The notes under the pieces: generated by a model
The model's database searches: none
What the model was told of the DNA's origin: nothing
The model's input: only the letters and a program-made list of their open reading frames with translations
Program-made: the position numbers and the translations under genes
In this document: positions 1 to 64,000 of the stretch, piece after piece
Numbering within the stretch: the first letter of the stretch is position 1
Layout of the letters: every line of letters begins with the position of its first letter
Assembly (NCBI GenBank): GCA_021789155.1
Contig: JAJYJW010000001.1
Location: 1,473 to 65,472, forward strand
Direction: 5' to 3'
DNA from: Candidatus Micrarchaeota archaeon
GTDB taxonomy: Archaea > Micrarchaeota > Micrarchaeia > Micrarchaeales > CABMGC01
Length of the DNA: 64,000 nucleotides

Positions 1-5
1 ATGGA

Positions 6-2810
6 TTGCCAACTGAAGACGTAGAGGTTAGCGTAAACAGGGACGTGAGCAGAAGAGATGCAGAAGGCAAGGAGGTAAAGATAACCAACAGGATACGCGG
101 GGGAATGCCTCTGGTTCTTTGCGAAGGTATAGCGCAGAAGGCAAAGAAAGTGATAAAGGAACTGAAGAACAGCGGGCTAGACTGGAGCTGGCTGAATGCC
201 TTGATAAAGGTGGACAAAGGCGAGAAGAAAGACGAGAAGAAGGATGAACATTCCTTTTTGGACGAATTGGTGGCAGGAAGGCCTATTTTCGCTTATCCAA
301 AAGCTATCGGAGGATTCAGGTTGCGATATGGCAGAAGCAGATTCACTGGAATAGCTGCGATGGGAGTAAGCCCTGCCACAATGATAATAACCATGGGTTA
401 CATGGCGATAGGAACGCAGCTTAAGATGGGCCAGCCAAGGAAAGGATGCGTTGTCGTCCCTGTTGACAGCATAGAAGGACCTTTCATCAGATTGAAAGAC
501 GGGAGGACTATGCGCGTCAACGACACCGAAACCGCCAATGCGGTGAAAGACCAAGTAACAGATATAATAGCGCTTGGCGACATCCTCATAACTTTCGGAG
601 ATTTCCGAAACATGAATACCCCACTCATGCCAACGAGTTACGTCGAGGAGTTCTGGGAAAGACAGCTAGAGGCGAAGGATCCTTCGGCGAAGATCGATCA
701 CTCAGCAATCTCCTTCGGCGACGCATATGCATTATCTATAAAACATGGAATAGCGATACATCCAAAATACCTTTACGAATTCCAGGCAGTAAACAAACAG
801 CAGCTCATAGAACTGGCAAATGGGGTGAAGAACGCATTATCTGCTTTCAGCCATACATCGCTCAGTAGCATAGACAATCTGGCATTAGGTTATGACGAAG
901 GCATTTGCAAGAGCCTGCGAATGCTTAACGTTCCAACTATGGAAAGCAGCGACAAATTGGAGATAAAGGGAGATTACGCTAAGGCTCTTGTTGCTGAACT
1001 TGGTTTCGCTTCCGGTGAATCTGGAAAGATAGGAAACCTCGATGAAGCAATGAAAAAATACGAGAGTATCGGAGACACCGTAGTCGAAGGAATGTCGGGG
1101 ATTGCGCCGTTTCCGATACCTGTTCGCTCTAATTACGTTGCTGCTAGGATAGGAAGGCCAGAAAAGGCTAAAGAGAGATTGATGAAACCAGCACCAAACG
1201 TCCTATTCCCGATAGGGGAATACGGGGGCAAGGAAAGGAACATAACCAAAGCGTACAATCTCGATCTCAAGAAATTCGGAAACAGGAGAATGACGGTCGA
1301 TCTCGCGCGCTATATATGCCCGCAGTGCAAAAGAGTTGTCACGGAACAATTCTGCAGCGACTGCAATACGCGCGCTAGCGTGCAGAGAGTGTGCGAGAAG
1401 TGCAAAGCCATAACGTCTGAATTGGTATGTCCGCAATGCAAAGTGCACACATCTGGATATGAAGAGCGTGAGATAGATCTTGCGGCTTTGGTGTCATCAA
1501 GCATGAAGAAGATAAACGCACATATGATGCAGCCCCTGGTGAAGGGAGTCGCGGGTCTTTCCAGCAGGGACAAGAAAGCCGAATCAATAGCAAAAGGCAT
1601 ATTGAGGAGCAAGAACAACGTGCACATATTCAAAGACGGTACGGTTCGATTTGACGCGACTGACGTGCCTCTTACGCACATTTATCCTTCGGAAATGAAA
1701 GTTAGCGTTGAGAAACTGAAAGAACTTGGATATGATAAGGATTATTATGGCAACGAACTCACGGACAAGGAACAACTCATAGAACTCAAGCACCAAGATG
1801 TGGTTCTAAGCCCTGGAGGAATAGAAACGATGATGCACACCGCTAACTTCATCGACGACCTTCTCCAGAAGTTCTACGGGTTGGAGCCGTTCTACAACAT
1901 AGTAACTCCTGACGACCTCATAGGCCATTTAGTTCTTACGATGTCTCCACACACATCATGTGCAGTGCTATGCAGAATAGTAGGGTTTACTTCCGCAAAC
2001 GTCGGATTCGCACACCCATACACCATATGCGCGAGAAGAAGAAATGCGGATGGCGATGAAGACACGACTATGCTCTTGATGGATGCATTGATCAACTTCT
2101 CCAGAAGCTATTTGCCCACCAACATAGGCGCGACCATGGATGCCCCATTGGTACTCGCACCTAACATATTCCCAGAAGAGGTAGACGATGAAGTGCATTC
2201 TATGGAAGCGACCGACAAGTTCTCGCTTGAGTTCTACAATAAAACCTTTACTTATTGCTCTCCTTCTGACGCAGTTGTCGACATAGTAAAGGAAAGACTG
2301 ACAAAAGGCGAGGAACGATTCCATAACATACGATTCACGCATCTTTCATCATCTACTTCTATTCGCGATTCTCCGAAGCGCAGCTTGTACGTGATGCTGA
2401 ACAACATGAAGAGCAAGGTCGATTCGGAATTCGACCTGATGAACCGAATATACGCTGTCGATCAGAGAGACGCTGCTAAGAAGCTCATATTGTCGCACTT
2501 CATCCCAGATCTTATGGGAAACCTCAGGCAGTTTTCAGAGCAGTCTTTCAGGTGTGTGGTTTGCAATTCAAAATACAGGCGAATACCTCTGATGGGTAAG
2601 TGTCCCAAGGACGGAGGAAAGCTATTGCTCACGGTATCAAAGGGTAGCGTCGAGAAATATCTAAAGCTAGCACTTGAGCTGACGGAAAGATACCAATTGG
2701 AACCATATGTTACACAGAGAGTACGATTGCTGAAGACCGAAATAGACACAATATTCAGCGATGATCCGATAACCGACAAGAGACAGTTCAACCTTGCGAA
2801 CTTCATATAA
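6..2810 (+). CDS. polC: DNA polymerase D (Pol II) large subunit DP2, C-terminal ~934 aa; 5' end outside window
   Basis: ORF open to window edge. DP2-typical stretches: GRPEKAKER, Cys clusters CPQC..CSDC and CEKC..CPQC, ICARRRNADGDEDTTMLLMDALINFSRSYLP, C-terminal CVVC..CPKDGG. Terminal PIP-like QFNLANFI. Confidence 0.9.
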   Translation: MPTEDVEVSVNRDVSRRDAEGKEVKITNRIRGGMPLVLCEGIAQKAKKVIKELKNSGLDWSWLNALIKVDKGEKKDEKKDEHSFLDELVAGRPIFAYPKAIGGFRLRYGRSRFTGIAAMGVSPATMIITMGYMAIGTQLKMGQPRKGCVVVPVDSIEGPFIRLKDGRTMRVNDTETANAVKDQVTDIIALGDILITFGDFRNMNTPLMPTSYVEEFWERQLEAKDPSAKIDHSAISFGDAYALSIKHGIAIHPKYLYEFQAVNKQQLIELANGVKNALSAFSHTSLSSIDNLALGYDEGICKSLRMLNVPTMESSDKLEIKGDYAKALVAELGFASGESGKIGNLDEAMKKYESIGDTVVEGMSGIAPFPIPVRSNYVAARIGRPEKAKERLMKPAPNVLFPIGEYGGKERNITKAYNLDLKKFGNRRMTVDLARYICPQCKRVVTEQFCSDCNTRASVQRVCEKCKAITSELVCPQCKVHTSGYEEREIDLAALVSSSMKKINAHMMQPLVKGVAGLSSRDKKAESIAKGILRSKNNVHIFKDGTVRFDATDVPLTHIYPSEMKVSVEKLKELGYDKDYYGNELTDKEQLIELKHQDVVLSPGGIETMMHTANFIDDLLQKFYGLEPFYNIVTPDDLIGHLVLTMSPHTSCAVLCRIVGFTSANVGFAHPYTICARRRNADGDEDTTMLLMDALINFSRSYLPTNIGATMDAPLVLAPNIFPEEVDDEVHSMEATDKFSLEFYNKTFTYCSPSDAVVDIVKERLTKGEERFHNIRFTHLSSSTSIRDSPKRSLYVMLNNMKSKVDSEFDLMNRIYAVDQRDAAKKLILSHFIPDLMGNLRQFSEQSFRCVVCNSKYRRIPLMGKCPKDGGKLLLTVSKGSVEKYLKLALELTERYQLEPYVTQRVRLLKTEIDTIFSDDPITDKRQFNLANFI

Positions 2811-2823
2811 AGAACGTGGATCA

Positions 2824-3270
2824 ATGGAACAAACAAATAAAATCAAAGCAAAAGTAGGTATATTGATAAGAAATGGCGACTCGCTACTCGTACACAACGT
2901 TCTCAGCAGCGAAAAAGAACGCGAAATAATAAGGCCTCCTGGAGGACATATTGAATATGGTGAGTTCAGTAAAGACGCTGTAGAACGTGAGATGAAAGAA
3001 GAAATAAATGCACGCTTGACTAACCTCATCCTTCTTGGATCATTAGAGAACATATTCAATGATCCTGAAGGGAAAACCCATCATGAGATTATTTTTGTAT
3101 ATTCTGCAGAATTTGAAGACAAACGTTTTTATGAAAAAGAGGTAATAGAAGCAAAAGAAATTGATGGTAGCAATTTCAACATGTTCTGGATAAAAACAAA
3201 TGACATCTTAACTGGTACAGCGAAATTTGTCCCTAGAGGAATGGAGAACTTTGTTAAGATGCTCTCCTGA
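2824..3270 (+). CDS. NUDIX hydrolase
   Basis: Nudix box GGHIEYGEFSKDAVEREMKEEINA. ATG at 2824 preferred over track start 2794, which overlaps the polD stop. Confidence 0.8.
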   Translation: MEQTNKIKAKVGILIRNGDSLLVHNVLSSEKEREIIRPPGGHIEYGEFSKDAVEREMKEEINARLTNLILLGSLENIFNDPEGKTHHEIIFVYSAEFEDKRFYEKEVIEAKEIDGSNFNMFWIKTNDILTGTAKFVPRGMENFVKMLS

Positions 3271-4578
3271 TTATTTGTAGATTTTCTGCTGCTTTATCGC
3301 ATTTTCCAGAATGTTAAGTCCGTGATCCAGATCGTGCATGGAAATTTCCAATTGGGGTATTATCCTTATTGTTGAAATGCCCGCAGGAAGCAGAACCAGC
3401 CCGTTGTAGAAGCAGTTTTCTATTATCTCATCGCGTTCCTTCGCAGCGTATTCTTTTGTTTTCCTGTCTTTAACAAATTCCACGCCAATCATTAGGCCGA
3501 TTCCACGAACATCTCCTATTATCTCGTATTTCTCTTTCATCTCGTTTAGCCTTTTCATTACGTACTTGCCCTTGTCCTTTACGCCCTTCTTTAGTTCATG
3601 CATGTTCTTCTTGACGTAATCAAGCGATGCATTCGCGGCTGCTATGGCAAGAAGATTGCCTCCGAAAGTATTCGCGTGTGCGCCAGCAGGAACGTCTCCC
3701 AATGATTTTCTTGATACGGTTACGCCTATTGGAAGACCCCCACCAACCGATTTCGCCATTGTGTAAATATCTGCCTCAATTCCGAAATTGTCCATTGCGA
3801 GGAATTCTCCGGTTCTCATGAATCCTGCTTGAATCTCATCGTCTACAAGCAATATTCCATGTTGTTTTGTCAATTTCCTAAGTTGTTTCATGAATTCTAT
3901 TGGAGGAACAATGTATCCTCCTTCCCCTTGAATAGGCTCAATGAAAACAGCTGCGACTTCATCTGGAGGCAATTCCCTGCCCAGAATGTTATCCTTTATG
4001 TTATCTATGCATGCACCCCAACAATCTTCTTCCAAAGGGCTCCTGTAGCAATCAGGATACTGGGTATGCACCACTCCCGAGAAAGGTCCGTATTTTGCAT
4101 GCTGCACCGTTTTTGATGACGTAAGAGCCAATGCTCCCATTGTCCTTCCATGGAATGCGTTGTAAAATGAGATCAAATATTTTCTGTCTGTGAATAATTT
4201 CGCGAGTTTTATCGCATCTTCGTTCGCTTCTGTGCCTGAATTAGAGAAAAATACTCTGCCGAACCCTTGCGGAAACATCTTCACCAGCTTTTCTGCGTAT
4301 TCTACCGGCAATTCTGAATAGAAATCAGTAAACGCAGGATGCATTAGAATGTCTACCTGCTTTTTAACCGCATTTCTCACGTGAATATTTGCATTTACTC
4401 CAAGGTTGTAGACGCTTATGAAGCTGCTGAAATCCAAGAACTTATTGCCAGCAACATCATATACGTGACTGCCGCCACCAGAAGCAGGTATGAATGGATA
4501 TTTTTCGCGCGTTGTACGCAGCATGACTTTGCTATCTCGATTTAATATGTCTTTGATTTTCTTGTTAATCGTTATCAT
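3271..4578 (-). CDS. class III PLP-dependent aminotransferase (GabT/ArgD-like)
   Basis: SGTEANEDAIKLAK, DEIQAGFMRTGEF, TMAKSVGGGLPIG (PLP lysine context). Internal ATG at 4578 (MITINKK...) preferred; the upstream 30 codons are basic junk. Confidence 0.85.
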   Translation of the reverse strand: MITINKKIKDILNRDSKVMLRTTREKYPFIPASGGGSHVYDVAGNKFLDFSSFISVYNLGVNANIHVRNAVKKQVDILMHPAFTDFYSELPVEYAEKLVKMFPQGFGRVFFSNSGTEANEDAIKLAKLFTDRKYLISFYNAFHGRTMGALALTSSKTVQHAKYGPFSGVVHTQYPDCYRSPLEEDCWGACIDNIKDNILGRELPPDEVAAVFIEPIQGEGGYIVPPIEFMKQLRKLTKQHGILLVDDEIQAGFMRTGEFLAMDNFGIEADIYTMAKSVGGGLPIGVTVSRKSLGDVPAGAHANTFGGNLLAIAAANASLDYVKKNMHELKKGVKDKGKYVMKRLNEMKEKYEIIGDVRGIGLMIGVEFVKDRKTKEYAAKERDEIIENCFYNGLVLLPAGISTIRIIPQLEISMHDLDHGLNILENAIKQQKIYK

Positions 4579-4832
4579 GCAATCGATAATAACAAGGATT
4601 AAAGGTTTATTATGCTTTCTCCGATTTCGTGATTGCCTCGTATGATTTGAACCCTTAACTCCGCCCATTTAACGGTTAGATTCGATTCCTCACGCGCCAA
4701 TCATCTTGTACGCCCACCTCATATACCATGACATTGAAAGTTCGAATAACCAATCATTTGCGCTAATTTTGCTGAAGGCTTATTTGTGCTCTTCCATAGC
4801 ACACATTTAAAAATTACTTTTGAGAATATGCT

Positions 4833-6068
4833 ATGGATACAACGAGCAATTTCGCCGTGAGAGATATGAAGAAGTTAACTGCGGACAAGCCCAAAAAGAC
4901 AGAATTAGAATGGCTACGTTCAGTCATAACTCCGCTTAGCTCCGTAGAGATGACCCATAATGACAAGGACCTTACCCCAATAAAAGAACTTGTGAGAAAT
5001 TCGCGCGTTGTTGCACTAGGAGAGAGTTCGCACGGGTCAAGTGAAATCTTTAAAATGAAGGATAGGATAATAAAATATTTAGTCGAAAATGCGGGTTTTA
5101 ATGTCTTTGCAATAGAAGCGAATATGACAAGAGCTTACAAGTTGAACGATTATATTGTAAATGGTGAAGGAGATCCGAAGGAACTTATAAAGGGCATGTT
5201 TTTCTGGACCTGGGATACGCAAGAAATGTTGGACTTAGTAGTATGGATGAAAAAATATAATGATGCACATCAAAGAAAAGTGATCTTCACCGGTTTTGAC
5301 ATGCAGGAGTATGAAGGTCCTCTGCCCGAGATAAAAGATCTGCTTCGCAAGTATGATATACGCTATTCCTTCGATGAGTTGGAAAGAGAATTAAAAAATT
5401 TAAACGGCAGGCGACAGGCTAGCGGGCGCGCATATAATGCGAACATAACGGGCGGCGAGAAGCTCAAAATAGAAATCTCACATCTGCAGCAATCTGTAGC
5501 TAAAATGATACCTGCTGAGGATGATAGAGAGTGGTTTATTCAAAATGTCAGGTTGCTCAAACAATTTTCTGAGCTGGGTTTTGATAGAGATAAGAATATG
5601 GCTGAAAACTTCTTGTGGACATTCAATAACAGCGACAAAAGCTCTAAATTTATAATTTGGGCCCATAATTGGCATATCAAAAAAAATGGCAACGTCATGG
5701 GCGCATATTTACTTAAAGATTTGAAAAAGGATTATTTTGCATGTGGTTTTGCTTTCCACAAAGGCAGCTATACGGCATACGACTACGAAATCAAAAAAGT
5801 AGCTAGACGGAAGGCCCAGACTTCATATCCTGGAACTTATGAATATTACTTTCACAGAATCGGAGAGCGCATATTCTTAATAAATTTCGGCAACATGACA
5901 GACATCCCGCAATCCAGATGGCTACGTAGGGATATGTTATTTAGGCATACCGGTTCCACAAAGATAAAAGAAGAGTTCGGAATTGATAATTTACTGAAGG
6001 ATTTTGATGCGTTGATATACATAGATAAATCTACAAGCTCGACCTTACTTCACCACAAAGTCCCGTAA
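4833..6068 (+). CDS. erythromycin esterase family protein (EreA/ChaN-like)
   Basis: VVALGESSHGSSEIFKMKDRIIKYLVENAGFNVFAIEANM and WAHNWHI motifs typical of the family; 411 aa. Confidence 0.65.
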   Translation: MDTTSNFAVRDMKKLTADKPKKTELEWLRSVITPLSSVEMTHNDKDLTPIKELVRNSRVVALGESSHGSSEIFKMKDRIIKYLVENAGFNVFAIEANMTRAYKLNDYIVNGEGDPKELIKGMFFWTWDTQEMLDLVVWMKKYNDAHQRKVIFTGFDMQEYEGPLPEIKDLLRKYDIRYSFDELERELKNLNGRRQASGRAYNANITGGEKLKIEISHLQQSVAKMIPAEDDREWFIQNVRLLKQFSELGFDRDKNMAENFLWTFNNSDKSSKFIIWAHNWHIKKNGNVMGAYLLKDLKKDYFACGFAFHKGSYTAYDYEIKKVARRKAQTSYPGTYEYYFHRIGERIFLINFGNMTDIPQSRWLRRDMLFRHTGSTKIKEEFGIDNLLKDFDALIYIDKSTSSTLLHHKVP

Positions 6069-6112
6069 ATTGGCATTGCCTACACTGAACTTCCCGGCTC
6101 GCATGCATTAGG

Positions 6113-6682
6113 TCAGAACTCTATCTTCCTGACTTCGAGCTTTCCTACTGTTGCGATCTTGTTCGCGACTTTCTTTCCTTCAGCCTGGAATGAACCGTCT
6201 ATTACTGATTTCACGAAATCGTCCTGGCTTTTCTGCGCGACGTATTCAGTGCACATAGTATCCAAAGCCTTCCTCATGAGGGTTTTCTTTGGCCCAGCTA
6301 CCTTGTGCCTTGTTATCGCGAGAAGCTTCAACACGAATGGCTTGCCTTCGCTGTCCTTAACCTTCGTATTCGTGTATATTATGCTTGAACCTCTTCTAAC
6401 CAATGAATGAGTATAGCTGTATACCTGCTCTATGTAGTTCAATGATGTATTGGCAGAATTCCCGTTTGCATCGTTTACCTTCAATCCCACAGTCATGAAA
6501 GATTGCGATGGATTTTTGGTTATCCATGCCATGCTGACTTTTATGACTCTTCCAAGTACTGCTTTCTCGTCGAGTGCAGGTATCTCTCCCACAACTTCGC
6601 CGCCGAGGACTTTAGGGGTATGCACGTTGAACCATTGCTTTGTCTTCCACTTTTCTGCTGATTTCTGCGAACTTGTTGCCAA
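6113..6682 (-). CDS. rps3ae: 30S ribosomal protein S3Ae (eS1)
   Basis: N-terminus KWKTKQWFNVHTPKVLGGEVVGEIPA and the ~190 aa length are typical of archaeal S3Ae. Confidence 0.9.
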   Translation of the reverse strand: MATSSQKSAEKWKTKQWFNVHTPKVLGGEVVGEIPALDEKAVLGRVIKVSMAWITKNPSQSFMTVGLKVNDANGNSANTSLNYIEQVYSYTHSLVRRGSSIIYTNTKVKDSEGKPFVLKLLAITRHKVAGPKKTLMRKALDTMCTEYVAQKSQDDFVKSVIDGSFQAEGKKVANKIATVGKLEVRKIEF

Positions 6683-6686
6683 TTAA

Positions 6687-7154
6687 TCACTCTCCCTTTA
6701 CCAAAAGCTTTGCCTTCTCAGGCTCGTACTTCCATCCCTGTGGTATGGAACCCTTTGCATGGTAATAGTTGCTTAGCCTGTGTATTTTCGATTCGACACG
6801 GACCAATCGCATCTTGTTGTAAACGTCTCTCGTGTTCTTTGAAAGGTGGTCTCTTAACTTTACTGCCTTCTTTATAAGATCCATCAAATCTCTAGGGAAC
6901 TCGTTCTTCAATCCCTTCCCGTTGAGGAATGTTACCAGCCTTGCGCCTAGGACCTGCCTTAGGTTCTTGACCTTATCCTCTTCGTTGAGTATCTGACCTA
7001 TTTTTGCCGGGTGCATGTTCTGCTTTGCGTAGCCCTCTATTTTCTTCTCAAGTTCTTTTTTGTCGCCAGTGAACCACTCAGGAGTCTTGCCTGCCTCTAT
7101 CTCAGGCTTCCTTGATTTTGATTTACCTCTGCCGCCAGTATGCATTCTAGCCAT
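6687..7154 (-). CDS. rps15: 30S ribosomal protein S15 (uS15/S13e type)
   Basis: MARMHTGGRGKSKSRKP N-terminus and C-terminal S15 helix region (LRDHLSKNTRDVYNKMRLVRVESKIHRL); 4 nt after the rps3ae start. Confidence 0.9.
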   Translation of the reverse strand: MARMHTGGRGKSKSRKPEIEAGKTPEWFTGDKKELEKKIEGYAKQNMHPAKIGQILNEEDKVKNLRQVLGARLVTFLNGKGLKNEFPRDLMDLIKKAVKLRDHLSKNTRDVYNKMRLVRVESKIHRLSNYYHAKGSIPQGWKYEPEKAKLLVKGE

Positions 7155-7265
7155 TTAATCGTTACCTTCAAAACAAGCTTATACTGAGCATTAGCCCCGT
7201 AAAATTAGCTTTAGTATGTATTAGCCGTGAAGGTTTATATTAATTGCTATTTCGTACAGAGGTAT

Positions 7266-8168
7266 TTAAGGCGAAGAATAGCCCGATTCCCAGTTGCTCG
7301 TGAAGGTTATTCCAGATGCTGCGCCATTGTTGTTGTTTCCTGAGTAATCCTTAGCATCGCCGTTCAAAGGCCACCAGCCAACGAGATTACTTAATTTCAC
7401 CGGTGAACCTCCTACTCCTTCGTTGAATAATGCCGCTATCTCACTAGAGGAAAGAGATGTATTGTACAACTGCACATTAGCCATTTTACCCTTGAATGTT
7501 CCAGACGTGGTCCATCCTACGCCCCCTATTTTGAAAGCTGCAGATTCAAGCAAACCCTGTCCGCTAAGTATTGTACCACTTTGAAATACTTGATTGTTGA
7601 GATAAATTGCAGCATAGCCTGTTGAACCGTCGTATGTTGCAGTTATCATTTCCCATTGGTACTGTGGCAGGTAATCATATCCTGCTGGCCAAAGGAGTGC
7701 TGCCCAATTCGGACCTACGTAAAGTGGCGCACAGTTATTTCCACCTGCACCCCCTGCAATAAGATTGAATCCGTTGCTTGGATCGGTCCAATCGCCGAAT
7801 ACACCGTTGCATAGATCTCCGTTTGTATAGTATACCCATGCGGAAACGGTGAATTTGCCCGTTGTTCCTAAAGAATTAAGCGTAGACGTCTTTGTTACAC
7901 TTATAAAATTGTTTATTTGCCCGTTGAAAACCGCGACGTATTGGGGCAGTTCGCCGTTGCATATTCCCTGAGTATTGATGAATGACGTTGTTCCAGGGCC
8001 GTTTGGCCTGAAGACGTGGCATGCTCCGGGGGGCGCCTTTGGAGTAAAGGTAGAAGCGTTGAAGATTCCGAGCTGGAATAGTGCTCCTAGGACTACTGCG
8101 ATGATCAGGATCGCCCATCCGTATGTCATCAAGTACTCCATCGCAGATTGTAATTTTGATTGGTTCAT
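7266..8168 (-). CDS. type IV pilin-like (class III signal peptide) LamG/ConA-like domain protein, paralog 1
   Basis: MNQSKLQSAMEYLMTYGWAILIIAVVLGALFQLGIF is a short leader followed by a hydrophobic pilin helix. LamG_3-like hallmarks: FTVSAW, TYDGSTGYAAIYLNN, MANVQLYNTSLSSSEIAALF. Confidence 0.75.
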   Translation of the reverse strand: MNQSKLQSAMEYLMTYGWAILIIAVVLGALFQLGIFNASTFTPKAPPGACHVFRPNGPGTTSFINTQGICNGELPQYVAVFNGQINNFISVTKTSTLNSLGTTGKFTVSAWVYYTNGDLCNGVFGDWTDPSNGFNLIAGGAGGNNCAPLYVGPNWAALLWPAGYDYLPQYQWEMITATYDGSTGYAAIYLNNQVFQSGTILSGQGLLESAAFKIGGVGWTTSGTFKGKMANVQLYNTSLSSSEIAALFNEGVGGSPVKLSNLVGWWPLNGDAKDYSGNNNNGAASGITFTSNWESGYSSP

Positions 8169-8178
8169 AATACAGCCT

Positions 8179-9090
8179 TCATGGAGCGGAATAGCCCGAT
8201 TCCCAGTTGCTCGTGAAGGTCACCGAACCTGAGATCTGACCATTATTGTTATTTCCTGAATAATCCTTTGTGTCGCCATTCAATGGCCACCAACCCATTA
8301 GCTTGTTTAACTTAACTGGGGCGCCGCCTATGCCCTCCTGATAAAGCGCACTTACTTCATTTGATGTGAGAGACGCATTGTATGCTTGTACGTTTGCTAT
8401 CATGCCAAAGAATTGATTTCCCGCAAGTCCGTCAGCTATTGGGCCTATGCCTATCTGAAACGTTCCTTCTGTTGCAGGCAATATGCTTTGGGTATGTGAA
8501 TAAATCAACGCCCCATCCAGATACAAATTATACGCAGCACCATCGTAAGTTACCCCTACGAAGTGCCATGAACCGTAGCTATATGCACTTCCTTCAGAAG
8601 GCCATCCAGGCAAACCATATCCATATATTGCGATATGCTTAGTTGATCCGGTGCCGTCTGCCAGAGATCCTGATGCTATCTCCATAAGGCCTGCATCTCC
8701 TCCGGAACTTGCCATTATCCTCTGACAGCAGTTGCCCGCGCCAAGAATGCTAGGATTGAACCATGCAAAATAGGAAAAAGTACCTGTATTAGATATGGTG
8801 TATGTTGGTACGTTAACATATTGGATTACACTCTTTTCTCCTTGAAGATCAAATCCGCCAACATATTGAGGTAGCTCTCCGTTGCATATTCCCTGAAGGT
8901 TTACGAAAGAAGTTGTCATAGGGCCGTTTGGACGAAATACATGACACGCATCTGGTGGTGCCTTGGGTGTGAAGGTTGATGCGTTGAAAATGCCGAGTTG
9001 AAACAAAGCGCCAAGTACGACTGCGATAATCAAAATGGCCCACCCATAAGTCATGAGATATTCCATTGCACTCTGAAGTTTATAAGCCAT
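8179..9090 (-). CDS. type IV pilin-like LamG-domain protein, paralog 2
   Basis: MAYKLQSAMEYLMTYGW... start at ATG 9090 (track start 9126 would overlap the upstream gene). SWHFVGVTYDGAAYNLYLDG, IANVQAYNASLTSNEVSALY. 10 nt upstream of paralog 1. Confidence 0.75.
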   Translation of the reverse strand: MAYKLQSAMEYLMTYGWAILIIAVVLGALFQLGIFNASTFTPKAPPDACHVFRPNGPMTTSFVNLQGICNGELPQYVGGFDLQGEKSVIQYVNVPTYTISNTGTFSYFAWFNPSILGAGNCCQRIMASSGGDAGLMEIASGSLADGTGSTKHIAIYGYGLPGWPSEGSAYSYGSWHFVGVTYDGAAYNLYLDGALIYSHTQSILPATEGTFQIGIGPIADGLAGNQFFGMIANVQAYNASLTSNEVSALYQEGIGGAPVKLNKLMGWWPLNGDTKDYSGNNNNGQISGSVTFTSNWESGYSAP

Positions 9091-9098
9091 AAAAATCA

Positions 9099-10034
9099 CT
9101 ACGGCGCTGAATAACCGGATTCCCAACTACTTGTGAAACTTACTGCAGATGGAACACCATTATTGTTGTTTCCTGAATAATCCTTTGTGTCTCCATTCAG
9201 AGGCCACCAGCCAACGAGATTGTTGAGTTTTAACGGGGCGCCGCCTATGCCCTCCTGATACAACGCCGCAACCTCGTTTGAGGATAACGAAGTGTTGTAA
9301 ACCTGGACGTTTGCCATTTCGCCAGGAAACATATCTCCTGTATTTCCTCCGATTTTCATAGGATTAGCATTGCCTGTAGCTAGATTCCCAGGTACCCCTG
9401 TAAGTGTTCCCTTTGAAACTCCATTTATGTATAGGGTTACAGTTCCTGCAGTGCCATCATACACACCGACGTAATTCACCCAAGTATTTGCGGGATTTGC
9501 AACCTGGGGATTTTCATAATAGCGAGTGTTAGCAGGGCTAGGACCTACTACTTCAAATGCGACTGCATTGTTATGATAACTGTATGGTTCCATGAGAAGA
9601 TCATACTGGCTGTTCGAACAGCATGCAGGAAACCCGAATAATCCCCTATACACGTCATTGAATGAATAGGATAACATTATCCAGATACTCACGCTTACCG
9701 CGTTGTGATTGGAGAACAATAGTGCGGTACTTCCAGGAGAAATGTACGAGTTTGTTCCATCGAACTTTGCAACGTACTGTGGCAATTCACCGTTGCAAAT
9801 TCCCTGAAGATTAATGAATGAGGTCGTTGCTGGGCCGTTTGGCCTGAATACGTGACATGCACCAGGAGGAGCCTTTGGGGTGAAGGTTGATGCGTTGAAA
9901 ATACCTAGTTGGAAGAGTGCACCTAGGACTACTGCGATGATTAGAATTGCCCAGCCATAGGTCATGAGATATTCCATCGCTGATTGTAATGTTGCTGCGT
10001 TCTTTTCCTGCATTGTATCTGCTAGGTTATCCAT
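9099..10034 (-). CDS. type IV pilin-like LamG-domain protein, paralog 3
   Basis: ..TLQSAMEYLMTYGWAILII.. with start at 10034 or ATG 10013. WVNYVGVYDGTAGTVTLYINGV, MANVQVYNTSLSSNEVAALY. 8 nt upstream of paralog 2. Confidence 0.75.
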   Translation of the reverse strand: MDNLADTMQEKNAATLQSAMEYLMTYGWAILIIAVVLGALFQLGIFNASTFTPKAPPGACHVFRPNGPATTSFINLQGICNGELPQYVAKFDGTNSYISPGSTALLFSNHNAVSVSIWIMLSYSFNDVYRGLFGFPACCSNSQYDLLMEPYSYHNNAVAFEVVGPSPANTRYYENPQVANPANTWVNYVGVYDGTAGTVTLYINGVSKGTLTGVPGNLATGNANPMKIGGNTGDMFPGEMANVQVYNTSLSSNEVAALYQEGIGGAPLKLNNLVGWWPLNGDTKDYSGNNNNGVPSAVSFTSSWESGYSAP

Positions 10035-10061
10035 TAGAACGAATAAAAAGATATCAGAAAA

Positions 10062-10178
10062 CGCTAGGAGTGGGAATCGAACCCACGAAGGCCATTTCTA
10101 GCCAAACAGCTTAGCAGGCTGCCGCCCTTTCGTGCGTTTATTGCGTATGCAAAAAGCGAACCACTAGGCGATCCCAGC
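10062..10178 (-). tRNA. tRNA-Ser (anticodon GCU) with ~25-30 nt insertion in the D-loop
   Basis: Minus-strand read: acceptor GCTGGGA/TCCTAGC(+G); D arm GCC-TAGTGGTT[insert]AAGGGC; anticodon arm GCAGC-CTGCTAA-GCTGT; long variable arm GGCTA-GAAA-TGGCC; T arm GTGGG-TTCGATT-CCCAC. Confidence 0.75.
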
Positions 10179-10243
10179 GCAAAGTTAGTTTACACTTTAA
10201 TCCTATTAAAGCTATCTGTAATGTGCTTGTTTAACTCGTCAGT

Positions 10244-10501
10244 GCAGCGGCCGGCACCGCACGATAATTTCCAAATAGGTTGGCCATGCGTCAGCTCGAC
10301 CCCGTATCCGCGAAGCATAGCTCTGCATGTTTAGGGTTGCTCCTTCCGGCCTCGCCCGGTTCGCATGCATGACTACCGCCGTGGGCGGAATCTCATAACA
10401 TCTGCATGGGCCCATTTGGAAGCTTAGGGCACTATGCCAGCATAAGGCTCGCCTATAGGGGATTTGCGATGAGGGAAACCCCTAGCTTCCCACCGTGCTG
10501 C
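10244..10501 (-). ncRNA. SRP RNA (7S RNA)
   Basis: Minus strand carries the helix-8 signature GGCCGGAAGGAGCAACCC. 5' GCAGC pairs with 3' GCTGC. GC-rich, ORF-free gap between the tRNA and the TRAM gene. Ends are approximate. Confidence 0.7.
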
Positions 10502-10566
10502 ATATTCTATTTGCATAGATGGTTTAATAGGATGTAGCATTGACGCTGAGGTCAATTTATAATTAT

Positions 10567-10595
10567 AAAAAAAGTGGCGCGACAAACGCCGCGCC
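10567..10595 (-). terminator. hairpin plus T7 tract downstream of the TRAM gene
   Basis: GGCGCG-(8 nt)-CGCGCC stem at 10576-10595, followed on the minus strand by TTTTTTT (10567-10573), 11 nt after the stop at 10606. Confidence 0.5.
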
Positions 10596-10605
10596 TTCAA
10601 ACCAA

Positions 10606-10989
10606 TTAGGCTGGTTCGTCTGCAGATTGTTCTTCGCTCTCCGAAGATTCTTCTGAAGATTCTTCTGAAGGTTCAGATGCAGCAGCTGCTGTTGCAGCGC
10701 CTTTCTTTTCGCCAATGGCGAACCTTGCTCTTACGTCAGTTATCTTCACTTCGAGAGATTCTCCCTGCTTAGCACCAGCTACAAAAATGACAAATCCGTC
10801 CTTTCTTGCTATGCCATCGCCCTTGGATGCAACTGCCTCTACTGTGACATTTACTACGTCTCCAACCTTTACAGGCTTTGGCAAGAAATAGTTAGGCTTT
10901 ATACCTACGCCCCTTCCGCCTTCTCTGTTTCCAGGTCTCCTGTCAAATCTTCCACCACTCCTTTCATTTCTTTCAAATCCGTCTTTCAT
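10606..10989 (-). CDS. TRAM-domain protein with R/G-rich N-terminus and acidic Ser/Glu tail
   Basis: Core PVKVGDVVNVTVEAVASKGDGIARKDGFVIFVAGAKQGESLEVKITDVRARFAIGE (TRAM/OB-like). N-terminus RSGGRFDRRPGNREGGRG. C-terminus SEPSEESSEESSESEEQSADEPA. Confidence 0.75.
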   Translation of the reverse strand: MKDGFERNERSGGRFDRRPGNREGGRGVGIKPNYFLPKPVKVGDVVNVTVEAVASKGDGIARKDGFVIFVAGAKQGESLEVKITDVRARFAIGEKKGAATAAAASEPSEESSEESSESEEQSADEPA

Positions 10990-11082
10990 GTTGTGTTTCC
11001 TCTGTAGAATCAGCGCGTAAACGCTTTCCTACGCAGTATTAATTTGGTTGTCCTCCTATATAAATCTAGATGTAATGGCCTT

Positions 11083-11832
11083 CTACCAACCCAAAGCCTG
11101 TCTTATCGAAGGATGCGTATCTCTAGTAGCTTCGCACACGTACAAGCAGTCGAACCTGAAGAAAACAGGAAAATAGCCCTTCGCGAAAGCGTCCCATATC
11201 TCCATTACCTGCTTCTGCATTATGCCCTTTCCTTCCAGGAATACTCCATCTAGCACTATCAATCCTGCAGTAAGCCTTGCCGCTGCCTTGGCAGTATCCA
11301 ACGCTATTTCCATTGTTTTGTATTCCGGCCCGTTAGGTTCGAGGAATCTTTCTCCGTATCTTGTCCTGAACCTCATTACGCGCAGAAATTCCAATTCTAT
11401 GAATTTTTCCAGAGCCTGCGACTTTTCCCTGTATATTGGTTCCAACACTGCTGAGGAATTTATCTCCTGCTCTACTTTGCTTATCGAATATTCGCATGTC
11501 GCTTTGCACGTATCGCTATAGAGTTGCTCTATGTTTAGCTTGCTATTCCTGAGTTTCGAAGTAAACTTGCCAAGGAGGTTTTCTTTATTCTCTGCAAACG
11601 CATCGCATATTGCCTTGACTGCAGCTATTTCTCCCCGAGATTCTGCCATGGAATATGATGCGAAAAGAAACTCTGCGGAAGCGACATTCCAATTCTCTTT
11701 GGGATAGCCGTCAGGCATGAAAAGTTTTGCCTTGCCCAATGCCTCTTTGAACCTGTTTATTTTAACGTCATAAAATGAAGAAATTCGATCATTCCTGTCG
11801 GAACGTGACGATTCTTGTTTTACTTCGCTCAT
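11083..11832 (-). CDS. hypothetical protein (249 aa), last gene of the gyrase operon
   Basis: Long ORF, co-directional, 30 nt downstream of the HAD gene. No motif recognised. Confidence 0.5.
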   Translation of the reverse strand: MSEVKQESSRSDRNDRISSFYDVKINRFKEALGKAKLFMPDGYPKENWNVASAEFLFASYSMAESRGEIAAVKAICDAFAENKENLLGKFTSKLRNSKLNIEQLYSDTCKATCEYSISKVEQEINSSAVLEPIYREKSQALEKFIELEFLRVMRFRTRYGERFLEPNGPEYKTMEIALDTAKAAARLTAGLIVLDGVFLEGKGIMQKQVMEIWDAFAKGYFPVFFRFDCLYVCEATRDTHPSIRQALGW

Positions 11833-11862
11833 GGGAACGCCAAAAGTAGATTAACTATGCTG

Positions 11863-12513
11863 TTATTTACCCTTATTGTTTGATGCCTTTTTGTTCAGGA
11901 CCTTATGTAGGTTTTTCTCCAACGCTTTGTAATTAGTAAAATGCAACGACGGGATGTGCATGCTGCGCGCGACTTCTATGTTGCGCATGGTATCGTCTAT
12001 GAAAATGGTTTGGCTGGGTTTTAATTCAAGAGTATCGAGCATCATCCTGAATATTTTCTTGTTTTTCTTTATCGCATGCATGTAGCAGCTCACGAAAATG
12101 TAATCCACGTGCTTCCAGAAAGCGTACTTCTTCACCGTATCGGAAAAGCGCTTCTCGTCTGCGTCCGTCAGAATCGCTATTTCATATTTTGCGCTCAACC
12201 TCTTAAGCAGCGCGACCACTTTCTCGTCTATTTCTAGCGTATCCTTATGGAATTCGTACCAATCCATTGGATCTTTTATCCCCAGGCTTCTTGCGAGCCT
12301 TAGTGATGCTGTCCGCAATTCCTCGGGTTTCATATATCCAGATTCTGCCATGTCTACGATTCTCGCGAGCTTTTTCTCCACTATTCCCAAAGGCTTCTTG
12401 CTGGATCTTTCAAGGTACTTTTCATACGTGTCCTTCAGCCTGAGGATTACGCCCCCTACGTCGAACACTATGCACCTTATCTGATTTCGAAGACGGCTCT
12501 TATTCATCCACAT
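11863..12513 (-). CDS. HAD-superfamily hydrolase
   Basis: Motif I-like [10 protein letters not shown], motif II ILTDA, motif [15 protein letters not shown]. Start overlaps the gyrA stop by 14 nt. Confidence 0.7.
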
Positions 12514-14956
12514 CCTCTGGAACTATCTCTGCTTCCTGTGCGGATTCTGCATCTTCATCGTCTTGTTCTATCAGTCGTGCATCCACTATCCTGGATCCTT
12601 GCTCCACTTTCATCAGCCTCACGCCTTTTGCCGCTCTGCCCGTTATTCTTACGGAATCTACGCTGAACTTTATTATAACTCCATTGGAACTCATCAAGAG
12701 CACTGCGGATTTCTGGTTGACGAACATAGCCTTCGCTACTTCTCCGGTCTTATCGCTCGTCTTAATGTTTATCACACCGCTTCCTCCCCTTGATTGCACC
12801 CTGTACATATTCGTTTCGGTTAGCTTTCCGTATCCCTTTTCGGTTACGGTTAGGACGTAGCCATCACCGTACATGGGTATTACGCCTAGTGCGCTGTCTC
12901 CTTCTTGTAGCCTTATTCCGCGAACTCCCATCGAGGTTCTTCCGGTCTGCCTCACGTCCTCTTCATCGAATCTTATGCACTTGCCCTTCTTCGTTACTAT
13001 CATCAATTGAACGTTTCCGGAGTAAAGCTTTGCATCTGATATAGAGTCGCCATCGTTTATCGTTATCGCCCTCACGCCTGTTGATCTAGGTCTGGAGAAG
13101 AGTATCGCGTCGCTCTTCTTTACCAACCCACGTGTTGTGAGGAAGACTATTGATTTGTCTTCGAATTCCCTCGCGCTGAGTATGGTTACCACTTTCTCTT
13201 CGTTGAGATTCAACATGTTCACTATCGCTTTGCCTTCCGCGTATCTGCCCTCTTCCGGAACTGCGTATGCTTTCAGCCAGAACGCCCTTCCCTTATCGGT
13301 TATGCAGACCAGATAATCCTTTGTCATGCATCTGACTATCTGCTTAACGTAATCATTCTCCTTCAGGCCCATCGCGATGACCCCTCTGCCGCCTCTGCCC
13401 TGCTCTTTGTAAGAATCGATTCCCATGCGCTTGACGTATCCCGAATTTGTGAATATCACCGTAACCTCTTCGTCCTTTATCAAAGATTCATCGCTTATTT
13501 CCTCTCCCTCTGAAACGATTAGTTTGGTTCTCCTTGGCCTTCCGTATTCTACGCTTATGTCAGTGGTTTCCTTTGTTATTATTTCGTCTATCAGCTTCGG
13601 GTTTTCTATGACCGAAGTGAAATATCTTATCTTTTCTTCAAGCTCTTTCTTCTCCCTTTCAAGAGAATCGTGCTCCAAGCTGGTGAGCTTGCTTATCTTC
13701 ATGTCGAGTATGGCGTTTGCCTGCTTTTCTGAGAAATTGTATTGCTCGATCAAAGAGCGCCTTGCATCAGCTAGCTCCCTGCTGTTCCTGACAAGCTTCA
13801 CTATGTTGTCTATGTCGCCAATCGCAACTATCAGCCCTTCCACTATGTGGTCTCTGTCTCTCGCTACTCCGAGCTCGTATTCGCTTCTTCTCCTTATTAC
13901 CGTGCGCCTGTGATCTATGAACACTTTGAGCATTTCAAGCAGGTTGAGGCTTCTGAGCTTGTTGCCGACTACTGCCAAGCTGATCATAGGGAAGGTTGAT
14001 TCGAGCTGCGTGTGCTTGAACAGGGAATTGAGGACTATTTGAGGGTTGGCGTCGGATTTCAATTCTATTACTACCCTTATTCCATCTTTGTCGCTTTCAT
14101 CACGAACGTTGCTTATGCCCGTTATGATCTTGTCCTTGACCAAGCTCGCTATGTTCTGGATTATCGACGCTTTGTTCGTCGCGTAAGGCATTTCGTCGAA
14201 CACTATCTGCCTGTTTTTCTCATCGATTATCGCGTTTGCCCTTATTGTGACGCGACCCCTGCCATGAACGTACGCATCGCTTGTCCTGCTTGAAAGCAAC
14301 GCTATTCCGCCAGTGGGGAAATCAGGACCTTTTATTATATTCATAATGTCCGCTATGTGTGCTTCTGGATTAGCCAAAAGATGGAGAATGGCATCGCATA
14401 CTTCCTTCAGGTTGTGTGGTGGTATGCTGGTTGAAACCCCAACTGCTATTCCGGAGGTGCCGTTAATCAGAAGATTCGGAAGTTTTGCTGGAAGAAGCAC
14501 CGGCTCCTTTTCGGTGTTGTCGAAATTCGGCTGCATGTCCACCGTATTCTTTTCCAGATCAGCAAGCATCTCTCCGGCAAGCTTCGTCAACCTCACCTCA
14601 GTATACCTCATTGCCGCTGGCGGGTCTCCATCGACTGAGCCGAAGTTACCCTGACCTTCGACGAATTTGTGGTTCATTGAGAATTCCTGCGCCATTCTCA
14701 CCAAGGCATCGTAAACCGCTATATCGCCATGGGGATGGTACTTACCTATAACCTCTCCGGTTACTCTGGCGCTCTTCTTCGTTGGCTGCGTATGCACGTT
14801 GTTTATGCTATACATCGCGTAGAGTATCCTTCTCTGAACTGGCTTCAATCCATCTCTAGCGTCGGGAATTGCTCTTCCCACTATTACGCTCATCGCATAA
14901 TCTATGTAGCTTGATTGCAGTTCGTCTTCGAGATTTATTGGAACTATCCTTTCCAT
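12500..14956 (-). CDS. gyrA: DNA gyrase subunit A
   Basis: [37 protein letters not shown] (active-site Tyr context), C-terminal beta-pinwheel repeats; 818 aa. Confidence 0.95.
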
Positions 14957-14964
14957 GTAAGCAC

Positions 14965-16878
14965 CTATACGTCAAGCACTCTTACTTCCTCAGAGTGCTC
15001 TTCCAGGAATTTCCTCCTTTGCGCAACGTCTATTCCCATGAGTATGGTGAATAGCTCATCTGCGCGCTGCGCATCATTGATCCTTATCTGCTTGAGTATT
15101 CTATTCTCTGGATTCATTGTAGTTTCCCACAGCTGCTCGGGATTCATTTCCCCAAGTCCCTTGTAGCGCTGCAGGTTGGCTTTGCCCTCGTACTTCGCCA
15201 TTACCTTTTCGAGCTCCGCATCGCTGTAACAATAATTCACTTCTCTGCCCTTCGTCACTTTATACAATGGCGGTTGTGCGGCATAAACGTGGCCTTGCTC
15301 TATGAAAGGCTTGAGATAACGATACAAGAACGTGAGTATCAACGTACGTATGTGGCTCCCATCGACGTCTGCATCGCTCATGATTATTATCTTGTTGTAT
15401 CTCAGCTTCTCTGGATTCAGTGTTTCTTTTATTCCAGCGCCGAATGCTGCGACCATGGTGTGTATTTCGGCATTGTCGAATATTTTCTCAGAACTTGCCT
15501 TTTCCACATTGAGTATCTTACCTCTCAATGGAAGAATCGCCTGGAACTTCTTGTCCCTGCCCTGCTTGCTCGAGCCACCTGCGCTTTCTCCTTCTACTAT
15601 GAATATTTCCGAACGCTGCGGATCATCTTCAATGCAGTCTGAAAGCTTGCCCGGAAGCGACGCGCTCTCGAATATGCTCTTCTTCCTGACCATTTCTCTT
15701 GCTTTCCTTGCGCTTTCCCTTGCAACCGCGGCGTTAGTGACTTTTTCCATTATCTGTTTTGCATCTTGCGGATGCTCTTCCAGATATCTTGAAAGCTGCG
15801 CGTAAACGTTCGTTTCGACTATGCCTTTGATGTAGGTGCTGCCCAGTCTTTTCTTTGTCTGGCCCTCGAATTCTGGATTTGGCATGAGCACGTTTATTAT
15901 CGCGACCAAACCCTCTCTCACGTCATCTCCCGTGACTTTGATGTTCTTCTTGTCGTTTGGCGCGTTCTTGGACACGTAATTTATTACCGCCCTTGAGAGA
16001 CCTGACCTGAAACCTATAAGATGCGTTCCTCCTTCCGTGGTTCTTATGTCGTTAACGAACGTCTCTATCTTCTCATCGTAGCTTGAATCATACTGTATCG
16101 CAAGCTCCAGAAGCACGTTTTCTTCTTCCTTTTTGAAATATATTATGTTGGAAACCTGAGGGCTTTGGCCACGCATGAAATCCACGAAATCCGTAAGCCC
16201 GTGCTCAGAATAATATTCTATTTCATCTCCTTGGCCTTCCCTTTCGTCTATAAGTTTTATCCGTATTCCAGGATTGAGGAAACTTGAATATTTCATCCTT
16301 TCCTTCATCCCATCCGCATCAAATGAAAGTGCAGTAAAAATTTCCGGATCTGGCTTGAACTTTATCGTTGTGCCGCGCCCATTTGTAGAACCAATTTCCT
16401 TAAGTTCAGAAGTTGCATACCCTCTGCTGAAATTCTGCACGTATTCTTTCCCTGCTTTTTTAATGTTTACTTCTACGAATTCCGAAAGCGAATCTATTAC
16501 TGTTAGACCGACCCCGTGCAAGCCTCCGGAAGTTTTGTAAGCATCGCTCCCGAACTTCGCTCCGGAGTGGAGTGAAGTCATTATCACTTCCAGCGCAGGC
16601 TTGCCGTACTTTGGCATAATGTCTACGGGTATTCCCCTCCCATCGTCCGTAACCTCTGCAATATCCCCAGTAGGGCTCGAACTTAACTTTACGATGATGT
16701 TCTTGCAATGCCCTGCTATCGCTTCATCAATCGCATTGTCGAAAACTTCATAGAGAAGATGCAAAACTCCAGCGGAACCTGTTGAGCCTATGTACATAGC
16801 TGGCCTTTTCCTCACTCCCTGAATGCCTTCGAGCACTGTTATTTTTGATGCGTTATACTCTTCCTCTGCATTATCCAT
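14965..16878 (-). CDS. gyrB: DNA gyrase subunit B
   Basis: [22 protein letters not shown]-type ATPase lid, [33 protein letters not shown] at 16878 (MDNAEEEY) preferred over track start 16986. Confidence 0.95.
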
Positions 16879-17000
16879 ACTACCAGCTTTGACGTTATAA
16901 AAACAGTTTATACTTATTAGAAATTCAATCTTTATAAGGGTGATGTATGCTTCGCAATTTAGCGTATTTCCTTTTAGCTTTTGCACGCATAAATTAAGGC

Positions 17001-17543
17001 ATGGAAGTACCTATTTTTGTCACTTCGAACAAGAACAAGTTGGAAGAAGCTGAGCACATTCTTGGAATAAAATTAGAATCGACAAATTTGGAAATAGAGG
17101 AAATCCAGGCGGTTGAAGTAAGCAAGGTTGCAATAAGGAAAGCTGAAGACGCATATTTGGTGCTGAAAAGGCCGGTTATAGTTGAGGATTCCGGAGTTTA
17201 CTTGAAATGCATGAACGATTTTCCGGGTGCATTGATAAAATACATGCTCGAAAGCATAGGCACGGAGGGCATTTGCGATGTAGTAAGTTTGATGAAAAAC
17301 GACAGAGCGTATGCAGAAACGTGCGTTGCATTTCATGATGGAAATAAAGTACATGTGTTCTCTGGAAGGATAAACGGACAAATAGCTAAGAAGCCCGCAG
17401 GCAATAACGGATTTGGATGGGACAAGGTATTCATACCCGAAGCGCACGAAATCACTTTCGGAGAAATGGAAAAGGAAGAGAAGAACAAGCTCTCAATGAG
17501 AATGATGGCGTTTTCTCAGCTGAGAGATTTCCTTGCCAAATGA
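17001..17543 (+). CDS. non-canonical purine NTP pyrophosphatase (ITPase, RdgB/HAM1 family)
   Basis: FVTSNKNKLEEAEHILG, VEDSGVYL, GFGWDKVFIP are family hallmarks. Confidence 0.85.
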   Translation: MEVPIFVTSNKNKLEEAEHILGIKLESTNLEIEEIQAVEVSKVAIRKAEDAYLVLKRPVIVEDSGVYLKCMNDFPGALIKYMLESIGTEGICDVVSLMKNDRAYAETCVAFHDGNKVHVFSGRINGQIAKKPAGNNGFGWDKVFIPEAHEITFGEMEKEEKNKLSMRMMAFSQLRDFLAK

Positions 17544-17546
17544 TGA

Positions 17547-18401
17547 TCAGTACGCGAGAATTATCGCGCCTACTACTGCTATCAACAAACCCAAGGTTTG
17601 CCCTTTAGTAAGCTTGTCCCTGAACAATATTGCACCTAGAATAGCCACTGCAACCGGAGTAAATGCCATCAACGTACCTGCCTTTGCGATTTCATTCGCG
17701 AATGCCGCAGCGCCGAAAAGCACGATCGCAACCCCGTTGAACAGTCCGAGCGATGCTGCCTTTGCCATAGAAAACTTTTGCTTTGCGAACGTTTCTTTCA
17801 GTAGTTTTGGATTTGAGAAATGAGTAAAAGCTATGACCGTGGCGATTGTGAACAACATCGCCAAGAATTGTGGGACTATGAAGTTGTTCATCGCAAAAAT
17901 CACATATGCTATTGGAATCCAGCCCAAGCCCCACAGAAGCATAGCAAATGCGGCTGGGATAAGTTTTTGGTCTATCCTGAAACTCCTATCTATAACAACA
18001 AACAAAGATCCTGCAAAAACCAGTACAATTCCAAGAATTGCGGTGTTCGACATGCTCTCGTTTAGGATGAATATTCCGAATAGTGCCAATACTGCAGGTT
18101 GAATCTGCACTAGCGCAACCGTATTCGTAACCTGCGAATCCTTCAGAGATATGTAGAAAAGAGAATACGCTATCCCGCTTGAAATTCCTGCAATAGTTAT
18201 CAAAAACACATCGTATGCGTTGATTGTGAAAGATGGGAATACGATCGACCCGAGTAGCATTACCAATGCTGCTCCCGACGTTGCAAATAGCGCTGCTCTG
18301 ACGTTACCGTACTTTACTGAGAAATCTTTAGCTATGATGTCGTATATTGCCCACAATAACGCTGCGGAAATCCCAGTGGTAATACCTATACTAAGCATCA
18401 A
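17547..18401 (-). CDS. EamA/DMT-family transporter
   Basis: About 10 predicted TM helices in two similar halves; 284 aa. Confidence 0.7.
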   Translation of the reverse strand: MMLSIGITTGISAALLWAIYDIIAKDFSVKYGNVRAALFATSGAALVMLLGSIVFPSFTINAYDVFLITIAGISSGIAYSLFYISLKDSQVTNTVALVQIQPAVLALFGIFILNESMSNTAILGIVLVFAGSLFVVIDRSFRIDQKLIPAAFAMLLWGLGWIPIAYVIFAMNNFIVPQFLAMLFTIATVIAFTHFSNPKLLKETFAKQKFSMAKAASLGLFNGVAIVLFGAAAFANEIAKAGTLMAFTPVAVAILGAILFRDKLTKGQTLGLLIAVVGAIILAY

Positions 18402-18474
18402 GAAACCTTACTCATAATTACAGACAAGCAATAAATTGCTTTGTCTCTAATGTTGTACATAGTTGGTGAAGAGG

Positions 18475-20250
18475 TTGTGTGGTATAATAGGTTACTTTGG
18501 AAACAGAAAAGCAATGCCCGTAATATTGCAAGGACTGGAAAAACTAGAGTACAGGGGATATGATTCCGTAGGAACAGCTGCTTTAACCCAAAAAGGAATA
18601 GTGGTCAAAAAGGACATTGGAAAAGTAAATGAGGTAAATCGTAAACTTAACCTTTCCCTGCCAAATGCAAACGTTGCCATAGGGCATACCCGCTGGGCCA
18701 CGCATGGAAACGTAACCGCAGAAAATGCACATCCACACGTAGATTGCAATAGTGAAATTGCAGTAGTACACAACGGTATAATAGACAACTACGACGAACT
18801 CAGAGAAATGCTAACCGGAAATGGGCACAAATTCAGAAGCAATACAGATACGGAGGTTATCCCACACCTAATAGAAGAAGAATTGCATGAAACAAAAAGC
18901 TTGGAAGAAGCATGCATGCGCGCGGTGGGAAAACTCGATGGAACATTCGCGTTGTTAATCATACGTGATAATGAAAATAAGGTCATTGCGGTAAAGAAAG
19001 GTTCTCCTTTAGTAATTGGAATCGGAAACGAAGAAACTTTCGCGGCAAGCGACATACCTGCCTTCATGAAATACACCAAAAAAGTTGCATACCTATACGA
19101 TTATGATTTCGTTGTCTTGGGAAATGCCCCTGTGTTTTACAATGTCAAAAATGGAACCTTAGACAAAGTTGAAAGAAAGACAAGCGAGGTTGACTGGAAA
19201 TACGTAAACTCTGAAAAGAACGGATTTGAGCATTATATGCTAAAAGAGATATTGGAGCAGATCAACACCATACAGAGGGCGATACAGCAGGACTCTTCTC
19301 TTTTGGATAAGGCAACGGCCAGTATGGCTCATTCGAAAAACATAATACTTACTGGCTGTGGTACAAGTTATTATGCATGTCTAGCTGCGAAGGACGCATT
19401 GGCAAAGATTGCTGATTTGAACATACATGCGGTGCTTGCATCAGAATTCAAGGACCAGGTAAAGTTTGTGGATGAAAAAAGCGTGGTTGTGGCGTTATCC
19501 CAGAGCGGCGAAACCTATGACGTTTTAGAGACAATACGGCTAGCTAAGAATGCGCACGCGAAGGTAATATCTGTCACTAATGTTAGAGGTTCTAGTTTAG
19601 CACGAGAGTCAGATCTGGTCATACCTATGAATGCAGGCCCAGAGATAAGCGTTCTTTCTACTAAAACTTACACTGCACAGGTTGCGCTTCTCTCCTTGCT
19701 TGCATACAATCTGGCAGATAGACAAAACGATGGAAAAACAAACATGAACTATTTGTGGAACGTCATATACTATCTAACTGCAGAAGGGCAGAGAGACCTT
19801 ATGAAAAATCTTGCTGAAAAATTAAAAAATTCTACTGATATAGTATGTATTGGAAGAGGCCAACAGTATCCAACAGCATTGGAAACTGCGCTTAAGATAA
19901 AGGAGGTTAGCTACATACATGCAGAGGCGTTTGCGGGGGGTGAGATGAAACACGGCCCTATAGCGCTTATAGAAGAAGGCACTCCTTGCATAACCTTCGT
20001 ATCTGAAAGCACTGAAAAGGACATAATCTCTAATGCAATAGAGGCAAAGGCTAGAGGTGCATACATAGTAGGGGTATCTCCGAAGAAAAATGCAGTGTTC
20101 GACTTTTGGATAAAGGTTCCTGAATGCGGAAATGAAAACCCAATAGTACAGATAATACCCATGCAAATTCTAGCTTATCAACTTGCAGTACTGCGAGGAT
20201 TCGATCCCGACCATCCAAGATCGCTTGCAAAATCAGTAACGGTTAAATGA
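18475..20250 (+). CDS. glmS: glutamine--fructose-6-phosphate aminotransferase
   Basis: (M)CGIIGY Ntn nucleophile context, two SIS domains, C-terminal KSVTVK. TTG at 18475 chosen so that Cys is residue 2. Confidence 0.9.
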   Translation: MCGIIGYFGNRKAMPVILQGLEKLEYRGYDSVGTAALTQKGIVVKKDIGKVNEVNRKLNLSLPNANVAIGHTRWATHGNVTAENAHPHVDCNSEIAVVHNGIIDNYDELREMLTGNGHKFRSNTDTEVIPHLIEEELHETKSLEEACMRAVGKLDGTFALLIIRDNENKVIAVKKGSPLVIGIGNEETFAASDIPAFMKYTKKVAYLYDYDFVVLGNAPVFYNVKNGTLDKVERKTSEVDWKYVNSEKNGFEHYMLKEILEQINTIQRAIQQDSSLLDKATASMAHSKNIILTGCGTSYYACLAAKDALAKIADLNIHAVLASEFKDQVKFVDEKSVVVALSQSGETYDVLETIRLAKNAHAKVISVTNVRGSSLARESDLVIPMNAGPEISVLSTKTYTAQVALLSLLAYNLADRQNDGKTNMNYLWNVIYYLTAEGQRDLMKNLAEKLKNSTDIVCIGRGQQYPTALETALKIKEVSYIHAEAFAGGEMKHGPIALIEEGTPCITFVSESTEKDIISNAIEAKARGAYIVGVSPKKNAVFDFWIKVPECGNENPIVQIIPMQILAYQLAVLRGFDPDHPRSLAKSVTVK

Positions 20251-20297
20251 GTGCTAACTAGTTTATAACTTTGCTGTGAATCTTCTCTGTGGTAAGC

Positions 20298-21620
20298 ATG
20301 GCAAGCAAGAAGAGAATAGTCATAATTGGGGCTGCTGGACGCGATTTTCATAATTTCAACATGCTTTTCAGAGATAATCCAGATTACGAAGTGGTGGCAT
20401 TTACTGCTGCCCAGATACCGTTCATAGAAAAAAGGACGTTTCCCAAGGAGCTTGCAGGCAAGTTGTACAAAGCAGACATTCCCATTTACAGTGAGGAACG
20501 CCTTCGGAGCATAATAAACAAGGAAAAAATCGACGCGTGCATCATGTCTTACAGCGACCTTAAGGAAAGCGACGTTATGCACAAAGCAAGTCTGGTCAAC
20601 GCAGCTGGTGCAGATTTCGAATTAGTAGCGCCGGAGCACACCATGCTGAAATCGACAAAACCGGTGATAGCAGTATGCGCAGTTAGAACTGGTTGCGGAA
20701 AGAGTCAGGTTTCAAGATACATTGCTATGCTCCTCAAGAAAAAAGGCAAAACCCCTATTGTTATACGTCATCCGATGCCTTATGGGGATCTCGTAAAACA
20801 GAATGTGCAGCGCTTCGCCACCCTGAAAGATCTAGATAAACACAAGACAACGATAGAGGAAAGAGAGGATTACGAACCGCATATCCGTGCAGGGACTGTG
20901 GTATACGCGGGAGTCGATTATGGAAAGATCCTCAAAGAAGCTGAGAAGGAAGCAGACGTAATAATATGGGATGGTGGGAATAATGATGCACCTTTCATCA
21001 AACCAGACCTTTTCATAACAGTAGCTGACCCGTTAAGAACTGGAGACGAACTTAACTACTATCCTGGAGAAACGGTTGCGCGTATGGCAGATATGATAAT
21101 AGTAAACAAGGCGAATTCTGCTAGCCAAAAGGAGATAGACACCTTGCTTTACAATCTGAGGGAAATAAATGCTGACGCAAACATAGTACTCGCGAATTCT
21201 GCGATTAGCGTTGACAGCCCATCCCTGATAAAAGGAAAGAGCGTCGTGGTTGTAGAAGACGGCCCTACAGTAACCCATGGAAACATGAAATTCGGAGCTG
21301 CAACTGTGGCAGTAAAGAAATACGGAGCGAAAAGCGTAGTAGAGCCAGTCAAACTCGCTGTTGGCATAATAAAAGACGTCTACAAGAAATACGCTCATCT
21401 TAGCAAGATAGTACCTGCAGTTGGCTATTCTCCAAAAGAGGTTAACGACCTCAGAAATACGCTGAATAGGATAGACTGCGATTCAATCGTGTCTGCAACC
21501 CCGACAGATTTGACCCGCATAATGGAGCTGAATAAACCAGTAGTACGCGTATATTACGAATTAGAAGAACGCGACAATAAACTAACGAATGCGATAAACG
21601 CGTTCGTGAAGAAAAATTGA
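20298..21620 (+). CDS. COG2403-type P-loop protein (predicted GTPase / cyclic 2,3-diphosphoglycerate synthetase-like)
   Basis: KRIVIIGAAGRDFHNFN N-terminus and central AVRTGCGKSQV P-loop, recalled from this family; ~440 aa. Confidence 0.5.
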   Translation: MASKKRIVIIGAAGRDFHNFNMLFRDNPDYEVVAFTAAQIPFIEKRTFPKELAGKLYKADIPIYSEERLRSIINKEKIDACIMSYSDLKESDVMHKASLVNAAGADFELVAPEHTMLKSTKPVIAVCAVRTGCGKSQVSRYIAMLLKKKGKTPIVIRHPMPYGDLVKQNVQRFATLKDLDKHKTTIEEREDYEPHIRAGTVVYAGVDYGKILKEAEKEADVIIWDGGNNDAPFIKPDLFITVADPLRTGDELNYYPGETVARMADMIIVNKANSASQKEIDTLLYNLREINADANIVLANSAISVDSPSLIKGKSVVVVEDGPTVTHGNMKFGAATVAVKKYGAKSVVEPVKLAVGIIKDVYKKYAHLSKIVPAVGYSPKEVNDLRNTLNRIDCDSIVSATPTDLTRIMELNKPVVRVYYELEERDNKLTNAINAFVKKN

Positions 21621-21690
21621 CATTTACTTGGTTCAATTACGCATAAAGATGGAATTTTAAGCCTTGCCTTCGTGATTAAAACGTGTTGGA

Positions 21691-21852
21691 ATGGATGCAA
21701 GAGTAAAACATAATCTGGGAATACTGGCTGGAATTGCGATACTGCTGCTTGATGCTTATTGGACTTATATTGCATGGAGCAATCCAGTACCGCAAATGCT
21801 CGGAATACTGATATTCGTAGCTGCTATAGTATGGTTGTGGGCAGACATGTAA
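21691..21852 (+). CDS. small two-TM membrane protein (53 aa), not in ORF track
   Basis: ATG..TAA ORF MDARVKHNLGILAGIAILLLDAYWTYIAWSNPVPQMLGILIFVAAIVWLWADM, hand-translated. Two hydrophobic helices. Sits in an otherwise empty 324-nt gap. Confidence 0.35.
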   Translation: MDARVKHNLGILAGIAILLLDAYWTYIAWSNPVPQMLGILIFVAAIVWLWADM

Positions 21853-21914
21853 TTTCAAGTTTGAAAAATAATTCTTGTTTGTATTTTAGCGAGTTTATTT
21901 TATTTTAGTATATA

Positions 21915-21922
21915 TTTATATA
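21915..21922 (+). promoter_or_regulatory. TATA-box candidate for the pilus operon (leaderless-type spacing)
   Basis: TTTATATA centred ~27 nt upstream of ATG 21945 in a strongly AT-rich 90-nt gap. Confidence 0.4.
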
Positions 21923-21944
21923 CTTTAGTAAACATAACAAGTAC

Positions 21945-23447
21945 ATGCTAAAGCAGATATTCGAAAAGCTTACTTTAAATAAACGCGCTTTGCCTAGCAG
22001 AGCGAAACTTGGAATTGGGATAGAACAACTACATGGAGAACAGATAGAGGAAATAACAGGAAACATCCCGAAAACCATAGTAAAACGCTTCGGCAGGATG
22101 TTTTACGCTGTGAGAGGCGACTATGTCTCCGCAAATAATACGGAAGAAACTATTCTGGAGGAAGTAAAATTCTCAGCGATAGAACATTTCTCTGAAAGGA
22201 CACATATAGGAATTGAAGAATTGAAAGACGTGAGAGATTACGTCTTGACGCTGCTTTTACAGCGCTTTGCTGCGGATAGGGCTTCGAAACTTTCGTGGCT
22301 AATAGCATATGATCTAGTTGGCTTTGGCCCTTTAGGTATACTGCTCGATAATGCGAATGATCTTGAAGAGATAGAAGTCAATTCGCCAACTTCCAGAATT
22401 TTCGTGGTTCATGCAAAATTCGGAAGATGCGAGACCAATTTAAGATTCGTTGATGAAGCGAATTTCACCCGAAACATCAATGCATTCATTGAAGAGTGCG
22501 GAAAGGAACTCAACGATAATAATCCAATAGTCGATGCGCAAGTTAATATGTCGAGAGTGCATGCGCAGTTGAAACCCTATGCTGCAAGGGGCGCATGCGC
22601 AACCATAAGGATAGGCAATAAGACCGAGATTAATGCGTGTACGATAGCGGACCAAGGCACTGCGAGCTACAGAATGCTTGCGTACTTGTGGATGGCAGTA
22701 GAGTGCAAAATGAACGTCGTGATAGCCGGAGCTCCTGCAAGCGGCAAGACTACTCTGCTAGGGGTTATGCTTGGGTTCGTGCCAAAGTACAGGAAAATAA
22801 TAACCGTTGAAGAAGAAGTTGGAGAATTCAACATGTATGGCAACGCGCAAAGCTTCATACCCCTATATGGCAAGAAGGGGCTCAACCGCATAGGGGTTAA
22901 AGAACAGGTGATAAATGCGTTGAGGATGAGGCCTGATGTGTTGGTTCTGGGAGAACTACGTGCGGAAGAGGCGCGAGAGGCTTTTGCTGCATGCAACGTC
23001 GGCATAGAATTCCTCACCACTATACACTCAAACGAAGACGCGAATAGCATATTGCGTAGGTTAAGCTTGCGCCCGATGAACGTTGATCCTGCGGCTCTGC
23101 AGGCCATTGATCTCGCAATTTACATGAAAATTAACGACAGAGGAAATAGAGTTTTGCATGGGTTGCACGAACTTCGTTGGCTAAGTAAGGCCGAAATACT
23201 CGATCCAGAGATTTTGGTGGGAGACAATTCCCTATCAGTAACTAACATGATCTACAACAGCACGTGGAATCGAGAGTGCGAGGCGAAAAGCAAGGTGATA
23301 GAAAGATTTTCGCAGCTCAATAAAATTGACCTAAACAAGAGCATTGAGGAACTTGACAAAAGGGAAGCATATCTGAAATCGTGCGCGCCTTACGCCAGAG
23401 ACACTCTCGCAGTTATAGACAAGCTGGCCACTTATGGGATTTCATGA
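21945..23447 (+). CDS. type IV filament assembly ATPase (FlaI/ArlI/PilB/TadA-like, T2SSE family)
   Basis: Walker A VIAGAPASGKTTLLG, Walker B/Asp box PDVLVLGELRAEEA, His box FLTTIHSN; 500 aa. Confidence 0.85.
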   Translation: MLKQIFEKLTLNKRALPSRAKLGIGIEQLHGEQIEEITGNIPKTIVKRFGRMFYAVRGDYVSANNTEETILEEVKFSAIEHFSERTHIGIEELKDVRDYVLTLLLQRFAADRASKLSWLIAYDLVGFGPLGILLDNANDLEEIEVNSPTSRIFVVHAKFGRCETNLRFVDEANFTRNINAFIEECGKELNDNNPIVDAQVNMSRVHAQLKPYAARGACATIRIGNKTEINACTIADQGTASYRMLAYLWMAVECKMNVVIAGAPASGKTTLLGVMLGFVPKYRKIITVEEEVGEFNMYGNAQSFIPLYGKKGLNRIGVKEQVINALRMRPDVLVLGELRAEEAREAFAACNVGIEFLTTIHSNEDANSILRRLSLRPMNVDPAALQAIDLAIYMKINDRGNRVLHGLHELRWLSKAEILDPEILVGDNSLSVTNMIYNSTWNRECEAKSKVIERFSQLNKIDLNKSIEELDKREAYLKSCAPYARDTLAVIDKLATYGIS

Positions 23448-24091
23448 AAATTGCTTATTTCATATCTGCAACGATGCTAGGGATTGTTTGCGGCGTCATA
23501 TTGGCATACAGCAACTCGGCAAACGATATTTACCACGCGTTGCCATTTCTTGTAGAAGGATTGCTCATTGCGGCAGTGATAGAACGATGCAGGGAATTAC
23601 TTTCCGATTCAAAACAGAGGGATAGTCGCAAACGCGATATGGAACGGGCAATTGAGTGCATGGAAGAAATGAGAACTAAAGGCTCCTCAATTGCAGGTGC
23701 CCTCGATAGTATTTTGGGGCTTGTATACGATATTTCTGTAATTGGAGACCTTCGAAAGGAGCTGACAAGACGCAAACTGGGGAAAACTATTTCCGCACCT
23801 TACTTAAATAAACAAAATTTGGAAAGTGTCGAAAATAGGATAAAGGAGAGCGCGAGCAACGCCGCTATTTCTACAGCAAAGACATTGCACACCCTGCAGA
23901 ATGTCTCCACCTTGAACATGTTCATAGCGAGCATCATACCTTCGTTCATCGTATTCGGCTTTGTATCTGAAACCGTTTTGGTTGGAGGAACCTTTAATTA
24001 TGGCGCATTTGCTGAGGCGCTCGTGATATTCGTGCCTTTGGCGTATTTGTTTCCCAAATTCTATCTTTCGAGGAAATTACTTGAGATTTGA
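23444..24091 (+). CDS. putative filament platform membrane protein, half 1 (T2SSF/TadB-like)
   Basis: ATGA overlap with the ATPase stop. Topology is TM-TM, helical cytoplasmic segment (..KGSSIAGALDSIL..), TM-TM. Position directly after the ATPase. Confidence 0.5.
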   Translation: MKIAYFISATMLGIVCGVILAYSNSANDIYHALPFLVEGLLIAAVIERCRELLSDSKQRDSRKRDMERAIECMEEMRTKGSSIAGALDSILGLVYDISVIGDLRKELTRRKLGKTISAPYLNKQNLESVENRIKESASNAAISTAKTLHTLQNVSTLNMFIASIIPSFIVFGFVSETVLVGGTFNYGAFAEALVIFVPLAYLFPKFYLSRKLLEI

Positions 24092-24809
24092 AACCTATCT
24101 GAGCATAATTGCAACTGCGCTTTCGGCATTGGCCTATTTCTTGTTAGGCCCAGACTGGGCGCTTGCTGCAATAGTTTTATACTACCTCTTTATTGCCATC
24201 TTGGCCCGCAGGAAAACTAATGGAGGGGAGATATTGATTAGCGGAGAGGCAGCAAGGATTTATAGGGAAACGCATTCCGCAAGATACACTCTTAAAGGGA
24301 TATCGCATTTGTCCCAGATATTCCCACGAATATCGTATAGAATACGAATTGGGTCACGGGCCAAAGAGAAACAATCTAATTCGCCCATACGAAAAGTTGC
24401 AGATATCTTGGAGTGGGGCGCTGAAAAAGGCATAGATATTCAATATGCGCTTGACAAGGTGCTTGCAGACGCTTTGAAAGACAGGAAGAAAGCCGAACTT
24501 GTGTCTGATAGAGTACTAGGAATGGAAAGACTTTCGGTTATTGGAATGAGCGTATTCTTTCCCCTGTTCGCTGGCACATGTGCGAGCATACTTTATGGAT
24601 CTACTTCCGGAACGATGGTGCAGACCATGATAAGCCCTCTGTTCAACCTGGTCATATGCATGTCAGTATGGGAAATTGCAACTATAAAACGAATCATGGA
24701 AGATCCTGAGGGCAATATTCTAGAAGGCGCAGCCGAAAGTTCACCTGCTGCAATGCTGGCGCTGTTTGTCACGCTTATGGCGCAGGCTTATTCTGCTTAT
24801 GTTATGTGA
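24081..24809 (+). CDS. putative filament platform membrane protein, half 2 (T2SSF/TadC-like)
   Basis: Same TM-TM / cytoplasmic (..EKGIDIQYALDKVL..) / TM layout. TTG start overlaps the upstream stop by 11 nt. Confidence 0.45.
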   Translation: MRFETYLSIIATALSALAYFLLGPDWALAAIVLYYLFIAILARRKTNGGEILISGEAARIYRETHSARYTLKGISHLSQIFPRISYRIRIGSRAKEKQSNSPIRKVADILEWGAEKGIDIQYALDKVLADALKDRKKAELVSDRVLGMERLSVIGMSVFFPLFAGTCASILYGSTSGTMVQTMISPLFNLVICMSVWEIATIKRIMEDPEGNILEGAAESSPAAMLALFVTLMAQAYSAYVM

Positions 24810-25054
24810 GTGATTTGATGTGTGATATATGCAATCTAAAAGCCGCATTTTTGGTAGCAAAGAGCTGCAGACTACAGGGTTCAATGGAATACATAATGAT
24901 GCTCGCGGCTGCGAGCTTGGTTATCGTATTGGCAGTGACGATGGTCGTCAAGATGAAGCAGGCAGTGGTTCATAACATTACTATAGGGAATAACAGTATG
25001 AGCATAGCTCAGGCGATATCGAGCCAGCTGCAAAGCATATCAAACATGTCGTGA
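24806..25054 (+). CDS. small pilin-like protein (candidate major pilin; mature ~57 aa)
   Basis: ..KSCRLQG|SMEYIMMLAAASLVIVLAV.. class III signal-like. Alternative TTG start at 24851 would give a short basic leader. Sequons NIT, NNS, NMS. Confidence 0.55.
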   Translation: MSDLMCDICNLKAAFLVAKSCRLQGSMEYIMMLAAASLVIVLAVTMVVKMKQAVVHNITIGNNSMSIAQAISSQLQSISNMS

Positions 25055-25058
25055 ACAC

Positions 25059-25433
25059 ATGAAAATACAAACGTCGTTCGAATTCATGATATACCTAATG
25101 CTGTCTGCTGTGGCTTTAATGATAAGCATGCGGTCAATTAACAGCGCAATAGCGCAGTTTTACGGGGTTTTGTCTAATTCTGAGATGAATAATCTCGTCT
25201 CCAAAATAAATTATGCTGCGTTATCATATACTAGCATGAGTTTTGATGCGTACCTGCCTGATGGAGTATGCAATGCCAAAATCAACAACAGTCAACTGTC
25301 AACAGAATACGGGAATTTCACATTAGGACACGATGTAAAGCTGCAAAATGCGACTTTATGCCCTGACAAAACTGAAGCACGTTTCGACATAATCGATAGC
25401 AATGGTTTTTTTGTAGTTTCAAGAGTGAGGTAA
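25059..25433 (+). CDS. pilin-like protein (124 aa)
   Basis: MKIQ|TSFEFMIYLMLSAVALMISM N-terminus (K-I-Q-T-S-x-E-F followed by a hydrophobic helix). Confidence 0.55.
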   Translation: MKIQTSFEFMIYLMLSAVALMISMRSINSAIAQFYGVLSNSEMNNLVSKINYAALSYTSMSFDAYLPDGVCNAKINNSQLSTEYGNFTLGHDVKLQNATLCPDKTEARFDIIDSNGFFVVSRVR

Positions 25434-25592
25434 ATGCTTGCGCAGATCAGCTTTGAAGTCATAATCGGATTGGTTGCGATGTCGTTATTCCTGCTTTTCG
25501 TAATAATGTTAATACACGCATTGTCTCACGAATACGTTGAAGCGCGAAACATTTCTTATGTTATCCAAATCTATGCTGAGTTTTATGCGTAA
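25434..25592 (+). CDS. very small pilin-like protein (52 aa), not in ORF track
   Basis: ATG immediately after the TAA of the upstream gene. MLAQISFEVIIGLVAMSLFLLFVIMLIHAL... (Q-I-S-F-E followed by a hydrophobic helix), hand-translated. Confidence 0.4.
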   Translation: MLAQISFEVIIGLVAMSLFLLFVIMLIHALSHEYVEARNISYVIQIYAEFYA

Positions 25593-25938
25593 CTCCAAAT
25601 GTAATATATCCTTAGAGTTGATGGTTCTTCTGATGGTTGGGGTAGCATGCAGTACAAGCATAATGATTGGCTTCCGTCAGTTATCCGGAGTTTACGCCAA
25701 AAGCATGAAATTCGTATCCAACTACGAAATGGCTTATAACATATCATCTGCTCTGATATCTGTGCTATCATCAGAAGGTAGTTGCATCCGCACTAATTCC
25801 ACTCAGCATTCCATTTTTCAATATTATGTGGTTTGTGACGTAACCAGAACATGCGGTCCTGGGGAAATATGTCGCATATTTACATATGGAGATGGTGAAG
25901 ACGCTTTATTGGTGGTGAAATATGAGAATACAGACTAG
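25585..25938 (+). CDS. pilin-like protein (start ambiguous: 25537 TTG, 25573 ATG or 25585 ATG)
   Basis: MRNSKCNISLELMVLLMVGVACSTSIMIGF is a basic leader, S-L-E-L and a hydrophobic helix. ATG 25585 overlaps the upstream stop (ATGCGTAA). Confidence 0.5.
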   Translation: MRNSKCNISLELMVLLMVGVACSTSIMIGFRQLSGVYAKSMKFVSNYEMAYNISSALISVLSSEGSCIRTNSTQHSIFQYYVVCDVTRTCGPGEICRIFTYGDGEDALLVVKYENTD

Positions 25939-27199
25939 CATAGAGTTCATATCTATGCTCGCTTTGGTAACAGTAGTGGCATTGATTGGCATATCGCAGT
26001 TCAAAACTAGCATGACATTCGCGAAAAATTCTATTGATGTGGCATACTCAATGAATGTATCTGCATTGAAAAGCAACATGAGTTATGGAAGCGTTCGCGT
26101 GTTCGCGGCTATCCAGAATGCAACCCTGCTAAACTACAGCTATATTGCCCAGATTGGAGTTACTGGATGTGACAATGGCAGCGTGCGTGCAGAATATTTG
26201 GGCAACGGGATACGGTTGAAGGAAAGAAACGCAAGTTTCGAATTCAAATACGCGGCAACACACCCCATTCAATTTACGCCCATAACCCGAGGCTCTGATT
26301 GGATTAACGTATCCTATTTTTGGAAATGCGAAAACCAAAGTGGTAGTGGTTTACTATCCCTTAACACTTTTGCGTATGCCGAAAACAAAAACGGCTATTC
26401 GCAGTTTCTACAGGCAGGATACTCCAATGGCGATTATTTCACCATATATTCCAGAAAGGAGAGCGAGGTGTTCTCCCTTCATTCTCTGGGCGATGCAACG
26501 CGATTCTACATTTTCAGCCATTGTACGTATGCAAGCATGTTCGGTCCTACGCCGATAGACAGGCAATGCGGAACCTTAAACGCATGGATGTATTCCGTTT
26601 TTTCCTCTAATTGTCAAACTACCAGCAATTTCTATACGGAAACGTATTGCATATTGCCTAAGGATTCCGGCTATAACTACGGAATCGTAGACCAGTTTTC
26701 TGGGATATCGAACTACTCTTTCGCACTTCACCTGCATTATTCCAATAAGGATTACACCGCAAATGTTACCGGACGGGGAAATTCCGCGAAGTTCACTGGA
26801 AATCTACCTGGAAAGCCAAGTATGAACTATAGCGCATCAAGCGTCTCAGTAGGAAACGTTGCATATTCACGAAATACCAGTTCGGGGAACGAAAGAATAG
26901 CTAACTACTCCTTGCTACTCAACTACATGCAGCATGGAAGTTCGGTTCTGGATATGCTCTCTTATTATAACAACTCTTTTTTGATTCCACAGGAACAGCA
27001 GGCGTTGCAAGAACAACTTCTTGCGTATTCAAATGCGATGTCGGCATTTTTGAATTCCTCTGGGGAAAATGGAAAATGTACAGTACAGAATGCGAGCTAC
27101 TCATGTGCAAGCCCTCAGATAGATTATATCATAGTAGACAACGCTAGCGGAAATGCCGAGAATCTTTCCTATGCTGGCTCTTTGATGAGATTAGGGTGA
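25922..27199 (+). CDS. large pilin-like, sequon-dense secreted protein (425 aa)
   Basis: MRIQ|TSIEFISMLALVTVVALIGI N-terminus. About 18 N-x-S/T sequons by manual count. Overlaps the upstream gene by 17 nt. Confidence 0.6.
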   Translation: MRIQTSIEFISMLALVTVVALIGISQFKTSMTFAKNSIDVAYSMNVSALKSNMSYGSVRVFAAIQNATLLNYSYIAQIGVTGCDNGSVRAEYLGNGIRLKERNASFEFKYAATHPIQFTPITRGSDWINVSYFWKCENQSGSGLLSLNTFAYAENKNGYSQFLQAGYSNGDYFTIYSRKESEVFSLHSLGDATRFYIFSHCTYASMFGPTPIDRQCGTLNAWMYSVFSSNCQTTSNFYTETYCILPKDSGYNYGIVDQFSGISNYSFALHLHYSNKDYTANVTGRGNSAKFTGNLPGKPSMNYSASSVSVGNVAYSRNTSSGNERIANYSLLLNYMQHGSSVLDMLSYYNNSFLIPQEQQALQEQLLAYSNAMSAFLNSSGENGKCTVQNASYSCASPQIDYIIVDNASGNAENLSYAGSLMRLG

Positions 27200-27200
27200 C

Positions 27201-27569
27201 GTGTTGCAAGTGATATACGCCATAGAAACTGCGTTGGTCATTGCCATAACATTAATCTGCATATTGACAATGCTCTATTACTCTGTTATGATAAGGAACA
27301 ATTCTGCGTACGCTGTTAGAAGATTGCACGTTTCGATGGAGCTTGAGGACATTTCTAATTTGTTTGTTAAGAACATGTCCGCAAAAGAATGCTCTTACAG
27401 AATATATTTGGGAAATGGAACGTGCGCGTCGTCATACTTGGGTTATGTTAATCGGAGTTACGGCAGTGAAATAAGCATAAGCGACACCGCGGCAAGTGGG
27501 GATTATTTGTGTTTTGCTGATGTGTACAACGGCATTTATTTTGTGCCCTGTGTTTCTGTGGTTAGATGA
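27201..27569 (+). CDS. pilin-like/TadE-like protein (122 aa)
   Basis: GTG start 1 nt after the upstream stop. N-terminus MLQVIYAIETALVIAITLICIL resembles the TadE-type motif (..E-x-A-L-V..). Confidence 0.45.
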   Translation: MLQVIYAIETALVIAITLICILTMLYYSVMIRNNSAYAVRRLHVSMELEDISNLFVKNMSAKECSYRIYLGNGTCASSYLGYVNRSYGSEISISDTAASGDYLCFADVYNGIYFVPCVSVVR

Positions 27570-27787
27570 GCTTGTTTTGGGGGATTGTGATTTCGATAAC
27601 GATGCTTGCTGCGTTCGCTTTGTTTTACTCCGCAAATTTGTATGTGCAATCAATACATATTGAATATTCGCTTTACAGATCCGCGGGAGACAGCAGACTG
27701 CAGTCGTTAACTACCTATTTCTGGCAGTGCAACTATGAGGCCATGGTCCTTGGGATAAACAACATTGAGAATGGCACATGGTGCTGA
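27566..27787 (+). CDS. small N-terminally anchored protein, last gene of the pilus operon
   Basis: ATGA overlap with the upstream gene. MSLFWGIVISITMLAAFALFY hydrophobic N-terminus. Confidence 0.4.
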   Translation: MSLFWGIVISITMLAAFALFYSANLYVQSIHIEYSLYRSAGDSRLQSLTTYFWQCNYEAMVLGINNIENGTWC

Positions 27788-27839
27788 AATCCCGGAAAAG
27801 CACAACATATAAATAGCGTATTCGACAAAAGAGCATTAT

Positions 27840-27924
27840 GGCCTTGGTGGTGTAACGGCGGCACGGAAGGCTGTGGACCTTCAAGACCGGGTCCGACATA
27901 AAAACGGAAATCCCGGCCTAGGCC
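27840..27924 (+). tRNA. tRNA-His (anticodon GUG) with encoded G-1 and ~13-nt insertion in the T-loop
   Basis: G(-1)+GCCTTGG / CCTAGGC+C (one U-U mismatch); D arm GTGT-AACGGCG-GCAC; anticodon arm GAAGG-CTGTGGA-CCTTC; T stem CCGGG/CCCGG enclosing 20 nt (TCCGACATAAAAACGGAAAT) instead of 7. Confidence 0.65.
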
Positions 27925-27933
27925 TATTCTAAT

Positions 27934-29472
27934 TCAGAACAAGTACAGACTTATTAGCCTTATAATCTTCTTGAGGAACTTAACGAACGAGTTCGAATTC
28001 CACTTGACATCTCCGACGAACTGCTTGTATCTTTGCTTTTCCTCAGGAGTTAGTTTTCCTTCCTTGACCCTTTCGGTTCTCTTTCCATCTACTACTTCCA
28101 CTTCGGTTTTGCTGATTATGTCTTTCTTGATCATCCCATACCATTCGTCAAGGGAATTACCATGTTTCCTAATCTCCACTAAGAAGTCCTTTGTCTTTAG
28201 CTTCCTCTTCCTTCCAGTCCTATCCTCTTCTGCAGCAACACGCAAAGCCGCATCATCGCATATTTCCTGTATGTCTGCATGCGAGAATCCTATTGTTGCG
28301 CGTGCCAATCTACCGAAGGCTACGCTACCTACCGGCATATTCCTTGTTTGGTATATGAAAGCACCTTTCCTTTCCTTCAAGTTGGGCGGCCTCAGATATA
28401 TTGACTTGCCAAACCTGCCGCTTCTCTTCAAGGCAGGGTCCATATCCCAAGGTTGGTTCGTCGCGCCAACTACGAATATGCCCTCTGGGTTTTTCTCTAT
28501 GCCGTCTAGTTCCTGAAGGAACTGGTTTACTGCCATGCGCATGCCGCTGCCACCACCTCCGCCGCTTTCGCTGTCCCTCTTCGTACCTAAAGCGTCTACT
28601 TCATCGAAGAATAACAGGCAGGGAGCATTTTTTCTAGCATTTTCGAATATTGCATGCATGTTTTTCTCGGTATTACCTGCATACATGTCCACTATCTGGT
28701 TTATGTTGGCGAGTATTACGCCCGAGCCAGTTTCTCCGCTGACTGCTCTTATGAAATTGGTTTTTCCACAACCTGGTGGCCCATAGAATAGAACTCCTAC
28801 GCCTATCTTCTTGCCATAAGATTTGAGAAGTTCTGGTTTTTTTATCGCAAGTGTAACATTCTGGTATATGAATTCCTTCTCCTTGTCCATTCCTACTATG
28901 TCCCTAAACGTAGATGTGAAGTGCCTAACGTCCACCTGCTTTATCTGGCCCTCTTCTATTACTGTTCCGGTTTGCTGGGTTTGCGGTGACGCCTTTGCTA
29001 CCCCGACGTTTATGCCAGGAGCACCTTGCTGGGCCATTGCAGCCTCGGATTTGGTACTTATGCCAAGTTTCTCGTTGACCTGTGCGAGTTTGGTTTTCGC
29101 CGGAGCATATGTAGGGTTTTTCTCTAGGGCCTTATTGAACCATTCCTTTGCTCCCTGATAATCTTTCTGAGACTCGTAGATTATACCCATTATGTAAGGG
29201 GCATCGTGGCTATCTGGTTCTTTCTTCATTACCTGCTCTATGTCGCGCTCTGCCAAATCATATTTGTTGGTTATTGCATAGGATAATGCCCTGTTGAAAT
29301 ATGCGCTCGAATAATCTGGATCTAGATTTATTGCCTGTGAATAGAGTTCGATCGCTTCGTCGAACTTGTTGTCTTCGAATAAGTTGCCAGCTTTTGTGTA
29401 AAGTTCCTTTGCGAGTGGGTTTGCCGTTCCTCCCTTTCCCGCCGGTTTGTTCTCTTCAGGCATTATACTCAT
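27934..29472 (-). CDS. TPR-repeat AAA+ ATPase (single classical AAA module)
   Basis: N-terminal TPR repeats (FDEAIELYSQAINLDPDYSSAYFNRALSY..). Walker A FYGPPGCGKT, Walker B LLFFDEVDAL, second region of homology GATNQPWDMDPALKRSGRF. Confidence 0.8.
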   Translation of the reverse strand: MSIMPEENKPAGKGGTANPLAKELYTKAGNLFEDNKFDEAIELYSQAINLDPDYSSAYFNRALSYAITNKYDLAERDIEQVMKKEPDSHDAPYIMGIIYESQKDYQGAKEWFNKALEKNPTYAPAKTKLAQVNEKLGISTKSEAAMAQQGAPGINVGVAKASPQTQQTGTVIEEGQIKQVDVRHFTSTFRDIVGMDKEKEFIYQNVTLAIKKPELLKSYGKKIGVGVLFYGPPGCGKTNFIRAVSGETGSGVILANINQIVDMYAGNTEKNMHAIFENARKNAPCLLFFDEVDALGTKRDSESGGGGGSGMRMAVNQFLQELDGIEKNPEGIFVVGATNQPWDMDPALKRSGRFGKSIYLRPPNLKERKGAFIYQTRNMPVGSVAFGRLARATIGFSHADIQEICDDAALRVAAEEDRTGRKRKLKTKDFLVEIRKHGNSLDEWYGMIKKDIISKTEVEVVDGKRTERVKEGKLTPEEKQRYKQFVGDVKWNSNSFVKFLKKIIRLISLYLF

Positions 29473-29954
29473 CCTAACTTTGCTTGGAAGGACTCGTTGC
29501 TTTCATTTTCATTTGTTCCTGTTGTTCCATCCCTTTCTTTCTTGTCAAGCAGTTTATTAAGCTCTGAATCCACCAAGGTAATATACTTATTTTCTCTCGG
29601 CACATTTATAAACTTGCAACTTGCGAGCTTAGATTCGGCATATTTTGCTTTGGTATGCAGGCTTCTCAGCGCATCGCTCTTCACTTTGAACTTCCCGTTG
29701 ATTTGGTTGACGATCAGATTGCTATCAGAACGCAAAGTAATTCTTGACTCTTTTCCATACATGGATGAGGCATATTCCAACGCGGCTATTACTGCTTTGT
29801 ATTCGGCGACGTTGTTCGTGGTTATGCCGTTGTAGAATATTTTCTTTGCTAGGAGTTTTTCCTTCGAATCGAGTATGAAGAATCCTGACGAGCTCGGCCC
29901 TGGATTGCCCCTCGCCGCCCCATCAGTATATATTAAAAGATCCACGAAACTCAC
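29469..29954 (-). CDS. rnhA: ribonuclease HI
   Basis: IYTDGAARGNPGPSSSGF, NNVAEYKAVIAALE, SDSNLIVNQING (D-E-D catalytic context). ATGA overlap with the downstream AAA gene. Confidence 0.8.
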   Translation of the reverse strand: MSFVDLLIYTDGAARGNPGPSSSGFFILDSKEKLLAKKIFYNGITTNNVAEYKAVIAALEYASSMYGKESRITLRSDSNLIVNQINGKFKVKSDALRSLHTKAKYAESKLASCKFINVPRENKYITLVDSELNKLLDKKERDGTTGTNENESNESFQAKLG

Positions 29955-30043
29955 TCCCGATTGAAAATATACAATAAGGAACGTATATGTGAAATATAAA
30001 CCTTATAGAAAAAGATGGCCTGTATTGAACAGGCCGGAAAGGA

Positions 30044-30271
30044 TTATCTCCTTCCCTTTCTGTTCATCTTTGCCCTTGCTACGAAGCCGCCCTTGTCAAG
30101 GAAGTATAGGAAGCCTTCTGCCCTGCTGATTTTCTCGCTTCCGACCTTTGCCTTTCTTCCTCTTGGGTTTATCTTCTTCATTGGAGTTTTCCAGACATAC
30201 CCGTCTTTTCCTATGTAATACAGGTATCCGTCTTCTCTGCTGATTTTCTCTTTACCAATTCTCTCTGCCAT
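30044..30271 (-). CDS. small basic protein with internal tandem duplication (75 aa)
   Basis: Two copies of EKISR[EA][DE]G[YF]LY[YF][IL].K.G[YF]V separated by a K/R-rich linker. Ends in NRKGRR. Confidence 0.5.
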   Translation of the reverse strand: MAERIGKEKISREDGYLYYIGKDGYVWKTPMKKINPRGRKAKVGSEKISRAEGFLYFLDKGGFVARAKMNRKGRR

Positions 30272-30474
30272 TTTTTCACCGAGTATATCTACCGATATAG
30301 TTTTATAAACTTATCGACGTAATGCCGACAGTAAAATACACGTCATGTCGTTTATAAATACTGACGGAAAGCGAAATTGACGAGGAATTGACGGCTATTT
30401 ACGCGTGTAATTTGTGTTGTTTTTGACTGTGAAAACACGCAAGCGATTTTATATTTAATCATGCAATATAAGTT

Positions 30475-32130
30475 ATGCCTACTAAATTTATAGTTATCCT
30501 TGGATCATTAATGAGCGGCTTGGGAAAAGGGATCGCATCTTCTTCTATAATGAAAATACTCGATTTTTACGACTACAAAGTTCTTCCCGTCAAGTTCGAC
30601 GGATATTTGAATTATGACTGCGGAACCATGAATCCATTTAGGCATGGAGAAGTTTTCGTGTTCGATGATAAAAGCGAAGTTGACATGGATTTCGGGATGT
30701 ATGAAAGATTTCTCGACAAATCCCTCACCGGAGAAAACTCCATTACTGGGGGCAAACTGTTCAGCAAAATAATCCAGAAGGAAAGAAAAGGAGACTTTCT
30801 CGGCAGAGACGTGCAGATCATACCCCATTTGACGGATATGATAATAGAAAACGTAATGAATATTGCAGAAACTCAGAAACCAGAGGTATTAGTTATTGAA
30901 GTTGGAGGCACGGTTGGAGACATAGAAAACGGATATTTCATAGAGGCAATGAGACAGTTGTCTTTGAAGGAAAAGGTTGTATTTGTAGACGTGACTTATG
31001 TGCCAAAGTTAAGTGCAGTTGGAGAGCAAAAGACAAAACCCACACAACTTGCATACAGGGCAATGATGCAAAGTGGCATACATCCGGATTACATCTTATG
31101 CAGATGCGAAGAACCCCTTGAAGACGAAGCCAGAAACAAAATTGCACTATTCACCAGCTTGAATCCGGAGCGGGTAATTGATGATGGGACGCTGTCCACA
31201 CTTTACAGCATACCTTTGCATTTCATGAAGCAAAAACTTGACACCATGCTTATAGAGCAACTACAGCTGGAGAATAAAAATATAAACAAGGGAAAATTAG
31301 ATGACTGGAAGGCAAGACTTGAACGCACGCTGAATCCAGCAAAAAGAGTCAGAGTTGCGGTTGTTGGAAAATACATTAAATTACATGACTCTTACATAAG
31401 CGTTAAGGAATCGCTAGTGCATGCTGGTGCCGCACACAACACCGGAATAGACATCAAATGGGTGGAATCGGAGTTGCTTGAAAAAGGAGACGCAAACAAG
31501 GAGCTTGAAGGAATTGATGGGATAATAGTGCCCGGAGGATTCGGCAAGAGGGGCATTGAGGGGATGATTAACGCAATTCAATATGCAAGAGAGAAACACA
31601 TACCCTATATGGGACTTTGCTTGGGAATGCAACTAATGGCGATAGAATTCGCGAGAAACGTATGCAAGCTTGATGGCGCAAGCAGTTCAGAATTCGATCC
31701 TGATGCAAAGCATAAAGTGATTGACATAATGGAAGAGCAGAAAAGCATTAACGAAAAGGGAGGCACTATGCGTCTTGGGGCATGGGAATGCAAGCTCCAT
31801 GGAACGGATACTATAGCGTACAAAGCATACAAAAAAGAGCAAATAAGCGAGAGGCATAGGCACAGATACGAATTCAACAACCAGTATAAAGATCGGATGA
31901 CCGACAACGGTTTGATTGTATCCGGAACCACGACTGACGGAAAGCTCGTTGAGTTCATAGAATGGAAGAACTCTTTCGGAATAGGAACACAGGCCCACCC
32001 CGAATTGAAATCCAGATTCTGCGCACCTGCACCATTATTCTTGAGTTTCGTTGATGCTGCAATAACCAAACATTATGGAGTTATGGAAGAGAACATAAGT
32101 ACAACCTCAAGTAAGGAACGAACGCAGTAA
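30475..32130 (+). CDS. pyrG: CTP synthase
   Basis: GSLMSGLGKGI, EVGGTVGDIE, and a glutamine amidotransferase domain with GLCLGMQ. Confidence 0.95.
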   Translation: MPTKFIVILGSLMSGLGKGIASSSIMKILDFYDYKVLPVKFDGYLNYDCGTMNPFRHGEVFVFDDKSEVDMDFGMYERFLDKSLTGENSITGGKLFSKIIQKERKGDFLGRDVQIIPHLTDMIIENVMNIAETQKPEVLVIEVGGTVGDIENGYFIEAMRQLSLKEKVVFVDVTYVPKLSAVGEQKTKPTQLAYRAMMQSGIHPDYILCRCEEPLEDEARNKIALFTSLNPERVIDDGTLSTLYSIPLHFMKQKLDTMLIEQLQLENKNINKGKLDDWKARLERTLNPAKRVRVAVVGKYIKLHDSYISVKESLVHAGAAHNTGIDIKWVESELLEKGDANKELEGIDGIIVPGGFGKRGIEGMINAIQYAREKHIPYMGLCLGMQLMAIEFARNVCKLDGASSSEFDPDAKHKVIDIMEEQKSINEKGGTMRLGAWECKLHGTDTIAYKAYKKEQISERHRHRYEFNNQYKDRMTDNGLIVSGTTTDGKLVEFIEWKNSFGIGTQAHPELKSRFCAPAPLFLSFVDAAITKHYGVMEENISTTSSKERTQ

Positions 32131-32799
32131 CGCGACAGCTTGCGGCAGAGACGCTTTCGATGTTCCATACTTTCTGTTTCTGAAGGTATAGCTTATCTCG
32201 CTCATTCTAAGAGTATGTTTTGGGATGCATTTTAGGAAATCGAAAAGCACCTTGTAGCCATATCCGACGAACCTTTTCTTATTAGACGAGTATATGTCCA
32301 GGAAAAGAGTTCGTTCTACTCCGAAAAATCCAGAGAATACGTCATCGCAGGATTCTGCATTGCGTGCTGCCAAAGTCAATTCAGCGAGCTTCATGAGCGT
32401 TTTAGATATTATTTGACGATAAAGTGGCCATTCCTCCACCTTCTTTCTAGTCCCCACGCATAAATTAGAACCGTTCAGCAGATTCGAATGTATGTTTTTT
32501 ATTTTTTCAAATGGATGCTGCAGATCCGCATCCATAACTATCACGAATTTGGTTTTTGAATGCGTAATTCCGTATATTATGCTTGCGGTCAGTCCTTTTC
32601 CTAGATTCCTCTTCGACCTATCGAAAAATCCAACGCCTTTGAATTTTGCTACCTCCTCTTTTGTGGAATCTGTTGAACCGTCGTCTACGACGATTATCCT
32701 GATTCCATCGAAATTATTCCGAACCCCGCTTATTACCTTGCTTATGTTTCGCGCTTCGTTCAGTGTGGGCAATACCAAGGTCGTGTCCGCAAAATTCAT
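32107..32799 (-). CDS. family 2 glycosyltransferase (dolichyl-phosphate sugar synthase-like)
   Basis: LVLPTLNEARNI, IIVVDDGSTDST, VIVMDADLQHP. ATGA overlap with the upstream flippase gene. Confidence 0.8.
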   Translation of the reverse strand: MNFADTTLVLPTLNEARNISKVISGVRNNFDGIRIIVVDDGSTDSTKEEVAKFKGVGFFDRSKRNLGKGLTASIIYGITHSKTKFVIVMDADLQHPFEKIKNIHSNLLNGSNLCVGTRKKVEEWPLYRQIISKTLMKLAELTLAARNAESCDDVFSGFFGVERTLFLDIYSSNKKRFVGYGYKVLFDFLKCIPKHTLRMSEISYTFRNRKYGTSKASLPQAVALLRSFLT

Positions 32800-34385
32800 G
32801 CATTCACTTGGTCGTCATTTTGGTACATGTTGATGAAAATAGAAGAATATGCTTTGAACAACCCGAACGCCATGCCGACAATCTTCGCGTCGGGAAGAAC
32901 CGATTTCACCGTATTTAGTGCCTCATGGTCTACTGCCCTGAAAGTTGCAAGAATAGGCGGATAGAGCAAGCAGGTTGCAACAGCTCCAGCTACAAGTTGC
33001 AATATTGAGTTTCCAAACGTCGGCATAAAGTATAGTATCATTAGAAGAACGCACGAACTCGCTGCGAGTCTTATCAGCATACGATAGTCGAGTTTTATCG
33101 AGAACATCCTTTTCAGGTTCATAGAGTACAATAGCAAGTTCACAATATTGCCTATGTAATATATCGCTATTATTAGGCCGATTGCGCCGAATCTTGGAAC
33201 AAGAAGGAGCAACGCAGCCAGCTGCACGACGCTTGACGAGAAAGAGTAGATGAAAAGTTCCTTCGTCTTGTTGCTAGATATGAATAAGTTGGCCGCATTG
33301 GTCACCACGAATCCCAGCGCAACGCCTGCAGACAGCAAACTTATCATTAGCGGCGCAGAACTGTAGCTTTGGGTAAACATAACCTTTATCAGAGGGACTG
33401 AGAACACTGCTATGAACACTATTATGGGAAGGAGGAAGAGCATTGAGTAGTATGTCGAATAGTTCAACGCTTTTTCTATGTCGTGGCTGTGTTTCTCTGA
33501 TGATAGAACCATTGAGAATGCCTGAATTAGAACCGTGGCCATGACCCCGTAGAGGAAAATCACAACCCCTATGCTCTTCATCGCAGCACCATAATTTCCA
33601 GAAATAATGCTCCCTGCGTAATAACCCAAAAGCAGCGTGCTTGCATTTGCGACTATTGTGGTGACTATGTTGTTTGCGGTTAAAGGTATCGAGAACTTCA
33701 GGATTTTCGAGAGCTCGAGTTTGCTTAGGTTCTTTATTGCAATCCACGAACCCGCGGGGATGCTATTCGACAGGAAGAGCAGCGACACCACCATCCCAAT
33801 GACGTCTCCAGCCAGCATGCCCACTATAGCCCCGTTAACTCCGAATCCCATTTTAATTAGGAGAAAGCCCGCCACTATCTGCGCGAAACTAACTATGACC
33901 GTAGTCCTCGCCGATGAACCGCCGTCGCCGAAACCTATCAGCGCCATGTAAGTCACCCCCCAGAATATGCTTGCTATAACATCCATTGAAGCTAGCATGA
34001 AAGTTAGTGGAGGTATGCCTATTTTGTTAAGGTAGGATGAGGCTACGAAGCTTCCCAATAATGCCAATATCAAGAGTATTGCAGAGCCTATAACCACGAG
34101 AACGTATCCGTTCGCTAGCGTTGCTATTGCCTGATCCTTATCCTTTTTGTAGGAGTTTTCAGCAAGGCCTTTCGTGAAATAGCTTCCCACACCTAGATGG
34201 CTTACGGAACCGAATATGCCTGCATAACCCAATGCTATGATGTAAACCCCGAAATCACTTGGGCCGAGCTCCCTGGCGAAAAGAAGCACTATCAATATTG
34301 TTATCGCAAGGCTCAGCACCTTGCCTATCGAACTGAGATAAAGCGTGGTAGACGCTTTTTTCCCTATATTGGCGAATTCGGACAT
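32796..34385 (-). CDS. polysaccharide/oligosaccharide flippase (MOP/Wzx superfamily)
   Basis: 529 aa with ~14 TM helices and the typical Wzx-like N-terminus (..TTLYLSSIGKVLSLAITILIVLLFAR.LGP..FG). Confidence 0.7.
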   Translation of the reverse strand: MSEFANIGKKASTTLYLSSIGKVLSLAITILIVLLFARELGPSDFGVYIIALGYAGIFGSVSHLGVGSYFTKGLAENSYKKDKDQAIATLANGYVLVVIGSAILLILALLGSFVASSYLNKIGIPPLTFMLASMDVIASIFWGVTYMALIGFGDGGSSARTTVIVSFAQIVAGFLLIKMGFGVNGAIVGMLAGDVIGMVVSLLFLSNSIPAGSWIAIKNLSKLELSKILKFSIPLTANNIVTTIVANASTLLLGYYAGSIISGNYGAAMKSIGVVIFLYGVMATVLIQAFSMVLSSEKHSHDIEKALNYSTYYSMLFLLPIIVFIAVFSVPLIKVMFTQSYSSAPLMISLLSAGVALGFVVTNAANLFISSNKTKELFIYSFSSSVVQLAALLLLVPRFGAIGLIIAIYYIGNIVNLLLYSMNLKRMFSIKLDYRMLIRLAASSCVLLMILYFMPTFGNSILQLVAGAVATCLLYPPILATFRAVDHEALNTVKSVLPDAKIVGMAFGLFKAYSSIFINMYQNDDQVNA

Positions 34386-34438
34386 TATATCAATGGTATA
34401 TTTATAGTTTAATGAGATAAAGTGTATCTCGTGAGCTC

Positions 34439-36667
34439 ATGCAGTTAAACATGATTATTAGCAAAGCCAAGAAATATATTAATTATGAACTGCTCGCAGT
34501 ATTCCTGATATTTCTGGGTATTGCCGCAATAGTGCTGTGGCCGGTTGCAGCGAATCCTTCTAACACAACGCTTAATGGTGGCTCGGACCTATACCAAACG
34601 CTTTGGGGATTATGGTGGGTGCCTTATTCTATATTCACTCTCCACACAACGCCTTTCTTCACCAATCTGTTATACTACCCAATAGGCGCAAACCTCGTAT
34701 CGCAAACCATGCTGCCCCTTGCAGCAATTATTGCCGCGCCATTTCAGGCCTTTGGCACGATATTCGAATACAACGTCCTGCTTTTTCTCTCTTTCGCGCT
34801 TTCCGGATTGTTCATGTTCGTACTGGCAAAGCACATAACCAAAGAGAGATATTCGGCATTCATAGCAGGTACAGTATTCGCATTCAGCAGTTTCCATATG
34901 GCACATGCATTCGCCGGCCACCTTGATGTTGCAAGCATCGAATTCATGCCGTTATTCGTATACTTGATAATACGCATGCGCGAAACGCAGCATTGGAAAT
35001 ATGGGGTTTATGCAGGGATAACGTTCCTCCTGCTTTCATTCGGTGCGTTCATACAGTACGGGATAATGGCAGTGCAGATATTCATCGCACTCGCAATTTT
35101 CTATCTCATCACTGTTGACAGAAAAGAATTAGTTACAAAGGAAATGGGAATAAGCATAGCTGCTATGGGGATCACCATACTCCTTGTCGGAGCTTATTTC
35201 ATACTCCCAATAATACATACTACATTGAGCGGAGTAAGCTATGCACAACAAAATGCCACTGCAATAGACGTTTTGTGGAGCACCCCGGTATTGAGCTACT
35301 TCATGCCGAGCGGATACAACAACCTGTTCTCAAGCATATCGAATAGCTACTTCAGCATATTTGCTGCCGGGCCAAGCGAAAGAGTTGCATATGTCGGGTA
35401 TGTTGCCCTTGCACTTGCCATACTCGGGCTGTTTTCCCATGTCGGGGAAAGGAAGGACAAATTGTTATGGTCAAGCATAGTGCTGGTTTCCGCGATACTT
35501 GCCCTGGGCCCATACGTTCAGATAACCGCAAGCGCAACAAGCATACCTGGATTATTCTATGTATATACATTCATACCCATATTCAATCTAATCAGAGAAC
35601 CTGGAAGGTTCAATCTCTTCGTGAGCATGGGCATGGCGATCTTAGCTGCTTTCGGCAGTATTTCAGTGCTTGACTTTGCCAGGAAAAGGTATACAGACGA
35701 AAACAAGGTTATGGCAGTATGCGGGATCCTTGCGCTTCTTATAGTACTTGAAACCGCGGGGATACCTGTAGGCGCTACGTTCATAAACAATTCGTTTGTC
35801 ACGCCGCAAATACCTAAAGCATATGGAGAAATATCAAAGATACCCGGCAATTATTCGATGCTGTTCCTGCCGACGCTGCCAGATTATACGCAGAGCATGC
35901 CTATGCTTTACCAAGGCATGGAAATGTACTACCAAACCATATTCAAAAAGCCGATGATAAACGGTTATGCCACCAGATCAAACAGCACGCAGGCGCAGGC
36001 TGGCCTATTCATACCTATTAGCGTAGCTGCAGCATACCTTAAGAGCGGATATGGTCTTTCGTATCCTACGCCATTGACATACAATGCAAGTAACACGACC
36101 ATGTTCTGGCTCGGCGTGTATAACACGAAGTTTGTAACAGTGTTGAGAAGCGCGTATAACGACAGCCAGCAGCTAGCGTTGGGAACCTATCTTTCGAACA
36201 TGTTCGGCCTGCCCGTTTATCAGGATAACACGACCATGATATTCGAAGTAAACCAGACTAGAGTGCAGCAGGTTGCAAACCAGATCGTTCCTTACACTGT
36301 GGGAACCTGGGTTCCAGGATACACAATATGCGCTTCAATAGGTTGCAATGCCTCTTACAATAATTTGTGGTGGGGCCCTAACATACGCGGAGTCGATATT
36401 TACACAAGGACGCCTAGGCCAAATGCAACAGTGCAATTCGATGCCGCAGGGTATGGAAAGAGCATGCAGGTATTTGTGTACCTTAACTCGTTTAATGCAC
36501 CTGTGAAAACGCTGACGGTTGGGCCCGCTACGAATAGCTTCACCATAAACATGAGCCTTGGTGCAGGGATAAACCAGATGTATTTCGCGTCGCAAAACGC
36601 AACCAGCACTTCAGGCCAACTCCTCCCTAACTATGGAATAGGCAATATTATCATATCTCAACATTAA
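34439..36667 (+). CDS. polytopic membrane protein with large C-terminal extracytoplasmic domain; putative GT-C-type glycosyltransferase
   Basis: About 12 TM helices followed by ~300 aa of soluble, sequon-rich region. Divergent from the flippase/GT2 operon. No WWDxG motif seen, so not called AglB. Confidence 0.4.
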   Translation: MQLNMIISKAKKYINYELLAVFLIFLGIAAIVLWPVAANPSNTTLNGGSDLYQTLWGLWWVPYSIFTLHTTPFFTNLLYYPIGANLVSQTMLPLAAIIAAPFQAFGTIFEYNVLLFLSFALSGLFMFVLAKHITKERYSAFIAGTVFAFSSFHMAHAFAGHLDVASIEFMPLFVYLIIRMRETQHWKYGVYAGITFLLLSFGAFIQYGIMAVQIFIALAIFYLITVDRKELVTKEMGISIAAMGITILLVGAYFILPIIHTTLSGVSYAQQNATAIDVLWSTPVLSYFMPSGYNNLFSSISNSYFSIFAAGPSERVAYVGYVALALAILGLFSHVGERKDKLLWSSIVLVSAILALGPYVQITASATSIPGLFYVYTFIPIFNLIREPGRFNLFVSMGMAILAAFGSISVLDFARKRYTDENKVMAVCGILALLIVLETAGIPVGATFINNSFVTPQIPKAYGEISKIPGNYSMLFLPTLPDYTQSMPMLYQGMEMYYQTIFKKPMINGYATRSNSTQAQAGLFIPISVAAAYLKSGYGLSYPTPLTYNASNTTMFWLGVYNTKFVTVLRSAYNDSQQLALGTYLSNMFGLPVYQDNTTMIFEVNQTRVQQVANQIVPYTVGTWVPGYTICASIGCNASYNNLWWGPNIRGVDIYTRTPRPNATVQFDAAGYGKSMQVFVYLNSFNAPVKTLTVGPATNSFTINMSLGAGINQMYFASQNATSTSGQLLPNYGIGNIIISQH

Positions 36668-36790
36668 TCGATATATGGTAAATATTTTGCCTAATCGTTA
36701 AAACTTTTGGCACAGAAGCTTTAAATAGTTAGGCAAGGTTAAAAGTAGATTAGAGCTGAACGATGAAAAAGGTCGGCTTTGGTGAGAAAA

Positions 36791-37018
36791 ATGGAGAACC
36801 AAGTATTAAGCGAGGGCGAGTTGTACGACGTAAAGGTTGCTGCAAAGAACGCTAGCGGGGAAGGCATTGGTAAGATAGCTGATCTTGTTGTCTTCATTAA
36901 AAATGCCAAGACCAGAATAGGCAAGGAATACAAAGTAAAGATAACAAAGGTGTACAGAACATTCGCTTATGCGGAGCTTACTGGCACAAACGACGTTATG
37001 ATAGCAAACCTTTTATAA
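36791..37018 (+). CDS. small TRAM-domain protein
   Basis: GELYDVKVAAKNASGEGIGKIADLVVFIKNAKTRIGKEYKVKITKVYRTFAYAEL. ATG at 36791 preferred over TTG 36779. Confidence 0.75.
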   Translation: MENQVLSEGELYDVKVAAKNASGEGIGKIADLVVFIKNAKTRIGKEYKVKITKVYRTFAYAELTGTNDVMIANLL

Positions 37019-37109
37019 ATATAGGGACTATTTATAGCAAAAATAACGGCTTTTTCTTTTATTTTTAATTCTTATGCTTAAAGAATATACTTAAAGAAGC
37101 GTGGATAAA

Positions 37110-37766
37110 ATGAGCCAAAATCAAGACTATGGAACTTATAGGGAAATTGCAGCGAAGGCCATGCACGGCACTACCACTGTTGGCATATTATGTAGCGATG
37201 GAGTTGTGCTAGGCGCAGATTCAAGAGCAAGCATGGACACTTTTCTTGCGAGTCCGGAAGCTGTAAAGATAAACATGATAGATGAGAATCTCGGCATGAC
37301 TATAGCAGGATCTGTGGGTGACGCGCAGTATTTGGTGAAAATACTCAAAGCGCAGAATGAACTTTACAAGATGAACGAAGGAAGGAGCATGTCCCCGAAT
37401 GCAGCTACGTCGTTTCTATCAGTGCTGCTTCAGGAAAACAAGATGATGCCATTCATGGTTGGATTGATAGTTGGGGGCATGAGCGTAGACGGACCCGCAC
37501 TTTACTCGCTTGATGCAATAGGGGGCTTGATAAAAGAAAGCAAGTTCATATCTGTGGGAAGCGGACAGAGCGGGGCTCTTGGCTACCTTGAGGATGTTTA
37601 CAAAGAAGGAAAGACCGTGCAAGAAATGGCAAGGCACGCTGCCAAGGCGATAAAGATAGCTATGAAGAGGGACATAGCAACAGGAGACACAATACACATT
37701 GCCATGATAACAAAAGCAGGCTACAAAGAAGTTACGGCTGAACAGCTGGAATCTTCTTCAAAGTAA
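37110..37766 (+). CDS. psmB: proteasome subunit beta
   Basis: Propeptide ending ..AMHG|TTTVGILCSDGVVLGADSRAS (Thr1 context), GSGQSGALGYLE. Confidence 0.9.
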   Translation: MSQNQDYGTYREIAAKAMHGTTTVGILCSDGVVLGADSRASMDTFLASPEAVKINMIDENLGMTIAGSVGDAQYLVKILKAQNELYKMNEGRSMSPNAATSFLSVLLQENKMMPFMVGLIVGGMSVDGPALYSLDAIGGLIKESKFISVGSGQSGALGYLEDVYKEGKTVQEMARHAAKAIKIAMKRDIATGDTIHIAMITKAGYKEVTAEQLESSSK

Positions 37767-37777
37767 ATTTTTACTTC

Positions 37778-37807
37778 GCTGCGGTTTTGCGCCGCAGCGC
37801 GGTTTTA
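37778..37807 (+). terminator. hairpin plus T-tract after psmB
   Basis: GCTGCGG-(7 nt)-CCGCAGC at 37778-37798, followed by GCGGTTTTATGTT. Confidence 0.45.
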
Positions 37808-37850
37808 TGTTCTATCATATAATCGGAATCATCAACTTGAATGTGGTTTA

Positions 37851-39794
37851 TTGGAAACTAATGAAAGCAAAGAAGACATATTGACTACCATAAAGCGACT
37901 TATGCCCGAAGAGGTTAAGTTCGTTGAGGCTAGGTACGAAGGCCCTGATATTGCGGTGTACGTTGAGAACATACCTGCGATTTTCAACGACGATCATCTT
38001 ATAAGGAACATATCCGCGAACGTGAAGAAGAAGCTAGTTGTAAGGAGCGTCGAAGACAAATTAATGGACGAGGAAGAGGCAAGGAAGAGAATATTCGAAA
38101 TACTGCCGTCAGATGCGGGGGTCAATCCTGAAAACGTGCGTTTTGTCAAGGAATTCAGCGAGGTTTACATAGAGGCCGCAAAGCCCGGACTTGTCATAGG
38201 GAAGGAAGGTTCTACGCTCAAGAAGATAGTTATTGAAACAAGATGGGTGCCAAAGGTACTTAGGATCCCTACGATGAACAGCGACGTGATAAAAAGCGTG
38301 CGCATGATGGGCCTGGCGGAGAGCAGCTTCAGGAAGAAGTTTCTGATAAACGTCGGTAAAAGAATAAACAAACCCATAGCGAAGAGCGAGTGGATAAAGG
38401 CAACGGCATTGGGTGGTTTCAAGGAAGTGGGAAGAAGCAGCTTGCTGATAGAAACAAACCATTCGAAGATACTCATCGACTGCGGGTTGAGTCCGGAACC
38501 ATCCGTAAAAGGTCTGGACGCTAACGCGGGAAGCGACGAAAACAAGGCATTCCCGTATTTGGACAGCGCGAACATCACAATAAACGACCTTGATGCTGTA
38601 GTACTTACCCACGGCCACATGGACCACATGGGATTCATACCTTACCTGTTCAAATTCGGATATGAAGGACCTGTGTATTGCACGCCGCCTACGAAGGATC
38701 TTGCGGCCTTGCTTCTTTACGATTACATAAAACTAGTTCAGAGAAGCGGTGGCACCCCATTGTATGACGAAAAGGACGTAAAGAAGATGCTTTCGCACAT
38801 AATCACCAGAGACTACCATGAAGTTACGAATCTCACCAACGAGATAAAGCTTACGTTCCACAACGCTGGACACATACTGGGAAGTTCAACTGCGCATTTG
38901 CATATTGGAGAAGGCATGTACAACATCGTACACACTGGCGACATGAAATACGGCTTTACTAGATTGCTAGATCCTGCAGACGTTAAATATCCGAAGATTG
39001 ACGCGTTGTTCATAGAAAGCACTTACGGCGGACCTAACGACATAACGCAAAACAGGCAGCAAGCAGAATTGAATCTCATGGAAAACATAAAGAGGACCAT
39101 AGACAACAAAGGCAAGGTATTGATACCTTTGTTCGCAGTAGGAAGAAGCCAGGAACTTATGCTCGCGTTGGAAAGCTACATGACCAACAACCCAAAGTAC
39201 AAGTTTGATGTTCCAGTGTATCTCGATGGCATGATTCTCGAGGCAAGCGCGATCCATACTGCATATCCGGAATACTTGAAGAGCAGCCTGCAGCGCAGAA
39301 TATTAAGCAATGCGAGCCCATTCGAAAGCGAGATATTCGAGATTGCGAAGGGCGAGCGTTCTGAGATAGTTGAAAAGGGTCCTGCAATTATACTAGCAAG
39401 CGGAGGAATGCTGAATGGGGGGGCAAGCCTTGAATACTTCAAGGCGTTGGCAGCAGATCCGAAGAACACGTTGATGTTCGTAGGATATAACAGCGCTTCT
39501 TCAATGGGTAGAAGAATACAAAATGGAGTTAGGGAAGTTGCATTGCCTGGAGAAGACGGCAAGTTGGTTGATATGAAGATAGGCATGAATGCAATGACGA
39601 TAGAAGGTTTCTCCGGACACAGCGATCGCAGGCAATTAATGGATTTCGTTGAAAACCTGAAACCTACTCCACGCAAGATATTCACGATGCATGGAGAGGA
39701 AAGCAAGTGCGAGGACCTTGCAAGAAGCTTGGGCAACAGACTTCACGTAGAATCCAGATCCCCAATGGATCTTGACACCATCAGATTCAAGTAA
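37851..39794 (+). CDS. aCPSF1-type KH / metallo-beta-lactamase / beta-CASP ribonuclease
   Basis: N-terminal KH-like region (VIGKEGSTLKKI), HxHxDH as VLTHGHMDHMG, beta-CASP region, C-terminal GFSGHSDRRQL..MHGE. Confidence 0.9.
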   Translation: METNESKEDILTTIKRLMPEEVKFVEARYEGPDIAVYVENIPAIFNDDHLIRNISANVKKKLVVRSVEDKLMDEEEARKRIFEILPSDAGVNPENVRFVKEFSEVYIEAAKPGLVIGKEGSTLKKIVIETRWVPKVLRIPTMNSDVIKSVRMMGLAESSFRKKFLINVGKRINKPIAKSEWIKATALGGFKEVGRSSLLIETNHSKILIDCGLSPEPSVKGLDANAGSDENKAFPYLDSANITINDLDAVVLTHGHMDHMGFIPYLFKFGYEGPVYCTPPTKDLAALLLYDYIKLVQRSGGTPLYDEKDVKKMLSHIITRDYHEVTNLTNEIKLTFHNAGHILGSSTAHLHIGEGMYNIVHTGDMKYGFTRLLDPADVKYPKIDALFIESTYGGPNDITQNRQQAELNLMENIKRTIDNKGKVLIPLFAVGRSQELMLALESYMTNNPKYKFDVPVYLDGMILEASAIHTAYPEYLKSSLQRRILSNASPFESEIFEIAKGERSEIVEKGPAIILASGGMLNGGASLEYFKALAADPKNTLMFVGYNSASSMGRRIQNGVREVALPGEDGKLVDMKIGMNAMTIEGFSGHSDRRQLMDFVENLKPTPRKIFTMHGEESKCEDLARSLGNRLHVESRSPMDLDTIRFK

Positions 39795-40679
39795 TCATGG
39801 CGCAGAATACGTGCTTGCCCATTCGCTTGTAAAGGTTACCGCAGACGAAACTCCATTGTTGCCATTTCCAGAGTAATCTTTCGTGTCGCCGTTGAGGGGC
39901 CACCAGCCAACGAGGTTGTTGAGCTGCACAGGCGCGCCGCCTATTCCCTCATTGTACAACGCCACTATCTCATTCGCAGATAATGATGAATTGTATATCT
40001 GAAAGTTCGAATAAAGCCCGCTCCAAGAGAAATCGCCATACGCACCTATGGTCAGCGCCGTGCCGATTTGGTATCCAAGAGGGAGATATGTCCCATAGTT
40101 GTATTGGCAAATCTGCTTCCCGTTATCATATGTTGTTACCGCAAAACCATTGTACGTAACTGCGACGTTGTGCCAACTGCCATCGCTAACCGAATGCGAA
40201 TTGTCGCATGCGTTACGGAGGGTTTTGCTTGTCCACGAATAGAAATATGGGTTCCCTCCAGAATCCGTACCGAACCATATTCCATTGTTGCTGTAGCTTT
40301 GCTTCTGCATGAATTCTTTCCAATTTTTTGTCGTTGATTCTAACCACACCGAAATTGTAATCTGCGTAGGACCAAGCATTGATTTGTCAGGCACATTTGC
40401 ATAGGAAGCTGCGCCTTGCTGCCTCCATACATATTGTGGCAATTCGCCATTGCATATGCCCTGCAAGTTTATGAATGAAGTCGTGCCTGGGCCGTTTGGC
40501 CTGAATACGTGGCATGCGCCAGGAGGTGCCTTTGGAGTAAACGTCGAGGCGTTGAAGATTCCAAGCTGGAACAAGGCACCCAATACGACCGCAATGATGA
40601 GTATCGCCCACCCGTAGGTCATGAGGTATTCCATCGCGCTTTGGAGTCTAGAGTTAATGCCAGTCTTCCTTTCAAACAT
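39795..40679 (-). CDS. type IV pilin-like LamG-domain protein, paralog 4 (dispersed copy)
   Basis: MFERKTGINSRLQSAMEYLMTYGWAILII...; SWHNVAVTYNGFAVTTYDNG; NFQIYNSSLSANEIVALY; tail LVGWWPLNGDTKDYSGNGNNG. ATG shares one base with the upstream ALDH stop (TGATG). Confidence 0.75.
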   Translation of the reverse strand: MFERKTGINSRLQSAMEYLMTYGWAILIIAVVLGALFQLGIFNASTFTPKAPPGACHVFRPNGPGTTSFINLQGICNGELPQYVWRQQGAASYANVPDKSMLGPTQITISVWLESTTKNWKEFMQKQSYSNNGIWFGTDSGGNPYFYSWTSKTLRNACDNSHSVSDGSWHNVAVTYNGFAVTTYDNGKQICQYNYGTYLPLGYQIGTALTIGAYGDFSWSGLYSNFQIYNSSLSANEIVALYNEGIGGAPVQLNNLVGWWPLNGDTKDYSGNGNNGVSSAVTFTSEWASTYSAP

Positions 40680-42295
40680 CACTTCACATTCGCTATGCTT
40701 TGTTCCCTCATGAATTGCTGCAGGTAGAACCTGCTTCCTGTTCCTTTCCCAGTAAGTCCACTGCCTTTCCATCCCACAAAGGTGTGAAGGCCAACCATTG
40801 CGCCAGTAGTGGCACTCGTTTGCCTGTTTATGTATACTACGCCCGCTTGGATTCTATCCTTGAAGTATTTTATCTCGCTGTTCTTAATGCTGTAAAAACC
40901 CGCAGTCAATCCGTAATCGACATCGTTTGCCTTTTCCAGCGCTTCTTCCATGCTCTTGAACGAGTCTACAACCAGTATCGGCACGAAGAGTTCCTCGTGG
41001 AACAGCTTGTTGTCATGCGGCAACTCGACTATGGTGGGTTCTACGTATAATCCTTTCCCGTCGTTAACCACATTACCCCCATGTATTACTCTGCCGGAAC
41101 GATGCGCCTCTTCCATTGCCCATTTGAATTTCTCAAGTGCTTTTGCACTTATCAGAGGGCCGACATAGTTTCTCTTTTCCAAAGGGTTTCCTATGTTAAA
41201 ACCTCTTACCTTGTCTACTAACTTGCTCACGAACTGCTCCTTTACCGAATTATGCACGTACAGTCTCGAACATGCACTGCACTTCTGTCCTGCAAATCCG
41301 AATGCTGCGCTTGCAACACCATCAACAGCATTGTCTAAGTCTGCGTATTTTGAAACGATCGCGGGATTCTTGCCCCCCATTTCGACGACGAAAACTTTTT
41401 GGTGGTTTTGGACCAGAGATTTTGCCACCATGCCCATGCCCGTTGTGCGCGATCCGGTAAATGCTATCCCTGAAACCAAGGGGCTCGTGACCAATTCGTC
41501 CCCCACTTCGGAACCAGGTCCGGTCACGATGTTGAAAACCCCCTCCGGAATTCCTGCTTCCTTGAATATTTCGTATATTTTTACCCCGGTAAGCATAGTC
41601 ATGTTATCTGTTGATGACGGTTTGAATACCACAGTATTGCCGGTTATCAGAGCGCCGGTGCTCATTCCCACAGATATAGATATTGGAAAATTGAACGGCG
41701 CTATAACTCCGAAAACTCCATAAGGCATCATTCTTATCTCGACTTTTTCGGTGTTTCCCGGAGCCCCTTGAAAGCCTGCATTTACTTTGCTTGTGCTGCC
41801 CAAGGATGCTGCCTTCCTAAGATAGCCTTTGTTCCTCTCCAGGTCATCTGCATAATAGCGCAAGAAATCTATAGCTTCGTCAACTTCCCCTATCGACTCG
41901 TACCTCGTCTTTCCGTTCTCTATGCTTAATATCGCAGCTATCGTGAATTTCTCTCTAGCGAAAATGTCTGCAGCATTGCGCATTATCTTGGCTTTCTCCT
42001 TGTAACCTGTAGAACTCCATGAGAGAAATGCCGCCTTTGCCGCGTTTATCGCAGACGTTGCGTGCTCTCTTGTGCCCTTTTGGAACTTGCCGATTAGCAG
42101 GTTTTTGTCTATCGGTGAATATTCTTCTATGAGATCTACTGCATGGACCTCTTTCCCTGCGATATACATGGGGAATGTTGCGCCGAGAATTCCGGATTTT
42201 ACGTTTGCCACTGCATTGTCGAATAGTTTATCGAATTCTTCTTCCCTGTTCTGTTCAACGAATTTTTTAAAAGTAGACTCGTTAGCGAATATCAT
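40679..42295 (-). CDS. aldehyde dehydrogenase (1-pyrroline-5-carboxylate dehydrogenase-like)
   Basis: FTGSRTTG, VVEMGGKNPAIV, FGFAGQKCSACSR (catalytic Glu/Cys contexts); 538 aa. Confidence 0.85.
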   Translation of the reverse strand: MIFANESTFKKFVEQNREEEFDKLFDNAVANVKSGILGATFPMYIAGKEVHAVDLIEEYSPIDKNLLIGKFQKGTREHATSAINAAKAAFLSWSSTGYKEKAKIMRNAADIFAREKFTIAAILSIENGKTRYESIGEVDEAIDFLRYYADDLERNKGYLRKAASLGSTSKVNAGFQGAPGNTEKVEIRMMPYGVFGVIAPFNFPISISVGMSTGALITGNTVVFKPSSTDNMTMLTGVKIYEIFKEAGIPEGVFNIVTGPGSEVGDELVTSPLVSGIAFTGSRTTGMGMVAKSLVQNHQKVFVVEMGGKNPAIVSKYADLDNAVDGVASAAFGFAGQKCSACSRLYVHNSVKEQFVSKLVDKVRGFNIGNPLEKRNYVGPLISAKALEKFKWAMEEAHRSGRVIHGGNVVNDGKGLYVEPTIVELPHDNKLFHEELFVPILVVDSFKSMEEALEKANDVDYGLTAGFYSIKNSEIKYFKDRIQAGVVYINRQTSATTGAMVGLHTFVGWKGSGLTGKGTGSRFYLQQFMREQSIANVK

Positions 42296-42420
42296 TCATA
42301 CACCCATCAGACTTGCTCAATTAAACTTATTAAGTTTAAGGCGTTGATGCAGCAACATTGGCGCATGCATAGGTTTATATCCTTTAGAACAGGATAATTA
42401 GCATTCCTACGGTGTAAATA

Positions 42421-43884
42421 ATGCATAAAGTACTTGAGCAGATACTTGATTCTATACCTGCGATAAAAAAGCCTGCAACCCCGCTCACGCTTAAGGAGAA
42501 GCTACGATGGACTGCAATAATAATGGGCATTTATTTCATATTATTCAGCACGCCCGCAGTAGGCACGAACAGCGCGGTGCTGAACCAGCCTTCCATACAA
42601 TTGATCAGCATAATATTCGCAGCTAGAATTGGAAGCTTGATTACGGTAGGTATAGGGCCCATAGTATTAGCAGGCATAATAATTCAGATGCTTGACGGAT
42701 CTGGAATCATAAAGATAGATAAAAACGACATGAAACAGAAGAGCGAGTTCCAGGCGATACAGAAGTTTGCAGCAATAGTGATAGCAGTAGTCGAATCTTA
42801 CATATTTACTGCTACGGGCTATGTCCCAATAATATCGAACAGCGCGTTTATGCTTGTGGCAGTGCAACTTGCCGCGGGGGCGATATGCGTCATCTATCTA
42901 GATGAGGCAATGACAAAGTATGGAATAACCTCGGGATTGAACCTGTTCATAGCTGGGGGGGTTGCCTATTCGATAGTGGGGGGAACGATCCAAATAATAA
43001 TTCCTGAAGCAGTTAGCGCGATATCTGGCGGTGGAGCATCGGCAATACCAAACGCCATGCTTGCATTTGGGCCTCTGCTGTTCTCGTTGCTGGTGTTCAT
43101 GGTATGCATATATGCATATGACGTGAAAGTCGAATTGCCATTGGTATTCAGCCAGTTCAGAGGGGTCGGAGGAAGACTTCCGATTCCTTTGCTTTATACC
43201 AGCGTTCTGCCAGTCATACTTGCAACATCCTTTGAATTCAGCCTTCAGGTATGGCTTAGGTTCCTTGCCGGAGTAACGGGAAGCTTCGCAGGATTGGCAA
43301 AGTTCATTGCGTTATACCAGCCTGTTGGAAGCGGAGCGCAATCTACGCTTACGCTAGTTGGCGGACTCCTTTACTTGATCTCTCCGCAATTCCAGCTGCC
43401 TTATGCCGCACCTTATGGCATAGGGGGTTATACTGCTTACACCCAATATCTTTCAACGCATTCTACGCAGTTGTATTTGCCAACTGGGGGGTTGGTCATG
43501 GTACCTGAATGGATACATATAGTGGTTTACGTAGTGTCGATGGTGGCGCTCTGCATAGTATTTGGAATATTCTGGATAGACATGACTGGACAGAGTCCAA
43601 AGCACGTTGCCGAGCAACTGCAGGATGTTGGCTGGCAAATCCCTGGGTTCAGACGAGATCCGAGAATTGTGGAAAGCGTACTCAACAAATACATACCTAC
43701 GATAGCAGTTCTTGGAAGCGCATTCGTTGGGCTTCTTGCTGCGTTGGCTACGCTTACAGGGGCCATAGGCACAGGAGTTGGAATACTCCTTGAAGTGGGT
43801 ATCATGTACATGGTGTACCAGCAACTTGAAAACGAAAACCTGTTGGGTTCATACCCTCAACTTGACAAGATGCTTTCAGGTTGA
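42421..43884 (+). CDS. secY: preprotein translocase subunit SecY
   Basis: LKEKLRWTAIIMGIYFILFSTP, GIGPIVLAGIIIQML, 10-TM layout; 487 aa. Confidence 0.9.
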   Translation: MHKVLEQILDSIPAIKKPATPLTLKEKLRWTAIIMGIYFILFSTPAVGTNSAVLNQPSIQLISIIFAARIGSLITVGIGPIVLAGIIIQMLDGSGIIKIDKNDMKQKSEFQAIQKFAAIVIAVVESYIFTATGYVPIISNSAFMLVAVQLAAGAICVIYLDEAMTKYGITSGLNLFIAGGVAYSIVGGTIQIIIPEAVSAISGGGASAIPNAMLAFGPLLFSLLVFMVCIYAYDVKVELPLVFSQFRGVGGRLPIPLLYTSVLPVILATSFEFSLQVWLRFLAGVTGSFAGLAKFIALYQPVGSGAQSTLTLVGGLLYLISPQFQLPYAAPYGIGGYTAYTQYLSTHSTQLYLPTGGLVMVPEWIHIVVYVVSMVALCIVFGIFWIDMTGQSPKHVAEQLQDVGWQIPGFRRDPRIVESVLNKYIPTIAVLGSAFVGLLAALATLTGAIGTGVGILLEVGIMYMVYQQLENENLLGSYPQLDKMLSG

Positions 43885-43929
43885 ACGCACAATGAATAAT
43901 AATGTTGACGCAAAATAACTGGTGATATT

Positions 43930-44448
43930 ATGAACATGAATACGCAAACGAAGGATTTCCCAGATACTTTTTGGACTTACATAGAAATCAGTTCGGGAGG
44001 CTCTGAAAAATACGAGTTTGACGAGGAGCTACAGGGAGTGAAATTGGACAGACTTCTGTTCACCTCTATGAGATATCCAGCAAACTATGGGTTTGCCATG
44101 GGCACTTTAGGCAAGGATGGAGACGCCCTCGATGTGCTGGTTTATTCTGCACCTATAGCCAACGGAGTTGCAGTTAAATGCAAGCCGATAGGCGTTCTCG
44201 AAATGACAGATGAGGAAGGACCAGACAGTAAAATAATCGCAGTGCCTATTGAAAAGATAGACCCTGCAGCGCAAAGCGTAAACGACATAAACGATTTGCC
44301 GCAATATGCGAAGGACAAGCTCAAACATTTCTTCGAGCATATGAAAGAACTTGAAAAGGGGAAGTTCGTGAGAGTGGATGGCTTCTCGGATAAAAACAAG
44401 GCAATGGCATTGCTTAAGGAAAGCAGAGAAGCAAAGGCAAAGGAGTAA
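43930..44448 (+). CDS. ppa: inorganic pyrophosphatase (family I)
   Basis: IEISSGGSEKYEFD, YPANYGF, DGDALDVLV, DEEGPDSKIIAVP. Confidence 0.9.
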   Translation: MNMNTQTKDFPDTFWTYIEISSGGSEKYEFDEELQGVKLDRLLFTSMRYPANYGFAMGTLGKDGDALDVLVYSAPIANGVAVKCKPIGVLEMTDEEGPDSKIIAVPIEKIDPAAQSVNDINDLPQYAKDKLKHFFEHMKELEKGKFVRVDGFSDKNKAMALLKESREAKAKE

Positions 44449-44581
44449 TTGCTTCTTTGCCTTTTCACGATGTACATTTCAAATCGCAAGCTTGAATTTT
44501 TTGTTTTAATTGCATATTCCTTCTGTTAGCGAGGTGTTTCCGAATGGAAATTCCGGGATTTGGGCGAGAACCGATTAAAGA

Positions 44582-45325
44582 TCAGTTCTCCATGTAAGGC
44601 GCTATGAAGTATGTTATTACTGCTTCACCTATACCATAGCTTACCCTAAGTGGCTCGTTGGTCTTCAAGGATACGTGTATGCTGCTTCCTACCGGGCATG
44701 CTTTTACCATCTTGTCTAGGTATTCAAGATTGAACACCGCGCTTGATTCTGCAGATGTTTCGAGTTTCTTTATTATGCTTCCGTCGTTTTCGTGACTTTC
44801 TTCCAATTCCCCTGAATCTCCCTTCGCGCTTATAGTGAATTGCTCTTTCGACGCCTTGAAGGATATGTAAGAGGAGATTTGGTTTGCGTCTTTTATTATG
44901 TCCTTCAAAGGTTCTCCGGTGACGTCTACTAAGGCATCAAATGAAACGTTTGGTTCCTTGTCGACTCCCTTTCTCACATCTATTATTGGCAGCTTGTATC
45001 TTCTCCTGCTGCTCTTCCCTATGAATTCTAAAAGTAGCTTGCCTTCACCCTCTTTCATTACTAGAGCCTCGTTATCCCTTGTTCTCGAGAGGACCTTGCC
45101 AAGGCTATCTAGGTTCAACCCTACTGAAACGTCCTTTTCAACGTTGAACTTTGCAAACGCTTTGCTAGGTATTGAAAAAGAAACCATGCTTATCCCAGAA
45201 GGGTCCATGGCCTTCAGGGTTATCCCCTCTTTTGTTATATTGAACGCTCCTTCGTCAACAAGATTGACTATTGCGTCAACGCAGTCCCTCCAGTATTTTG
45301 CGTTATCGGTCTTTATTTCAAACAT
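44582..45325 (-). CDS. pcn: DNA polymerase sliding clamp PCNA
   Basis: MFEIKTDNAKYWRDCVDAIVNLVDEGAFNITKEGITLKAMDPSGISMVSFSI. 247 aa from ATG 45325. Confidence 0.85.
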   Translation of the reverse strand: MFEIKTDNAKYWRDCVDAIVNLVDEGAFNITKEGITLKAMDPSGISMVSFSIPSKAFAKFNVEKDVSVGLNLDSLGKVLSRTRDNEALVMKEGEGKLLLEFIGKSSRRRYKLPIIDVRKGVDKEPNVSFDALVDVTGEPLKDIIKDANQISSYISFKASKEQFTISAKGDSGELEESHENDGSIIKKLETSAESSAVFNLEYLDKMVKACPVGSSIHVSLKTNEPLRVSYGIGEAVITYFIAPYMEN

Positions 45326-45368
45326 AACATCACACAGATTATAGATTGACACAAATAATACTAAAATC

Positions 45369-45623
45369 CTACCTCTTAGCTAACAAGTATAACAATATCG
45401 CCAATAACGTGAGAATTAGCGCCAGCACTTCGGCGAAAACCAACGAGTTGTTATCGCTTCCGAATACCAATGGAATAGGTCCTATGAGCACCACCCCACC
45501 AACACTCGCATTTTCGACGTTTGAGTTTGGGTGATGCGCAATATTGAGAACCGAGTAAGCAAACAACGCCAATACGCCTAATGCGAGCAACGCGAATGCG
45601 ACGTATATTATGTATTCGTACAT
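45369..45623 (-). CDS. small membrane protein (DUF131/TIGR00304-like)
   Basis: Two TM helices flank GGVVLIGPIPLVFGSD. Start is ATG 45623 or 45647. Confidence 0.6.
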   Translation of the reverse strand: MYEYIIYVAFALLALGVLALFAYSVLNIAHHPNSNVENASVGGVVLIGPIPLVFGSDNNSLVFAEVLALILTLLAILLYLLAKR

Positions 45624-45658
45624 CAATTTCTTTTGGAAGCATTTCAATATATACGCAT

Positions 45659-45724
45659 CAGTGCGGCCTAAACCGCACTGGTTCTTGGAAACGCGATATT
45701 TCTATCGCGACCCGTGTTTGCGGG
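45659..45724. other. three consecutive stem-loops in an intergenic region (candidate small RNA or regulatory leader)
   Basis: CAGTGCGG-6nt-CCGCACTG (45659-45680); CGCGATA-4nt-TATCGCG (45692-45709); CCCG-6nt-CGGG (45711-45724). Confidence 0.3.
45674..45688 (+). repeat. 15-nt direct repeat, copy 1 (CGCACTGGTTCTTGG)
   Basis: Perfect match to 45862-45876; overlaps the 3' arm of the first stem-loop. Confidence 0.6.
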
Positions 45725-45861
45725 CAATATTATTTTGCTACTTAATAATATAAACTTATACTTTTATGGAAAATATTTAGTAAGATATAAATACTTGTAT
45801 TTTGATATACTTCTTGCAGAGAGCGTTTGCCTACGCTATAGAAGCGGCATGCGACTTGAAG

Positions 45862-45876
45862 CGCACTGGTTCTTGG
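45862..45876 (+). repeat. 15-nt direct repeat, copy 2 (CGCACTGGTTCTTGG)
   Basis: Perfect match to 45674-45688; ends 8 nt before ATG 45884. Confidence 0.6.
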
Positions 45877-45883
45877 TGAGAGT

Positions 45884-46159
45884 ATGGAAAAAGCGAATAG
45901 CATAGAGGATAGGATGCAGAAATTTTCGGATTTAGTGACGAACAGGGTAGTGAAGGTATGCCCCGAATGCAGCAAGAATTGCGCATGTGATGTGGTAGCG
46001 CTAATTAGGGCTGCAATGCAGTTAGTAAAACGATGCACCATTGCCGAATTGGAAGGAAAGCACGAACGTTACGTGCTTGAAGCTGTAGTTAGCGATACAT
46101 CCGTAAGATGGACATATCGCGAGCTGTCGGGTGATAATTGGAGCATCGAAAACCAGTAA
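45884..46159 (+). CDS. hypothetical small Cys-containing protein (91 aa)
   Basis: ORF with CPECSKNCAC. No family recognised. Confidence 0.4.
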   Translation: MEKANSIEDRMQKFSDLVTNRVVKVCPECSKNCACDVVALIRAAMQLVKRCTIAELEGKHERYVLEAVVSDTSVRWTYRELSGDNWSIENQ

Positions 46160-46219
46160 TGAATGAGGCGCACCTTCCGCCTCGCAAAGAAATAATAATG
46201 TTGCAATGGAAGTAGAATC

Positions 46220-47026
46220 ATGCGCTTGATAGGGCGGCATATTACCTCATCAGGAGGCATATCTGCAGTGATGGAGTATGCTGCGAAGATGGGTAGCAAT
46301 ACTGCACAAATATTTATGGGAAATCCGAGGAGCTGGAATGCCCAGATGCCCAACTGGGACAATGCGATGTTTGAGTCTTTGAAAGGCAAATATGGCATAA
46401 GCGAACTGTTCGTGCACATGCCTTATCTTCCGAATCTGGCAAGCTCAGAAGGCAGGATAATAGAATTAACGAAAGTTAGCGTTCGCACCCAGATTAAAAA
46501 ATGCAATGACATAGGAATTGAGAATCTAGTAGTGCATCTTGGAAGCACCAAAGGGCGCCCTAAAAGCGAAGGCATAGCGAACGCGGTTGCAATATTAAAA
46601 GAATACGTGCCTTTGTTTAACGGAAGAATACTGATAGAGAATGAGGCTGGGCAGAACAACAACATAGGCGCATCTTTTGAGGATCTCGCAGAAATACGAG
46701 ATAGTGTTGACGCAGACAACTTGTTTTTCTGCATAGACACGTGCCATGCATTCGCATACGGCTATGATATACGAAACCTTGACATAATAGAAGAGATTGA
46801 CGCGAAACTGGGGATGAAAAATGTAAAGGCGCTGCACTGCAACGATGCGCTGTTCGGACTGGGATCCAAAAAGGATAGACATGCCAACATCGGCTTTGGC
46901 GAGATAGGACGGGATGCGTTGAAGGCTTTTATTTGGGCAGATAAGACAAATTCCATACCAGTCATTCTTGAAACGCCGTCATCGCCATTGATAAGTGAGT
47001 CGGAGGAAATAGCGTTGATAAAGTAA
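46220..47026 (+). CDS. nfo: endonuclease IV (AP endonuclease, TIM-barrel)
   Basis: IGRHITSSGG, AQIFMGNPRSW, VVHLGS, ENEAGQ, CIDTCHAFAYGYD, LHCNDA, H.NIG.GEIG. Confidence 0.85.
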   Translation: MRLIGRHITSSGGISAVMEYAAKMGSNTAQIFMGNPRSWNAQMPNWDNAMFESLKGKYGISELFVHMPYLPNLASSEGRIIELTKVSVRTQIKKCNDIGIENLVVHLGSTKGRPKSEGIANAVAILKEYVPLFNGRILIENEAGQNNNIGASFEDLAEIRDSVDADNLFFCIDTCHAFAYGYDIRNLDIIEEIDAKLGMKNVKALHCNDALFGLGSKKDRHANIGFGEIGRDALKAFIWADKTNSIPVILETPSSPLISESEEIALIK

Positions 47027-47052
47027 ACGCTCTCTTTTTGAAGGTGGGTTTT

Positions 47053-48690
47053 ATGCTAGATGTACTTATAGATAGGATATTTGATTGGATAGCGTGTTTT
47101 TTACCTTGTTTTTGTGGGATTGGGATAGAATGCTCTGCGCTTTCGTTGCACAACGCAAATGGAACCCTGAGGTACTCGTTCCGCGGAAAAATAATACCTT
47201 CTTTTTACAACCTTTCCAGAAGCCCGAAAAATAGAAACATGTGCATAGTTGGAGAGAGCGGAAGTGGCAAATCCAACGCAGCATATAACATATTGTCAAG
47301 CTTGCGTAAGTTCGGGGCAAACGTACTCATAATAGACCCGCACGCAGAGTATGCAAAGTTCGGTAGCGATCTTGACTGCAAGGTATATGATGCTTCGATA
47401 TTCGGAACAAATTTGCTGGATCTCGATGGGTTGAGCCAGCATGAACGAACCGGCGAGGTCACTTCGTTGTTGCGTAAAATATTCAGGCTTGGCGACATAC
47501 AAAGCCATATACTTTACAAGGCACTTTCGTATACATACTATGTTTCTGAAACGAAAGGAATGATTCCCAGAATAAGCTCGCTTTGCTACGCTCTTTCAGG
47601 GCTTGCCAAGAAGTCTGGAATTTCCGAAAGAAGACAGATTGAATCACTGCGCGATAGGGTAACTATGCTTGCATCGGGATCAGGCAAAACAGTAAACGTG
47701 GAAGACTTAATTAACGCGAGCAACATATTCGTCACTTCTAGATTGCGAACAAAAGAAGCACACGCAGCATACGTGGATGGCATTCTCAGAAAAATATATT
47801 CATACATGGTAAGCAAAGGCAGATTTTCCAAACCTCTTTATATAGTGATAGACGAAGCAGAGAACGTTGTTGATTCGTCTACAGTTAGCAGGATTGCGGC
47901 AGAAGGAAGAAAATACAATGTTGGCATCGTGGCGATTTCTCAGAGAGTAAAGGCAATACCTGCAGGTTTGAGGAGCAATTCTAACATGATGTTTGCATTT
48001 TCCCAGAAAGAGCCAGAGGAGCTCAATTATATCGCAAACCTCATAGCACAAGGAAACGAGCACGAGCGATTCATAGCAGTTAAGAAAGAAATGAGGAAAC
48101 TGCGTGTGGGAAGATGCATAGTTCATGAAAGCGGAAAAGCACCCAAAAGCGTGAGGGTGTACCTTAAAACCGCAACATCACTCGATTACTCTTATGAGAT
48201 AGAGAAGCTTGCTGAGAAGGGAATAGAAAAAAGTGCGTTGAAATCTGCACTCAAGCCAGAAATGTGTGATTTTGAAGCGAATTTGGAAAAATTAACGGGC
48301 TTGGGGATTGTTAGCAGGTACGTAGATGGAAACGAGTTATGGTATATTACTGCACCAACGCATAGCGCAGAGCACGATATCAACGTGAATAGGATATGTA
48401 AAGCATTTGCCGACTCCGGGATAAGGTCTTGGATCTACAACAAGCCGTACGGTCCGGACGTTGTTGCATATTTGCATGGGAAACAGATAGCAATAGAATA
48501 CGAAACCGGAATGAAAAACATATCGGACACTGAAAAGATGATAAACGCGAGATTGGACAAGTATGCAAAGGTAGTGGTAATAAGCAAAGACACCGAATTC
48601 ATAAATAAACTGAATGTGATATCGGACAAAGTAATAAAGATAAAAATGGAGGCGCTGGCTGACACCCTCACCACCCCACAGTTCCACTAA
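47053..48690 (+). CDS. HerA/FtsK-superfamily (DUF87-type) P-loop ATPase with wHTH-like segment and C-terminal nuclease-like domain
   Basis: Walker A VGESGSGKSN, Walker B LYIVIDEAENV, GIVAISQR sensor. C-terminal LEKLTGLGIVSRYVDG (wHTH-like), then GPDVVAY..IAIEYETGMK. Start is ATG 47053 or TTG 47038. Confidence 0.7.
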   Translation: MLDVLIDRIFDWIACFLPCFCGIGIECSALSLHNANGTLRYSFRGKIIPSFYNLSRSPKNRNMCIVGESGSGKSNAAYNILSSLRKFGANVLIIDPHAEYAKFGSDLDCKVYDASIFGTNLLDLDGLSQHERTGEVTSLLRKIFRLGDIQSHILYKALSYTYYVSETKGMIPRISSLCYALSGLAKKSGISERRQIESLRDRVTMLASGSGKTVNVEDLINASNIFVTSRLRTKEAHAAYVDGILRKIYSYMVSKGRFSKPLYIVIDEAENVVDSSTVSRIAAEGRKYNVGIVAISQRVKAIPAGLRSNSNMMFAFSQKEPEELNYIANLIAQGNEHERFIAVKKEMRKLRVGRCIVHESGKAPKSVRVYLKTATSLDYSYEIEKLAEKGIEKSALKSALKPEMCDFEANLEKLTGLGIVSRYVDGNELWYITAPTHSAEHDINVNRICKAFADSGIRSWIYNKPYGPDVVAYLHGKQIAIEYETGMKNISDTEKMINARLDKYAKVVVISKDTEFINKLNVISDKVIKIKMEALADTLTTPQFH

Positions 48691-48826
48691 TCTTGTCCCT
48701 TATATAATATATGTATTTTATTTAATCCTATTTTTATCATTTAAATGAAACTATGTTGTGCATATAATACTGGAAGTGAACCCTCCTCTAAGTAAGGTTT
48801 TTAGATTAAAACACAAAAAGAGAATC

Positions 48827-49312
48827 ATGGATATTTCCATCAATCTTCTTTTTAACATACTTTCAGAAGAGAACAAGACGGGAGAAGTGCTGGACTTGGC
48901 CAATGATTTTTATCCTTCTGCGTATTCTGAGCTTTCCAAACTAGAGGAAAATACCGATGCTGCACAACAAGCAAAGAATTTCAAGAAGCTCTTGGATACG
49001 ATAAAGACAAAACGCTTCCAGAAAATACTCTTGTATGTCGCATATAACAAGCAAATAGAGGTGCACGTGCCGAAAGAGGAACAGACTCTCTACAAAGAAG
49101 CACTCACGTTAATTGGCAAACATTCACAGCAAATCAACAGCAATGAGCAAATACAAAAAACAAAAATGAAGATAACCTCTGATTTGCCCGAATTGCTTGT
49201 GCCCAACAAAGGAAAGATTGGGCCGTTCAAGCAGGATCAGGTGGTAGAACTTGCAGATATTAAAGAAGTGGAATTCCTTTCAAACAACAAACTGGCTACA
49301 ATTTTACAGTAG
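48827..49312 (+). CDS. GINS subunit-like protein (Gins51/Gins15-type candidate)
   Basis: N-terminus LLFNILSEENKTGEVLDLANDFY and C-terminal B-domain-like LPELLVPNKGKIGPFKQDQVVELADIKEVEFLSNNKLATIL. ATG 48827. Confidence 0.5.
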   Translation: MDISINLLFNILSEENKTGEVLDLANDFYPSAYSELSKLEENTDAAQQAKNFKKLLDTIKTKRFQKILLYVAYNKQIEVHVPKEEQTLYKEALTLIGKHSQQINSNEQIQKTKMKITSDLPELLVPNKGKIGPFKQDQVVELADIKEVEFLSNNKLATILQ

Positions 49313-49412
49313 TTGTGTTTTTTACGACAAAAACCACCGTATATAAACATACACAAAGCTTTTTAATACAAAATATCATAATACCTAATGCTAATTTCTG
49401 ATTGATGATTAT

Positions 49413-49697
49413 ATGAAGATAGCAAAACAAATATCTGCTTTCTGCCCATACTGCAATAAGCACACGCCTCATTCGGTCAAGCTTTATTCAAAGAAGCCAC
49501 AGAGGGGCAATAGCGTAGGCAATAGAAGGCACAACCGAAAGATTAAGGGTTACGTCGGTAAGGTAAAGGCAGAAACGCCAAAGAAGAAGCTCGCGAAAAG
49601 GCAGAAGGCGGTTCTGGAATGTGCGACTTGCCATAAAAAGATTGAAAGAGTATTTGGCAACAGGACAAAGAAAAAACTCGAACTGAAGACAGGTTAA
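49413..49697 (+). CDS. rpl44e: 50S ribosomal protein L44e (eL42)
   Basis: CPYCNKHTPHSV...CATCHKK zinc-ribbon pairs in a basic 94-aa protein, ending KKKLELK. Confidence 0.85.
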   Translation: MKIAKQISAFCPYCNKHTPHSVKLYSKKPQRGNSVGNRRHNRKIKGYVGKVKAETPKKKLAKRQKAVLECATCHKKIERVFGNRTKKKLELKTG

Positions 49698-49728
49698 TCG
49701 GGTTGAAAAATTGTTAGTAAAGAAAAAC

Positions 49729-50484
49729 ATGCCAGACAGGGACGAATTTGTTCTTGTCAGGGTCAAAAAGATAATGCCTTTCGGCGCATACTGCGATCTA
49801 GAAGAATACGGAATAGATGCATACTTACCGATAAAGGAAATAGCATCCGGATGGATAAAGAACATACACGAATTTCTAAAAGAGGGACAAAAGAAGGTAG
49901 CGAAAGTAATATTCATAGACAGGGAGAAGAACGCGGTAGACGTTTCTCTCAAGAAAGTCACGAAAAAAGAAACTAAAGACAAGATAGACAGCGTAAACAA
50001 CGAAAGGCGAAGCGAGAATCTGTTTGCGCAGGCTTTAGATGCTGCAGGCATGTCGGATAAAAAAGAGGAGCTTGTCAAACTGCTTGCCAAAAAATACGAA
50101 ACTTATGCTGATTTGATAGAAGCTACGATTGACGGCAACGAAATAATCCCGGACAAGAAATACGCAAAGCTCAACGAAGCGATTGCCGAAGTAGTATCAA
50201 AGAACATAAAACCTAAAGTTTATCAGGTAAATTACATTGCGGAGATAACGTGTTACGATACTTCAAACGGGGTTGCACAACTTAGAAACGTGCTGAAAAG
50301 CATCGAAACCACTGGCGTTCGCGTGATATATCTCGGTGCTCCGAAATACAAGCTTACTGCAGAGAACAGCAGCTATCCAGAAGCGGAAAAGATGATCTCT
50401 AAAGCACAGGCGTTGGTGACAAAAGAGATGCCCAATGGGGACATGGTATTGAAGAAGGAAAAAGCAAGCAATCAAGGAGGGTAG
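49729..50484 (+). CDS. eif2a: translation initiation factor aIF2 subunit alpha
   Basis: MPDRDEFVLVRVKKIMPFGAYCDLEEYGIDAYLPIKEIASGWIKNIHEFLKEGQK (S1 domain). ATG 49729 preferred over TTG 49711. Confidence 0.85.
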   Translation: MPDRDEFVLVRVKKIMPFGAYCDLEEYGIDAYLPIKEIASGWIKNIHEFLKEGQKKVAKVIFIDREKNAVDVSLKKVTKKETKDKIDSVNNERRSENLFAQALDAAGMSDKKEELVKLLAKKYETYADLIEATIDGNEIIPDKKYAKLNEAIAEVVSKNIKPKVYQVNYIAEITCYDTSNGVAQLRNVLKSIETTGVRVIYLGAPKYKLTAENSSYPEAEKMISKAQALVTKEMPNGDMVLKKEKASNQGG

Positions 50485-50485
50485 A

Positions 50486-51262
50486 ATGGAGAGAAGCACA
50501 ATATTTACCACAAGCAAGATAAAGCCAAAGAATGCCACTTTGGTCGTTGGGCTTCCTGGGATAGGGAGTGTAGGCAGCCTGGTGGGAGAGCACCTGCGCG
50601 CTACCCTCAAAGCAAAACGCTTCGCTACTCTATACTCTCCGCATTTTCCACATCAGGCGATAATGCTCAAATCAGGGAAAATGCGTCTGGTTAGCAACAG
50701 ATTCTACTACTGGAAGAATACATCGAAGGCGAAGAATTCCGGTGATTTGGTGATTCTTGTTGGCGATTTCCAAGCGCTTACCTCAGAAGGTCAATACGAG
50801 GTAAACGATAAGATAGTCAAATTCGCCAAAAAGCTTAATTGCAAGAGAATCCTGACTATAGGTGGATACAATCTTGGCAACGGAAAATTCAGCGAAGAAA
50901 GAAGGGTTTTCGCAGTAACAACAGACAAGTCAAACATGCAGTCCTTGAAAGAGAGCGGCGTCATATTCGGGGAAGCGCACGGGATGATATGGGGTTCCGC
51001 CGGACTGATAACTGCGTTTGCAGAGAAGTACAATATAAGCAGCGCATGTGTGATGGGGGAAACCGCAGGTTTCCTTGACATAGACGCAGCATCGGCAAAA
51101 TCCGTTCTTGCTGTTCTGAGCAAGCTGTTCGAGATAGAGATTGACTTAGTTGCGATAGATAAGATAAAGAAAGAAACCGAGGCCATGCTCAAGCAAATGC
51201 AGGAAAACGCCAACGCAGAGCAGCAACTTCCAAGCAAGGAAAACTTTACCTATATCAGGTAA
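50486..51262 (+). CDS. PAC2-family proteasome assembly chaperone-like protein (COG1938)
   Basis: LVVGLPGIGSVGSLVGEHL N-terminus is typical of the family. Starts 1 nt after the aIF2-alpha stop. Confidence 0.65.
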   Translation: MERSTIFTTSKIKPKNATLVVGLPGIGSVGSLVGEHLRATLKAKRFATLYSPHFPHQAIMLKSGKMRLVSNRFYYWKNTSKAKNSGDLVILVGDFQALTSEGQYEVNDKIVKFAKKLNCKRILTIGGYNLGNGKFSEERRVFAVTTDKSNMQSLKESGVIFGEAHGMIWGSAGLITAFAEKYNISSACVMGETAGFLDIDAASAKSVLAVLSKLFEIEIDLVAIDKIKKETEAMLKQMQENANAEQQLPSKENFTYIR

Positions 51263-51302
51263 ACGATTAAATGCTTGCAAATCCTAACCTATGTTGCCAC
51301 AT

Positions 51303-51375
51303 GCGAGCATAGTCTAGCCTGGTAGGACATTGGCTTCCCAAGCCAACAGCCCGGGTTCAAATCCCGGTACTCGCA
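51303..51375 (+). tRNA. tRNA-Gly (anticodon CCC)
   Basis: GCGAGCA..TACTCGC+A acceptor (one C-A mismatch); D arm GTC-TAGCCTGGTA-GGAC; anticodon arm TTGGC-TTCCCAA-GCCAA; T arm CCGGG-TTCAAAT-CCCGG. Confidence 0.85.
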
Positions 51376-51418
51376 TTTTTAGCAATTACGTTTTGGCGAG
51401 TTTGTCAGCGAAGCGCCA

Positions 51419-51772
51419 TCATATTGGGCAGCCATATCTGCTTTTTGTTTTGTTCAACGCGAAACTTGCCACCTTGCTTTTTATCATTATCAATTTCGCA
51501 AGCGTTCCATCGCACGCGTAACCTACGCTTTCTCCCATTGTTATGGTTGTGTATGTGCCATTTTTCATGGCTAGGGGGTATTCGACATAAAGGATGCCCG
51601 TAACATTCATCTGATTAACTCCTGTTATCAAAAAGTTGCTTATCCTTTCTCCTGCGGTGACATTTACAAACTCCATAGGTGTCGATTGTGCACTGCTTAT
51701 CAAAGAGAAAAGAGCATATGCTGCGGTGACGCCCACGATAATCACTACGAAATATGCCCATACGTAGTCCAT
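51419..51772 (-). CDS. hypothetical N-terminally anchored/secreted protein (117 aa)
   Basis: MDYVWAYFVVIIVGVTAAYALFSLISS hydrophobic N-terminus. Sequons NVT (x2) and NGT. ATG 51772 preferred over 51820. Confidence 0.45.
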   Translation of the reverse strand: MDYVWAYFVVIIVGVTAAYALFSLISSAQSTPMEFVNVTAGERISNFLITGVNQMNVTGILYVEYPLAMKNGTYTTITMGESVGYACDGTLAKLIMIKSKVASFALNKTKSRYGCPI

Positions 51773-51875
51773 AATTTTGTTACGTACTAACACTATATTA
51801 ATCAGCAACCGAGTACGCAAATCGGTAACTCCTCTTAAATATCTCCTTTTTATTGATTAATGTTGCTATAATCAC

Positions 51876-52490
51876 GTGGATGGTGAGCGCGTGTATGTGC
51901 ATCGAGAAGATGGGAAGAGCGTAGTAAGAGCGGCGCGAGCAGGTCTAGAAATGTGCCTTACTACAGATATCGCAGAAAGAAACATGGTGAAATTCATAAA
52001 TCGAGATATTAAGTGCGATGGGATATCCCTGCAAGTAGAGAACGCTCAAACTTCAGAAGAAAGATCTAGCACGATTGCGATAGACAATCTCGACACAAAC
52101 TCTCTGATTTTAAAGGCAGTTCTATCGCTCGCAAGAAATACGCAAAACGTGCCGATTTCCCACTACGAGCTTGATAACCTCAACATCAAAGCACAGATCC
52201 TTTCGGATAAACGCAGGATAAATCCTAGGACTATAAGTGGGTTGGCTAGAAGTCTGAAAAGAAACGAATGCCTTCTCCTCGAATACGGGTTCAATAAAAA
52301 AGTGATTTCCCACTACAGAAATAAATATGCCGTAAGAGAATCGGAACGCGTAATACGCAAAGCTCTAGGGGAACTATGCAATCCCCCCCATAATCTATCC
52401 AAAGTAACCATAAGCAAATTCACAATGAACGGATTCAGGGAAGCCACGCCTAACGGCGAAATACTAGAAGATACATACTTAATGCCCTGA
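51876..52490 (+). CDS. hypothetical protein (204 aa)
   Basis: Long ORF with GTG start. No motif recognised. Confidence 0.4.
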   Translation: MDGERVYVHREDGKSVVRAARAGLEMCLTTDIAERNMVKFINRDIKCDGISLQVENAQTSEERSSTIAIDNLDTNSLILKAVLSLARNTQNVPISHYELDNLNIKAQILSDKRRINPRTISGLARSLKRNECLLLEYGFNKKVISHYRNKYAVRESERVIRKALGELCNPPHNLSKVTISKFTMNGFREATPNGEILEDTYLMP

Positions 52491-52502
52491 TTTACATACT
52501 GT

Positions 52503-53417
52503 CTATTCGTTTAGGTATTCTCTTACCTTCAAAGCCGCCTTCACACCGCTTCCCGCAGCTGTAGCCGCCTGTTTGAATATTCTATCTGCGACATCCCCTG
52601 CTACAAAAACCCCCTCTATTGCAGTCAAAACTTCTTCATTTGTCTTAATGTATCCCGCATCATCAAGCTCCAACTGGTTTTTGAACAGGTCTGTATTCGG
52701 CATGTTTCCAATCGCCACGAATACTCCATCTATCGGCATTTGAGTAGCTTCATCTGTATTTATGTTGCGTATTTTGACCCCGTTTACCTTCGCTTCTCCC
52801 AGAATCTCGTCTATCTTTGAATTCCAAATCACATTTATTTTTGAGTTTTCTAGCACTTTCTTTGCCATCGCTTTGCTTGCTCTGAATTCGTCCCTACGAT
52901 GTATTATGGTTACGCTAGCTGCAAATTTCGTGAGGAATAGCGAGTCTTCCATGGCGGTGTCGCCTCCACCTACAACTACGACTCTCTTATTCTTGAAGAA
53001 AGGCGCATCACAGGTCGCGCAGCTTGATACTCCCTTCCCTATGAATTTCTTTTCCGAATCTATGCCTAGCCATCGCGTAGATGCTCCAGTAGCGATAATT
53101 ATCGCTTTCGCGTCAAATTCTTCCTCACCGACATATACCTTCTTCATTTTGCCTTCAAGTTCAACCTTTGTAACAATGCCCTCTATGAACCTCGTCCCGA
53201 AACGTTCTGCCTGCTTTCTCATGTTTTCCATCAATTCAGGACCCATTATGCCATCTGCAAACCCAGGGTAATTCTCAACTACTGTAGTGAGAGTAAGTTG
53301 GCCGCCAGGAGCGGGGCCACTTATGAGTAATGGGTCGAAACCTTCCCTAGAAGCATATATCGCGGCAGAAAGACCTGCAGGTCCAGATCCAAGTATTATA
53401 ACATTTTCAGTCATCAA
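52503..53417 (-). CDS. trxB: thioredoxin-disulfide reductase
   Basis: ILGSGPAGLSAAIYA, redox-active CATCDA, VVVVGGGDTAMEDS, GVFVAGDV. Confidence 0.9.
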   Translation of the reverse strand: MMTENVIILGSGPAGLSAAIYASREGFDPLLISGPAPGGQLTLTTVVENYPGFADGIMGPELMENMRKQAERFGTRFIEGIVTKVELEGKMKKVYVGEEEFDAKAIIIATGASTRWLGIDSEKKFIGKGVSSCATCDAPFFKNKRVVVVGGGDTAMEDSLFLTKFAASVTIIHRRDEFRASKAMAKKVLENSKINVIWNSKIDEILGEAKVNGVKIRNINTDEATQMPIDGVFVAIGNMPNTDLFKNQLELDDAGYIKTNEEVLTAIEGVFVAGDVADRIFKQAATAAGSGVKAALKVREYLNE

Positions 53418-53442
53418 ATCCCATGTTAATATGCAATTAAGC

Positions 53443-54684
53443 TTAATAAGAACTTAGCATTCGCTGTGACATAATATAACGCAGTACGGTGCTATTCTTT
53501 ATCCATTCCTCTTTTCTTATTGCAAGCTTCGAGAATGCGTAGTTAAAAGTTTCTTCTAGCGTGCTGAATCTTTGCGGCATTTCCCTAAGCGCCTTCCTCA
53601 CATGCTCCCTCACGTTCCACACCCCTACCGGCAGGATGTAACCTGGGTGAGATTCCCTAAGTATCGCGACGCCTGCCTGCTTTTTCTCATTTCCCAGCAC
53701 CTCAGAAACGGCAAGCCTTGCAGCATAATAGCATCCACCTATCTCTGCGTATCCTTTCCTGCCATTATAAAGTTCTGACGATGAAAATATTTCGATGTTT
53801 TCGTTGCTCGTGTTCCACGTAGTGTGCGGATACCACGCTTCCACCAGCTCATAACACCAGCTCGTCGGAGCCATTATTATTACCCACCTATTGTCAAGCG
53901 CGTTAAGGTAATAAACTCTGTAACTATCAATCGGATCCAATTCTTTGACTACTGACAGGTTGGCTTTTCCCAAGGAATCGTCAACTGCGGTTATGCTCCA
54001 TCTAGTTGGCACAAACTTCCTACTGCTTCCCACACCCAATATGCCAGCAGACAATGCTTTTTGTATTCTAGATACGCGCACCCCCTTTTTATATAATTCC
54101 AGTATCGCGTCCTTAGCGTTCATTGACGTGTCAGAGTAGGCATTCTCTATTTTTGTGTTTGTGCTTCCCACTCCAATCTCTACCTCTTTAAGCATCGCAC
54201 TGGGGCCAAAAGGTTGGGAATTTTCATCGAAAGATAATTTCATTTCAGGGCGATTTTTCAACGTGGCATCGGCATACATGAATTTATCAGATAATGCCAA
54301 TTCCTTTATTATGTTTTCCACTTTGCCATTTTCGACGTTATCTACTTTAGTTTTGTACATGCATCGCACTAAACTTGACCTGTATTCTACTATGTTTTCT
54401 ATGCTTTTACCCACCCATTCTTCTGGCGAGGAAAGCAGAGAAGTGTCGCCGTATGTCGGCGGGATCATTGGTCCGACATACACGTTCGGATATCCAAAAG
54501 AACCTATAAATACATCTGGAGGGGAGGAACCCGATACGCTTTCCTTGCCCAGTAAGTTTATCGTTTTGAATTTGTAAACGTATTTCAGTATTTGGGGATC
54601 TTTCATGTTCTTGTAAATTATATTTGATCTCCTGACCAAAGCTTCGGCGTCATTGCCGTTTTCGGACACGATCCCTTCTGCCAT
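53443..54684 (-). CDS. archaeal Nre-family (DUF650/DUF651) putative DNA repair protein
   Basis: SSPPDVFIGSFGYPNVYVGPMIPP and the ~410 aa length, recalled from the Nre family. C-terminal PIP-like QRMLSSY. ATG 54684 preferred over track start 54900. Confidence 0.55.
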   Translation of the reverse strand: MAEGIVSENGNDAEALVRRSNIIYKNMKDPQILKYVYKFKTINLLGKESVSGSSPPDVFIGSFGYPNVYVGPMIPPTYGDTSLLSSPEEWVGKSIENIVEYRSSLVRCMYKTKVDNVENGKVENIIKELALSDKFMYADATLKNRPEMKLSFDENSQPFGPSAMLKEVEIGVGSTNTKIENAYSDTSMNAKDAILELYKKGVRVSRIQKALSAGILGVGSSRKFVPTRWSITAVDDSLGKANLSVVKELDPIDSYRVYYLNALDNRWVIIMAPTSWCYELVEAWYPHTTWNTSNENIEIFSSSELYNGRKGYAEIGGCYYAARLAVSEVLGNEKKQAGVAILRESHPGYILPVGVWNVREHVRKALREMPQRFSTLEETFNYAFSKLAIRKEEWIKNSTVLRYIMSQRMLSSY

Positions 54685-54722
54685 ATATATTTTATAACTG
54701 AAAGGGTATTTATTCTGTTTCG

Positions 54723-55217
54723 ATGTTTGAATTCCTTTTCGTAAAAAAGAACCTTGACGGGATAACCGCTGCAGTGATACACAGAGGCAAAATCCTACTG
54801 ATAAAGAGAATAAACTTGCCGTTTGTGATGGTAAATCCAGGCGTGTGGAACTTCGTCCAGGGAGCAAGGGAAAAAGGAGAAAGATATGTCCAAACTGCAT
54901 TCAGGGAAGTCAACGAGGAAACGGGCATAAGCTCGGAGAAACTGCACTTGGCATTTAATCCGAGTACCATCAGGCTTTTCGATTATAGGCTGGGAAGAAA
55001 ATCCAGGACATGGGAAAACAAGTTTTTCGTCTTTTATGCGGATTCTAAAGAGGTAAAATTAGATTTGGAAAATACCGCATTCAGGTGGGCATCGATAAAA
55101 GAGATAGAATCAGGGCTTAACTATACAAATATATTCTTTAACCACGAGTCTATCCTTAATAGGTTGAGAAGGGCATTGGATGGAGAGAAAAAGCACAGTC
55201 GGTCAAAGATTAACTAA
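54723..55217 (+). CDS. NUDIX hydrolase
   Basis: Nudix box GAREKGERYVQTAFREVNEETGIS. Confidence 0.8.
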   Translation: MFEFLFVKKNLDGITAAVIHRGKILLIKRINLPFVMVNPGVWNFVQGAREKGERYVQTAFREVNEETGISSEKLHLAFNPSTIRLFDYRLGRKSRTWENKFFVFYADSKEVKLDLENTAFRWASIKEIESGLNYTNIFFNHESILNRLRRALDGEKKHSRSKIN

Positions 55218-56271
55218 CCTGTTCAAATCGTTGGACAAGGTGGATGCAGTGTTTCTGTTCAATTCTAGCTCTGCGGATCCGAATTTCACCTACTTTTCAT
55301 CGTTCAAAAGCGGCATATTCGAAGATACGTTCATGATAATAACGAGGAAGAAGATGATGGTTTTCACTTCCTCTTTAGAATACGGGACTGCTGTAGCACA
55401 GAAAAAGCAGGGAATGGAGATAATAAAAATATCCGAATCGGAGCACCTGGTAAAGCAATTCAGGAAGCATCTTTCCGCCAAGAACATCGGCGTAAACGGG
55501 AGGCTCCTGCCCATGCGCACCTACATGTGGCTGAAGAAAAACATTAAGCCGAAGACAGTCGTTGATGTTTCGGAGAAACTGGAAGAGGCAAGGCTGATTA
55601 AAACAAAGGATGAAATAGAGATTTTGAGGACCGCAATAAACATAACAAAAGCAGCGATGATCGAAATCGAAAAGCACCTTGTTAAAGGAATGACAGAAAT
55701 AGAACTCGCGGCAAAGTTCGGTGATGCTGTAGCCTCTTTAGGCGCATCTGGGCTCTCATTCCCTACTATAGTGTGTTTCGGCAAAAACGCGGCAGAACCG
55801 CACCACATGCCCGATGCTACGCGCTTAGTTGAAGGAGATCTTATTCTGGTAGATGCAGGAGCAAAAGTGGACAATTACTGCGCAGACATAACTCGCACCT
55901 TCTTTTTCGGCGACAATACAAAGCATGCTCTGTTTGAGATGTATAACATCGTCAAAGTGGCGCAATATAAGGCGATAAACTCAATAAAACCGGGGATAAA
56001 CGGCAGCGAAGTTCATGCAGTAGCAGAAGAGTACATCAATAATGCAAGCAGTGGAAAATATAGGGGCAAGTTCACGCATTCGTTGGGCCATTCTATCGGC
56101 GTCGAAGTTCACGATGGAAAGGGTTTTTCTAGCTCTGATTCTGGCAGCGCCAATCCTGTAAAACCCGGCATGGTCATAACCGTAGAGCCTGGGATATACG
56201 TAGAGGGACTGGGGGGAGTAAGGATAGAAGACGACGTGCTGGTTACAGAGAACGGATGCGAAGTTTTGTAG
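55180..56271 (+). CDS. Xaa-Pro aminopeptidase/dipeptidase (M24B)
   Basis: Creatinase-N-like N-terminus. [54 protein letters not shown] metal-ligand contexts. Confidence 0.85.
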
Positions 56272-56278
56272 TGGTTGT

Positions 56279-56920
56279 ATGGAAAAATACGCTTTATTGC
56301 TTGGCTATGGGATATTCGATGAGAAAAACGAGGAATACAAAAAGTATGTGGACGAGTTCGCCAGGTTTGTTGCTGAAAACTCAATAAAGAAAGTCATACT
56401 CTGCGGGGGCAAGACCAGCGTTAAGTTCCCTACAGTATCCGAAGCGGAATCAATAGCAAAATACCTTAACCCGAAAATTAGCGGTTCAAGCGTAATGCTA
56501 GTGGATGAATCGTTCACCGCGTATCAGAACATAAAGTTCGCGAAGAGGTTCATAAACGATATCAGCGACTCGCAGATTACCGTATTTTGCGATTCAATAC
56601 GCTACTTCAAGGTTATGTGGTTCATAATGCACGAATGGTTCAAAATGTCTAGAGATCAAATATTGAAACATTTACTTGATAAAGTAAATGAGCACTATAA
56701 AAAGAACATTTACGACGAAACCACGAGCATGGGCGCGATAATAATGAAGGAAGTAAAAGCATACAAAGGGGTAATTATAAATACGGTGCCGATACATCTG
56801 TCGGTGGATGCAGCCGTTGCGCAGCAGGCAGGCTCCCTTCTCGATATAGAAGCACTATACGACAAAAGCCTGGACAACAAGCTTCTTAAATTGACAGTGG
56901 CGAAGTCTGGATTCAAATAG
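56279..56920 (+). CDS. DUF218/YdcF-like protein
   Basis: [28 protein letters not shown]...[10 protein letters not shown] matches the GG..SEA...YL...E..S..T..N pattern of the family. Confidence 0.5.
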
Positions 56921-56957
56921 CTTGCCGCTTAAATACAGTTTGGGTCAATTCTCATTA

Positions 56958-57030
56958 GGGGAGTTCTGCTAGCTTGGTAGGCTTCCAGGTTCGGGTCCTG
57001 GCGACACGTGTTCAAATCACGTACTCCCCA
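56958..57030 (+). tRNA. tRNA-Pro (anticodon CGG)
   Basis: GGGGAGT/ACTCCCC+A acceptor; D loop AGCTTGGTA; anticodon arm CCAGG-TTCGGGT-CCTGG; T arm ACGTG-TTCAAAT-CACGT. Confidence 0.85.
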
Positions 57031-57064
57031 TATTGGCACAACGTCGCTAAGCGTAAAGCTTGTC

Positions 57065-57946
57065 ATGCTTATTAATGAGCTCCTTTCAAACCAAATTGAT
57101 TTCATGTTGGCTAGTACGCGCGAGCAGGGTCTTTCGGTTCGCAATCAAACTGCGCTATTCAAGAGTGCACTAATGGGAAATACGGACGTTGCGATAACTA
57201 GCATATCAAAATTGTACAGGGACATGACTGATAGCTATTTTGGCTACGACGCCCAGGTGGAGAAATTAAGTGGCGGTGCGCCTAGCAGCATGGCAATACC
57301 TCTGCTTAATGCAATAAGCGACGTTTATGGCAAACTGAGCCGCATTCAGAAAGACGCAGTCCTCAACCAGACTTTGGAAATTTTGGATAAATATGATTTT
57401 TGGATTGTCAACGGCCCAATGGGCTCGGGCCATACAAGCACTATAAGGAATCCCCAGTACTTAGCCGAAATATGCATGCTATCCAATAACATGTACTGGC
57501 CAGGCCTTGATGAGGGTAGGATAATAATCACAATGCATGGCGGAAGCTGGCAGGCTATAAAGGAAGATCTTATAACCAAATACGGCTTCTTTGACAGGTC
57601 TGAGGCAAAAGACGCGGAAGGACATCCAATAGGCAGACCCAAAATATACAGTGACTTTCTTGTGGCGTATGCTTTCTTGCGTAAAGACATATCCAATTTC
57701 GGGGAAGAATTCGCGTCTGCGATAAACAAGAACTTCCTTGATCAGGTAATCACCGCGATAGTAAAACTGGAACTTCATAATGCGAAGACCCCAAAAGAGA
57801 TAGCGAAGCGCCTTTCAGCACTTGAGGATTTGCTTCCGGAATCATTGCACGCAAAACTCGAAAGCGCAGCATATACGGAAGGCTGGGTAGATGCGTATAA
57901 CTTTGCCACTGACAAGTTCCTTTACTACAGCAAGATGCGCTTGTAA
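57065..57946 (+). CDS. hypothetical protein (294 aa) upstream of the HerA-like ATPase
   Basis: Long ORF. ATG 57065 chosen because track start 57008 overlaps tRNA-Pro. No motif recognised. Confidence 0.5.
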   Translation: MLINELLSNQIDFMLASTREQGLSVRNQTALFKSALMGNTDVAITSISKLYRDMTDSYFGYDAQVEKLSGGAPSSMAIPLLNAISDVYGKLSRIQKDAVLNQTLEILDKYDFWIVNGPMGSGHTSTIRNPQYLAEICMLSNNMYWPGLDEGRIIITMHGGSWQAIKEDLITKYGFFDRSEAKDAEGHPIGRPKIYSDFLVAYAFLRKDISNFGEEFASAINKNFLDQVITAIVKLELHNAKTPKEIAKRLSALEDLLPESLHAKLESAAYTEGWVDAYNFATDKFLYYSKMRL

Positions 57947-57995
57947 ATCCCGCGTCCAATCCTGAGCGCATTACATATCTGGTTTAAACCTTTGG

Positions 57996-59561
57996 GTGCG
58001 TATGAGTAATATGCGGGTTGAGCTTTCCAGCAACATGTCTCTTGATTTGCAGAGCGTTCTTACCGGCAGGTGCTGCGTTATCGGACAAAGCGGAAGCGGC
58101 AAATCGTATCTTGTCGGAGTTATAGCCGAAGAGCTATCCAAGGCACAGCGCTCGTTCTTGATAGTCGATACCGAAGGCGAATACAAAGCCCTGAAGGGGA
58201 TAGCAAAAGTAATAACTATCGGTGCGGAAGATGCTGATTTAGGTTTGGACGTAGATTACGTTAACACCTTAACGCAGGCAATGGAATTCGGTATGCCCAT
58301 AGTCCTTGACGTGTCAGAAGTCGCAAACAAGCAAGAGTACGTTTACGGAGTTTTAGAAAAGCTGTATTCAATAGAAGAAACCGCCAGGAAACCGTTTCTA
58401 GTGATAATAGAGGAAGCTGATACTTTCGTGCCGCAGATAACCAAACAAAAGATAAACATAATAGAGGAGATAAGCGTGCGTGGCAGAAAGCGCGGCATAG
58501 GGCTGATGGTCGCTACACAAAGGCCTGCAAACATAAGCAAGAACGTGCTTGCGCAATGTTCCTATGGGTTCATAGGAAAGCTAACAATAGAGAACGACAT
58601 CAACGCGGTGAAAACCCTTTTGGAAGACAAGGTGCTGCTGTCAGAAGTGTCAAAACTAGGAACAGGCGAATTCATACCCTTCGGTCAGGCAGGCGCTGAA
58701 AAGTTCAGGGTAAAGCAACGAACTGCAAAGCATTACGGCGCAACCCCTTCATTAGGAGAAGTGTCCACTTCCAAGGACCTTTCCACAATAATAAACGAAC
58801 TAAAAGGATCGTCAAAGAATCAATCTGCCAAAATGCAGAGTGTATCTCACAGCATCTACACCCTCGATCAAACCAAAACGAACGAAGAGCTAATTAAAAA
58901 AGCGGGGGATCTGGCGAAGAAGCAGTTCATGTTCTTCGGAAAGCCGACTGAATCGGTGGAGAGCGTAAAGGAGAAATACCTGCCATTAGTACTTTTGGAA
59001 GTAAGAATTCCGACTGGAAAACGCAATGAATACGCTGAATCGAAAGCGTTGATAAGCTCGAAATCATCATTCGTGAAACTGGGCAAAAACGAAATACTTC
59101 AAATGAATTCGCCGCGAGTGGCTACTCTTTCCGATGACGACATAGACCTGCTGGAATTTGTTAGGAAGAAGCGCAACACAGAGTTCGCAGATATAGCGAA
59201 ACATTTGGAGATCAGCTCTGCACTGGCGACAAGCAGGGTCAGGAAGCTCGAGAAAGGCTCATTGCTCGCAGTCAAAAACAACACTGTCTCCGCAGTAAAT
59301 TATGAGAAGATGCTTAACGAGAATAATCTGAATGTAGTACAAAAATCAGCGCGAATAGGTTCGGCCGAATTGGCGTGCACGCCACCCGACAAGAAAGAAG
59401 CAAGGAAACTATTCAGGTATATTTTTCCAACTGCGCAGATTACCGCTGCCAAGATAATATATGTGCCATACAACGAGATAACATTAAGGAGCAAGAATAG
59501 AGTGAGAATATTCGCGATAGATTCCGTGTTTGGAAAAGAGATTAACATCAATGCGTTATGA
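57996..59561 (+). CDS. HerA/FtsK-superfamily (DUF87-type) P-loop ATPase with C-terminal wHTH-like and beta-rich extensions
   Basis: Walker A VIGQSGSGKSY, Walker B FLVIIEEADTF, GLMVATQRPANIS. C-terminal DIDLLEFVRKKRNTEFADIAKHLEISSALATSRVRKLEKGSLL (wHTH-like). Confidence 0.7.
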   Translation: MRMSNMRVELSSNMSLDLQSVLTGRCCVIGQSGSGKSYLVGVIAEELSKAQRSFLIVDTEGEYKALKGIAKVITIGAEDADLGLDVDYVNTLTQAMEFGMPIVLDVSEVANKQEYVYGVLEKLYSIEETARKPFLVIIEEADTFVPQITKQKINIIEEISVRGRKRGIGLMVATQRPANISKNVLAQCSYGFIGKLTIENDINAVKTLLEDKVLLSEVSKLGTGEFIPFGQAGAEKFRVKQRTAKHYGATPSLGEVSTSKDLSTIINELKGSSKNQSAKMQSVSHSIYTLDQTKTNEELIKKAGDLAKKQFMFFGKPTESVESVKEKYLPLVLLEVRIPTGKRNEYAESKALISSKSSFVKLGKNEILQMNSPRVATLSDDDIDLLEFVRKKRNTEFADIAKHLEISSALATSRVRKLEKGSLLAVKNNTVSAVNYEKMLNENNLNVVQKSARIGSAELACTPPDKKEARKLFRYIFPTAQITAAKIIYVPYNEITLRSKNRVRIFAIDSVFGKEININAL

Positions 59562-59614
59562 CTAGGCGTGCGCTTCCGCGTTTCCCATGTCTAGAAGACC
59601 CCAACTAAGAATCC

Positions 59615-60466
59615 TCATATTCCGAGGAAAATATAGGAAATTCCACCAATCATTGCTATTATACCTAGCGCTGCAGTCAGATATACTATTCTTGATCTAC
59701 CTGCTACTTTTATCAGGAAATCTATAAGGAATAAACTAACAAGTGTAGATGTTATTATCGCAGCCACCAAACCTACGCTGCCTATTGCGCTTAACGCAGC
59801 AATAACATTCTCCCTGCTGACTATCATGGTTAGGCTAGATGCGGCAATCGCTGCAAATATACCCACAAGAAACGAGAGCCTGAATGCTTCATCTGGCTCT
59901 ACATTAAGGAGAAGCATAGTACTCGTGGTTATGCCTGATCTGCTTACGCCCGGCAATGCTGCTATTCCCTGCGCTATTCCAACCAGTATGTAATCCTTCA
60001 ATGTCAAGTCTTCAAACTTCCTCGTGTTGTTTCCGAGTTTCTGCTTGTTTTTAGAATAATGAATCACAAACGCATCGCCAAGCAGCACAAGCCCTATGAC
60101 GATCATGGGTATGCCTATGGAAATTCCCTTTATCGAATCCGCAATCATGTACAAAGGGGCCCCAATTATGCCGGTGGCAACGGTTGCAACAACAACATAT
60201 GCAAGCAGCTTCTTGTTTCCCCCTTCTCTAGATCCAAGTAGTGCCTTGGCCAAACTTACAAGTTCGTTCCTGAAGTATATTACTGCGGCGAGTATCGTGC
60301 TCACCTCCATGAAAAGTCCAAACGAATACGCCTGCTGGAAATTGAGGCCGAGTAGGTAATTGGATGCAACAAGAACCTGGGTTTTGCTGCTTACTGGCAG
60401 CCATTCAGATATGCCTTGCACCAGTCCAATTATCACTGAATATGCCAATTGTACGATATCTACCAT
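59615..60466 (-). CDS. uppP: undecaprenyl-diphosphatase (UppP/BacA family)
   Basis: GLVQGISEWLPVSSKTQ, GIAALPGVSRSGIT; 8 TM helices. ATG 60466 preferred over 60550. Confidence 0.85.
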   Translation of the reverse strand: MVDIVQLAYSVIIGLVQGISEWLPVSSKTQVLVASNYLLGLNFQQAYSFGLFMEVSTILAAVIYFRNELVSLAKALLGSREGGNKKLLAYVVVATVATGIIGAPLYMIADSIKGISIGIPMIVIGLVLLGDAFVIHYSKNKQKLGNNTRKFEDLTLKDYILVGIAQGIAALPGVSRSGITTSTMLLLNVEPDEAFRLSFLVGIFAAIAASSLTMIVSRENVIAALSAIGSVGLVAAIITSTLVSLFLIDFLIKVAGRSRIVYLTAALGIIAMIGGISYIFLGI

Positions 60467-60532
60467 AATAGGGTTTCGGGATAAAAGGCTAAAAACCCTC
60501 TGATTCAGCAATCCTAATGTAAGGTTTTGATT

Positions 60533-61735
60533 ATGGTTATCACCGGCCAAGAATATGATGTTATAAGAACAGTTCTTGGTATAAGCACGCTGGTTCTTAG
60601 CGCCAGGTTGTTCGCGGCTGTCGCGTACCGCTTGAAGATACCTGGGGTTATAGGCGAAATATTCGCAGGAATAGTTTTCGGCCCTTATGCATTGGGTTCG
60701 TTCTTGCAGATCCTCGGAGCCCCATTGATAGACTTAAACCCATTGTTCCTTTCATTCTCGCAAATAGGCAGCGTAATAGTTCTTCTTTCTATAGGGCTTT
60801 CGTTCATGCCTGCGGATTTGCTATCCAGCGGAATCGCAGGCTCGGCAGTGGCGTTGTTCGGGGTGTTAGTGCCATTTACTTTAGGCTACCTTGCAACGAA
60901 TTATCTGGGCTTCGGGACGAATGCCAACGCCTTGATAGTGGGTGCATCCCTTACCGCAACAAGCATAGCTATAACGTACGAGGTGCTGCGCGAGCTCAAG
61001 AAGCACAAGACGAAAGAAGCCAAGATAATGGTCAGTGCCGCGATAGTTGACGACATATTGGGAATAATAATATTATCTATAGTTCTCGCCATAGCAGAAA
61101 ATGACACGCTGGCAATAGGCTCCATAGCCGCGCAATTCATCTTCACGTTCGTAGTGTGGATATCGCTAGCTGTGCTTGCGATGGTTTTCGCTCCGCGCGT
61201 AATAAAGCTCATAAGCAGGTCCGAGTCTGACGGCGCTGTTGAGGCCGGGGTTACGATGCTTACGTTTTCGTTTGCCATATTCGCAATGTTCCTAGGCATG
61301 TCCCCCATAGTGGGCGCGTTCGTCGTTGGGATGTCTCTATCAAAATCTGAGTTTTACAAAAAGATCAGATCCTTCGTTTCCCACTTGATGATGATTTTCG
61401 GACCGCTCTTCTTCGCGGTGATAGGGACATATCTTAATCCAGCAGTCATATCCCTGCAGAACGCATACATGATAGCGATATTTCTCGTAATAGCCGTAGC
61501 AAGCAAATATGTTGGATGCGCATTGCCTTCGATGCTATTTCTAAGGGATTGGAAGAAAGCGAGTACCATAGGGATAGGCATGGCAACCAGGGGTGAAATA
61601 GGTTTCATAATCTTGGGAGTAGCGCTCGCTGGAGGCGTAATATCGACAACAATATATTCGGTATTACTGGTCGTTCTCATAGCAACCGGCATAGTCGCGT
61701 CTATTCTGTTGCATGGGGCGTATGGAGGGGAATAG
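60533..61735 (+). CDS. cation:proton antiporter (CPA1/CPA2, Na+/H+ exchanger family)
   Basis: About 12 TM helices. PGVIGEIFAGIVFGP, AAIVDDILGIIILSI, GMATRGEIGFI. Confidence 0.8.
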   Translation: MVITGQEYDVIRTVLGISTLVLSARLFAAVAYRLKIPGVIGEIFAGIVFGPYALGSFLQILGAPLIDLNPLFLSFSQIGSVIVLLSIGLSFMPADLLSSGIAGSAVALFGVLVPFTLGYLATNYLGFGTNANALIVGASLTATSIAITYEVLRELKKHKTKEAKIMVSAAIVDDILGIIILSIVLAIAENDTLAIGSIAAQFIFTFVVWISLAVLAMVFAPRVIKLISRSESDGAVEAGVTMLTFSFAIFAMFLGMSPIVGAFVVGMSLSKSEFYKKIRSFVSHLMMIFGPLFFAVIGTYLNPAVISLQNAYMIAIFLVIAVASKYVGCALPSMLFLRDWKKASTIGIGMATRGEIGFIILGVALAGGVISTTIYSVLLVVLIATGIVASILLHGAYGGE

Positions 61736-61784
61736 AAGAAAAACCAAAATATATCAACCTTAACTTTTCATTACTTTAGATGCA

Positions 61785-62456
61785 ATGCTGTTATTCGTAG
61801 ACAGGTACGATGCTGGCAAACGTCTGGCGTCTGCACTTATGCAATTCAAGAACACTGACGCAGTGATAATGGCTATACCTAGAGGTGGAGTTGTTGTTGG
61901 CTACGAAGTTGCAAAAGCATTGAATCTTGAGATGGATCTGGTCATACCCAAAAAGATAAGGGCGGAAGGAAGCAATGAAACTGCCATCGGTGCGGTGATG
62001 GAGGACGGCAGCTACTACATAGACGAGCTTGCGGTTGCACAAACGCATTCGAGGAGAGACTACATAGAAAACGAGATAAAAGAGGAAATGCAAGAAGTGA
62101 AAAGACGCGAGGAGCTCTATCTTGATGGCAGAAAGAGAGTTGATGTTTTTGGCAGAGATGTCATAATAGTAGATGATGGGATAGCGTCAGGGTATGATAT
62201 GATAGCCGCGGAAAGGTTCATACGCGGAAAGAACCCTACCAGGATAATAATTGCGGTTCCAGTCGCACCTAGCAAGGCAGTAGGCAAACTCAATATCGAT
62301 GTAGATAACATAATCTGCCTGATGAACTCGGACATGTTTTCTTCGATAAGCGAACTGTATCTCGATTTTACGCCAGTTGAAGACGAGGAAGTTTTATCTC
62401 TGCTTAACGAATTATGGAATAGGAAATGGGAAACGCATAATGCGAAACCGCGTTAA
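61785..62456 (+). CDS. phosphoribosyltransferase-family protein
   Basis: PRPP-binding motif VIIVDDGIASGYDMIAA. N-terminus FVDRYDAGKRLA is typical of the 'putative phosphoribosyl transferase' group. Confidence 0.75.
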   Translation: MLLFVDRYDAGKRLASALMQFKNTDAVIMAIPRGGVVVGYEVAKALNLEMDLVIPKKIRAEGSNETAIGAVMEDGSYYIDELAVAQTHSRRDYIENEIKEEMQEVKRREELYLDGRKRVDVFGRDVIIVDDGIASGYDMIAAERFIRGKNPTRIIIAVPVAPSKAVGKLNIDVDNIICLMNSDMFSSISELYLDFTPVEDEEVLSLLNELWNRKWETHNAKPR

Positions 62457-62725
62457 ACGTTTTCATATATGTATGCGAATATTGCTCCTGCTATTGCTCC
62501 GTCGCAGAATCCCCATATCGCGCCTATCACTGCGCCAATGTACGATGCAGAATAACCTACATATATGGAGCCTATGGCATTGACAAACGCAAAAGCGTAC
62601 GTTCCTGTCATGGTGGCGAGTATGCCCGCAAGAAACATCCCCAGTCCCCACGTGACCCCCGCGGCAATCGCAGCTTTCTTTACTATGTTTACATTTCGCG
62701 TTGCCTTAGCTCTAGAATTTGCCAT
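62453..62725 (-). CDS. small glycine-zipper membrane protein (90 aa)
   Basis: GxxxG/A-rich TM helices (GAVIGAIWGFCDGAIAGAIFAYI). Convergent 4-nt overlap with the PRT gene. Confidence 0.45.
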   Translation of the reverse strand: MANSRAKATRNVNIVKKAAIAAGVTWGLGMFLAGILATMTGTYAFAFVNAIGSIYVGYSASYIGAVIGAIWGFCDGAIAGAIFAYIYENV

Positions 62726-62794
62726 GCATATCCATTATGTAACATATGCAAATACTAAAAAACTGATGCATTCTTTCTAGAACGGCACTATTAT

Positions 62795-63793
62795 ATGTTT
62801 GAAATACGGAAAATTATCATGAGCGATGCACGTTTGGAGCTTGCATACAAATATCCGTTCCTTCAATCGTCAAAAGAGCTCCTAGCAACCATGAACGTAA
62901 GCAAAATAGAAAGCAAACACCTTAACGCAGCGCTAATTCGAGTAAACGAAGCCATGAAAAGCGGCATAGTGGAATTCACGAAATCTCAAACGGAATCCAT
63001 ACAGGAATTGTATTTGATAAGCTACGTCTATTCTAGAATGTTGGTCAGCGCAACTGCAAGCATGCGTTCCGCTTATTCAATAATCGAGGCGTATGCCATG
63101 TCCGAAGCAAATAGAGCATGCACTGCCCTTGAATCTGAGAGCATTGAGAATTTGAAAAACGTATGTGATCAGATGGGATTAAGCGTGTCTGCGAATTCCC
63201 AGAGTTTTTCAATACCGTTTCACGAATACATAAAGTTTTCAACAACCAACCCCATGGTCTCGTTGGTATTCCAGAAACTCGGTGCTGGCCAGGTTATAAT
63301 GGATAAAACCCAGCTGATGAAATTCATGAGATATGCGTTTTTCTCTGTGATTGCAAAAGGGCTTCCTATTGAGGTCAAAACTATACCTAAAGAGGTTCTG
63401 GGATTGACAGGAAAAGTGGATATTAGCCAATTCGTGAAGAAGAGCGAAAGAACAACTGGTAGGAATACTACGGGGTGGATAGAACGCCTGCTCAACACAC
63501 CCCTTCCAGATTTCAGGCACAGGTTGGTAAACCTAATACTCGCGCCTTATCTGGTTAACGTAAGGAATCTGCAAATAGACGAAGCGGTAAGCATAATAAA
63601 CGAATACATAGAAAGATGCAAGAGAATAAATCCTGATACTAACGTAAATCCAGTATACATACGCTACCAATGTAACTACGCGAAACGGAGGGGCTTAAAA
63701 CCATATTCCCTTGCGAGTGCGCGAGAACTAATGGCAGGCTCGATAGATTTTGATTATATAGGAGGAGAAACAAAAGAGAAAAAAGATGAATGA
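62795..63793 (+). CDS. priL: DNA primase large (regulatory) subunit PriL-like protein
   Basis: N-terminus ARLELAYKYPFLQSSKELL, YVYSRMLVS..., and C-terminal GWIERLLNTPLPDFRHRLVNLILAPYLVNVRNLQIDEAVSIINEYIERC resemble archaeal PriL as I recall it. Confidence 0.55.
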   Translation: MFEIRKIIMSDARLELAYKYPFLQSSKELLATMNVSKIESKHLNAALIRVNEAMKSGIVEFTKSQTESIQELYLISYVYSRMLVSATASMRSAYSIIEAYAMSEANRACTALESESIENLKNVCDQMGLSVSANSQSFSIPFHEYIKFSTTNPMVSLVFQKLGAGQVIMDKTQLMKFMRYAFFSVIAKGLPIEVKTIPKEVLGLTGKVDISQFVKKSERTTGRNTTGWIERLLNTPLPDFRHRLVNLILAPYLVNVRNLQIDEAVSIINEYIERCKRINPDTNVNPVYIRYQCNYAKRRGLKPYSLASARELMAGSIDFDYIGGETKEKKDE

Positions 63794-63935
63794 AATGCCA
63801 GAGATACAAACTTTATGTCATCTGTGCGGAATGAACGCAATTCACGTGTGCAAATTATGCGGAAAGCACGTATGCGAACGCCACTATGCTTTGGATAAAG
63901 GAGTATGTGCAGGTTGCGCCTTAGGCAGGAAGTAA
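63786..63935 (+). CDS. 49-aa HIT-like zinc-finger protein, not in ORF track
   Basis: Hand-translated MNEMPEIQTLCHLCGMNAIHVCKLCGKHVCERHYALDKGVCAGCALGRK: C-x2-C-x7-C-x2-C-x4-C-x2-H-x7-C-x2-C. ATG overlaps the priL-like stop by 8 nt. Confidence 0.5.
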   Translation: MNEMPEIQTLCHLCGMNAIHVCKLCGKHVCERHYALDKGVCAGCALGRK

Positions 63936-64000
63936 GCTTAGCATATCGCTGAAATCTTTTGCCGAAGTGCCCTTTGGGAACACCTCTGCGTTAGGTGCGC

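Follow-up and report, generated by a model that had tools for sequence, protein, structure and literature searches.

Type IV pilus-like loci have been described in 'Ca. Mancarchaeum acidiphilum' Mia14, whose type IV pili locus comprises MIA14_0252-0260 (Golyshina et al. 2017, PMC5498576). A second locus of this organism (MIA14_0170-0177), with a CpaF-family ATPase, was placed by the same authors in the Epd clade (clade 1). One FlaK-like peptidase is encoded away from the pilus locus, and LamG proteins are linked to the pilus loci (PMC5498576). The micrarchaeon ARM-1, which is in culture, has been seen to bear thin filaments 'that could represent archaeal pili'. Archaeal pili of both clade 1 and clade 2 commonly have two tadC-like genes (Makarova, Koonin and Albers 2016). 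AfGspE (AF0659) has been assigned to clade 2 (arCOG01817), whose loci often combine a major pilin of the PilA type with two tadC genes and a class III minor pilin of 250-550 aa (arCOG02911). In the Epd system, the peptidase EppA requires Gln at position +1.

We analysed a stretch of 64,000 nt (the window) from the genome of a Micrarchaeota (DPANN) archaeon. Positions 21945-27787 of its forward strand (5,843 nt) contain ten co-directional, translationally coupled ORFs, g1 to g10. Their products are one ATPase of the FlaI/GspE type, two membrane proteins of the T2SSF type that are paralogs of each other, and seven small proteins, of which the pilin-like ones each have a single N-terminal hydrophobic segment. 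An independent gene caller returned the same ten genes on the same public contig, and the compact ten-gene operon of the original prediction was thus borne out. ATGA overlaps had been expected at almost every junction. All nine junctions are indeed tight (from g1 to g10: -4 (ATGA), -11, -4 (GTGA), +4, 0, -8, -17, +1 and -4 (ATGA), i.e. a range of -17 to +4 nt), but ATGA is literally present at only two of them and GTGA at one. A TATA-like box read from the sequence (TTTATATA, 21915-21922, forward strand), centred about 26 nt upstream of the ATG of g1, suggests a leaderless operon transcript. The operon is real, and is an ordinary though uncharacterised member of the archaeal type IV pilus-like filament loci. 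We estimate at about 0.6 the probability that its genes specify all of an archaeal type IV pilus-like assembly machine, together with the filament subunits, and that this machine is specific to Micrarchaeota and conserved across the phylum.

Of 68 species-level loci in Micrarchaeota, about 45 retain the order g1-g9, although the ATPase is just 33-44% identical. A derived short form (g1-g5) was found in about 10 loci, and the sampled ATPases of these grouped together. The layout is not new, since it had already been annotated in 2017 in one cultured relative, Mia14. The Mia14 locus, from the same phylum, has an archaellum/pili-type ATPase, TadC, a further component and a run of pilins with class III signals; a 'component with class III signal peptide' and one final pilin close it, and its peptidase is encoded elsewhere. 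This match is one of annotated layout. The window differs from the Mia14 locus in its tenth small gene and in the absence of the divergent upstream gene.

The protein encoded by g1 (500 aa, 21945-23447, forward strand) is an assembly ATPase of the FlaI/GspE2/TadA superfamily and matched Pfam T2SSE (PF00437) at 2e-24, in agreement with the single FlaI/PilB-type ATPase that had been announced. It keeps every invariant catalytic residue of the family, including the Walker A K268, E337 and H361, and its nearest relative is only 44% identical. Among NCBIfam models, g1 scored 158 bits with FlaI and 127 bits with the TadA family (cut-off 373 bits), both far under the cut-offs. Against proteins in the PDB the scores were 142 bits for AfGspE, 97 for CpaF and 94 for FlaI, an order repeated in nearly all members of the g1 family. 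AfGspE is the best solved relative of g1, a point of likeness to the euryarchaeal clade 2 pili (AfGspE/AF0659, Haloferax PilB3/PilB4). The clade 2 minor pilin arCOG02911 and g8 are also alike in size and position, the two features on which they were compared. On the other hand, the core identity of g1 to AfGspE is only 31%, and the searches run detected no homologs of the window's pilin families outside Micrarchaeota.

The two polytopic membrane proteins of the original prediction are g2 (215 aa, 4 TM, 23444-24091) and g3 (242 aa, TTG start, 24081-24809), both on the forward strand and each with 4-5 hydrophobic segments flanking a soluble domain of about 100 aa. The g2 protein, present in 64 loci, is a platform protein with a single diverged T2SSF-like module; its family aligned with that of g3 in hhalign (probability 95.4%, E 1.9e-8), and its profile weakly matched the cytoplasmic domains of PilC/GspF (E 0.04-0.5). 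Pfam T2SSF (PF00482) was matched by 9 of the 39 scanned members of the g3 family (best 3.1e-6), with precomputed matches at loci L002, L003 and L005, but the window copies of g2 and g3 had no direct match to it. The two proteins are homologous, and by analogy with TadB/TadC and EpdJ/EpdK they may form a heterodimer.

The likely major subunit is g4 (24806-25054, forward strand; alternative start ATG 24818), the best conserved of the pilin-like components. Its class III signal peptide is predicted to be cleaved after R-L, leaving a mature protein of 59 aa; the pilin is thus short, as had been stated, though not of about 57 aa. Pfam Class_IIIsignal (PF04021) was matched by all 38 scanned g4 orthologs, the window copy included. 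The orthologs have mature lengths of 57-62 aa, contain 1-3 N-x-S/T sequons and invariably carry Q+1, S+3, E+5 and Y+6 (62/62). Among the tool-aligned operon families other than the ATPase, mean column identity was highest for g4 (47%, compared with 31% for g2 and g3 and 34% for g8).

Seven pilin-type N-termini had been counted in the operon. Five are clear (g4-g8), that of g9 is clear only through its orthologs, and g10 is not pilin-like. An N-terminus of the form M-[KR]-x↓Q-x-S-x-E (the arrow marks the predicted cleavage site) is shared by g5, g6, g8 and, in orthologs, g9; the QxSxE signature of g4 recurs in g5, g6 and g8, and Q...E in the g9 orthologs. The minor pilin-like protein g5 (124 aa, 25059-25433, forward strand, as are g6-g10) starts with MKI↓QTSFEF and has a conserved Cys pair (CNS...CPDG in the family); Q+1, S+3, E+5 and Y+9 were found in 61/61 orthologs. 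The small pilin-like g6 (52 aa, MLA↓QISFE, 25434-25592) has positional orthologs in 42 loci, which are longer (about 65-68 aa) and end in a CxC that it lacks. Its family, window copy included, has Q+1 in 43/43 and E+5 in 41/43. For g7 (117 aa, 25585-25938) the best start, supported by the Logan gene call, is ATG 25585 (MRNSKCNISLEL) rather than the TTG 25537 of the ORF list; its N-terminus (MRNSKC↓NISLEL) is non-canonical, and its orthologs share the consensus M..K(G/A)xx(I/V)SLD, which precedes a TM helix. The large pilin-like g8 (425 aa, MRI↓QTSIEF, 25922-27199) has 8 Cys and 18 sequons. Q+1, S+3, E+5 and F+6 were present in 49/49 orthologs, and in its alignment (A4) nine columns, including four Cys, are invariant and two further Cys are nearly so. 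Other than the signal peptide, no Pfam or PDB domain was found in g8, and a single-sequence AF2 model had a pLDDT of 35. This protein may be a tip adhesin or a large minor pilin. Orthologs of g9 (122 aa, 27201-27569, alternative start 27210) share the consensus MKA↓QFATxE and four conserved Cys, whereas the N-terminus of the window copy (MLQVIYAIETAL) is degenerate and lacks their K and Q. Finally, g10 (73 aa, 27566-27787) is a small membrane protein with an N-terminal TM helix, no class III motif and a conserved motif of its own, MSFYGL; about 32 of 43 positional ORFs start with M[SAG][FYA][YF]G[LIM] and continue into a TM helix. At the level of sequence, the recurrence of Q+1/S+3/E+5 in every ortholog of g4, g5 and g8 is far beyond chance, and the numbers of Cys and sequons suggest that the proteins are extracellular and glycosylated.

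The locus has several points in common with the Epd pili of Methanococcus maripaludis (clade 1). In both, the major pilin is short, the platform is encoded by two TadC-like genes, there are several minor pilins (essential in Epd), and the N-glycosylated pilins are of the DUF361/Class_IIIsignal type with Gln at +1. The locus differs in that it is the other Mia14 locus, MIA14_0170-0177, that was assigned to this clade, in that its own major pilin sits inside the operon and in that the 9-TM EppA was found neither in the window nor within 8-10 kb of the operon in five related gene-called contigs. No A24 peptidase was present among the polytopic ORFs of the window, all of which were scanned (BacA, EamA, an Na/H exchanger, a flippase, SecY and a protein of 742 aa without a Pfam match); the peptidase must act in trans. 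Of the mid-sized window ORFs scanned, none encodes a KaiC/ArlH-like protein, and neither the locus nor the scanned window ORFs include a retraction ATPase. The locus had been read as a type IV filament operon, not as an archaellum, and this was supported; the statement that peptidase and archaellum accessory genes are missing holds for the ORFs scanned, which are all those of the window but about 15 soluble ones.

The residue at -1 in the window is L in g4 and the LamG proteins and I in g5 and g8, as opposed to the canonical G or A; in g8 orthologs it is mostly I, L or M. Because of this non-canonical residue, cleavage of the three-residue leaders is uncertain. Three LamG (Laminin_G_3) proteins encoded in tandem on the reverse strand (7266-10034; individually 7266-8168, 8179-9126 and 9099-10034; Pfam 9e-14 to 9e-20) have a pilin-like N-terminus (L↓QSAMEYLMTYGWAIL). 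A motif scan disclosed a fourth with the same N-terminus (39795-40772, reverse strand; Laminin_G_3 5.6e-20), so that the LamG proteins with a QSAMEY cleavage-type motif that had been noticed number four, not three. They are plausible additional substrates in trans. In relatives, pilin N-termini are fused to LamG or InlB-repeat domains near the operon.

In the mechanism that we propose, a prepilin peptidase encoded elsewhere in the genome would cut the short basic leaders before the invariant Gln(+1). The hexameric ATPase g1 would dock on a membrane platform made of the single-module proteins g2 and g3, which would pull the N-glycosylated pilin g4, of about 60 aa, out of the membrane and assemble it, by way of its hydrophobic N-terminal helix, into a thin filament. 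The cysteine-bearing g5, g6, g7 and g9 may prime or cap this filament, and the cysteine-rich g8, with its many glycosylation sequons, may serve as an adhesin at its tip. The LamG proteins and further class III-type surface proteins of the genome would probably rely on the same peptidase, and might share the machine as well. Judging from lifestyle and architecture, the most likely role is attachment of this host-dependent nano-archaeon to a host cell or surface.

The original prediction stressed Tad/Flp-like traits, and one may ask if the locus represents an archaeal lineage specifically related to bacterial Tad/Flp, i.e. Epd-/Tad-like, with a split TadB/TadC platform, a Flp-type pilin and a TadE-type pseudopilin. 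The ATPase is of the same superfamily, there are two single-module platform genes, the mature pilin has about 60 aa, E5-Y6 and a long conserved leader, Q+1 is invariant, as EppA needs in the Epd system, and some bacterial CpaF-like proteins scored about 150 bits with g1, as high as AfGspE. Yet these traits turned out to be generic archaeal features or failed when tested. Two tadC genes are ordinary in archaeal pili; Flp_Fap was matched by none of the 38 scanned g4 orthologs; and g9, thought to have a TadE-like N-terminus, gave no match to TadE (PF07811) at E <= 1, this family being also absent from the 25 listed for the pooled orthologs. The g9 orthologs share instead the archaeal M-K-A↓Q...E of other minor pilins. 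The TadA-family score falls far short of membership, CpaF scored below AfGspE for nearly all g1 family members, and AfGspE was the nearer of the two for 113 of 145 newly returned nearest representatives. NJ trees of the ATPase, in which its position is not settled, showed no Tad grouping and no sister relation to CpaF. The locus also lacks TadZ/CpaE, TadV, RcpA or any secretin. We consider such a lineage quite improbable; as far as sequences tell, the Tad/Flp and Epd traits are resemblances and not membership.

Sulfolobus Bas (BasEF/BasABC) and Gram-positive comG, which serve surface assembly or DNA uptake and not long pili, are similarly compact, with an ATPase, a platform and few pilin-like proteins. 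A short pseudopilus that inserts or displays class III-signal proteins (LamG, adhesin-like fusions) in the envelope, parallel to Bas for sugar-binding proteins or to the type II secretion pseudopilus, would suit the single tiny pilin beside many minor pilin-like genes, the pilin-type N-terminus that at least four large LamG proteins of the genome carry and the similar fusions near the operon in relatives. We nevertheless find it unlikely, because g4 is extremely conserved and of the size of a filament-forming pilin, and the match to the NCBIfam BasE model (69 bits, cut-off 1000) is far under the cut-off and lower than the FlaI and TadA scores. Bas reportedly comprises three small pilin-like proteins and lacks a pilin-like component of 425 aa; comG has no g8-like partner either, and the window locus contains neither sugar-binding nor DNA-uptake genes. 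A competence-type pseudopilus taking up host DNA is very improbable. The order ATPase, platform, major pilin and minor pilins is analogous to that of comG, g6 had a weak, non-significant match to ComGE (E 0.068), the organism relies on its host for nucleotides, and Golyshina et al. speculated on DNA exchange via type IV pili in Mia14 (PMC5498576). Against this, the analogy is one of architecture alone, the ComGA model gave only 42 bits, and no ComEA/ComEC-like channel or DNA-binding protein was found in the operon or among the window ORFs scanned. The least probable reading, in our view, is that of a decaying or non-functional remnant in this genome. It would account for the shorter or degenerate g6, g9 and g10, for the -1 L of g4, unique among 62 orthologs, and for the absence of the divergent upstream gene, which all related Micrarchaeota loci covering that stretch have. 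But the ten ORFs are intact and of ortholog-like length, no invariant ATPase residue has been lost, and L or I at -1 recurs in g4, g5, g8 and each of the four LamG proteins, a pattern more like co-adaptation with the peptidase than like decay.

The operon between nucleotides 21945 and 27787 is a rather divergent new instance of a gene set for which an annotation in Micrarchaeota already exists. Ten ORFs were found on the plus strand of this interval, and an independent gene caller gave the identical ten genes on the same contig in its public form (ena:ERZ27233565:k141_1285733, 146.7 kb). The original prediction of a compact 10-gene filament operon was borne out with small corrections. The genes were designated g1 (assembly ATPase), g2 and g3 (membrane platform proteins), g4 (candidate major pilin), g5 to g9 (pilin-like proteins) and g10 (small membrane protein). 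The junctions from g1 to g10 measured, in order, -4 (ATGA), -11, -4 (GTGA), +4, 0, -8, -17, +1 and -4 (ATGA) nt. With spacings of -17 to +4 nt the ten genes are therefore translationally coupled throughout, but the ATGA-type overlap that had been predicted at almost every junction is literally present at only two. A TATA-like box (TTTATATA, 21915-21922, plus strand) precedes the g1 ATG by about 26 nt, a position which suggests that the transcript may be leaderless. Horizontal acquisition of the operon was rejected because its GC content (42-45%) is the same as that of the remaining window.

The nearest relatives of g1 were about 100 proteins sharing 35-44% identity with it, and those bearing an organism name all came from Candidatus Micrarchaeota (DPANN). 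A genome scan with the g1 sequence alone gave no match. One genome per species was scanned with an alignment of the ATPase family, which yielded 68 Micrarchaeota loci, and the gene order in these was read from iterated searches of their plus-strand ORFs. The order g1-g2-g3-g4-g5-(small gene)-g7-g8-g9 was found in about 45 of the 68 loci, and g9 was usually followed by a small tenth ORF. About ten loci (L004, L005/L041, L014, L015, L020, L024, L027, L029 and L032) had a short form with g1-g5 only. This form looks derived, because the ATPases sampled from such loci cluster together in the tree. In L005, g5 was followed by two unrelated proteins of about 355-385 aa without Pfam match. Across the sampled phylum this order was kept though the sequences have diverged to 20-45% identity, which is strong evidence that all genes of the operon, the small ones included, are genuine and function jointly. 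Two type IV pili loci have been described in 'Ca. Mancarchaeum acidiphilum' Mia14 (Golyshina et al. 2017, PMC5498576). One of them, MIA14_0252-0260, comprises according to Supplementary Table 2 of that study an archaellum/pili-type ATPase, TadC, a further component and class III pilins, and ends with a 'component with class III signal peptide' and then a last pilin (PMC5498576). Compared at the level of the annotation table, its layout is the same as that of the present operon, and it is this type of gene order that recurs among the Micrarchaeota loci.

The g1 protein has the Walker A/B motifs and the Asp and His boxes of a VirB11/FlaI/GspE-family ATPase, as in archaeal type IV pili. It matched Pfam T2SSE (PF00437) at 2e-24, as anticipated, and keeps every residue that is invariant in the family, including Walker A K268, E337 and H361. 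Its best solved relative in the PDB was afGspE (2OAP; 142 bits, 2.8e-40), ahead of CpaF (97 bits) and FlaI (94 bits). In an unbiased search of 1.84 billion representatives, 145 newly returned hits were scored against the same three proteins and 113 of them were nearer AfGspE; nearly all members of the g1 family scored higher with AfGspE than with CpaF or FlaI. AfGspE has been assigned to clade 2 (arCOG01817), the systems of which share a large class III minor pilin of 250-550 aa (Makarova et al. 2016). The affinity of the g1 family for this clade appears modest, because the ATPase core is just 31% identical to that of AfGspE (28% for CpaF and 28% for FlaI) and because two neighbor-joining trees of the core, one of them with 100 bootstraps, did not place the family. 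A divergent archaeal lineage is the description that best fits these comparisons. The hits also included four library proteins of 1,150-1,600 aa (P0125, P0142, P0146 and P0153) with two or three matched stretches each, apparently CpaF-like ATPase modules.

In both g2 (215 aa) and g3 (242 aa), two transmembrane segments at the N-terminus precede a soluble domain of about 100 aa, which is followed by two or three further ones at the C-terminus. The T2SSF domain (PF00482) of TadC/FlaJ-type platforms, expected in an archaeal type IV pilus, was found at the level of the family, in 9 of 39 members of the g3 family (best E-value, 3.1e-6), but neither of the window copies had a direct Pfam match. In profile-profile comparisons, the g2 and g3 families matched each other (probability 95.4%, E 1.9e-8) and the g2 profile weakly matched PilC/GspF cytoplasmic domains (E 0.04-0.5). 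Because of these three sets of matches, we assign g2 and g3 as two diverged, paralogous single-module platform proteins. Comparison of g2 and g3 with bacterial TadB and TadC by hhalign was powerless with three-sequence bacterial profiles, as TadB and TadC themselves matched each other at just 2.8%; the AF2 single-sequence model of g2 was too poor (pLDDT 45.0).

The N-termini of the pilin-like proteins were compared as consensus sequences from positional ortholog alignments, in which residues are numbered from the predicted prepilin cleavage site (shown below as a slash). In g4, a long and conserved leader (..P.EA.A.LALARS.KG) precedes QGSLEYIMMLAAASIVIV.ALAMVVKLKGAVV and a short tail that contains N-x-S/T sequons. 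Q+1, S+3, E+5 and Y+6 were invariant in all 62 sequences, and the predicted mature protein is 57-62 aa long across orthologs and 59 aa in the window. Its membership of an archaeal pilin family was confirmed by Pfam Class_IIIsignal (PF04021), present in 38 of the 38 family members scanned. With a mean column identity of 47%, g4 is second only to the ATPase, the values for g2, g3 and g8 being 31-34% (families aligned with the tool). We take g4 as the clear candidate major subunit.

The prediction of seven pilin-type N-termini held for g4 to g8, for g9 only by way of its orthologs, and not for g10. The N-terminus of g5, g6 and g8 reads M-[KR]-x/Q-x-S-x-E, in which Q and E show little or no variation, and the Q+1/S+3/E+5 set is invariant in g5 and g8 as in g4. 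Orthologs of g9 begin with M-K-A/Q-F-A-T-x-E, a motif that is degenerate in the window copy, where K and Q are lost. The N-terminus of g7, for which the best start in the window is the ATG at 25585, is non-canonical (K(G/A)xx(I/V)SL(D/E)), and g10 has a conserved MSFYG(L/I) start and a transmembrane helix that are not of class III type. The class III features (basic leader, cleavage site, E+5 and hydrophobic helix) were thus found in the operon, with a non-canonical residue (L or I) at -1 in the window, and each pilin-like protein has a single N-terminal hydrophobic segment. Conserved cysteines were found in g5, g7, g8 and g9. The g8 protein has 8 Cys and 18 sequons, a content as would be expected for extracellular glycoproteins. 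Its profile found nothing in Pfam and the PDB besides the signal peptide, word-indexed homolog searches with the single sequence or a 44-sequence profile returned only the self-hit (P0121), and its AF2 single-sequence model was too poor (pLDDT 34.9). No mutual homology was detected by hhalign among the globular parts of g4-g10, which therefore form seven separate families rather than recent duplicates. The catalogue of type IV filaments gains a well-defined, lineage-specific gene set that includes seven mutually unrelated pilin-like families, and not a new kind of machine.

The operon had been thought to show Tad/Flp-like traits, one of them being a platform split over two genes. The platform does consist of two single-domain proteins, but this is not diagnostic of Tad, since clade 1 archaeal pili usually have two tadC-like genes and many clade 2 loci have two as well (Makarova et al. 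2016). Another proposed trait was a helix-only mature pilin of about 57 aa. Its length (59 aa in g4), the E5-Y6 pair and the long conserved leader are indeed shared with the roughly 60-aa Tad/Flp pilins, but this is a resemblance only, as Flp_Fap (PF04964) was found in 0 of 38 g4 family members. No operon protein matched Flp_Fap or TadE (PF07811) at E <= 1, the 25 families listed when 120 minor pilin-like proteins were pooled did not include TadE, and none of the ten operon proteins matched TadZ/CpaE, the RcpA secretin, TadV/CpaA or TadD/TadG. The TadE-like N-terminus proposed for g9 was rejected, because it had no HMM support and its orthologs show their family's ordinary motif. With g1 scoring 127 bits against TIGR03819 (TadA family; cut-off 373) and lower with CpaF than with AfGspE, the Tad/Flp attribution was not supported. 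Tad pili have been proposed to derive from archaeal pili. The resemblances of g4 and the Q+1 residue are compatible with such an origin but give the locus no specific Tad character. It is also possible, though rather unlikely, that the g1 family forms a deep branch of its own among type IV filaments, separate from the archaeal clades described so far; if true, this would bear on the debate over whether bacterial Tad pili originated in archaea.

An archaellum was rejected because g1 scored 158 bits against the NCBIfam FlaI equivalog (cut-off 550) and because no KaiC/ArlH-like or other archaellum accessory protein was found in the operon or in the window ORFs scanned (all but about 15 soluble ones). 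As a general interpretation, the predicted adhesion-type filament is supported. Epd pili (clade 1) are characterised by DUF361-type pilins with Q+1, cleaved by EppA, and by an arCOG01819 CpaF-family ATPase. Q+1 is invariant in pilins of the operon such as g4 and is required by EppA in M. maripaludis; it is also allowed in other archaeal pilins. No EppA-like 9-TM peptidase was found in the window. The g1 family scores higher with clade 2 afGspE than with CpaF, and its position was left open by the neighbor-joining trees.

In agreement with the original prediction, no A24 prepilin peptidase (PibD/FlaK/EppA) was found when every polytopic ORF of the 64-kb window was scanned. Outside the operon these ORFs encode BacA, EamA, a Na/H exchanger, a polysaccharide flippase, SecY and a 742-aa protein without match. 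Nor did any peptidase lie near the operon (8-10 kb) in the five related contigs for which genes had been called, and Mia14 encodes a single FlaK-like peptidase far from its pilus loci (Golyshina et al. 2017, PMC5498576). A peptidase acting in trans therefore appears to be the rule here, and archaeal peptidases are often encoded apart from pilus loci (Makarova et al. 2016). The residue at -1 is L in g4 and in all four LamG proteins of the window, and I in g5 and g8. The L of g4 is unique among the 62 orthologs, the canonical residue being G or A, while in g8 orthologs this position is mostly I, L or M. The L or I at -1 suggests a peptidase of relaxed or shifted specificity; alternatively, it hints that three-residue leaders may be left uncleaved.

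The four LamG proteins, all encoded on the minus strand (7266-8168, 8179-9126, 9099-10034 and 39795-40772), have a pilin-like N-terminus. Their N-terminal 75 aa or so, comprising the pilin-like helix and a linker, are near-identical and their C-terminal 60 aa or so are conserved, with a hypervariable lectin core in between. This pattern suggests diversifying selection or gene conversion acting on a constant stalk. Some relatives have similar fusions of a pilin N-terminus with LamG or InlB-type repeats, located 5-8 kb upstream of their operon, and LamG proteins are likewise linked to the pilus loci of Mia14 (PMC5498576). The proposal that the LamG proteins are additional substrates is plausible as regards the peptidase that would process the operon's pilins, and perhaps holds for the operon's machine as well.

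The mechanism is most likely the standard one of type IV filaments. A peptidase acting in trans would process the prepilins, g1 would power the platform of g2 and g3, and g4 would polymerise, with g5, g6, g7 and g9 priming or capping the filament and g8 serving as putative tip adhesin. The analysis demonstrates the parts list and its conservation; cleavage, heterodimer formation, polymerisation and a role in adhesion are inferred. Micrarchaeota live as obligate partners of other archaea, and the operon is among the few surface machineries conserved across those sampled. Thin filaments that 'could represent archaeal pili' were seen on the cultured micrarchaeon ARM-1, and filaments at host contact sites in Ca. 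Micrarchaeum harzensis. For these two strains and Mia14, the operon provides concrete candidates: g4 orthologs for the filament subunit, g8 and the LamG fusions for adhesins, and a peptidase tolerating L, I or M at -1. A bolder proposal, which we consider rather unlikely, is that the filament makes the first contact of Micrarchaeota with the host and that the four LamG proteins, sharing its peptidase and machine, set host range as adhesins that can replace one another at the tip or on the surface.

Several neighbouring features were also noted. An unannotated tRNA-His(GUG) with a short non-canonical T-loop intron lies 53 nt past the g10 stop (27840-27927, plus strand); G-1 is present and a TATA-like sequence (ATATAAATA) lies upstream. 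It was missed by ARAGORN and by Rfam at the gathering threshold, but Rfam in E-value mode called a tRNA (17.5 bits), as did ARAGORN (tRNA-His) once 11-17 nt within 27893-27911 had been deleted. A divergent gene of about 108-112 aa was found by the iterated search in 68 loci, a few of which represent the same contig twice, and each time it lies directly upstream of the ATPase. In L001, the closest relative, it occupies 9530-9856 on the minus strand; it has no Pfam match and by eye resembles a winged-helix regulator. The gene is missing from the whole window (1-64000), where g1 is preceded by a gene of 443 aa (20289-21620) and by an ORF of 53 aa with two TM segments (21691-21852). For the SRP RNA (10243-10502, minus strand), the best Rfam model was the bacterial large SRP RNA (70 bits) and not an archaeal one. 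Downstream of the operon, the TPR-AAA ATPase and RNase H genes (27934-29954, minus strand) are syntenic with those of L001 (16978-20027, minus strand), in which the TPR-AAA protein has 854 aa and contains an intein with a LAGLIDADG endonuclease, while the window copy has 512 aa and no intein.

Follow-up and report, generated by a model that had tools for sequence, protein, structure and literature searches.

The T loop of a tRNA usually holds 7 nucleotides (nt). In the tRNA-His gene at 27840-27924 (+) of the DNA analyzed here, the corresponding stretch is 20 nt long, which raises the question of whether the surplus is an intron, a permanent part of the mature tRNA, a sign of gene decay or an error of assembly. 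The stretch as a whole (the window; 64,000 nt) corresponds to positions 55,374-119,373 of a 146,751-bp metagenomic contig (ENA ERZ27233565 k141_1285733). A preliminary description of the window had offered two readings of the locus, a very short noncanonical T-loop intron or a degenerate gene.

Structure and detection of the tRNA-His gene

The whole gene, 27840-27924 (+), reads GGCCTTGGTGGTGTAACGGCGGCACGGAAGGCTGTGGACCTTCAAGACCGGGTCCGACATAAAAACGGAAATCCCGGCCTAGGCC. Its parts and the element upstream of it are as follows (throughout, a slash within a run of bases marks a cut).

27808-27815 (+): TATA-box-like element TATAAATA, -32 to -25 from G-1; putative promoter
27840-27897 (+): predicted exon 1 of tRNA-His(GUG), from the encoded G-1 to C59; cloverleaf read off the sequence
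27873-27875 (+): anticodon GTG (His), from reading the sequence and from ARAGORN on the intron-less form
27898-27910 (+): predicted intron of 13 nt, ATAAAAACGGAAA, at tRNA position 59/60; missing from 25 intronless orthologues
27911-27924 (+): predicted exon 2, from U60 to the discriminator C73; CCA not encoded

The identity features of tRNA-His are G-1 (27840) opposite C73 (27924) and the GUG anticodon, and the same arrangement is found in all orthologues. The cloverleaf comprises an acceptor stem (GCCTTGG/CCTAGGC), a D arm (GTGT-AACGGCG-GCAC), an anticodon arm (GAAGG-CTGTGGA-CCTTC) and a variable region of 4 nt (AAGA). All of the elements from which the preliminary description had assigned the gene to tRNA-His (G-1/C73, the D arm and a perfect anticodon arm) were thus read at 27840-27924 (+). 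Its account of the T arm was equally accurate: the perfect T stem, CCGGG (27887-27891) and CCCGG (27912-27916), encloses 20 nt, TCCGACATAAAAACGGAAAT, instead of the usual 7. A single U5.U68 mismatch (27845/27921) is present in the acceptor stem, and the remaining stems are perfect.

The precursor form was not called by ARAGORN, even with introns allowed (-i), and was not reported by Rfam at the gathering threshold. A lenient Rfam scan returned a partial tRNA match of 17.5 bits over the gene, with the T arm skipped. When 27898-27910 were deleted, ARAGORN called a tRNA-His(gtg), while the precursor remained uncalled. Likewise, the intronless orthologues scored 47.5 to 50.6 bits with the Rfam tRNA model (gathering score, 29), and the intron-bearing tRNA-His genes of the window and of two related loci, L128 and L161, were all missed in this scoring.

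ARAGORN calls obtained at a lowered threshold at 30008-30135 (inside a 75-amino-acid [aa] open reading frame [ORF]) and 55685-55812 (coding sequence) were rejected as false positives. The 75-aa ORF, at 30061-30288 (-), is built of two halves that resemble each other and contain GKEKISREDGYLYYIGKDGYVWKTPMKK and GSEKISRAEGFLYFLDKGGFVARAKM, respectively, and has no Pfam match; it is followed by a GC-rich hairpin, ccggcctgttcaatacaggcc, which ARAGORN mistook for a T arm.

Position of the insert

Using BLAST and ARAGORN on Micrarchaeota loci that hold the AAA-TPR gene found next to tRNA-His in the window, we recovered 25 intronless tRNA-His orthologues. The T arm reads CCGGG-TCCGACT-CCCGG in the closest of them (L003, L004, L007 and L010) and also in L052 and L053; the T loops of the remaining orthologues are TCCGATT, TTCGACT or TTCGATT. 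As the orthologous loop is TCCGACT, the loop of the window resolves into TCCGAC, ATAAAAACGGAAA and a final T, and this placement is unique. The preliminary estimate that removal of about 13 nt restores a 7-nt loop is thereby sharpened to exactly 13 nt, with UCCGACU as the predicted spliced loop. After removal of the insert, the gene differs from the intronless L003 at 5 of 72 positions.

The junctions suggested by way of example in the preliminary description, TCCGA/AT and TC/GAAAT, had to be abandoned. Both are acceptable to ARAGORN, but the resulting loops occur in no orthologue and the 2-nt BHB cleavage rule is broken, while the orthologues and the BHB rule both give TCCGAC/.../T, i.e., position 59/60.

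No Rfam family matched the insert, even at an E value of ≤10. Group I and group II introns depend on a catalytic RNA core that is hundreds of nucleotides long, and a self-splicing intron of either group was rejected for an insert of just 13 nt.

A relaxed splicing motif in the T arm

Folding of the T arm and a scan for BHB motifs gave the following elements.

27887-27916 (+): bulge-helix-loop (relaxed BHB) motif made up of the T stem, a 4-bp helix, a 9-nt loop and a 3-nt bulge; MFE fold
27892-27895 (+): 5' strand of the central helix, exon U54 C55 C56 G57, pairing with 27905-27908
27896-27904 (+): 9-nt loop replacing the second bulge and outer helix; strict BHB-rule scan and orthologue loop TCCGACT
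27905-27908 (+): 3' strand of the central helix, intron CGGA; CGGA also in L128 and L161
27909-27911 (+): 3-nt bulge AA/U60 with the predicted 3' splice site at 27910/27911; MFE folds and BHB scan

The MFE fold of the isolated T arm, (((((((((.........))))...))))), has an energy of -11.4 kcal/mol and an ensemble frequency of 0.89, and it recurs in the full precursor. According to the BHB rule, a central helix of 4 bp is cut 2 nt 3' of each of its strands. At the 5' splice site, the predicted cut (AC/A) follows C59 (27897) and precedes A (27898), at a distance of 2 nt from the 3' end of the helix strand. When the outer helix had to be 5 bp or longer, a strict 3-4-3 BHB scan of the whole gene returned a single solution, namely, a TCCG/CGGA helix with the 5-bp T stem outside, the intron ATAAAAACGGAAA and an exon 1 ending at C59. 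The junction of this solution is the one set independently by the orthologue loops.

The second bulge and the second outer helix are absent from the motif, with one U-A pair only in their place. The motif is therefore of the relaxed hBH, or bulge-helix-loop (BHL), type and not a strict hBHBh', and it would not serve the strict α4/α'2 enzymes. Among random 13-mers with the base composition of the window, 1.2% (0.3% when restricted to Watson-Crick pairs) would pair with U54-G57 in the same register, as would 0.2% of shuffles of the insert. This feature of the tRNA-His insert exceeds chance.

Intron-bearing relatives and covariation

One metagenome pattern scan was directed at tRNA-His T arms in which TYCGA is followed by additional bases, and its count of intron-bearing genes is a lower bound. 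Among the matches listed, at least eight distinct intron-bearing tRNA-His genes were found, the window included; ordinary tRNA-His genes with the acceptor strand CCCCGGC accounted for 111 of the 121 matches listed and were set aside. The relatives of the window gene are given below.

L128: intron of 18 nt, ATGTTTTTATCACGGAAA; Micrarchaeota-like, exon loop TCCGAC..T
L161: intron of 15 nt, ACTCCATCGCGGAAA; Micrarchaeota-like, exon loop TCCGAC..T
L082, L129, L156, L169 and L192: 59/60 introns of 17 to 22 nt; other lineages, loop TTCGAA..T

The flanking genes of L128 and L161 have 60 to 70% protein identity to Micrarchaeota loci. Since L082, L129, L156, L169 and L192 carry introns at the same place, the tRNA-His 59/60 intron is not confined to Micrarchaeota; the introns of the other lineages may be independent gains.

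In all eight genes among the matches listed, positions 54-57 form 4/4 pairs with the tetranucleotide located directly before the two final bases of the intron, a 3-nt bulge NN/T is present and the sequence of the intron interior, or loop, varies freely. The same eight genes display a compensatory change between C55:G and U55:A, with TCCG:CGGA on one side and TTCG:CGAA or TTCG:CGAG on the other; the helix is invariant within the Micrarchaeota-type introns, and this covariation is one between lineages only. The three introns of Micrarchaeota type (window, 13 nt; L161, 15 nt; L128, 18 nt) have the 3' end CGGAAA in common. The introns of the other lineages mostly form a full hBHBh', with a second 3-nt bulge and an outer helix of 4 to 6 bp.

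Over the 72 positions compared, the intronless L003 is 4 nt away from the intron-bearing L128 and 5 nt away from the window. This interleaving of alleles with and without the intron among close relatives suggests precise loss or gain of the intron within the clade.

One of the loci from other lineages, L192, contains a perfect direct repeat of 74 nt (1087-1160 and 13868-13941, 12,781 bp apart from start to start). The repeat takes in the 3' part of the tRNA-His gene, the 17-nt intron included; it runs from the anticodon loop to a point 12 nt beyond the 3' end, and a tyrosine integrase (ORF 13027-13824 [-]) and a DNA methylase are encoded between its two copies. This stretch of L192 is an integrated element, and the tRNA intron forms part of its att site.

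Excision or retention of the insert

The best explanation is that 27840-27924 is a functional tRNA-His(GUG) gene of Micrarchaeota with a 13-nt archaeal-type intron at the noncanonical position 59/60, and we consider this very probable. The first of the two preliminary readings, a very short noncanonical T-loop intron, is thus borne out by the assignment of the host to Micrarchaeota, the gap in the orthologues, the BHL motif and the precedent of a 13-nt intron at 59/60 in ARMAN-2.

In the precursor, the intron bases CGGA would pair with U54-G57 of the exon, and the resulting 4-bp helix would stack on the T stem. This pairing would leave the bulge AA/U60 on the 3' side and the 5' junction, A58 C59/A, in the 9-nt loop. 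A broad-specificity EndA, which in this phylum would be the three-unit ε2 enzyme, could then cut 2 nt 3' of each helix strand, and an RtcB-type ligase would join the exons. The expected product is a 72-nt tRNA-His extending from G-1 to C73, with UCCGACU, typical of the clade, as its T loop. Transcription of the gene, cleavage by EndA and ligation are steps that we infer.

If the insert were instead retained, the mature tRNA-His would have an enlarged T arm, with the T stem prolonged by 4 bp, a 9-nt loop and a 3-nt bulge. The stability of this extended hairpin (MFE, -11.4 kcal/mol; 0.89 of the ensemble) would be compatible with such a form, yet we regard it as very unlikely. The extended helix would withdraw U54, C56 and A58 from the interaction between the T loop and the D loop, which is kept in 25 of 25 intronless orthologues and in the other tRNAs of the window. 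Furthermore, the register of the insert, which 1.2% of random 13-mers would match, is exactly the one that suits cleavage by EndA, and a similar insert in the tRNA-Cys of ARMAN-2 is excised in vitro. Finally, inserts of 13, 15 and 18 nt with varied loops all keep CGGAAA, which fits a splicing signal and not a structural arm.

C55, the acceptor mismatch and the question of decay

The second preliminary reading would make the locus a decaying tRNA-His pseudogene, with a functional copy elsewhere in the genome. Three textbook departures from a normal tRNA, i.e., the insert, C55 and U5.U68, could be taken as marks of decay, and the inspection covered about 75 kb of the genome only; no other GUG anticodon arm was present in these ~75 kb of the contig. 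However, two of the three departures recur in intact orthologues.

U55, the Psi55 site, is nearly universal in tRNA. As pointed out in the preliminary description, neither of its two example junctions gives a canonical TTC in the T loop of the window gene; the explanation is a C55 typical of the clade. This base is present in 15 of the 25 Micrarchaeota tRNA-His genes, with the T loop UCCGAYU (L003, L004, L007, L009, L010, L049, L052, L053, L057, L059, L066, L069, L074, L075 and L076), and in none of 78 tRNA-His genes of other lineages among the matches listed for the same pattern. TTC is found in 14 of 15 tRNAs of other isotypes called by ARAGORN in the window and the loci, including tRNA-Gly and tRNA-Pro of the window, and also in the tRNA-Ser of the window. 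C55 was seen in addition in one tRNA-Val(CAC), at L079 6668-6738 (-). Literature searches on C55 in archaeal T loops and on tRNA introns of Micrarchaeota gave nothing specific. The TCC of the T loop is a lineage trait and not a product of decay.

The acceptor mismatch is likewise common. U5.U68 also occurs in L003, L026, L059, L061 and L066, and A6.C67 occurs in L069 and L076; overall, 7 of 18 related tRNA-His genes have a single mismatch at 5:68 or 6:67. In L003, the adjacent pair 6:67 has changed compensatorily from G-C to A-U, with the U.U mismatch retained.

The usual signs of a tRNA pseudogene, such as disrupted stems, a lost promoter or substitutions atypical of the lineage, are not seen at the locus. 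The other stems are perfect, and the TATA-like box is in place; in L074 and L057, the octamer TATAAATA precedes the orthologous tRNA-His gene at an equal distance. The divergence from the intact L003 (5 of 72 nt) is normal, and L128 and L161 have kept an insert with the same splicing signal, which argues for selection. The idea of a degenerate gene can thus be set aside as very improbable. An assembly or sequencing artefact might be suspected in a metagenomic contig but deserves practically no credence, given that the insert is identical in the ENA assembly (L001) and the Logan assembly of run SRR13170411 (L002) and that related, nonidentical inserts are present in independent metagenomes (L128 and L161).

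Host and genomic setting

No ORF extends over the tRNA-His region. The gene is located between a 73-aa gene, which ends at 27787, and the convergent AAA-TPR gene, whose 3' end is at 27934. In GTDB species genomes, this AAA-TPR neighbor was found at 78 loci, nearly all titled Candidatus Micrarchaeota, Micrarchaeia, Micrarchaeales or Micrarchaeaceae, and for full-length matches from named MAGs of Micrarchaeota, the identity is 57 to 69%. Because the AAA-TPR loci are nearly all from Micrarchaeota, we assign the host to the DPANN archaea of the ARMAN-2 phylum (Micrarchaeota). Also encoded on the contig are an archaeal SRP RNA, PolD, PCNA, a proteasome subunit and KH-CPSF.

Directly upstream of tRNA-His, the genes at 21945-27569 (+) form a cluster on one strand. 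It begins with a T2SSE/archaeal type IV pilus ATPase (21945-23447), which is followed by about eight proteins that are small or have a hydrophobic N terminus and are without a Pfam match; the cluster looks like a pilus or archaellum-like locus. At least six paralogous Laminin_G_3 (LamG-like) proteins of about 290 to 310 aa are encoded on the contig, in tandem arrays at three sites.

7266-10034 (-) of the window: LamG-like array
39795-40772 (-) of the window: LamG-like array
11443-13308 of L202: LamG-like array

The probable splicing enzyme

RtcB is the archaeal tRNA exon ligase. Genes for EndA and RtcB were absent from the window and from kb 54.5 to 129.2 of the contig (~75 kb); for EndA, the window and its flanks were searched with precomputed Pfam tables and by tblastn with the EndA of M. 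jannaschii. In a relative from the sister sample ERZ27237452, a three-unit EndA of the ε2 type is encoded at L204 3001-4188, in the gene order DUF92-RadA-TP_methylase-EndA. On the contig of the window (L202 13311-15174), the genes after DUF92-RadA encode a tRNA-Thr editing domain and ThrRS. As ThrRS and not EndA stands after DUF92-RadA, EndA would be located elsewhere in the genome of the window.

A query for the three-unit EndA of ARMAN-2 was assembled from three stretches rebuilt from the PDB alignment (PDB 4fz2). At least 1,414 proteins matched this query (E value, ≤1e-20). The best 120 of these at least 1,414 homologues are 368 to 406 aa long and cover 97 to 100% of the three-unit query, and the homologues with an NCBI organism name are mostly from Micrarchaeota. 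From its phylum, we infer an ε2 EndA for the organism of the window.

Other tRNA and SRP RNA genes of the window

The tRNA-Ser(GCU) gene at 10062-10178 (-) has a long variable arm and an insert of 28 to 31 nt in the D loop. It was missed by both ARAGORN and Rfam, and ARAGORN called a tRNA-Ser(gct) only after removal of the insert. In the best BHB-like parse, which was made manually with one mismatch allowed, a putative intron occupies 10129-10159 at position 20/21; the bulges are GU/U and AA/A, the D stem is the outer helix and the central helix contains one A.G mismatch. This parse is not among the solutions of a strict 4/4 BHB scan, and the loci compared yielded no orthologue of the tRNA-Ser(GCU) gene. 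With this second such intron, in the D loop of tRNA-Ser(GCU), the genome would have to process noncanonical intron substrates.

Two of the four tRNA genes of the window are therefore invisible to ARAGORN and Rfam at default thresholds. Without intron-aware tools, genomes of this phylum will seem to be devoid of tRNA-His and tRNA-Ser.

An SRP RNA is encoded at 10240-10505 (-), with 62 nt separating it from the tRNA-Ser gene downstream. This RNA exceeds the gathering score of Bacteria_large_SRP (70.2 versus 60) and falls below that of Archaea_SRP (77.4 versus 96.5). Although the archaeal model scores higher, only the bacterial one passes, and automatic annotation would therefore label this RNA bacterial. 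The tRNA-Pro(CGG) at 56958-57030 (+) has a weak D stem, with a U10.U25 mismatch, a U13.G22 wobble and two Watson-Crick pairs only. It recalls the tRNA-Pro(CGG) of ARMAN-2, whose D arm was described as having just one Watson-Crick pair (PMC3239211).

Comparison with known systems

The window intron adds one more example to a known class, the 59/60 BHL introns of Micrarchaeota, and as such is ordinary for its lineage; the known mechanism of splicing is unchanged by it. What is new is the host tRNA (His), the presence/absence polymorphism of the intron among relatives and the C55 in the splicing helix. The example joins a small set of 13-nt BHL introns at 59/60, and this set amounts to a minimal substrate definition for broad-specificity archaeal splicing endonucleases. 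It is possible, though we put it forward only tentatively, that a sub-clade of Micrarchaeota replaced U55 by C55 in tRNA-His and at least one tRNA-Val, that a 59/60 mini-intron exploits this change and that loss or gain of the intron is ongoing. If this is true, C55:G and C56:G would make the 4-bp helix strong enough for a 13-nt BHL substrate without a second helix.

The closest known case is the pre-tRNA-Cys(GCA) of ARMAN-2 (Candidatus Micrarchaeum acidiphilum), which has a 13-nt intron at 59/60 with a relaxed hBH (= BHL) motif (Fujishima 2011, PMC3239211). This intron is cut in vitro by the three-unit ε2 EndA (PMC3239211), and the precursor served as a BHL substrate in a structural study of 2025 (PMC12397907). 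It resembles the window gene in phylum, position, intron length and motif type. In contrast, the window tRNA is a tRNA-His, the organism is another one and the exon strand of the helix has C55 in place of U55. The pre-tRNA-Pro(GGG) of ARMAN-2, from the same phylum, also has a T-loop intron at 59/60; however, it contains two introns (53/54 and 59/60) with strict hBHBh' motifs, whereas the window gene has one intron with a relaxed motif.

Outside the phylum, the introns of Crenarchaeota/Thermoproteales and Nanoarchaeota share with the window intron the relaxed HBh' or hBH motifs, the noncanonical positions and the requirement for a broad-specificity endonuclease. The phyla differ, as does the enzyme, which is an (αβ)2 heterotetramer there and is expected to be an ε2 homodimer for the window. 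Likewise, the tRNA-His genes of L082, L129, L156, L169 and L192 have their introns at 59/60 and pair positions 54-57 with the intron, but these introns are 17 to 22 nt long, their genes have U55 (loop TTCGAAT) and their motifs are mostly full hBHBh'.

The window intron also follows the geometry of the canonical archaeal BHB intron at 37/38. In both, a 5-bp stem carries a 7-nt loop, the intron is inserted behind nucleotide 6 of the loop, nucleotides 1 to 4 of the loop pair with the intron to form the central helix and the predicted or known cuts are 2 nt 3' of the helix strands. Unlike the window intron, the canonical intron interrupts the anticodon loop, generally possesses both bulges and the second outer helix and can be cut by the strict α4/α'2 enzymes.

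Follow-up and report, generated by a model that had tools for sequence, protein, structure and literature searches.

A HerA-clade ATPase joined in one chain to a winged helix and a predicted restriction-endonuclease-fold domain is linked to endonuclease IV in Micrarchaeota

A protein of Micrarchaeota, symbiotic archaea of very small size, combines in a single chain a HerA-clade ATPase, a winged helix and a C-terminal domain for which a restriction-endonuclease fold is confidently predicted, and its gene follows nfo, which encodes endonuclease IV (Endo IV), in the large majority of the species loci analyzed. It resembles a DNA-repair machine of a kind not yet described, and full-text literature searches returned no paper on this ATPase-nuclease family or on a linkage between nfo and HerA. 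Our proposal, in which confidence and doubt weigh about the same, is that the protein is a chromosomal DNA translocase-nuclease acting in genome maintenance together with Endo IV. Its retention throughout Micrarchaeota and its place after nfo make it look like a repair machine and not like a defence or plasmid gene, so that, among the three functions offered in an earlier note made from the DNA sequence alone (repair, defence or plasmid processing), the first is favoured.

The gene is located in a window of 64,000 nucleotides, the whole stretch of DNA that was analyzed (Candidatus Micrarchaeota archaeon, assembly GCA_021789155.1, contig JAJYJW010000001.1), and its features are listed in Table 1. 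The reading frame was confirmed, followed by its stop codon; a mechanical ORF search starts it at a TTG (position 47038), while the ATG at 47053 has a Shine-Dalgarno-like GGTG motif before it and is also where a public protein with precisely 545 aa starts. The full-length AlphaFold2 (AF2) model of this protein has a pLDDT of 89.7 and a pTM of 0.85, and the gene and the window have GC contents of 0.426 and 0.44, respectively. Since the spacer after nfo leaves no room for a promoter, both genes are probably co-transcribed here, and the transcription unit likely ends in the AT-rich spacer that follows. The next gene has a probable ATG at 48827, where public annotation calls a gene of 161 aa, and gives a weak Sld5/GINS-like match (E 4.2e-4; 20.9 bits, below the cutoff of 22.3). 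The location between nfo and a GINS-like gene described previously is therefore borne out, with a match above cutoff for the former and a weak one below cutoff for the latter.

Table 1. Features of the nfo and ATPase-nuclease region (positions in the window; aa numbering of the 545-aa protein).
Feature	Coordinates	Strand	Observations
nfo (deoxyribonuclease/endonuclease IV)	46220..47026	+	Pfam AP_endonuc_2 1.5e-39; NCBIfam TIGR00587 225.6 bits, cutoff 129.65
Spacer, nfo stop to ATPase ATG	47027..47052	+	26 nt; GGTG ~7 nt before ATG; sequence read
Whole ORF	47053..48690	+	545 aa; HerA-clade ATPase, winged helix and predicted restriction-endonuclease-fold nuclease in a single chain
N-terminal helix (aa 2-16) and long beta-hairpin (aa 22-53)	47053..47217	+	Secondary structure of full model
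HerA-clade RecA-like ATPase core, aa 56-372	47218..48168	+	Pfam DUF87, AAA_10; profile against PDB; Foldseek
Walker A GESGSGKS, aa 67-74	47251..47274	+	G67, S69, G70, G72, K73, S74 invariant in 32 homologues
Walker B IVIDEAE, aa 264-270	47842..47862	+	E268 invariant; D267 at least 90% conserved
AEGRKYNVG, aa 283-291, and ISQR sensor, aa 295-298	47899..47946	+	E284, G285, R286, K287, Y288, Q297 invariant
Winged helix domain, aa 378-433	48184..48351	+	Three helices and beta-hairpin wing; AF2 secondary structure; Foldseek
Predicted restriction-endonuclease-fold (PD-(D/E)xK-like) domain, aa 436-540	48358..48672	+	AF2, Foldseek; outside any Pfam family
E440-H441-D442, start of helix alpha-1	48370..48378	+	H441 invariant in all tiers
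P468-D469 ('PD' motif), start of strand beta-2	48454..48459	+	D469 invariant in 133/133 representatives with a residue there
E482-Y483-E484, strand beta-3	48496..48504	+	Both Glu invariant; E484 replaces canonical Lys
AT-rich spacer with T-tracts and TATA-like boxes	48691..48826	+	Precedes GINS-like gene; sequence read

More than 100 Micrarchaeota species carry the gene, with 102 relatives among the GTDB species genomes and over 120 protein clusters at 35-44% identity, nearly all of them labelled as Micrarchaeota. Of 80 species loci, 71 have an nfo gene upstream in the same orientation, directly adjacent (at most 150 nt) in 41 of them, and the pairwise distances of the ATPase correlate with those of Endo IV (Mantel r 0.68, a value reached in 0 of 2000 permutations); the two proteins co-evolve. 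Contrary to the previous description, the gene is no orphan, nor is 'stand-alone' supported, because nfo is its conserved partner and the family is conserved across the phylum. Other genes, mostly on the opposite strand, are inserted between both in 27 loci, so that co-transcription is not universal, and as the link is limited to a single phylum, gene order that was simply inherited could account for a part of it. However, apart from nfo, little of the flanking synteny is left: the GINS-like, L44e and eIF2alpha genes of the window were rejected as conserved partners (0 of 84 loci each), as was its upstream PCNA gene (2 of 84). The runner-up neighbour, a gene of ~190 aa upstream of nfo, appears in 37 of the 80 loci (all others in 14 or fewer) and is absent from the window; its product had no Pfam match and recovered from the PDB only designed helical repeat proteins, nothing meaningful. 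A sister family of 570-600 aa, which shares this architecture, also has a chromosomal location, but not beside nfo. The best reading of the gene is that of a chromosomal, vertically inherited, housekeeping gene in Micrarchaeota.

With respect to the motor, Pfam detected DUF87 (4.8e-11; 43.6 bits, cutoff 23.2) and AAA_10 (4.5e-10) in the 545-aa protein, and the marks of the FtsK-HerA superfamily are present, i.e. Walker A, Walker B, separated from it by a helical insert of ~190 aa, the Arg of EGRKY, the Gln of ISQR and the DUF87 match above cutoff. The Walker A, Walker B and ISQR motifs pointed out earlier, the last as the sensor of the DUF87/HerA group, could all be located, along with AEGRKY at aa 283-288, where R286 is a candidate arginine finger. 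The family profile matched HerA in the PDB (3e-19 and 6e-19; 6.4e-19 for 4d2i), Thermococcus kodakarensis HerA (6e-18) and, much further away, VirB4 (6e-6). Foldseek with the ATPase core gave HerA 4d2i (4.9e-16), the DndH C-domain (8.4e-16) and VirB4 (4e-13), with TrwB, TdpA, SIR2-HerA and DUF4297-HerA as further structural neighbours. Given that the close structural neighbours are all hexamers, the ATPase probably assembles as a hexameric ring around DNA. Of the earlier label 'HerA/FtsK-type', the first half holds, as membership in the HerA clade according to the family profile; FtsK proper was rejected, with FtsK_SpoIIIE (PF01580) at 16.9 bits for a cutoff of 24; the chain does continue into a winged helix, but its motor is of the HerA clade. 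HerA sensu stricto was also rejected: the ATPase is preceded by only 55 aa, so that the HAS barrel is absent (the alignment to 4d2i begins at residue 112 of that chain), the scores with NF040937 and NF040819 were 35.1 and 30.4 bits for cutoffs of 800 and 970, respectively, and nurA, mre11 and rad50 are missing both near the gene in the window, as already noticed, and among the conserved neighbours in the 80 loci. There is a second HerA-clade ATPase gene in the window (57996-59561), so the protein described here need not be the resection motor of the cell. A 312-aa ORF before that second gene was considered as NurA and discarded: neither Pfam, with E allowed up to 1, nor the PDB gave a match.

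The C-terminal 174 aa were modelled confidently (pLDDT 92.8, pTM 0.87). Their first part shows the elements of a winged helix (helices 380-386, 393-399 and 407-416; strands 420-425 and 428-433), for which Foldseek returned regulators of the ArsR/SmtB/MarR type (SmtB, ArsR, MarR, TubR), while the profile of the C-terminus against PDB sequences gave a weak match to the winged helix of RPA32 (E 0.077). The stretch LEKLTGLGIVSRYVDGNELWYI (aa 411-432), which had been proposed as winged-helix-like, is confirmed as such by the confident model and the Foldseek matches. The second part has an alpha-beta-beta-beta-alpha-beta topology (helix 439-454, strands 458-461, 470-474 and 477-484, helix 490-501, strand 506-511). 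Foldseek with the C-terminal domains identified HindIII (6.7e-4), FokI (7.1e-4), Bax1 (2.4e-3), BspD6I, Hje/Hjc and RecU, the type II restriction enzymes scoring above the resolvases, and a second set for the nuclease comprised viral restriction endonucleases, VRR-NUC and Holliday junction resolvases. The values for the nuclease domain are modest (E about 1e-3, TM about 0.4), in part because the query held two domains. Sequence searches with the C-terminus alone yielded nothing significant in Pfam, a PDB-sequence profile search or PHROGs, the best Pfam scores being AHJR-like (0.021, in 3 of 32 members) and Hjc (0.12), so the fold assignment relies on the AF2 model and Foldseek; on these grounds the domain is confidently predicted to adopt a restriction-endonuclease fold. 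It is a narrow, unclassified branch of this fold, with about 160 representatives among 1.84 billion proteins, almost always joined to a HerA-class motor.

This domain order could also correspond to a machine for chromosome segregation or junction processing with no relation to Endo IV, in which an FtsK-like pump, guided by a winged helix that reads DNA, would carry an Hjc-like nuclease resolving Holliday junctions or stalled forks. FtsK has a DNA-reading winged helix, its gamma domain, after the motor, in the same order as here; the fold matches include Hje, Hjc and RecU, and the weak Pfam matches of a few members point in the same direction; the gene is conserved and housekeeping-like, and PCNA and the GINS-like gene are near it in the window. 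However, we regard this explanation as unlikely: those two neighbours are not conserved, the FtsK_SpoIIIE score is below cutoff, type II restriction enzymes are closer than resolvases, and the strong linkage with nfo is left unexplained.

Conservation of motifs was evaluated in 32 homologues for the ATPase and in 140 diverse representatives, at 50% identity, for the nuclease domain. In the latter, H441, P468-D469, E482, E484 and T485-G486 are invariant or nearly so, distant tiers included, and E440 is conserved in tiers 1 and 2; E440-H441…P468-D469…E482-x-E484 would be the putative active site. The notion of a nuclease fold, put forward earlier from the segments GPDVVAY (aa 467-473) and IAIEYETGMK (aa 479-488), has thus been sustained both by the structural matches to nucleases and by the invariance of the catalytic-type residues in homologues. 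As to the D...E-x-E...K spacing proposed then, D469, E482 and E484 stand, but K488, the Lys at +4, although common, varies among the Micrarchaeota members (K, N or neither), and strand beta-3 carries E-x-E in place of (D/E)-x-K, the canonical Lys two residues past the beta-3 acid being absent and its position taken by E484. An hhalign comparison with Hjc, useful as a lead only, gave the canonical register and paired D469 with D42, E482 with E55 and E484 with K57 (probability 23%, E 9e-4). The Glu at the Lys position could be taken as a sign that the domain is dead, serving for DNA binding or oligomerization in a motor devoid of nuclease activity, and inactivated PD-(D/E)xK domains do exist. 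We give this possibility little credit, as BamHI is active although a Glu stands in for its canonical Lys, and the three acids and the His at the canonical alpha-1, beta-2 and beta-3 sites are invariant across the 140 divergent representatives, in several architectures, as in an active site.

A role in antiviral or anti-plasmid defence, where a HerA-type motor would drive a restriction-like nuclease on foreign DNA as in DUF4297-HerA, TdpAB or DndFGH, was also considered. It finds backing in the best PADLOC matches of the ATPase (mad8, 1.2e-19, and several HerA defence models), in the defence proteins among its structural neighbours (DndH C-domain, TdpA, SIR2-HerA, DUF4297-HerA) and in the proximity of the nuclease fold to type II and IIS restriction enzymes. 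Nevertheless, these PADLOC and structural matches are restricted to the generic ATPase core, MADS and the other PADLOC systems were rejected on account of partner genes that do not co-occur, and PADLOC gave no match with 10 neighbouring proteins; methyltransferase, mobile or other defence genes were not found near the gene in the window. IMG/VR, PLSDB and phage genomes contained no close relatives, only matches to the ATPase core at 23-30% identity, none of them reaching the nuclease. In addition, an unregulated nuclease without a modification partner would endanger the DNA of the cell itself, and a gene conserved across the phylum, at one syntenic position by a repair gene with which it co-evolves, is the opposite of a patchy defence island. 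Co-inheritance with nfo, the lack of PADLOC matches in neighbours and that of close relatives in IMG/VR, PLSDB and phage genomes disfavour both the defence and the plasmid-processing options of the earlier note, and we find the former quite improbable.

The chances are similarly slim for a function in DNA transfer, uptake or scavenging, by which a cytoplasmic motor would take in or process incoming DNA and the nuclease would cut it, to serve recombination or to recover nucleotides for a symbiont unable to make them. DPANN archaea depend on hosts, CedD, a DNA-import ATPase, is the best NCBIfam match (3.9e-19), and VirB4 and TrwB are among the structural neighbours. Besides, a 1051-aa TraC/VirB4-like ATPase of Ca. 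Burarchaeum ends in the same winged-helix-nuclease module and lies in a type IV secretion system (T4SS) element with TrbC, T4SS pilin and integrase. Yet CedD was discarded with a score of 68.7 bits for a cutoff of 600, and the transmembrane segment and VirB4-like N-terminal domain of CedD (PMC11868833) are both missing here. Conserved membrane, pilin or channel genes were not found among the neighbours in 80 loci, and the family profile is far nearer to HerA (1e-19) than to VirB4. Less probable still is that the module is a DNA-cutting attachment dedicated to DPANN DNA pumps and the Micrarchaeota protein a cytoplasmic engine taking in and cutting host DNA, which with Endo IV would give recombination substrates or salvageable nucleotides; if true, it would be a DNA-acquisition or scavenging machine without described counterpart.

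Returning to a translocase-nuclease that works in genome maintenance with Endo IV, the HerA-clade P-loop ATPase would most likely form a ring and pump DNA, each subunit bringing its own winged-helix DNA-binding domain and a nuclease with the E-H…PD…E-x-E site. Endo IV would act first, either incising DNA at abasic or oxidised positions or cleaning ends blocked at the 3' side; the motor-nuclease might next load onto the nicked or broken DNA, and ATP-driven translocation would feed it to the nuclease, resulting in excision or end resection. There is precedent in the solved HerA-clade motors, which pair with partner nucleases (HerA-NurA, DUF4297-HerA, TdpAB), and in function the protein could be a fused counterpart of HerA-NurA or XPB-Bax1. 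With archaeal end resection by HerA-NurA it has in common the HerA-clade core, a nuclease and a chromosomal genome-maintenance context; there, however, NurA is a separate protein with an RNase H-like fold and HerA has a HAS-barrel N-domain, whereas here the nuclease is fused and of predicted restriction-endonuclease fold, the barrel is lacking, and the partner gene is that of Endo IV, with no NurA, Mre11 or Rad50 neighbours. XPB-Bax1, of archaeal excision repair, likewise couples a translocase to a restriction-endonuclease-fold nuclease, but XPB is a superfamily 2 helicase and not a ring P-loop pump, and the two are separate proteins. DUF4297-HerA (PMC11291478), TdpAB and DndFGH/DptH share the combination of HerA-clade motor and nuclease, theirs being hexameric; they are two-protein systems of variable defence loci, in contrast with a single chain kept phylum-wide by a repair gene. 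CedD/CedB and VirB4-type ATPases belong to the same superfamily, and the module occurs on one such ATPase in Ca. Burarchaeum, but the Micrarchaeota protein differs from them in the lack of transmembrane segment, VirB4-like N-terminal domain and channel or pilin neighbours. As for the nuclease, the alpha-beta-beta-beta-alpha-beta core with acids on alpha-1, beta-2 and beta-3 is that of FokI, HindIII, BspD6I and BamHI, and FokI also combines winged-helix-type recognition domains with a cleavage domain; nonetheless, sequence similarity to these enzymes is not detectable, and the invariant His after the alpha-1 Glu, the attached motor and the absence of a methyltransferase partner set this family apart.

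In our best reading, the ATPase-nuclease adds a new form to the helicase-nuclease machines already known from repair and defence. DPANN archaea, including Micrarchaeota, have very small genomes, reported to lack a large part of the customary functions in repair and recombination (PMC8407392), and despite this reduction a large gene is kept throughout the phylum beside that of endonuclease IV. If the pair cooperates, it would represent a previously unseen route in which incision at AP sites or strand breaks is coupled to ATP-driven excision or resection, and a single-chain enzyme would join the motor-plus-nuclease theme of HerA-clade ATPases, whose defence examples are DUF4297-HerA and TdpAB and whose repair example is HerA-NurA.

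The ORF encoding the ATPase can start at a TTG or at an ATG codon (see the table). A GGTG Shine-Dalgarno-like motif lies ~7 nt 5' of the ATG, and initiation there yields a product identical to, and of the same length as, the public protein P0001, found on metagenome contigs of 146-158 kb. The motifs listed in the earlier note are all located where it had placed them. DUF87 (the HerA central domain) and AAA_10 exceed their Pfam cutoffs in this protein, and FtsK_SpoIIIE, TraG and other Pfam models stay below theirs. A profile of 32 family members, compared with PDB sequences, ranked HerA proteins first (3e-19 to 4e-17), followed by DptH, TdpA, STIV B204, VirB4 (6e-6) and TrwB (5e-4). The full-length AlphaFold model (pLDDT 89.7, pTM 0.85) matched HerA (4d2i, 4.9e-16), the DndH C-domain, VirB4, TdpA, defence HerAs and TrwB, all of them ring DNA translocases. 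The ATPase is preceded by only 55 residues, folded as a helix plus a single long beta-hairpin, so that the HAS barrel is absent. Canonical HerA was discarded as an identity on the lack of this barrel and on scores of 30-35 bits with the NCBIfam HerA equivalogs (cutoffs 800-970). CedD, the best NCBIfam match (68.7 bits, cutoff 600), was also discarded, its transmembrane segment and VirB4-like N-domain (PMC11868833) being absent here, and the FtsK membership test excluded FtsK. The protein is a member of the HerA clade of the FtsK-HerA superfamily. None of 32 homologues (32-41% identity) departs from Walker A, Walker B, E284-G-R-K-Y288 or Q297, so that an active ATPase is expected. Its first 22 residues (window 47053-47120), MLDVLIDRIFDWIACFLPCFCGIGI, are unusually hydrophobic and Cys-rich and were modelled as a helix with low confidence (pLDDT 58-66); other family members begin with short basic sequences.

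Features of the target protein, its gene surroundings and related loci (window nucleotides unless a residue range or a locus prefix is given)
Feature	Position	Strand	Remarks
Target ORF	47038 (TTG) or 47053 (ATG) to 48690	+	545 aa from the ATG
Walker A GESGSGKS	aa 67-74		
Walker B IVIDEAE	aa 264-270		
AEGRKY	aa 283-288		
ISQR	aa 295-298		
LEKLTG…WYI stretch	aa 411-432		
GPDVVAY	aa 467-473		
IAIEYETGMK	aa 479-488		
Endonuclease IV (nfo), upstream of target	46220-47026		AP_endonuc_2 1.5e-39; TIGR00587 225.6 bits, cutoff 129.65
91-aa ORF just 5' of nfo	45884-46159	+	CPECSKNCAC motif
312-aa ORF	57008-57946	+	directly upstream of second ATPase
Second HerA-clade ATPase	57996-59561	+	521 aa
332-aa ORF at window end	62795-63793	+	PriX (primase X) domain, 3.9e-12
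~190-aa upstream protein, examples	L050:2634-3209, L063:4271-4846, L020:3157-3720		34 other loci
Cluster 8 inserts	L043, L045, L049, L051, L055, L066		representative L038:9917-11332
Sister family	L085:6001-7779, L088:6001-7770		570-600 aa
TraC/VirB4-like ATPase	L086:8001-11156		1051 aa; module at aa 905-1034

Sequence comparisons failed to identify the C-terminal region: Pfam gave only AHJR-like (0.021, three of the 32 members) and Hjc (0.12), PDB sequences only a weak RPA32 winged-helix match, and PHROGs no match. For residues 372-545, AlphaFold with a 32-sequence alignment gave a confident model (pLDDT 92.8, pTM 0.87). It folds aa 378-433 into three helices and a beta-hairpin, i.e. a winged helix, and aa 436-540 into an alpha-beta-beta-beta-alpha-beta arrangement with further elements, corresponding to the restriction-endonuclease (PD-(D/E)xK) core. 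Foldseek against the PDB returned HindIII (6.7e-4), FokI (7.1e-4), the BspD6I small subunit (2e-3, TM 0.43), Bax1 (2.4e-3), Hje and Hjc (~2-7e-2), as well as Can2 and RecU, with ArsR/SmtB/MarR regulators for the winged helix; a viral structure library gave restriction endonucleases, VRR-NUC domains and one Holliday junction resolvase. The E-values are modest, in part owing to the two-domain query, and the list obtained with this predicted structure is nonetheless coherent. The nuclease-like fold that the earlier note had proposed from the sequence is therefore borne out in the model and by these matches.

In the Micrarchaeota family H441, G467-P468-D469, A480, E482-Y-E484-T-G486 and R500 are invariant, and E440 and D442 are conserved in at least 90%. 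In the AlphaFold models E440 and H441 open helix alpha-1, P468-D469 opens beta-2, and beta-3 carries E482 and E484, all of them canonical places. The putative nuclease motif thus reads E…PD…E-x-E: the domain has the fold and the acidic residues of PD-(D/E)xK enzymes but lacks their signature Lys. In BamHI, too, Glu takes the place of this Lys. Alignment by hhalign with Sulfolobus Hjc pairs D469 with D42, E482 with E55 and E484 with the catalytic K57 (probability 23%, E 9e-4), a register that is only a lead. Of the D...E-x-E...K pattern first proposed, the D and E-x-E are conserved, while K488 is common but not invariant. An exhaustive HMMER search with the winged helix-nuclease module among 1.84 billion representatives yielded only 160 proteins at E ≤1e-3; in 140 of them, the most distant tier included, H441, P468, D469, E482, E484, T485 and G486 are essentially invariant, so the catalytic-type residues are conserved in homologues, as the first proposal needed. 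This is an active-site pattern for a putative nuclease. That the domain is dead, a question orthogonal to the other alternatives, is improbable.

Within the HMMER-found set, all 67 module carriers of at least 450 aa have a HerA-type ATPase, as do 11 of the 17 between 260 and 450 aa, the six without it belonging to the most distant tier. A further 53 matches, all shorter than 260 aa, have no ATPase; gene fragments probably account for many of them, and some could be stand-alone proteins. Carriers include a sister family, forms of 630-810 aa and a TraC/VirB4-like ATPase of Ca. Burarchaeum australiense ending in the module, which is encoded inside an integrase-bearing T4SS element with TrbC, T4SS pilin, methyltransferases and a ResIII restriction enzyme. 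The module is thus a recurrent C-terminal attachment of this motor class. The sister family shares the order ATPase, winged helix and nuclease with the target (motif SIEHE…GPD…EYETGxK) and is chromosomal, its conserved surroundings reading DUF92 / gene / UbiA / rps2-rpoN-rps9-rpl13, and in L088 radA is also close by; this architecture therefore looks housekeeping in at least two lineages. Neither sister locus is beside nfo, and the tie to endonuclease IV (Endo IV) is confined to the Micrarchaeota clade.

A word-indexed search found more than 120 clusters of relatives (35-44% identity, 490-590 aa), those named being all from Micrarchaeota or 'Marsarchaeota' MAGs, and a scan of GTDB species genomes gave 102 relatives, of which 80 loci were retrieved. 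With four fetched earlier these make 84 loci, including at least three duplicates (L001=L020, L002=L017, L003=L053). By tblastn nfo was present in 76 of the 84, always on the strand of the ATPase gene and in 75 upstream of it; at the ORF level it was upstream on the same strand in 71 of the 80 species loci. The two genes are directly adjacent in 41/80 (intergenic distance -17 to 113 nt), separated by 150-600 nt in three, and interrupted in 27 by heterogeneous genes, mostly on the opposite strand. Eight species loci have no nfo, three of them reaching less than 450 nt upstream. The neighbour that ranks second in conservation is present in 37/80 loci and every other gene family in 14 at most; the window's own genes downstream of the target were found in none of the 84, and PCNA in two. 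The pair is therefore maintained where synteny is otherwise almost completely lost. Protein distances of ATPase and nfo product, taken pairwise, correlate (Mantel r 0.68 over 66 loci, reached in 0 of 2000 permutations), meaning that the two genes share a vertical history or were transferred jointly. In the window, the 26-nt spacer between both genes contains a ribosome-binding motif and is too short for a promoter, and T-tracts and TATA-like boxes follow the target stop, which would point to an nfo-ATPase transcription unit.

A ~190-aa helical protein (consensus PAWMLCEDIL…ELxLEAID…; alignment A3) is encoded 5' of nfo on the same strand in 37/80 Micrarchaeota loci, its gene often running 4 nt into the start of nfo, which suggests a three-gene array. 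It is absent from the window and has no Pfam match and no meaningful PDB match. In six loci a member of a ~450-aa gene family (cluster 8), with a hint of an AsnC/HTH_24-type HTH, separates nfo from the ATPase gene and lies on their strand; the family may be mobile, since it is found elsewhere in other loci. Two records labelled 'Candidatus Saccharimonadales bacterium' (L039) and 'bacterium' (L065) carry the archaeal pair, and these are probably contigs of Micrarchaeota that were binned or labelled wrongly. Two MAGs have two copies each, MAS1.bin37 (L054, L063) and SRP226684_co1_18 (L072, L075), suggesting mixed bins or duplication. In the window, the small ORF preceding nfo is a gene in the public annotation, with no family match and no homologue among the 84 loci, and a PriX-domain ORF lies at the end.

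Linkage to nfo suggests that the target would act in the Endo IV pathway; an FtsK-like machine that segregates chromosomes or resolves junctions independently of Endo IV is unlikely. Still less weight is given to a defence effector: PADLOC matches mad8 (1.2e-19) and HerA models, but only in the ATPase core, and the ten neighbouring proteins have no PADLOC match. The target lies among archaeal housekeeping genes (pyrophosphatase, PCNA, L44e, eIF2alpha, PAC2), next to a downstream ORF with a weak Sld5/GINS-like match under the Pfam cutoff. Against a mobile element, its GC content (0.426) is near that of the window (0.44), and IMG/VR, PLSDB and phage genomes give only short ATPase-core matches (23-40% identity), none reaching the nuclease domain. 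A role in DNA transfer, uptake or salvage is as improbable as a defence effector.

The second HerA-clade ATPase of the window is compact: DUF87 lies at its extreme N-terminus, the HAS barrel is absent, and there is a winged helix of MarR/HTH_24 type at ~aa 380-430. It resembles the target only locally. With the ORF directly upstream, which has no Pfam or PDB sequence match, it may form another motor-partner pair. Given its presence, replacement of HerA-NurA by the target cannot be claimed.

We are highly confident of the one-chain architecture, in which a HerA-clade ATPase with intact motifs is joined to a winged helix and to a domain of restriction-endonuclease fold whose acidic/His cluster is invariant. 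The family is conserved phylum-wide, linked to and co-inherited with Endo IV, and a genome-maintenance role tied to this enzyme is somewhat favoured. By analogy with HerA, VirB4 and TrwB, the ATPase would be a hexameric ring pumping DNA through its pore. The fusion would place six winged helix-nuclease arms on one face of the ring, at DNA entry or exit, where the motor could pass DNA on to the nuclease or the winged helix could hold it for cutting by the nuclease; adjacent nuclease domains may pair, as in FokI and Hjc. Endo IV would introduce a nick on the 5' side of abasic or oxidised sites, or strip 3'-blocking groups at breaks, giving the motor-nuclease a place from which it would next excise or resect, an order of events that we put forward only tentatively. 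Taken as a whole, the explanation is evenly balanced between right and wrong.

From its predicted domains, the target would work like the helicase/translocase-nuclease machines HerA-NurA, XPB-Bax1, DUF4297-HerA and TdpAB, and the motor-plus-nuclease theme itself is familiar. A literature search found no paper on these proteins as a family, on their domain fusion or on their linkage to nfo, an earlier brief mention in the 2004 FtsK-HerA survey being possible. What is new, and directly testable, is the retention of a single-chain motor-nuclease across a phylum of reduced genomes, the tight coupling of its gene to Endo IV, and an unclassified ExE family of putative nucleases.
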